Origin: an uncultured virus (IMG/VR IMGVR_UViG_3300033571_022590)
Taxonomy: Duplodnaviria > Heunggongvirae > Uroviricota > Caudoviricetes
DNA: 20,000 nucleotides
IMG/VR virus record: IMGVR_UViG_3300033571_022590
Coordinates: 55,292 to 75,291 of that record
Reading direction: 5' to 3' (one strand)
Shown in pieces: positions 1-20,000 of this stretch. The position numbers and the translations under genes were made by a program. Position 1 is the first letter of the stretch. Every line of letters starts with the position of its first letter. The notes under the pieces are model-generated. The model was not told the origin of the DNA. It made no database searches and was given only the letters and a program-made list of their open reading frames with translations.

Positions 1-1060
1 TTTGGCAATCAATGGAATCCGCCTGAATTCAAAGCCAGCGTGCGTTATGTTGTGCCCGGTGCCACACAAGTCAAATACATGGATCAGCGTACACGTCGAC
101 TACCACAGCCCGAACTGTTCCGTCACAATTTGCCTGTAGCAAAATTTGACTACTCATGGGAACCCAATCCGTTTGATCCGCCCATGACCTATGTGTTTGG
201 AAATCAATGGAATCCAGCAGTGCTAGAGCCCACGATAGTTTACAGCACTGGCGGCACAGAAATCAAGTATGTGGATGACATTGTGGCCACGATAGCCCAG
301 GAAATGACATCATGGACTCTGTTAGACGATATAGAAACATTTGATTACAGTTGGAGACCCAATCCCACAGATCCGCCTTATATCTATGTGTTTGGAAATC
401 AGTGGCTGACTCCTGAGCAACGTCCGGCTTTGCGTTATGCTGTGCCTGGAGCCACTGAAATCAAATACATGCACGAACCTCGTGCTAGACGTGTAGGCAA
501 TCCTGAACTGTTTGTGCAATTGTATCCTTGTAACTTTGACTGGTCATGGGAACCTGACCCTGGAAGCCCGCCTTATATCTACGTGTTCGGCAATCAATAC
601 TACCCCGCTGAAGTCATGCCCACAGTAGAATATCATGCGCCAGGTGCCACCGAGCGGAAATACATGGACGTGCCCGCACAGCTATTGCCGGATGACACAT
701 CGGCCTGGAAACTGTTGCATACCTGTGAATGGGACAAAACCTGGCGTCCAGAACCAGGAAGTCCGGCCTACATTTATGTGTTTGGTAATCAGTGGTGGCC
801 AGCAGAAAAAATGCCCACAGTAGAATATCACATGCAGGGTGCCACGGAACGCAAGTACATGACAGCGCCTGTGGCTCAACTACCTGTAGACATGACACAG
901 TGGCATGTGCCCGAGGGCGTAGACGTGCGTGACATGGATTTTTCTTGGGTGCCCGATCCTGGTGAACCGCCTTACATATATCAGTTCGCTACACAACATC
1001 AAAAAACTGGTGGACCACAATACCGTGTGCCAGGCGCTGTTGAAGTCAAATACTTGGATA
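1..1060 (+). repeat. Intragenic tandem repeat with 195-nt (65-aa) period
   Basis: FGNQ codons start at 1, 196, 391, 586 and 781 (exact 195-nt spacing), with a degenerate FATQ at 985. The 20-mer atgcccacagtagaatatca occurs exactly at 616-635 and 811-830. Confidence 0.9.
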
Positions 1061-2415
1061 TGATGCGTGCCACAGTCACTAAAGAAGCTGTGCCCATATT
1101 TGAAATTGATCACTTGGATGGCAATGCCGGGCAGATTCCCAATACGGTGCGCCGCGTGCGTTACTTTGACAACTATCGAGACACCTTGATTCGCTTGGCT
1201 AAAAACCTCAAAGGCGAATACGAACATATATGGGTGTGCAGTAGCGTTTGTGATTACACAGACTTTGACTTTAGTTGGCATCCAGAAATCTGGCAAAGCA
1301 CCATGTTACATGTGTTTGCGTCAGACGGGGAAAAGTTTGGTGACACATTTTACATGCATGTGCCTACCTTTGCTGAACGTGCTGAGAAAAAAGAGTTGTT
1401 AGAATGGTACAGTGTAAACTATGTGTCACGTCGGAACGTGCCACGCAGGCCCTTGCCGATGATACAACACAATCATGACACACATGTCGAAGCAGTCAAA
1501 ACCATGACATGGTCTGGGCCTTTGGCAGTGTTTGCCACAGAACCTGTAGAGCGAATTCCTCCTGTGCCACTATGGCGAGAAAAGACTAAAACGGTTGTGC
1601 CACTGAGTAAGGGTGCTAGTCAAGTCATAGTGCCCAAGGTGGCAGTGCCCTATATCAAAACTCAGTTGTATGATTATCCCTACATAGACAAGACACAACG
1701 ACATCTTTGCAAAGAACAACCCTTGGACATAGTCTTCATTGACAACGGCGAACCCAATGCTGAATCTAATTATCAGCACCTGGTGGAAGTGGCCAGCCTG
1801 ACTTGGCGCAATCGTATACACCGCAGTACAGGAGTCACAGGCCGTGTGGCCGCATATCATGCCGCAGCTGAACTAAGTAGCACACCTTGGTTTTTTGCTG
1901 TGTTTGCCAAGTTGCGTGTTGATAAAGATTTTGATTGGTTATGGCAACCAGACCGTATGCAGGAACCCAAGCACTATATCTTCCATGCGTTTAATCCTGT
2001 GAATGGCTTGGAGTATGGGCACCAGGCCATGATTGCCTACAACAAACGATTGGTCCTGGCCAACCCAGGCACAGGACTTGACTTTACCTTGGATTCAGCA
2101 CACGAAGTAGTGCCTATACTATCAGGTACGGCCCACTATACAGATTCGGCTTGGATGGCCTGGCGCACTGCGTTCCGCGAAGTAATCAAACTGCGTCACA
2201 GTTTGCCCAATGTAGAAAACGAATACAGATTAAACAAGTGGCTACAAGAAAACAACGACAATGATCGTGCGATGTACAGTCATTTGGGTGCGCAGGATGC
2301 TGTGGAGTATTACGAATCTGTTAAAGGGGATGAAACAGAACTACGCAAGAGCTATGACTGGGCCTGGTTGGCCAGTTATGCTTTGATCAAACGCAATCTA
2401 ACAGCGAGTCAATAA
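1..2415 (+). CDS. Repeat-containing protein (65-aa W/P/Y-rich repeats) with C-terminal GT-A/glycosyltransferase-like domain; 5'-truncated by window edge
   Basis: Frame is open from base 1 (FGNQWNPPEFKASV...). Repeats FDxSWxPxPxxPPYIYVFGNQW...PGATExKYM. C-terminal LDIVFIDNGEPNAE...AAYHAAAELSSTPWFFAV...NPVNGLEYG...WRTAFREVIKL resembles phage GT2-like domains. Confidence 0.75.
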   Translation, partial: FGNQWNPPEFKASVRYVVPGATQVKYMDQRTRRLPQPELFRHNLPVAKFDYSWEPNPFDPPMTYVFGNQWNPAVLEPTIVYSTGGTEIKYVDDIVATIAQEMTSWTLLDDIETFDYSWRPNPTDPPYIYVFGNQWLTPEQRPALRYAVPGATEIKYMHEPRARRVGNPELFVQLYPCNFDWSWEPDPGSPPYIYVFGNQYYPAEVMPTVEYHAPGATERKYMDVPAQLLPDDTSAWKLLHTCEWDKTWRPEPGSPAYIYVFGNQWWPAEKMPTVEYHMQGATERKYMTAPVAQLPVDMTQWHVPEGVDVRDMDFSWVPDPGEPPYIYQFATQHQKTGGPQYRVPGAVEVKYLDMMRATVTKEAVPIFEIDHLDGNAGQIPNTVRRVRYFDNYRDTLIRLAKNLKGEYEHIWVCSSVCDYTDFDFSWHPEIWQSTMLHVFASDGEKFGDTFYMHVPTFAERAEKKELLEWYSVNYVSRRNVPRRPLPMIQHNHDTHVEAVKTMTWSGPLAVFATEPVERIPPVPLWREKTKTVVPLSKGASQVIVPKVAVPYIKTQLYDYPYIDKTQRHLCKEQPLDIVFIDNGEPNAESNYQHLVEVASLTWRNRIHRSTGVTGRVAAYHAAAELSSTPWFFAVFAKLRVDKDFDWLWQPDRMQEPKHYIFHAFNPVNGLEYGHQAMIAYNKRLVLANPGTGLDFTLDSAHEVVPILSGTAHYTDSAWMAWRTAFREVIKLRHSLPNVENEYRLNKWLQENNDNDRAMYSHLGAQDAVEYYESVKGDETELRKSYDWAWLASYALIKRNLTASQ

Positions 2416-3463
2416 CATACTCAACTTCTAGATCTGTCAGTTCAGGATAGATAGGCAAACACAGGGTTCTGCGACTCAAGGCCGACGCAACACTGAGTAC
2501 ATCGGGTCCTGGAAATTCATCGTAAGCTGGTAGCTCATGCAAGGGTTCCCAAGACAAAATCTTGGTTTCAATTCTGCGTATTTCAAGATTGCGTTGTAGG
2601 ATATCACGCTTGTCTACATCAATCACAAACTTGTTGACAGCATGAGTTCTATGATTGGTCTCGTCTATGAGACTGCGTGCTCGAGTACCACGCAAGCGTT
2701 CCAGCCAATACCCTGCAATTTTACTACGTCTGCGTTGCCAGTCATCTAAGTACCGGGTTTTGACCATGAGTTGGGCACAGTCAACTTCACTCATTCTTGA
2801 ATTGGTGCCAATCATTTGATGATTTGGTTTACCATTGTTGCGCCAACTTCGTGCAAAATCCAACATATTAATATCATCAGTAACTATGGCACCACCGTTG
2901 CCGTAACTGTTGAAATTTTTCATAGGGTCAAAACTTATGGCTGTTACATTGCCCACACGTCTACATGCATCACTGAGCCAGTGCTGAGCACCATCTTCAA
3001 TTATGATAGCATTGTTGTTCAAGTATTCGTGTTTGTTGATGCTTTGCCCATACAAGCCCACGGCCACTGTGGCCTGTACACTTTGTTCACGATCAATTTT
3101 CTTATGATCCATTTGACCGTAGGCATCGGTATCTACTATGGTCACAGTCCAGCCAGCACGTTGAAAGGCATTTATAGTGGCCACATAAGTCATGGCCGGT
3201 ATCAACACACGCGGTGGCCTAGGCATGTAACCTTGAGTGGCATAATATTCGGCAATGATTTCCAAGGCTTGTGTGCCCGAATGACAGGTTACAGCATATT
3301 TGGTACCGTTCTTTTTGGCTAGCCAATTTTCTAATTCGGCTGTGTAGTTGCCGTCCATGAGTCGACCACTGCGTAAAACTTCATCAGTGGCATCTAGTAT
3401 TTCTGTTCTGAGATTGTTATACTGTTTTTTGATTCCAGTAAACGGAATTTGCAAGCCATTCAT
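2387..3463 (-). CDS. DegT/DnrJ/EryC1/StrS family PLP-dependent sugar aminotransferase
   Basis: Motifs SGTQAL, IPAMTYVAT, IIEDGAQ, SFDPMKN (PLP lysine), GNGGAIVT, GTNSRMSE, LCLPIYPEL. Start placed at MNGLQIPF (3463); ORF track starts at 3490. Confidence 0.92.
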   Translation of the reverse strand: MNGLQIPFTGIKKQYNNLRTEILDATDEVLRSGRLMDGNYTAELENWLAKKNGTKYAVTCHSGTQALEIIAEYYATQGYMPRPPRVLIPAMTYVATINAFQRAGWTVTIVDTDAYGQMDHKKIDREQSVQATVAVGLYGQSINKHEYLNNNAIIIEDGAQHWLSDACRRVGNVTAISFDPMKNFNSYGNGGAIVTDDINMLDFARSWRNNGKPNHQMIGTNSRMSEVDCAQLMVKTRYLDDWQRRRSKIAGYWLERLRGTRARSLIDETNHRTHAVNKFVIDVDKRDILQRNLEIRRIETKILSWEPLHELPAYDEFPGPDVLSVASALSRRTLCLPIYPELTDLEVEYVIDSLLDCV

Positions 3464-4385
3464 GATATATTTGAAATCCTTGTTCGACATCTACCTGTGG
3501 ATCATATCCAAAATCTCGCTGTGCTGCTTCTATATTTAACGCACCGCGGCTGGGGAAATCCGCATCTTTGTCGTGAATTTCAATGCGCCCGCGACCTATC
3601 AACTCAACTATTTTTTGTGCGGCTTGTAAAAGTGTAACACTGTGACTCTTGGTGATGTTGTATGTTTTGTTTACTGCGTTTAAACTCAGTGCGGCACCCA
3701 TTATGCCACGAGCGGCATCATCTACATAGGTAAAGTCCAAGGTTTCAGAAGCACCACGCACAGTCAAAGTTTCGTCGCGCATGGCTCGCAACATGAATCT
3801 ACTGATAACACGATCTTCCACATCCAAAGGACCATACACAGCACTGGGACGAATTATGGTATGTGCAAGATTTTTTGTTCTTGTATAGTCGCGAGTGAGC
3901 CACTCACCTGCCAGTTTCATGATACCATACTGTCCTTGTGGCATGCACACAGCATGTTCAGAAACTGCATCTTGAAAATTGCCATACACCATGCTACTAG
4001 ACACATAAACAAATCTTGAAACATCATGACGTGCGCTGGACTCCAATAAATTTATGAGACCCTCCATCATGACTCGGCTGCCCCAGGCCGGATCTGCATT
4101 TACAACTTTCTGTCGGGGAAAACTGGCCAAGTGTATGACACAATCTGGTTTGTGCGTGGACAATAACCAATCAATGCCGGACCGGTCACAGATGTCAATG
4201 CGATAAATTCTGTCAGTAGCAATGTGACGGCGTCGTTCGATTAGCAAGTAGTCAAGTTCAGATTGCGGCACAATGCCGTATGTGGTTTGAATGTCTGTGA
4301 TGACAATTTCGTGCCCTTGAGTTTCCAGCATGGCTACCAGCCTATGCCCGATCAAGCCCAGTCCACCAGTGACCAAGATTTTCAT
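3417..4385 (-). CDS. NAD-dependent epimerase/dehydratase (extended SDR)
   Basis: KILVTGGLGLIG Rossmann motif, VIHLAS, YGIMK (YxxxK), IRPSAVYGP, DFTYVDD. ATG at 4385 forms an ATGA overlap with the upstream ORF stop. Confidence 0.93.
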   Translation of the reverse strand: MKILVTGGLGLIGHRLVAMLETQGHEIVITDIQTTYGIVPQSELDYLLIERRRHIATDRIYRIDICDRSGIDWLLSTHKPDCVIHLASFPRQKVVNADPAWGSRVMMEGLINLLESSARHDVSRFVYVSSSMVYGNFQDAVSEHAVCMPQGQYGIMKLAGEWLTRDYTRTKNLAHTIIRPSAVYGPLDVEDRVISRFMLRAMRDETLTVRGASETLDFTYVDDAARGIMGAALSLNAVNKTYNITKSHSVTLLQAAQKIVELIGRGRIEIHDKDADFPSRGALNIEAAQRDFGYDPQVDVEQGFQIYHEWLANSVYWNQKTV

Positions 4386-4633
4386 TTTGTTTTTTGCCCC
4401 CATTTTAGTTCATGAAACACAGCATCAGCTGAGGATAGTTGTCCTTTGATGTTGACTCTATAACCCATGTAAGTAGGATCTGCATGGCACCAAAACACTG
4501 CTTCTCCCTGCACATGACTCATGCACCACTGTCCGTGTTCGGTTTGTTGCCACTCACCAATGGGCATGGCTGCATATAGATATGGGTCTTCAACATCGCC
4601 CATTCTAAAACTGTGAAAAACTATTTCTGGCAT
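4382..4633 (-). CDS. Small hypothetical phage protein (C-terminal DAVFHELKWG; likely member of the F-x-L-[RK]-W family)
   Basis: 83-aa ORF, ATGA-coupled to the epimerase, with a sigma70-like promoter directly upstream. Confidence 0.75.
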   Translation of the reverse strand: MPEIVFHSFRMGDVEDPYLYAAMPIGEWQQTEHGQWCMSHVQGEAVFWCHADPTYMGYRVNIKGQLSSADAVFHELKWGQKTK

Positions 4634-4638
4634 AGTTT

Positions 4639-4667
4639 ATTATAACAGAACTGCTATTCTGTTGCAA
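4639..4667 (-). promoter_or_regulatory. Sigma70-type promoter TTGCAA-N17-TATAAT, probably giving a leaderless transcript
   Basis: Minus strand: TTGCAA CAGAATAGCAGTTCTGT TATAAT AAACT ATG. The -10 box is 5 nt from the start codon and no Shine-Dalgarno is visible. Confidence 0.65.
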
Positions 4668-5319
4668 CAAACTCTTGGATCATTGGAAAGATTGGAGCGA
4701 TGGCATCGGCGCAGGCCTGTGCCATCTGTCTATGTTCTAGTTGTGTGCCGTTGCCAGACCTTAGTTCGATGTAGTGAACCCAACTTCGCAGGGTGCCTTG
4801 CATGTACAGTCGGCTGGCAGTCATGCCTTCGGGCAACACAGCACGAGCTTGTTCTTTGGCTATGCCACGAGCCAAGGCCCATTGATAAGCACTGCGGGCA
4901 TAGTCTTGAACTTGTTGTTGTTGCTTTAACCAATGTTTCTTTAGACTTTCATCTTCGGTAGCCACACTGTTTTGACGATTGGTGGTGTCTTGCAATCTGG
5001 CTTCGCGGTTTTCAAACTCCACATCAGCCACAGCATAACGCTGACTGAATTCTTGAAAACTAAAACTACGATGTCGCAGAATTTGGCGTGCTATATCTCT
5101 AGTGGTTTCAATTTCCAAACACACACTGACCATTTCCAAGGGACTCCAGTGACCATGCCGGATCAAATAGCGTATGAGTTTTTCGCTGGTTTCAGTGTTG
5201 TGTTGATTTGAAGGATTGCTGACCCGGGCACAGTAAGCCACAAGCTCTTGAGCATTGTTGATGCCTTGAGCTTGTAGTTCTGCGCTGGGTTGACTGTAAC
5301 TAATTAATGCGACTTTCAT
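4654..5319 (-). CDS. thyX: FAD-dependent thymidylate synthase ThyX
   Basis: ThyX signature RHRSFSFQEFSQRY; also AYCARVS, HWSPLE, KEQARAVLP, TQLEH. Confidence 0.97.
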   Translation of the reverse strand: MKVALISYSQPSAELQAQGINNAQELVAYCARVSNPSNQHNTETSEKLIRYLIRHGHWSPLEMVSVCLEIETTRDIARQILRHRSFSFQEFSQRYAVADVEFENREARLQDTTNRQNSVATEDESLKKHWLKQQQQVQDYARSAYQWALARGIAKEQARAVLPEGMTASRLYMQGTLRSWVHYIELRSGNGTQLEHRQMAQACADAIAPIFPMIQEFVATE

Positions 5320-5328
5320 ACATTCTCT

Positions 5329-5979
5329 CTATGTCTTAATCAATGTTGTATCATTTGGCCATCTATTACTAAATTTTTTTCCTTTTAGTTTAAACAATGG
5401 TTTTAGTGTCTGCAAATTTTTTAATTGATACCCATTTTGACAAAACAAACCAATGGTGTTTAAAATATCTTTGCGAGTACTCAAAAAGTTTGTTTCAAAA
5501 TTTATTTGATCCGGGTAATATTCACTTGGTTTATCTTTGAGATATTCTAGAAAAAAATTCAAAATCTGACAGTCAGAACCTTCAGTGTCAATTTTTAAAT
5601 GTTTGATACGACGTATATTTAGATCTGTCAATAGTTTAGCTATTGGTATTTGTGTGATAGTTTGTTTTTCAACCAAGTGTTTGAGATTTTGATGCCTATG
5701 AATTTGATGATATCGACCTATTACAGAACAACCTTTGAGATATTCTTCTAAACCTCGATTTTTTATACTACGATTGCTTATATAAAAAATTTCTACAGTT
5801 TGTTCAATGTTATTTGCAGCTATGGCTGCATTGATTTTAATAACATTAGTGGGGGAAGGTAAATTGTCTAAAAACTCTTTGACTGGTTCAACAACAACGC
5901 CAACAGTGTTGTCATTGGCTTGTTCCACTAAGGTATCAAAATCACATGACCCAATTTCTAAAAAATCTAAGTCAAGCAT
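5329..5979 (-). CDS. FkbM-like SAM-dependent methyltransferase
   Basis: DFLEIGS, VVVEPV, INAAI and LKIDTEGSD are FkbM-type motifs. The gene is visibly AT-rich. Confidence 0.75.
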   Translation of the reverse strand: MLDLDFLEIGSCDFDTLVEQANDNTVGVVVEPVKEFLDNLPSPTNVIKINAAIAANNIEQTVEIFYISNRSIKNRGLEEYLKGCSVIGRYHQIHRHQNLKHLVEKQTITQIPIAKLLTDLNIRRIKHLKIDTEGSDCQILNFFLEYLKDKPSEYYPDQINFETNFLSTRKDILNTIGLFCQNGYQLKNLQTLKPLFKLKGKKFSNRWPNDTTLIKT

Positions 5980-5988
5980 AACATTGTA

Positions 5989-6291
5989 TTATAGTTTGCC
6001 TAATAGTTTGTCGGTTTCTGGTTGTACAATTTTTGCTACGCTGTTTACGTCAACCACAAAGTCAACATCACGAATTTGGTGATCATTTTCTTGAAAATAT
6101 CGAGTCAGTATCTGCTCAACATCCTCTAGATCTAGACCCTGTTTCAACATGGCATGCACGTTCAAGGTTTTTTGGCGGCCTTGTGCCAGTTTTATGACTA
6201 CCTTCTTGATGCACTCAAGTGGAACATCAGTTTTGTTTACGCCTGCAATTATGTTTTCCCATTGAGTCAAAAAATCATCATTGGACTGCAT
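5989..6291 (-). CDS. Hypothetical phage protein
   Basis: 100-aa ORF in the co-oriented minus-strand string, overlapping the upstream stop. Confidence 0.75.
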   Translation of the reverse strand: MQSNDDFLTQWENIIAGVNKTDVPLECIKKVVIKLAQGRQKTLNVHAMLKQGLDLEDVEQILTRYFQENDHQIRDVDFVVDVNSVAKIVQPETDKLLGKL

Positions 6292-6985
6292 CTACCGGCG
6301 CTTTCTTGCGAGCACGTGTCTTTGCGGTTTCTGTTTTGGTTGCCTTGGCATCAGATTTAACCACGCTGGGAAAGATTTTTTCAGCTTCTTTTTTCATTCT
6401 TGCAGCTTCAGCAATCATACCTTTGGCTTCAACTTCCATGCGTTGAGCTTGAGTCAACATGTTGGCGGCTAGAGTGCGATCATCCAAGGCTGCATCCTGT
6501 GGTGCCTGCATGACTTGTCCGCGTGCTTCGGCTGCCAAACGTTGACGTTTGAATTCCTGTTCGGCCTGACGCTTTGTGGCTGGATCAACAAGACCCTGAC
6601 TGGCATTAAGATCGGCCAGTTTCTTGGCCGCATCTGCCCCGCTTTCCATTTCTTTAACGATGCGATTGAGTTCGTCTAGTTTGACTGAGCTTGTGGCAGT
6701 GGGTGTAACAATGACTTGATTTGTTGGTACTTTTTTCAACATGCCTTCACGATGCAAGGCTTCTAGTATCACACGACCATCTGGTAACAGATTACGGTGC
6801 AAGGCATTGGCCAAGGTGTTTTCTTGTTGTCCGCTGGGACTTTCAATCACTTTCATGATTGTGTCATGAATGTGTGTGGGCAACACTTCAGGATATATTA
6901 CCAGACACATGTGATCCTCGCCGGGAATCTCTCTAAAAATAATTGCTACCTTGCGGTCACCATGTCTACCTATGTGTTTAAGCAT
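6278..6985 (-). CDS. Hypothetical phage protein with predicted helical/coiled-coil C-terminus and basic tail
   Basis: Long ORF (track 6278..7018). AGGAG Shine-Dalgarno 6 nt before the ATG at 6985 (MLKHIGRH). Ala/Lys/Glu-rich C-terminus. Confidence 0.8.
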   Translation of the reverse strand: MLKHIGRHGDRKVAIIFREIPGEDHMCLVIYPEVLPTHIHDTIMKVIESPSGQQENTLANALHRNLLPDGRVILEALHREGMLKKVPTNQVIVTPTATSSVKLDELNRIVKEMESGADAAKKLADLNASQGLVDPATKRQAEQEFKRQRLAAEARGQVMQAPQDAALDDRTLAANMLTQAQRMEVEAKGMIAEAARMKKEAEKIFPSVVKSDAKATKTETAKTRARKKAPVDAVQ

Positions 6986-7178
6986 TTTCATCTCCTTGTG
7001 CTTGTTGATTTTGCGCAATCATTTGAGCTTGTGATTGCGCAACAAAAAATTCTAACTTGTCATAAAGCATACCTACAGTGGTGAGTTCTGAGGCTTTGAA
7101 AGCGCCACGAGAATTTGCTGCTTCGATAACTGCTTTGAGACTGGCCATGTCGGCTACGGTAAGTTGTTTGTTTTCCAT
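6978..7178 (-). CDS. Small hypothetical phage protein
   Basis: 66-aa ORF (LTVADMASLKAVIEAANSRGAFKASELTTVGMLYDKL), preceded by TAAATA-N5-ATG. Confidence 0.75.
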   Translation of the reverse strand: MENKQLTVADMASLKAVIEAANSRGAFKASELTTVGMLYDKLEFFVAQSQAQMIAQNQQAQGDENA

Positions 7179-7183
7179 GCAGA

Positions 7184-7189
7184 TATTTA
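7184..7189 (-). promoter_or_regulatory. TAAATA motif (candidate phage late-type promoter element)
   Basis: TAAATA TCTGC ATG. The same 5-nt spacing occurs before the ATG at 19417. Confidence 0.45.
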
Positions 7190-7215
7190 CGACAAAATTA
7201 GAGAGTCAACAAATA

Positions 7216-7240
7216 AAAACACCCCAAATTGGGGTGTTTT
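7216..7240 (-). terminator. Intrinsic terminator after the VWA and membrane-protein genes, possibly bidirectional
   Basis: Perfect inverted repeat aaaacacccca-aat-tggggtgtttt. On the minus strand the GC core is followed by TTTTTATTT. Confidence 0.8.
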
Positions 7241-7256
7241 GGTAAAACTGACCTGT

Positions 7257-7427
7257 TTATTTGCCGTTGAAATACCAGTTGGCTCCGGCGATAGCGAAAC
7301 AAATGATAGCATTGAGCCACTGTCCAGATCCAAAATAAATCAAGCCACTCATGATCATGGCACCAATGATAAACCATGTGATTTGTACTGCGTTGGCAAG
7401 ATACCACAGTCTAAAACGTTCAAGCAT
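7257..7427 (-). CDS. Small membrane protein (two predicted TM helices)
   Basis: Hydrophobic segments AVQITWFIIGAMIMSGLIYF and WLNAIICFAIAGANWYF. ATG at 7427 overlaps the VWA stop region (track start 7454). Confidence 0.7.
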   Translation of the reverse strand: MLERFRLWYLANAVQITWFIIGAMIMSGLIYFGSGQWLNAIICFAIAGANWYFNGK

Positions 7428-8712
7428 GTGCTGTTTCCTTTTCATAGTAAGCATACTGACCCCAGGGTGGAATCACAGTAGTATTACCGTGTATGATCCA
7501 CACTGTGTCAGCATAGTTTTCGTCACCCCACGAACCAAATGGGTAACCGTCGGTGAATACCACCAAGCGTTTGGGTTCGATTTGTTCTTCTTTCAAATAG
7601 CTGAATATGCAATCAAAGTCAGTGCCTCCTCCGCCCTTGACTTCGTAGTCACAGATGGTATCCAAATTATCTGAGTTGTAGGTAGCTGGATTGTAGGTTT
7701 GTGTATCAAAGGTAAAGATATGTATCTTGTAGCTCTGGAACTGGTCCATGATGCCCTGGGTTTCGCTCAAGAAATCCTTGAGCATGCGCTCGTCGATACT
7801 ACCACTTGCGTCAATACCTATGGCTATGTCAATCAACTCATCATTCTTCATACCGGGCATGACAGCATCCATGTGCCAACCACGTCGGCTGGCACGCATC
7901 CAGGTAAAGTCCGACTTGATGGTACTTTCCAACTGCATACGCAACAACTCACGCCAGTTCATCTTGGGTGCGGTCATGTCCTGGATAAGACGCTTGACAC
8001 CTGCAGGCAAGTTACCTGCACCATCACTGGCAGCCGCTGCCGCTAGGACTGCTTCTTTGATCTCATCGCGGATCTTTTGGCGTTCTTCGGCTGAAATCTT
8101 GGGACGACCTTTGCCCTTGCCATCTTTGTCGTCACCATCGCCTTCGCTTTCGCCGTCACCCTCGCCATCCAAGTGATCGTCCAAGAGCTTGTCGATGAGA
8201 TCACTCAAGCTGATTTTTTCTGCATTCTTGTACAGATCGTCGTAGATTTCTTCCGAACTCATGCCTTCATACTTTGAATCATACAGGCAGGGCACTGACG
8301 TGATAAACTCGCCTACTCGATGTTTCTTCAAGTCTGCATTGACCGCAAAGTCGTTGGCTACATTGAACAGTTGATGATCTCTGTCACCTCGGCGTCCAAA
8401 GTGATCATACACGCAGTGAAGCACCTCATGTCCAAACAAGAACTCGATCTCTTTGGGACGGAGCATGTCAATGAATCTGCTGTTGTAGTAGAAGTTACGA
8501 CCATCCGTGGCTGCGGTTCCGCACCATTCGTCAGCGTTGACTAACTTGAGTCGAGTGGCCAGGTTGCCAAAAAATGAAGCACGTAGCAACAATCCTACAC
8601 GGGCTGTGATCAGCTTTTCACGAACTTCACGATCCAATTTGGGATCCATGGGACCAACAAGATCTTTGAACTTGTCTGCTTCTTTTTTGTTTTGTGAAGT
8701 TGCTGTGCTCAT
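7420..8712 (-). CDS. Putative metallopeptidase (HExxH) plus VWA domain protein (DUF2201-like), the usual partner of MoxR-like AAA+ ATPases
   Basis: TAATDG, HEVLH zincin motif, acidic/Gly linker, MIDAS DASGS, GGGGT and VFTDG. AGGAG Shine-Dalgarno upstream. Confidence 0.9.
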   Translation of the reverse strand: MSTATSQNKKEADKFKDLVGPMDPKLDREVREKLITARVGLLLRASFFGNLATRLKLVNADEWCGTAATDGRNFYYNSRFIDMLRPKEIEFLFGHEVLHCVYDHFGRRGDRDHQLFNVANDFAVNADLKKHRVGEFITSVPCLYDSKYEGMSSEEIYDDLYKNAEKISLSDLIDKLLDDHLDGEGDGESEGDGDDKDGKGKGRPKISAEERQKIRDEIKEAVLAAAAASDGAGNLPAGVKRLIQDMTAPKMNWRELLRMQLESTIKSDFTWMRASRRGWHMDAVMPGMKNDELIDIAIGIDASGSIDERMLKDFLSETQGIMDQFQSYKIHIFTFDTQTYNPATYNSDNLDTICDYEVKGGGGTDFDCIFSYLKEEQIEPKRLVVFTDGYPFGSWGDENYADTVWIIHGNTTVIPPWGQYAYYEKETAHA

Positions 8713-8741
8713 ACTACTCCTATTGTTTAACTGTATATGTT

Positions 8742-8770
8742 ATTATAGCAAAAATTGATTTATTGGTCAA
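8742..8770 (-). promoter_or_regulatory. Consensus sigma70 (early) promoter for the VWA gene
   Basis: Minus strand: TTGACC AATAAATCAATTTTTGC TATAAT (17-nt spacer). Confidence 0.8.
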
Positions 8771-8806
8771 ATCCTTTAATTTACTGTACAAGAGCTAGGC
8801 ATTCCA

Positions 8807-8816
8807 TAAATATTTA
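8807..8816. promoter_or_regulatory. Palindromic TAAATATTTA (TAAATA on both strands) in a divergent intergenic region
   Basis: The plus-strand TAAATA lies 13 nt before the radical SAM ATG at 8826. Confidence 0.4.
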
Positions 8817-8825
8817 CTATCCCTT

Positions 8826-10826
8826 ATGCAAGATATTGTCCTTTTCTCTGTGCCGTACATAGAGCCAACCGCGCCGTCGGCTGGTCCTGCTCTCTTGAAG
8901 GGATATTTGGTGACTCAAGGATTTGCTGTCACAGCCTACGACTGGAACGTGGAGTTCAAAAAACACATCAACGATCCAACTCTGTACGGAGAATTTATAG
9001 CTTATTGGACCGGTGGCAACAAAACGGCCATGAGCAAACACAGTCTCAAACGCTATCATGATTTTTTGGAAGACTACGCTAAAAAATTTGCTGAAATCAA
9101 AACTAGATGGTTGGGGTTTGGTGTGTTTTCAGACCACAGTAGGCAGTGTTTATTTGATCTGTTGACTCATCTCAAGCAACAAGACTTAGGAACAACAAGA
9201 ATTGTGGTTGGTGGACATGGTTTAGATGTGGTATATTTGGACAGTATTTCACACCTGATTGATGCATACATTCTAGGAGAAGGTGAGATAGCTCTCAGAG
9301 AATTATTGCGCGAAAATTTTTCGTACCCTGGCATCAATAGTGCTTCGGTTCAAATTGATGATTTAGATCAACTTGGTTATGCTGACTACAGTGATTATGA
9401 TTTAACCAATGGATATGATCTTTGGTATGATTCGCCCATGATCCAAATCACTGGCAGTAGAGGTTGTGTTCGTAGTTGCAGTTTCTGTGAGGTTCCAAGT
9501 ATTTGGAAAAAATATAGATACAGGTCTGGAACCAGTTTGGCAAACGAGATCATAACCAATCACGAAAAAACCGGCATCAGACATTTTTATTTCACCGACA
9601 GTTTGATAAACGGCAATGTCAAACAACTGATGGAAATGATGTCTATACTGACAAAGTACAAGCAGGACACTGGATCTGATCTTACCTGGGGAGGTCAGTG
9701 GATTTCTAGACCACAAAAAGGTCTACCCAAAGACTATTACAAGTTGATCAAAAGCAGTGGCGGTTTCAATTTGTCTATAGGTGTTGAAACCGGCAGTGAT
9801 GCAGTGCGAGAGCACATGAAGAAAGGTTTTACCAATCAAGACCTTGATCTAGAAATGGAACAGTTCAGCCGTCACGGTATAAGATGTGGTTTTTTCATTT
9901 TACTAGGCTATCCCACCGAAACCGAAAAAGATTTCAAAGATACTCTGCGTATGTTCAAACGTTACACAAAATATGTGGCAGATGGAACTCTTATTGGTGT
10001 AGCAATTGGTAATGGATATTTTGCAGGTGCAAAAACACCCATAATCTTGGAAGGTCAGGAAGTCAAATATCTTGACAACAACAATTCAGTCAAATGGGTG
10101 TCCACTACAACCAACAGCAATTTCATGGAAAATATTCGACGCAGATTGATCGCACAAAAAGTATTAAACAGTCTAAAATGGCCCTCGTCCAATATTGAAT
10201 ATGAACTGAGAGGTGTTATCAGCAACAGCAATCTGTATTTTGACAAACAAGATAAACCTTTGGTAGAAGAACTGATTCGCAACAAAAATCTTGAACCTGA
10301 CCAGGAATTTTTAGCCGAAATTGAGCCACATGCTTATGAAATCAGCGTGACTCTACTTGGGGTGGCAGGTGAAACTGATCCCGTGGTTGACATACAAATA
10401 AACAATGTAAAATATCAAAATCTTCTGGTGCAGGGACTACAAACTTTTACTTTTAAAGTTGACCAAGCACGCAAAAGAAATCTGGTCAAAATTGCCTTGG
10501 TCAACAAAACTAACTTGGACACAGTGCTACAACATGGTCAAATAGTCAAAGACAAACATGTAAAAATTGAAAATTTAACCATTCACGGCAGCAGGTTTGC
10601 CCAACCTTTTTTACTCATGCAGGGCAAAGTAAAAACCAAGGCCGCGGGCTGGCAAGCGTATCGAGATGGTCTGTATGTCCAGGATGATTGTTACAGTTTA
10701 TATTTTGAAAATCCTGTTCATCCTTATTTCATCAAGAAAAACAAATACTACTTTGAAACTAGGAATCAATTTGCTAAAGACATGTTACAAAAGGTCACAA
10801 ATCTTTTTCATGATTTTGTAAATTAA
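8826..10826 (+). CDS. B12-binding radical SAM protein with C-terminal extension
   Basis: N-terminal cobalamin-binding-like region (PSAGPALLKGYL, IVVGG, GEGE), CxxxCxxC in RGCVRSCSFC, FTDSLING, IGVETGS, GYPTETEKDF. Confidence 0.9.
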   Translation: MQDIVLFSVPYIEPTAPSAGPALLKGYLVTQGFAVTAYDWNVEFKKHINDPTLYGEFIAYWTGGNKTAMSKHSLKRYHDFLEDYAKKFAEIKTRWLGFGVFSDHSRQCLFDLLTHLKQQDLGTTRIVVGGHGLDVVYLDSISHLIDAYILGEGEIALRELLRENFSYPGINSASVQIDDLDQLGYADYSDYDLTNGYDLWYDSPMIQITGSRGCVRSCSFCEVPSIWKKYRYRSGTSLANEIITNHEKTGIRHFYFTDSLINGNVKQLMEMMSILTKYKQDTGSDLTWGGQWISRPQKGLPKDYYKLIKSSGGFNLSIGVETGSDAVREHMKKGFTNQDLDLEMEQFSRHGIRCGFFILLGYPTETEKDFKDTLRMFKRYTKYVADGTLIGVAIGNGYFAGAKTPIILEGQEVKYLDNNNSVKWVSTTTNSNFMENIRRRLIAQKVLNSLKWPSSNIEYELRGVISNSNLYFDKQDKPLVEELIRNKNLEPDQEFLAEIEPHAYEISVTLLGVAGETDPVVDIQINNVKYQNLLVQGLQTFTFKVDQARKRNLVKIALVNKTNLDTVLQHGQIVKDKHVKIENLTIHGSRFAQPFLLMQGKVKTKAAGWQAYRDGLYVQDDCYSLYFENPVHPYFIKKNKYYFETRNQFAKDMLQKVTNLFHDFVN

Positions 10827-11115
10827 GATATCTAAGCACAAACCAAGTCTGTGCGGCTTCGCTGTAGAAATCCAAGTGAACTTGATCTTCATAGTGATAG
10901 CGGTGATTCCAACCTTCGCTTTTCATGATTTCCCACTCGGGTTCTGGATGTGGTACTAGACCTTTGTGCCTGCGTATGGTAAATCCCAACTCACGCTTGC
11001 AAACAAAACTGATGGCAATCTTGGGACCAAAGTCTTCAACTAGCTGAGCCTGCAGATCACTCCACTCTTCGGGTCTGTGAAATATGATCAAGTTTTTCTT
11101 TATCGTTACCTTCAT
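10795..11115 (-). CDS. Small hypothetical protein, F-x-L-[RK]-[WFY] family
   Basis: 106 aa; ...LDFYSEAAQTWFVLRYL; ATGA overlap with the upstream ORF. Confidence 0.8.
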   Translation of the reverse strand: MKVTIKKNLIIFHRPEEWSDLQAQLVEDFGPKIAISFVCKRELGFTIRRHKGLVPHPEPEWEIMKSEGWNHRYHYEDQVHLDFYSEAAQTWFVLRYLNLQNHEKDL

Positions 11116-11429
11116 GCGCCAAACTTCAACAAGAACAAAGTGTGCTTTTGCTCATCCAAGATTCTATACTTCAAATCCACACCCTCGGGTTGAATGGTCA
11201 TTTCTATACCATAGTTTTCTCGAAGATACTCTTGGAACTCCTGTCTCACAGGATTGTCGCTTTGATCCCATTCCTGTTTAACGGCACGCAGACGGAGATA
11301 ATATGTGCTATCCTTACCTACTATGGTGTCAATCCTGGCCGCCGGAGTAGCATAGTATTCATCTTGGGCCTGATCTGTCAAGCGTTTGGCAAATGCCTTT
11401 ACACGAGTTGCGATGTCGTTTTTACTCAT
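11112..11429 (-). CDS. Small hypothetical protein, F-x-L-[RK]-[WFY] family
   Basis: 105 aa; ...YRILDEQKHTLFLLKFGA; GGGAGG upstream of the ATG. Confidence 0.8.
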   Translation of the reverse strand: MSKNDIATRVKAFAKRLTDQAQDEYYATPAARIDTIVGKDSTYYLRLRAVKQEWDQSDNPVRQEFQEYLRENYGIEMTIQPEGVDLKYRILDEQKHTLFLLKFGA

Positions 11430-11703
11430 CCTCCCACCATTTGATAGTTTTAGCTCGAAGCTTGACCATAGTAAACTCTTTGCGATCTACTTGTCCACGA
11501 TATATACCCCAGGCCGGTTTGACCAAGTAAACACCATTGGCATTTTCCAACCATACTCGGCGACTGTGGGACATGAAATCATCGTGGGTCTTAAAACACA
11601 TCCTGCCACCTTCAGCCGGTGAGCAGTTGGGCATGCACCACAAGTGCCATCCTTCGCGGAAGGCCTTGTCTGTGCGCTCGTCTAATTCATAGTAATAATT
11701 CAT
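11422..11703 (-). CDS. Small hypothetical protein (divergent family member)
   Basis: 93 aa; ...VDRKEFTMVKLRAK; overlaps the next ORF by 8 nt. Confidence 0.75.
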   Translation of the reverse strand: MNYYYELDERTDKAFREGWHLWCMPNCSPAEGGRMCFKTHDDFMSHSRRVWLENANGVYLVKPAWGIYRGQVDRKEFTMVKLRAKTIKWWEDE

Positions 11704-11712
11704 TTAAACTAA

Positions 11713-12492
11713 TTATAAGGACCATTTATAGATATTATTAATGTCTAATGGAACAGATTTAATAGATTCTGAGTTGTAAAGTCGCAAAATCATTCTTCTA
11801 TGCTTCTGTGGATAGGTTCCGAGCATTTGATCTATTTCATCTGATACAAATTGCGGTATTGGAGTTGTTTGGGATACTATATCTTGATAATCTGGCCAAG
11901 ATTCTCCTCGGATGGCCAAATAATCCTCATAGGTCAAATATTTAGGTTCAATTTTAACTTTTTGTCCATAACAATGAACCCAGTCGCATTCAAAACCAAA
12001 TATTCTGGCAGAATTTATAATCCATGATAAATTTGGAGTTCCGTTGGGAATTATTTTACAATTTCCGTTCCACCCATGTAATACATTGTCTGTGGTTTCA
12101 AAAGTCCAAAACATTTCTGGATTGGCGGTCTCTGGTCCAAATACAGTTTCAAACAAAACATGTTCAATGTTTGGTTTTAGAATATAAGAAAAAAATCTAA
12201 AATGATCAAATAAGTGATACAACACTCCAAAGCAAGTTATAGTTTGACTTTTGTTAACCAACGGCGTTAATATATCAGGATTGGTTATGTCTCCAACAAC
12301 AAAATCTACGTTTCCTGTAATTTTTTCTTTGGCTTGACTGATTAATTCGTCTCTAATCTCTACAGCATATACATGTTTGGCATTATTTTTTAAAATTAAA
12401 TCGGTCGATTCGCCGGTATGACAGGCCAAATCTAATACAATTTTATTTTGTAAAATTTTATTATTAATTTTTAGATATTCTATTTTGTGCAT
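11713..12492 (-). CDS. Class I SAM-dependent methyltransferase
   Basis: Motif I VLDLACHTG, VYAVE, FVVGDI, CFGVLYHL. Visibly AT-rich relative to its neighbours. Confidence 0.85.
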   Translation of the reverse strand: MHKIEYLKINNKILQNKIVLDLACHTGESTDLILKNNAKHVYAVEIRDELISQAKEKITGNVDFVVGDITNPDILTPLVNKSQTITCFGVLYHLFDHFRFFSYILKPNIEHVLFETVFGPETANPEMFWTFETTDNVLHGWNGNCKIIPNGTPNLSWIINSARIFGFECDWVHCYGQKVKIEPKYLTYEDYLAIRGESWPDYQDIVSQTTPIPQFVSDEIDQMLGTYPQKHRRMILRLYNSESIKSVPLDINNIYKWSL

Positions 12493-12498
12493 AATAAT

Positions 12499-12726
12499 TC
12501 ACCTCCACCTCAATCTAAACATTACCGCATCTCGGTTATCCTCAAAACGAAACGCAAAACCTTCAGTTGCCTGATATCCATGTAGGTGCCAACGACCGTG
12601 TCCAGGTGTGCTAGAACACCACTCAGTGATAGCGTTTGGATTCATATCCGCATTGGCCAGCATGGTGTCCCAGGTCACAACCACTTCGGTCCAGTCGGGT
12701 GGTGGCCATGTTTCCAACCGATTCAT
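12499..12726 (-). CDS. Small hypothetical protein, F-x-L-[RK]-W family
   Basis: 75 aa; ...AITEWC...GRW...FAFRFEDNRDAVMFRLRWR; ATGA overlap. Confidence 0.82.
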   Translation of the reverse strand: MNRLETWPPPDWTEVVVTWDTMLANADMNPNAITEWCSSTPGHGRWHLHGYQATEGFAFRFEDNRDAVMFRLRWR

Positions 12727-12935
12727 TCAAACTTCATCCTAAAAAAAGTCTCCTGTGCAGGATCCTTAAAAATAAATCTGGCTTCAGGGTGTGCATGCAT
12801 GCTGTCATCATATCCATCATAGGGATCTGGTCGGTATTCCCAACTAAAATCTTCGTGCAACACAAGTCCATGTGCCAGGACCTGCTCTTTGAGATCTATG
12901 GCCTGCTGGGCATTTTTGACCAGGACTCGTATCAT
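12723..12935 (-). CDS. Small hypothetical protein, F-x-L-[RK]-[WF] family
   Basis: ...ARFIFKDPAQETFFRMKFE. Start set at the ATGA overlap at 12935 (track start 12956). Confidence 0.78.
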   Translation of the reverse strand: MIRVLVKNAQQAIDLKEQVLAHGLVLHEDFSWEYRPDPYDGYDDSMHAHPEARFIFKDPAQETFFRMKFE

Positions 12936-13153
12936 GCCCACCTCAACATGAACCAAGTGTAATCTTCATCATGATCAAATATATAGCAAGTTTCTCCCAA
13001 CTTGCTTTTGCTGACGTCCACCCTACACCTATAGGCTTTGCGCCAGCGAGCTCCATATTGTCTAGGACTTTCCATACGTTGTACCGGCAAAGCTCGAAAG
13101 GCTTTTAGATATGCTGGACCAAATGTTGGATCTGCTGTACTTACTCTAATCAT
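12932..13153 (-). CDS. Small hypothetical protein, F-x-L-[RK]-W family
   Basis: ...CYIFDHDEDYTWFMLRWA. Start set at the ATGA overlap at 13153, with GAGGTGG upstream (track start 13159). Confidence 0.8.
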   Translation of the reverse strand: MIRVSTADPTFGPAYLKAFRALPVQRMESPRQYGARWRKAYRCRVDVSKSKLGETCYIFDHDEDYTWFMLRWA

Positions 13154-13368
13154 GACCACCTCAATCGGAACAACACCGCATCCTGTTCTCTACGGAACAT
13201 GTAGGTGCTCTTGTAGTCTGAGTAGATACCTTGTGCCATGATATCCTCGCCCAGTTTGTACCAATCCTGATCAAACTCGCCTATGTTGGTCTTGCACCAG
13301 TCGCACACTTCTACCCAGTCGTGGCTGGTATAGCAGATGTGTGGCCAATCCTCGTCAGGCAGTTGCAT
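13150..13368 (-). CDS. Small hypothetical protein, F-x-L-[RK]-W family
   Basis: 72 aa; ...VCDWCKTNIG...DW...YMFRREQDAVLFRLRWS. Confidence 0.82.
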   Translation of the reverse strand: MQLPDEDWPHICYTSHDWVEVCDWCKTNIGEFDQDWYKLGEDIMAQGIYSDYKSTYMFRREQDAVLFRLRWS

Positions 13369-13705
13369 CCTGACTCCATTTCAGCTTGAAAAGACTCAAG
13401 GCTGTTTCGTTGACATAGATTCTGTATTCGTGATATCTACAGCTATAAGCCCAGTAGCGATTGATTTCACTAAAATCACCCAGGGAGTGATTCATACGCA
13501 CCTTGCTCTTGATCATTTCTGCACGAGTTTCTATGTCCTGGCTCCATCCCCAGCTCTCGTTCATCCACTTACGCACACGATCAAAGTCCAAGACACCTGT
13601 GCCCAAGCCCCATTGCACATTCTTGCGAAACTCAATCATGTAGGGAAACTGCGTGTGGTAGGCGTAGCGTTTGTCTAACTTGGTAATGTGATAGTTCATA
13701 TGCAC
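13355..13705 (-). CDS. Small hypothetical protein, F-x-L-[RK]-W family
   Basis: 116 aa; ...VRKWMNESWG...YRIYVNETALSLFKLKWS. The start may be a few codons downstream (MNYHI). Confidence 0.8.
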   Translation of the reverse strand: MHMNYHITKLDKRYAYHTQFPYMIEFRKNVQWGLGTGVLDFDRVRKWMNESWGWSQDIETRAEMIKSKVRMNHSLGDFSEINRYWAYSCRYHEYRIYVNETALSLFKLKWSQDATA

Positions 13706-13711
13706 TCGTTA

Positions 13712-13776
13712 AAAGGTGGAAGGCTGTAGCGACACAGCCTGTGAATTCCACAGCCTTCCGGGCCTATTTCTAGGCC
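13712..13776 (-). terminator. Structured intergenic region (terminator or attenuator candidate) after the AAA+ gene
   Basis: ggaaggctgt (13718-27) pairs with acagccttcc (13750-59); an alternative partner is acagcct (13734-40). A second hairpin ggccta-tttc-taggcc spans 13761-76. A short T-run follows on the minus strand. Confidence 0.55.
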
Positions 13777-14855
13777 GAAGCTTGAAGGATATACTTGCCG
13801 TACCGGTTGTGGAACTCATCAAAGTTCTTGAGCTTGGTAGGCATGAACGGAAGATTGTATGTGGTCAACGCAATTCTAGCACCCATTACAACCAACTCGG
13901 TCTCAAAGTTCTGCATCATGTACTTGAAGAAATGATCAGCCATTTCGTGGAACTGTTTGTCTGGTACTTTACGCTCAATAGCACCCTTTAGCTCGTAGCA
14001 CATGCCAATGACCAACGAATACATGGCTGACACTTCTTTGACATCAAGATCCTTGACCTTGCCTGCCAAAATATCTTCTGGTTTAGGCATGCGTCCAGCA
14101 ATCTTGCGGTGTGCCATAAACTTGACAGCAAGACCTTCGCCCACGGTGCCAGCAATCAAGTTCATAATGGTGTCATCGTCGGCATCTTCATCTTCCAAAA
14201 ACTGGCTGACAAAGGTCCATGACCTTGGTGTTGCAAAGGCACGGCTTGCGCTCTTGGGATCAAAGTCATACAAGTCTTGCTTGGCAAAACTCAAGTAACC
14301 CACAACATCTGAGTGGATGCCGTTGTTGACAGCCCACTCTTGCCACGACGGAAAGTCCACACGCATTTCTTGGTGTACAAAACGATTGCTCAACGGAGTT
14401 GGCATTCTATAGCTCACGCCCTTGTCTGACTCACGATTACCAGCAGCCACCATGACCACATTGTCAGGCAAAAAGTATTTGCCACTACGACGATTCAAGA
14501 TTAGTTGATAAGCCGCGGCTTGCACACTGGGAGCAGCCGAATTCATCTCATCGAGGAATAACACAACAATGGGATATTGGCTGGCCAATTCTTCTGTTGG
14601 CAAGTCCACGGGTTCGGCCCAGTCCATTTTACCCGAGTCTTTGTTGTAAAACGGAATACCACGGATATCTGTGGGCTCCATCTGACCAAGTCGGAGGTCG
14701 ATCATGTGGCCACCCAGTTCCTGGGCAATTTCGGCCACCAATTCCGATTTACCAATACCAGGAGGCCCCCAGAGGAATACTGGGCGTTTTTTGGCAAATG
14801 CTTTGAGCAGACTTTTACGGGCCTGCACCGATGTTACTGTTCTTGTATCTGACAT
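13770..14855 (-). CDS. MoxR-like AAA+ ATPase
   Basis: Walker A GPPGIGKS, Walker B VLFLDE, VAAGN, LSNRF (Arg finger), ATPRSW (sensor II-like). AAGGA upstream. Confidence 0.92.
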   Translation of the reverse strand: MSDTRTVTSVQARKSLLKAFAKKRPVFLWGPPGIGKSELVAEIAQELGGHMIDLRLGQMEPTDIRGIPFYNKDSGKMDWAEPVDLPTEELASQYPIVVLFLDEMNSAAPSVQAAAYQLILNRRSGKYFLPDNVVMVAAGNRESDKGVSYRMPTPLSNRFVHQEMRVDFPSWQEWAVNNGIHSDVVGYLSFAKQDLYDFDPKSASRAFATPRSWTFVSQFLEDEDADDDTIMNLIAGTVGEGLAVKFMAHRKIAGRMPKPEDILAGKVKDLDVKEVSAMYSLVIGMCYELKGAIERKVPDKQFHEMADHFFKYMMQNFETELVVMGARIALTTYNLPFMPTKLKNFDEFHNRYGKYILQASA

Positions 14856-14897
14856 GGCTGTGTCCTTTATAGAGTTAGAAAATTACTGCAAGTAAGT

Positions 14898-14926
14898 ATT
14901 ATATAAAATAATGTTTTTTAGGTCAA
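14898..14926 (-). promoter_or_regulatory. Consensus sigma70 (early) promoter for the AAA+ gene and small-ORF array
   Basis: Minus strand: TTGACC TAAAAAACATTATTTTA TATAAT (17-nt spacer), same hexamers as the VWA promoter. Confidence 0.8.
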
Positions 14927-14963
14927 CCAGGTCGCTAAATAATCCTGTTCCCATTTGACCCTT

Positions 14964-15602
14964 ATGCACACTGCTTGTTATCCTGATTGGCACTATACTC
15001 CTTTACAAATTGACAATCTAGAGCAGATTAGATCTGAACTTGAGCACCTGTTCAATGACCTGTACACTCCCGGTCAACCGGTAACTTTTATCAATTTTGA
15101 TCACAATACCAAACACTGGCAACGTCTGCTGGCTCTACAACAGTGGTTGGATAATACCAATCGCGCTCGTGATCGCTGGATCAATTGTTATTTCAGTGCC
15201 AGTCAAAATGGATTGTGTCCCATACATGTGGACTATACCAGTGAACACAAGTTTTTGGCCATCAATATTCCGGTGTTAAACTGTGACAACAGTTGGATAG
15301 CCTGGTATGACACCAACATTGAAGTCAACAATCCCATCAAGGCTGTGCAACGTGGAAACAACACCAATGAACTTGTAATTTTTGATGAACACACCTACCA
15401 AGATGTGATGGTCACTCCGCAATCATTTTGGTGCGATCAGGAACATGCTCGCGAAATAGATCGTGCCAGTTGTGATCAGCCCATGATGATCAATAACACA
15501 GTGCCACATCGTCCTATAGTGGCGCATGATCGACTTAGAGTCATGTTTTCACTGCGACTGACGCCGGCCAGTTTTGAACACGATGTCATGCCCTTTTTGT
15601 GA
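14964..15602 (+). CDS. Putative 2OG-Fe(II) oxygenase-like (DSBH) protein
   Basis: HxD (PIHVDY), INIPV strand, distal His (NNTVPH) and RVMFSLR. TAAATA at 14936-41 upstream. The track starts at a TTG at 14955. Confidence 0.6.
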   Translation: MHTACYPDWHYTPLQIDNLEQIRSELEHLFNDLYTPGQPVTFINFDHNTKHWQRLLALQQWLDNTNRARDRWINCYFSASQNGLCPIHVDYTSEHKFLAINIPVLNCDNSWIAWYDTNIEVNNPIKAVQRGNNTNELVIFDEHTYQDVMVTPQSFWCDQEHAREIDRASCDQPMMINNTVPHRPIVAHDRLRVMFSLRLTPASFEHDVMPFL

Positions 15603-16296
15603 TTCTCCGGCAAACTCGGTCATGCATGGTGTAGACCGAATTGTCCGGCACATTAGTGGTAACAGTGCTACCAATATAAACAATTGAATTGGCTCCAATT
15701 TCTAATTGCTTTTTTTTGCGTGCCATGAGTATGCAACCCACACCTATTCTGCAGTTATCTTTGATGGTTACATGTGCCAAAGTACTGGCTGCACCCACAA
15801 TCACATTGTTTCCGATCACAGTATCGGTTCCAATATTGCTTCTCCAATCTATAGCACTGTAGTTGCCAATGGTGATACGACTGATAAAAATTGTACCGCC
15901 CAAGATCAAAACACCGTGGCCTATGCTCACAGAGTCACGCCCGTGGAAAAACTGAGCACTGGGATGAATCAAATTTACTACATTGACCTGGCTGGATTCC
16001 AAGAGTTGTATTCGTGTTTGTCTTAGTTCTTCGCCAGTATTTCCGGTACCTGCTATGTCCTGACTGCCGTCCCACCAATCTGCAAGAAAAAAATCATATT
16101 GTCTCCACACACAATCTGGATTCATGAGATCACGTTCGTCACCAATCACTGGAATGCCATCTATGTAGTCAGTGTTTCCCCAGTAGTGATGATCTAAAAT
16201 TCCTAGAATTTCATAGCCAAGATCACGTGCAGTAAAAACTATATCACTGAGATTCCACCTACTACCAACTAGTACGAGTTTTTTAGAGGTTTGCAT
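15586..16296 (-). CDS. NeuD/PglD-like sugar acyltransferase (left-handed beta-helix)
   Basis: N-terminal LVLVGS...EILGILD...GIPVIG domain, NLIHPSA, then hexapeptide repeats (VSIGHG, ITIGNY, TVIGNN, LEIGAN). Start set at MQTSKK (track start 16332). Confidence 0.8.
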   Translation of the reverse strand: MQTSKKLVLVGSRWNLSDIVFTARDLGYEILGILDHHYWGNTDYIDGIPVIGDERDLMNPDCVWRQYDFFLADWWDGSQDIAGTGNTGEELRQTRIQLLESSQVNVVNLIHPSAQFFHGRDSVSIGHGVLILGGTIFISRITIGNYSAIDWRSNIGTDTVIGNNVIVGAASTLAHVTIKDNCRIGVGCILMARKKKQLEIGANSIVYIGSTVTTNVPDNSVYTMHDRVCRRITKRA

Positions 16297-16337
16297 GCGT
16301 GCTTTATATATCAACACACAACAAGGCACCATTAGAA

Positions 16338-16380
16338 TCCGGTTACGAATCCGGAACCACTCTATGATTGTGGTCGATTT
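16338..16380. repeat. Two-hairpin structured element, copy 1 (candidate cis-acting RNA/DNA motif)
   Basis: TCCGGTTACGAATCCGGA ACCAC TCTATGATT GTGGT CGATTT; homologous to 17470-17513. Confidence 0.7.
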
Positions 16381-16387
16381 TAAAATT

Positions 16388-17395
16388 TTACTTCTTGATC
16401 AAGGCCCACTGCTCTCGGCGGATACGATCTGTCACAGCCTTAGGTAGTGGCACATAATCTAGCTCTAGAGCACTCTTGGCACCGTTGTCCCACGACCAGG
16501 CAAAGAACTTGAGCACTTCTTGTGTGGCTTTGACATCCTTGGGTTCACGATACACCAGGATGAATGTGGCACCTGTGATGGGCCAAGCATCAGCACCTTT
16601 TTGATTTACCAAGCTGATGCCCATGCCGGGTGTCTTGAACCAGTCAGCGTCACGGGCAGCCGCGGCAAATGTCTTGTCATCGGGATCCACATACCGGCCA
16701 TCACGATTCTGCATCTTCATATGGGTAAGATTATTTTTCTTGGCATAGGCATATTCCACATAACCAATTGAACCTTTGACACGAGCCACGTTGGCCGCAA
16801 CACCTTCGTTGCCTTTGCCACCCACGGCTGTTGCTGGAATCCATTTGACTGCCGCGCCTTTGCCCATGCGTTCAGCCCAGGGCTTTGACACTTCGTTCAA
16901 GTAGTCGGTAAAGATGAATGTTGTACCTGATCCATCCGCACGATGTATCACAGTGATGGCCTGGTCAGGTAAGGTCCGACCTGGGTTTAATGCGGCAATT
17001 TTTGGGTCGTTCCATTTGGATACGGTTCCAAGGTAAATGTCTGCTAACACTGGGCCTGTGAGCTGTAGTTCGCCTGGTTTGAATCCGTCTAGGTTAATGA
17101 TAGGAACTACACCACCCAGCACTGTGGGAAACTGGATCAGGCCAGCCTGTGCCAGATCTGCCACATTCATAGGAGCATCTGTGGCTCCAAAATGTACTGT
17201 ACCGGCACGGATCTGTTTGATACCGCCCGAGCTACCAATACTCTGATAATTGAGCTTGACTCCGCTGACTTTTTCATAGTCTTTGGACCATTTGGCATAA
17301 ACGGGATATGGGAATGTGGCACCAGCGCCGGTGATTTCTACAGCAGACACTGAAGTCGCTAATACTGTTAATACAGCGGCTAAAAACTTTTTCAT
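16388..17395 (-). CDS. pstS: Phosphate ABC transporter substrate-binding protein PstS
   Basis: Signal peptide; GAGATFPYPVYAKW, NYQSIGSSGGIKQI, FGATDAP, RADGSGTT, GKGNEGV, WPITGATFIL. AAGGAG Shine-Dalgarno. Confidence 0.97.
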   Translation of the reverse strand: MKKFLAAVLTVLATSVSAVEITGAGATFPYPVYAKWSKDYEKVSGVKLNYQSIGSSGGIKQIRAGTVHFGATDAPMNVADLAQAGLIQFPTVLGGVVPIINLDGFKPGELQLTGPVLADIYLGTVSKWNDPKIAALNPGRTLPDQAITVIHRADGSGTTFIFTDYLNEVSKPWAERMGKGAAVKWIPATAVGGKGNEGVAANVARVKGSIGYVEYAYAKKNNLTHMKMQNRDGRYVDPDDKTFAAAARDADWFKTPGMGISLVNQKGADAWPITGATFILVYREPKDVKATQEVLKFFAWSWDNGAKSALELDYVPLPKAVTDRIRREQWALIKK

Positions 17396-17438
17396 TGAAT
17401 CTCCTTTGAATTAATGTGCGATTGCACAACATTACTTA

Positions 17439-17467
17439 ATTACAATTTTGTTACAGTTTTATGACAC
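17439..17467 (-). promoter_or_regulatory. Pho box (PhoB-binding site) upstream of pstS
   Basis: Minus strand: GTGTCAT AAAA CTGTAAC AAAA TTGTAAT, three 7-mers at 11-nt period matching the CTGTCAT-N4 Pho-box repeat. Confidence 0.88.
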
Positions 17468-17469
17468 AG

Positions 17470-17513
17470 TCCGGTTACGGGCTCCGGTGGCACCCAATCA
17501 TTGTGCCCGATTT
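17470..17513. repeat. Two-hairpin structured element, copy 2
   Basis: TCCGGTTACGGGCTCCGGT GGCAC CCAATCATT GTGCC CGATTT. The GT4 stop codon lies in the loop of the second hairpin. Confidence 0.7.
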
Positions 17514-18508
17514 GTTTCGACTAAATTATCTCTAAATATCTGCCAGCAAGCCGCCCAGGTCCAACGACTGCTAGCCTGTTCCACTTGCCTTCTGTCCAGG
17601 GTCATACAGCGTTCCACAGCATGAGCCAGGTTCCAATCCAGGTATCCAGTGACTCCTGATTCCACTATGTCTATAGGTCCTGGCACAGGATAGGCAGCCA
17701 CTGGAGTGCCACAGGCCAAGGCTTCAATGTTGACCACACCAAAGGTGTCCACCCGGCTGGCAAACACAAACACATCGGCCTGAGCATAGTAACTGGCCAG
17801 TTCAAGTCCGGTTTTGGTACCCACAAACTCTACTTCAGGATATCGCCGTTCCAGTTCCCGGCGATAAGGGCCATCACCCACAACAATCTTGTGGCACCAG
17901 GGCATGTCTAGCTCACAGAAATCATCCAGGCCTTTTTCCTTGCTCACACGTCCCACACTCAGCAACACTGGCTTGACATTTGAGCCTGTTCTTAGACTGG
18001 GACTAAAATAAGTTCTATCTACTCCACGAGTCCAGGCCACAAGATCGCCATCAAAGCCATGTGCCTGAAGTTCTTGCCGCATGGTTTCTGTTGTGGTCAG
18101 CACTCGTCCTGAATGCTTGTGAAACCATCGCAAGTAAGCATAGGTCCAGGATTCGGGTATGTAATACAGCTTGTTTAGGAATTCTGGAAACTTGGTATGA
18201 TAACTAGTGTTGTAGGCCCAGTCGTGCCAGTCCATCCACAGTCGTGCCGCTAGTCCGATAGGGCCTTCTGTAGCGATATGTACATAGTCCGGATCAATCT
18301 CGTTGATCTTACGGCCAATCCTCCAGGACCATGAGATTTTAACTTCAGGATAACCCAAAGCATTACAATGAGGGAACTGCCGGGGATCAAGATAAACAAC
18401 ATCATAGCCATCGCCACGAGCCAACGCCTGGATGTTCGTGAAAGTTGTGACCACACCATTGATTTGCTCCGGTAAATTGTCTGTGACAATCAGGATTTTT
18501 TTTGACAT
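17498..18508 (-). CDS. GT4 (GT-B) glycosyltransferase, Agt-like (candidate glycosyl/glucuronosyl-diacylglycerol synthase)
   Basis: ILIVTD...QINGVVTT, YPEVKI, PDYVHIATEGPIGLAAR, TSYHTKFPE, WTRGVD, VGRVSKEK, DTFGVVNIEALACGTPVAAYPVPGP. Adjacent to the PlcP-like gene. Confidence 0.88.
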   Translation of the reverse strand: MSKKILIVTDNLPEQINGVVTTFTNIQALARGDGYDVVYLDPRQFPHCNALGYPEVKISWSWRIGRKINEIDPDYVHIATEGPIGLAARLWMDWHDWAYNTSYHTKFPEFLNKLYYIPESWTYAYLRWFHKHSGRVLTTTETMRQELQAHGFDGDLVAWTRGVDRTYFSPSLRTGSNVKPVLLSVGRVSKEKGLDDFCELDMPWCHKIVVGDGPYRRELERRYPEVEFVGTKTGLELASYYAQADVFVFASRVDTFGVVNIEALACGTPVAAYPVPGPIDIVESGVTGYLDWNLAHAVERCMTLDRRQVEQASSRWTWAACWQIFRDNLVETNRAQ

Positions 18509-18663
18509 TGTGTGACTACCTTGAAACTATCAAATTTGAGCCAGTAGGTGACTGTGGCCTGTGCCCGTAAACATTCTTCTTGGGTGGCAAACTCAATGCT
18601 TGCTCTTCCGGGAATGTCTTGTGGATTGTTGGTGTGTACTGCTATCAGTATCAGCAACCACAT
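18490..18663 (-). CDS. Small hypothetical protein (57 aa, hydrophobic N-terminus, two Cys); absent from the ORF track
   Basis: Translated by hand: MWLLILIAVHTNNPQDIPGRASIEFATQEECLRAQATVTYWLKFDSFKVVTQCQKKS*. AGGAGAAGGACG precedes the ATG. It fills the gap between the two flanking genes and overlaps both. Confidence 0.7.
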   Translation of the reverse strand: MWLLILIAVHTNNPQDIPGRASIEFATQEECLRAQATVTYWLKFDSFKVVTQCQKKS

Positions 18664-19417
18664 CGTCCTTCTCCTTGAGCCAGGTCACTATCTCCCAGGC
18701 TCCGTTGTGATGTTCAACTAGAGCGGTCAATGACTCTACCCAGTCGCCATCGTTCATGTACACCACACCATTTATGGTTTTGATTTCTGCGTGATGTATG
18801 TGTCCACAGATCACGCCATCATAGCCCTTTTTACGACAGTAGGTGGCCAGGTTTACTTCAAACTGGAACACAAAGTCCACGGCCTTTTTGACTCGGTATT
18901 TTAGGAACTTGCTTAACGACCAGTAGCCAAAGCCTAGCCTGTGCCGCAACCAGTTGAATCTGCTGTTGAGATTTAACACGAAATCATACAGTCTGTCGCC
19001 TAAAAAGCTGAGCCAGGGTGTGATTCGTGTAATGCCATCAAATAAATCGCCGTGTGTGACCAGGTAGTGACGTCCGTCCAGGCCAATGTGTTCGGCTTGA
19101 TTGACCACTTCTATCATGCCAAATCCTATGCCATAAGGTATGAGAGGTCGCAAAAACTCATCGTGGTTGCCGGCCACGTAGACCACTCGGGTGCCACGTT
19201 TGGCATGTCCTAGCACACGTCTTACCACATTGGTATGGCTCTGTTTCCAACGCCAGCGATTCTGTTGTATCTTCCAGGCATCAATGATGTCACCCACAAG
19301 ATACAAGGTATCACAGGTGTTGTGTTTGAGAAAGTTGTTGAGCTGTTCAGCCTTGCAGTCCTTGGTACCAAGGTGTACGTCGCTGATAAAAATAGAACGA
19401 TAGGTACGGTCTGCCAT
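18593..19417 (-). CDS. plcP: Calcineurin-like metallophosphoesterase, PlcP-like phospholipase C (family often annotated UDP-2,3-diacylglucosamine hydrolase)
   Basis: DVHLG, LVGDIID, GNHDE, THGD, GVICGHIHHA, NDGDWVES, plus the PlcP-type insert WLSFLGDRLYD...RHRLGFGYWSLS. Pho box upstream and Agt-like GT downstream. Confidence 0.8.
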   Translation of the reverse strand: MADRTYRSIFISDVHLGTKDCKAEQLNNFLKHNTCDTLYLVGDIIDAWKIQQNRWRWKQSHTNVVRRVLGHAKRGTRVVYVAGNHDEFLRPLIPYGIGFGMIEVVNQAEHIGLDGRHYLVTHGDLFDGITRITPWLSFLGDRLYDFVLNLNSRFNWLRHRLGFGYWSLSKFLKYRVKKAVDFVFQFEVNLATYCRKKGYDGVICGHIHHAEIKTINGVVYMNDGDWVESLTALVEHHNGAWEIVTWLKEKDDVVADTDSSTHQQSTRHSRKSKH

Positions 19418-19439
19418 ACATGTATTTACAGATCAGTGT

Positions 19440-19468
19440 GTTACAGTGTTATGACAATTTTATCACAG
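19440..19468 (-). promoter_or_regulatory. Pho box upstream of the plcP-like gene
   Basis: Minus strand: CTGTGAT AAAA TTGTCAT AACA CTGTAAC (11-nt period). Overlaps the last codons of the upstream ORF. Confidence 0.85.
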
Positions 19469-19754
19469 CCAAGAGTGCTTCGTTGGCATCCCAAAACGCC
19501 CAATACCAGCGTTGATGTGTGTCGTTGTCCAGGAATATGGGTTCGGCTTGGTAGCCTAGATCTCGAATATCGTTGTCCATGGCTTCCCAGGTTGACCACG
19601 CAAAGCCACGCTGACCCACTCTGCGATTGCGGTCCACGGGATCAACTACCAGCACCGACGCAGGTGGATTGTCATAGTAACGCTGTTCTTGTTTGTTGCG
19701 TTCGTAGTAGGGAATGTGGCGATCAAGCCAGGTGGGCCATGATACAGCTTGCAT
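19449..19754 (-). CDS. Hypothetical phage protein (possible distant member of the small-protein family)
   Basis: 101-aa ORF ending WYWAFWDANEALLAVIKLS; ATG abuts the upstream TGA. Confidence 0.7.
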   Translation of the reverse strand: MQAVSWPTWLDRHIPYYERNKQEQRYYDNPPASVLVVDPVDRNRRVGQRGFAWSTWEAMDNDIRDLGYQAEPIFLDNDTHQRWYWAFWDANEALLAVIKLS

Positions 19755-19955
19755 TCACTGTCGGCCCCACGAGATATGTGCCCAGAGTCGATCATACAGG
19801 TAGTATGACGTCATCCAGACACAGTTTATCGCTATGGTAGGAACCAGAGCCTCGGCGAAACTTTGACCTGTGATCAACAACATCACGTAGGTGCTGAGCA
19901 AGACCCAGCACCGGTAGATCAAGGTTTTTACCAAGGTCCGTGTTCGTGTTTCCAA
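19755..19955 (-). CDS. DUF2061-like small membrane protein
   Basis: METRTRTLVKTLIYR...YYLYDRLWAHISWG pattern with two hydrophobic segments; TTG start. Confidence 0.7.
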   Translation of the reverse strand: METRTRTLVKTLIYRCWVLLSTYVMLLITGQSFAEALVPTIAINCVWMTSYYLYDRLWAHISWGRQ

Positions 19956-19957
19956 GA

Positions 19958-20000
19958 TTACGAGTTGGCCTTGTGAGCTTCGAGTGTCTTGGTAAACTTG
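19958..20000 (-). CDS. 3' end of a CDS truncated by the window edge
   Basis: Open frame KFTKTLEAHKANS*, stopping 2 nt before the next start codon. Confidence 0.35.
   Translation of the reverse strand, partial: KFTKTLEAHKANS

Follow-up and report, generated by a model that had tools for sequence, protein, structure and literature searches.

Pho-type boxes joined to late-promoter words mark a candidate phosphorus-salvage module in a jumbo phage

Results

A four-gene locus of viral origin

A viral locus encoding a PlcP-type phosphoesterase, a small protein, an Agt-type glycosyltransferase and the phosphate-binding protein PstS reads best, at a probability of about 0.6, as a module with which a jumbo phage would conditionally salvage phosphorus in the late phase of infection; its genes would probably strip phosphorus from host membrane lipids and boost phosphate uptake. 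The locus occupies positions 16388..19468 of the window, i.e. the whole stretch of 20,000 nt that was analyzed (positions 55,292-75,291 of IMG/VR record IMGVR_UViG_3300033571_022590). Judged by its sequence, the source belongs with the GAP32/PA5oct-like jumbo phages. A preliminary description of this DNA had proposed four co-oriented ORFs and a phage origin, to be checked by terminase or capsid genes. All four ORFs are indeed intact on the minus strand within the limits it gave (Table 1), and viral origin is upheld by the contig, itself a virus record, which codes for baseplate wedge and hub proteins, a late sigma factor and a nuclease resembling gp47. As to capsid genes, gp23 is present in the relatives G002 and G003, and none was found in G001, a 236-kb record (68% complete) whose cassette is identical to that of the window.

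The preliminary description had also noted a lack of phoBR and pstCAB. In none of five phage records, four of them at least 90% complete, was a receiver or an OmpR/PhoB DNA-binding domain found, in agreement with the first part; the second holds for the 18 window proteins scanned, none of which is PstC, PstA or PstB. All five records carry phoH, and no in-phase Pho box was found before it in G001-G003. Genes for sugar modification are abundant in the genome, and a sugar-modification region lies near the locus. No strong sigma70 promoter or terminator accounting for the locus was found. What had been called a complete regulated cassette proved to be two promoted units with loosely linked genes: pstS has its own promoter, separate from the plcP unit; among 80 viral plcP loci, a glycosyltransferase gene was found in 52 and pstS in 7; and pstS is absent from the complete relative G002.

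Table 1 Features of the locus, in window coordinates.
Feature	Position	Strand	Basis or remark
Pho-type box 1, three 7-bp units, 11-bp period	19440..19468	-	upstream of plcP
Late word TAAATA	19423..19428	-	11 nt past last Pho unit, 5 nt before plcP ATG
PlcP-type metallophosphoesterase, 274 aa	18593..19417	-	motifs, identity, tree
Conserved phage protein, 57 aa	18490..18663	-	hydrophobic N-terminus, two conserved cysteines, own Shine-Dalgarno
Agt-type GT4 glycosyltransferase, 336 aa	17498..18508	-	identity, active residues
Structured RNA copy 1, two hairpins, possible loop pairings	17470..17512	-	overlaps agt stop codon
Pho-type box 2, three 7-bp units, 11-bp period	17439..17467	-	upstream of pstS
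Late word TAAGTA	17433..17438	-	11 nt past second Pho unit; third unit occupies spacer
PstS phosphate-binding protein, 335 aa, hydrophobic N-terminal leader	16388..17395	-	curated family score
Structured RNA copy 2	16338..16379	-	8 nt past pstS stop codon

The encoded proteins resemble lipid-remodeling and phosphate-uptake proteins

The database label for the phosphoesterase is LpxH. Sequence comparison instead sided with the preliminary description in pointing to PlcP: using homologues from other strains picked by locus context rather than type-strain proteins, identity was 55% over 243 aa to the orthologue from the P. aeruginosa plcP-agt1 locus and 47% to the S. meliloti homologue, as against 23% over 120 aa to E. 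coli LpxH. In a quick tree LpxH, the single outgroup, fell outside PlcP on a very long branch. The phosphoesterase motifs D-x-H, GDxxD, GNH(D/E), H and GHxH are all present (D13, H15, D43, D46, N84, H85, D86, H122, H206 and H208), and all 67 distinct viral homologues share these ten residues without exception. The phage protein has GNHD where E. coli LpxH has GNRD, and we take His in place of Arg to be diagnostic for PlcP. Given this difference and scores far below the cut-offs of the curated LpxH families (45.9 bits versus 134; 36.3 versus 190), membership in LpxH was rejected. The predicted model (pLDDT 73) matched LpxH chains best and otherwise general phosphoesterases, with no solved PlcP among the matches, and therefore cannot separate the two; the last ~25 residues, whose coding overlaps the small ORF, are disordered in it.

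Both plcP and pstS are under purifying selection (dN/dS ~0.05-0.07). A plcP-like gene occurs in at least 126 viral stretches. A pattern scan of bacterial genomes returned only four distant homologues (46-50%). In the closest bacterial family, 131 of 201 genomes already have plcP-like genes, so that the phage copy may be redundant. The proposed release of phosphate from the host membrane would not be a direct liberation of free phosphate: phospholipase C frees phosphorylated head groups, and host enzymes would be needed to finish the release.

The small ORF begins within the end of the phosphoesterase gene and is likewise under purifying selection; no family of Pfam or NCBIfam covers it, and it drew a weak PHROG match and otherwise only unnamed Atlas clusters. 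The glycosyltransferase, predicted to be of the Agt type as the earlier reading had it, shares 42% identity with the P. aeruginosa Agt1 orthologue, the one Agt reference aligned. It keeps G18, G82, G85, H104, T160, R161, R187, K192, D254, T255, F256, G257, E262 and W318, corresponding to positions whose mutation disabled SAR11 GTcp. According to the available part of PMC8231724, the Agt/GTcp group is recognized by a His104-Asp256 dyad, by T162, R163 and W320, and by two UDP-sugar motifs. The window protein has H104, D254, T160, R161 and W318; its first UDP-sugar motif ends in G rather than N, and the second differs at three variable positions. Position 254 is Asp in the window copy and Glu in 27 of 42 viral glycosyltransferases, a change that at the equivalent position cut GTcp activity by >90% (PMC8231724, same part). 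The gene has a dN/dS of ~0.17 over its first 150 codons, and 17 phage rows lie on one side of the glycosyltransferase tree (support 99). The identity of PstS was supported by its curated family score (421.8 bits versus a cut-off of 339) together with an N-terminal leader, residues 4-22 being hydrophobic as in an export signal.

Pho-type boxes are joined to late-promoter words

The Pho boxes reported before plcP and pstS both exceed chance. A two-unit pattern with at most one mismatch matched four times in the window, always inside boxes 1 and 2, whereas 200 shuffles gave 0.59 matches on average and never four, and the score of 13/14 was reached by 0 of 532 background upstream regions. Both the 11-bp period of the repeats and their consensus agree with the published Pho box, and on this basis the boxes are predicted PhoB sites.

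What follows the boxes is not the ordinary host promoter. In a search anchored on the box alone, TAA(A/G)TA followed 94 of 95 phage boxes, at exactly 11 nt in 64. In the closest bacterial family, all 20 pstS boxes had a sigma70 -10 element (TANNNT) at 10 nt, the distance also seen at E. coli phoA, phoB and pstS; phage boxes and bacterial controls thus differ in spacing by one base. TANNNT stood at 10 nt after a single phage box (1/95), and the A and T that sigma70 needs were present at two. A third unit reached the promoter word (offset 0) in 15/95 boxes, as seen in pstS promoters. The fifth base of the phage half-sites was A in 162/190, whereas almost every box of the closest bacterial family has C there; the box may therefore have a different reader, or the phage a different host. 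The host Pho control proposed earlier accordingly keeps its Pho-type boxes but most likely loses the ordinary sigma70 Pho promoter to a late-type word.

Words of this kind appear to be late promoters of the phage. TAAATA and TAAGTA are enriched 19-fold and 14.5-fold before ORFs of the complete relative G002, and in G000 they stand ahead of genes for the baseplate and the late sigma; the T4 TATAAATA-like word before structural genes is conserved in its last six letters only and occurs alongside a gp55-like sigma factor. No late word was found directly upstream of gp23 in G002 or G003, and the A(-12) of T4 is not conserved before TAAATA, which leaves the promoter register uncertain. At plcP, the resulting mRNA is predicted to be leaderless, without a Shine-Dalgarno sequence. 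Among 564 TAA(A/G)TA words in three genomes, an in-phase Pho pair accompanied only five, all before plcP or pstS. Conversely, the word was missing from 23 of 65 viral plcP upstream regions, 22 of which also lacked the box. That the box is locked to the late word suggests host PhoB to gate a phage late sigma, and genes with such late-type phage promoters are most likely to be active late in infection.

The phage sigma (G000 3027-3935) shares 29% identity over 114 aa with T4 gp55 and carries an extra ~115 residues (single-sequence fold, pLDDT only 39). The gp33 co-activator and gp45 clamp were not found in G001-G004, where diverged forms are possible; both were found in the control G005. PhoB normally contacts sigma region 4. 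No precedent for PhoB-type activation of a T4-like late promoter was found in the literature.

A structured RNA recurs at phosphate genes

A two-hairpin RNA showing covariation, which the preliminary description had missed, follows both agt and pstS. It lies near phosphate genes in 50 of 72 viral copies, and besides pstS the RNA and the Pho boxes also mark phosphate-selective porins. Support for the fold comes from covariation, single-sequence folding of the two copies being not significant (z 0.34 and -1.66). No covariance model of Rfam 15 matched the motif. The COG2908 RNA (RF02939), named after what we take to be the COG holding LpxH/PlcP-like proteins, is of similar length (45 positions) but was rejected, as its consensus and fold differ and it had no match at the motif in five motif-carrying records; it likewise gave no match in 50 plcP-carrying records, a scan in which the controls were silent too. 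Twister, pistol and HDV-like ribozymes and c-di-GMP-II riboswitches do not fit in element order, and none had an Rfam match.

Discussion

Bacterial PlcP-Agt operons (P. aeruginosa PA3219-PA3218, SAR11 HTCC7211, M. trichosporium OB3b), whose lipid remodeling is described in the available parts of PMC8528852, PMC4796936, PMC9239053 and PMC8231724, share with the phage locus the order plcP then agt, an upstream Pho box, 42-55% identity and the catalytic and substrate residues. The phage genes differ in forming a phage-borne clade of their own, with a 57-aa ORF inserted, a late-type word and the structured RNA. No paper describing a phage plcP-agt pair was found. The cultured Pelagibacter phage Mosig EXVC030M (MT647606) and Synechococcus phage S-SRM01 carry a plcP-like gene (48% and 36%), annotated as LpxH and without agt beside it. 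The Mosig copy lies divergently to a gene for the binding component of a phosphate ABC transporter, with TAAATA placed 5 nt ahead of the plcP-like start codon ATG; the accessible portion of the Mosig announcement does not mention this gene.

Cyanophages, too, place phage genes behind host PhoB boxes and carry pstS without pstCAB, examples being P-SSM2 pstS (cited in PMC10976474), the PhoB-bound promoters of S-PM2d, and the pstS/phoA genes of PMC3037559. Here, the phage is a jumbo phage of a heterotroph and lipid enzymes are included; the cyanophage accounts, as far as their available text goes, describe no fixed spacing from box to late word, and predicted Pho boxes are reported there to be unreliable in S-PM2d. 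With T4 late transcription and its Rak2/GAP32/CBB-like version the phage shares a gp55-like sigma and the TAAATA core, and gp33 and gp45 went undetected in phage CBB as well (PMC5259590, in part). T4 late promoters have neither a -35 element nor an upstream sequence element (PMC7892883, PMC2988020, both in part), whereas here a conserved activator-type box stands upstream of a few late words.

In a phosphate-starved host, phosphorylated host PhoB would bind both boxes and switch on promoters whose -10 word, by its geometry, would be read by the phage gp55-like late sigma. Going by homology and intact catalytic residues, PlcP would cut phosphorylated head groups off host phospholipids, and Agt would add sugar to the diacylglycerol, such that the bilayer survives until lysis. 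PstS, also by homology, would feed the host Pst transporter, and host enzymes might recycle head-group phosphorus into nucleotides, allowing continued phage DNA synthesis. The RNA at the end of each block might, as the likeliest of its roles, stabilize the transcripts or be processed out of them. More tentatively, at somewhat short of even odds, jumbo phages of this group may have put the phosphate regulon of the host under a late sigma of their own, with phosphorylated PhoB directly activating an RNA polymerase that carries the gp55-like factor and lacks the known gp33 and gp45 helpers. Such promoters would fire solely under two conditions combined, late infection and a phosphate-starved host, and the regulon (plcP, agt, pstS and a phosphate porin) would mine membrane phosphorus and make an undescribed phosphate-linked RNA shared with bacteria.

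Alternatively, the enzymes and PhoB control may be as described while a weak -10 element overlapping TAA(A/G)TA serves sigma70 and the same site independently serves the late sigma, as in a dual promoter. PhoB is established to activate through sigma70, to which the E. coli geometry conforms, and the phage keeps separate strong sigma70 promoters elsewhere, so that host holoenzyme is in use during infection; we nevertheless consider this unlikely given how rarely phage boxes offer sigma70 its element at the distance found in all 20 bacterial controls. The repeats might also be read by a phage-encoded or another host regulator, or PhoB might act as a repressor or timer at late promoters. Such readings would suit the half-site preference and the third unit filling the spacer up to the promoter word, but are very unlikely: the repeats agree with the published Pho box in period as well as in consensus, the genes under their control belong to the phosphate-starvation response, and the five phage records encode no PhoB-like domain, unrelated DNA-binding proteins being possible.

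Two further alternatives concern the enzymes rather than the promoter. Membrane remodeling could serve to change the envelope (fewer secondary infections, less grazing loss, delayed lysis, a starved host kept alive) and not to supply phosphorus for DNA. Late timing suits envelope functions, a review cites unpublished data that lipid remodeling alters phage adsorption, and plcP often occurs without agt or pstS. We regard this as unlikely, since the same boxes and RNA on pstS and phosphate-selective porins make phosphorus supply the common theme. Least probable of all is that the enzymes act on a lipid A precursor, LPS or virion glycans, or nucleotides, as part of the nearby sugar-modification region; the LpxH label and a genome rich in sugar-modifying genes would fit, against which stand LpxH scores far under the cut-off and the agreement of PlcP/Agt identity, gene order and motifs with the characterized pathway.

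How much a salvage module could yield can be roughly estimated. A 340-kb genome contains ~0.7 million atoms of P, compared with a few million phospholipid molecules in a small cell. Converted in full, these would thus cover no more than a handful of genomes; membrane phosphorus would thus be useful when bursts are small rather than as a large reserve.

The promoter geometry offers a clear and cheap test of a host activator driving a phage late sigma, a question that bears on late-gene activation in GAP32/PA5oct-like jumbo phages without detectable gp33 and gp45, and the structured RNA can be added to the candidate non-coding elements as a new one linked to phosphate genes. If the preferred reading of phosphorus salvage is true, annotation under the LpxH label has hidden a class of auxiliary genes, and a virus would draw phosphorus from the membrane of its host and alter membrane chemistry in phosphate-poor waters.

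A viral plcP-agt module encodes PlcP- and Agt-type enzymes

All four ORFs and both Pho-type boxes that the preliminary description had combined into a single lipid-remodelling cassette were found at the positions it had claimed. Pfam and NCBIfam assigned a calcineurin-like phosphoesterase, a GT4 glycosyltransferase (GT) and a PstS protein scoring over its curated cut-off. The phosphoesterase shares 55% identity with its counterpart at the P. aeruginosa plcP-agt1 locus (putatively assigned from gene order and PMC8528852) and 47% with the S. meliloti homologue, as compared to 23% over 120 residues with E. coli LpxH; it carries GNHD where E. coli LpxH has GNRD, and it scores far below the LpxH family cut-offs. 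This argues for the proposed PlcP rather than LpxH identity. Ten motif residues were unchanged in all 67 distinct viral copies. The plcP-like genes of the cultured phages Mosig and S-SRM01 are annotated as LpxH, and the Mosig locus provides a ready test system.

Features of the window, of the whole virus record (G000) and of fetched loci (L-numbers)
Feature	Location	Remarks
plcP-like gene	window 18593-19417 (-)	
Small ORF	window 18490-18663 (-)	57 aa
agt-like GT4 gene	window 17498-18508 (-)	
pstS	window 16388-17395 (-)	
Pho-type box before plcP	window 19440-19468	
Pho-type box before pstS	window 17439-17467	
RNA motif copies	window 17470-17512, 16338-16379 (-)	
Long protein, repeated W-x-W-x-P-x-P / YxFGNQW units	window 40-2415; G000:C1:36000-57700	No Pfam/PHROG match; many sugar-modifying and radical-SAM-like genes nearby
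MoxR-like AAA ATPase	window 7420-8712	sigma70-type promoter; ~5 kb of small ORFs between this gene and the next
vWA/metallopeptidase (DUF2201)	window 13770-14855	sigma70-type promoter
Series of short ORFs	window 10795-13705, 19449-19754	All end in similar F-x-L-(K/R)-W/F tails; seemingly scattered members of one phage gene family
gp55-like late sigma	G000:C1:3027-3935 (L001)	302 aa vs 185 in T4; large insertion near N-terminus; TAAATA upstream of the gene
5065-aa ORF	G000:C1:15348-30545	After baseplate wedge gene
Pelagibacter phage Mosig locus	L090:3894-5910	Phosphate-binding and plcP-like genes back to back; TTAAC-type repeats in divergent gap; TAAATA 5 nt 5′ of plcP ATG
Permuted tmRNA	L232:3-263	Upstream of phage pstS-RNA-plcP-agt cluster

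At 42% identity to Agt1, the GT retains the residues defined as essential in the SAR11 enzyme (PMC8231724), His104 and the dyad Asp among them, in support of its agt-like designation. Counting against the Agt reading, the dyad Asp position (catalytic position 254; loci L005-L084) holds Asp in 15 and Glu in 27 of 42 viral GTs, and Glu likewise in 9 of 13 readable bacterial GTs adjoining plcP; in the SAR11 enzyme, this Asp-to-Glu exchange lowers activity by over 90% (PMC8231724). This split may reflect differences in sugar donor or in activity.

Among the best 80 of at least 126 viral stretches with the phosphoesterase, and within the fetched and partly short DNA, 52 carry a GT, 33 the small ORF and 7 pstS, and the complete 337-kb relative G002 has plcP-agt without pstS. 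Thus, while genes and boxes stood, one fixed unit did not, and the cassette is two units with a common control logic. Purifying selection acts on every module gene, including the small ORF, which constrains the end of plcP that it overlaps; relatives without this ORF lack that tail. The viral plcP-agt module is real, widespread and intact.

Pho-type boxes are phased with a late-promoter word

The window holds four matches to the two-unit Pho pattern (0.59 expected), all within the two boxes. By a simple half-site score based on the Pho-box consensus, at least 13/14 was reached upstream of plcP in 23 of 65 distinct viral cases and upstream of pstS in 7 of 7, as compared to 0 of 532 other upstream regions of the same loci.

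Both boxes lie 11 nt 5′ of TAAATA or TAAGTA, which corresponds to the T4 late word and to the motif proposed for phage CBB (PMC5259590); the literature consulted for the GAP32/PA5oct/CBB-type group yielded no experimental mapping of it. Upstream of 406 G002 ORFs, TAAATA is enriched 19-fold and TAAGTA 14.5-fold, with 16 plain sigma70 promoters in that genome, and in G000 TAAATA stands 5′ of baseplate wedge, virion and late-sigma genes. Only 5 of the 564 late words in the phage records G001-G003 have an in-phase Pho pair, all 5′ of plcP or pstS; 30 shifted controls gave two matches in total. When 95 distinct phage boxes, located before plcP, pstS or the RNA motif, were taken as anchors on their own, 94 were followed by a late word (related loci, not independent events), at 11 nt in 64, at 0 nt in 15, where a third unit occupies the spacer, and at 21-22 nt in 13; a sigma70-type TANNNT at 10 nt occurred at one box only. 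In the closest bacterial family, that of genome G158, a box could be scored in 20 of 21 pstS promoters, and all 20 are arranged as box, 10 nt and TANNNT, as are E. coli phoA, pstS and phoB (the latter with CATAAT). In T4 numbering, TAAATA spans -11 to -6, placing the box where bacteria have it, and the predicted start would fall on the plcP ATG or, where the promoter precedes the RNA motif, on the first motif bases.

PhoB is the likely reader of the boxes; that it works directly with the phage late sigma seems an even bet or slightly better. Five phage records yielded neither a receiver domain nor a DNA-binding domain of PhoB type. At T4 late promoters, gp33 and gp45 occupy the upstream region (PMC7892883, PMC2988020); neither was found in G001-G004, though both were found in the control G005. 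Against reading by PhoB, the fifth half-site base is A in 162 of 190 phage half-sites and C in nearly all boxes of the closest bacterial family, and box prediction reportedly failed for some genes of cyanophage S-PM2d. Against a T4-type register, A(-12) of T4 is not conserved at the phage words. The late word is also missing from 23 of 65 plcP upstream regions, 22 of which lack a box as well.

A two-hairpin RNA motif accompanies phosphate genes

The 42-43 nt motif lies once over the agt stop and once just 3′ of the pstS stop. Compensatory changes occurred in both hairpins across 23 aligned copies; a 13-pair model, albeit derived from the very sequences it was scored on, paired 97% of cells with both-sided changes in 10 pairs, a result that none of 500 shuffles and no slid control reached. 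Two loop pairs are nearly invariant, which leaves the proposed pseudoknot tentative. No Rfam family matched, and RF02939 was rejected by comparison.

A model built from the motif found only four copies in G001-G003, every one at the plcP/agt/pstS module. Viral contigs searched independently by pattern yielded more than 119 stretches, 80 of which were fetched, with 72 distinct copies: 50 had phosphate neighbours (plcP, agt, pstS, small ORF or phosphate-selective porin) within 1.5 kb, 36 lay directly 3′ of such a gene and 15 directly 5′ of plcP, while hsp20 was the sole neighbour of 9 and 13 had none of the tested neighbours. On metagenome contigs, 42 of 62 copies showed the phosphate-gene association. 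Phage porin O/P genes with the motif directly 3′ (L229, L234, L253, L285, L287, L288) widen the viral phosphate regulon. In other phages (L259, L266, L267, L273, L281, L246), the motif lies just 5′ of an hsp20 gene, preceded at several such loci by a translational regulator of regA type and by a late word that lacks a Pho box.

At least 7 of 61 bacterial-family genomes carry the motif (82 candidates scored per genome). None of eight bacterial copies neighboured the tested phosphate genes; three lie in tRNA arrays, directly 5′ of tRNA genes (L441, L444, L445), and two resemble stand-alone units equipped with a terminator, one of which follows a Pho-like unit. Since the motif is found on the 5′ or the 3′ side of genes as well as by itself, we infer that a stability element or small RNA fits better than a riboswitch.

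Viral source and candidate host

The window is the terminal part of the 75-kb record G000, whose 32 scanned proteins include a gp47-like nuclease, a late sigma factor and baseplate proteins; the 236-kb record G001 has the same cassette at 100% identity, and the capsid gene gp23 is present in the relatives G002 and G003 (321 kb). The contig is therefore viral, as had been presumed. Because gp23 of these relatives shares 61-65% identity with its counterparts in Vibrio phage 2.275.O, PA5oct, Paride, GAP32 and CBB, we assign the source, on sequence grounds, to this group of jumbo phages. Among 400 gammaproteobacterial-class genomes, G158 gave the best PstS match (66% identity); the window protein joins the G158 family in the PstS tree with full support, and in the PlcP tree a protein of a named Burkholderiales plasmid nests within that family's proteins. 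A donor and host of Burkholderiales type can reasonably be inferred from these groupings.

Proposed role during infection

The bacterial PlcP-Agt pathway is well described (PMC4796936, PMC9239053, PMC8528852, PMC8231724, PMC13691135), and both pstS genes in phages and phage promoters bound by PhoB have been reported (PMC3037559, PMC10976474). In literature covering few subscription journals, no account of a phage-borne plcP was found, in keeping with the earlier view that such a module is little described; nor was any found of Pho boxes tied to late promoters or, by name, of the RNA motif. Within that literature, what is new here is a known pathway in viral form, plus the regulatory design and the RNA.

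We give a probability of roughly 0.6 to the overall mechanism, in which PhoB~P and the phage sigma would jointly activate the module promoters at a late stage of infecting a starved host, PlcP and Agt would replace phospholipid by glycolipid, PstS would increase phosphate uptake, and the released head groups would be recycled by the host. The enzymatic lipid swap, taken alone, is very probable. Given that 131 of the 201 genomes examined from the candidate host's family (the unpublished genome G554 included) already have plcP, the phage copy may serve to sustain the pathway after transcription by host sigma70 has been displaced.
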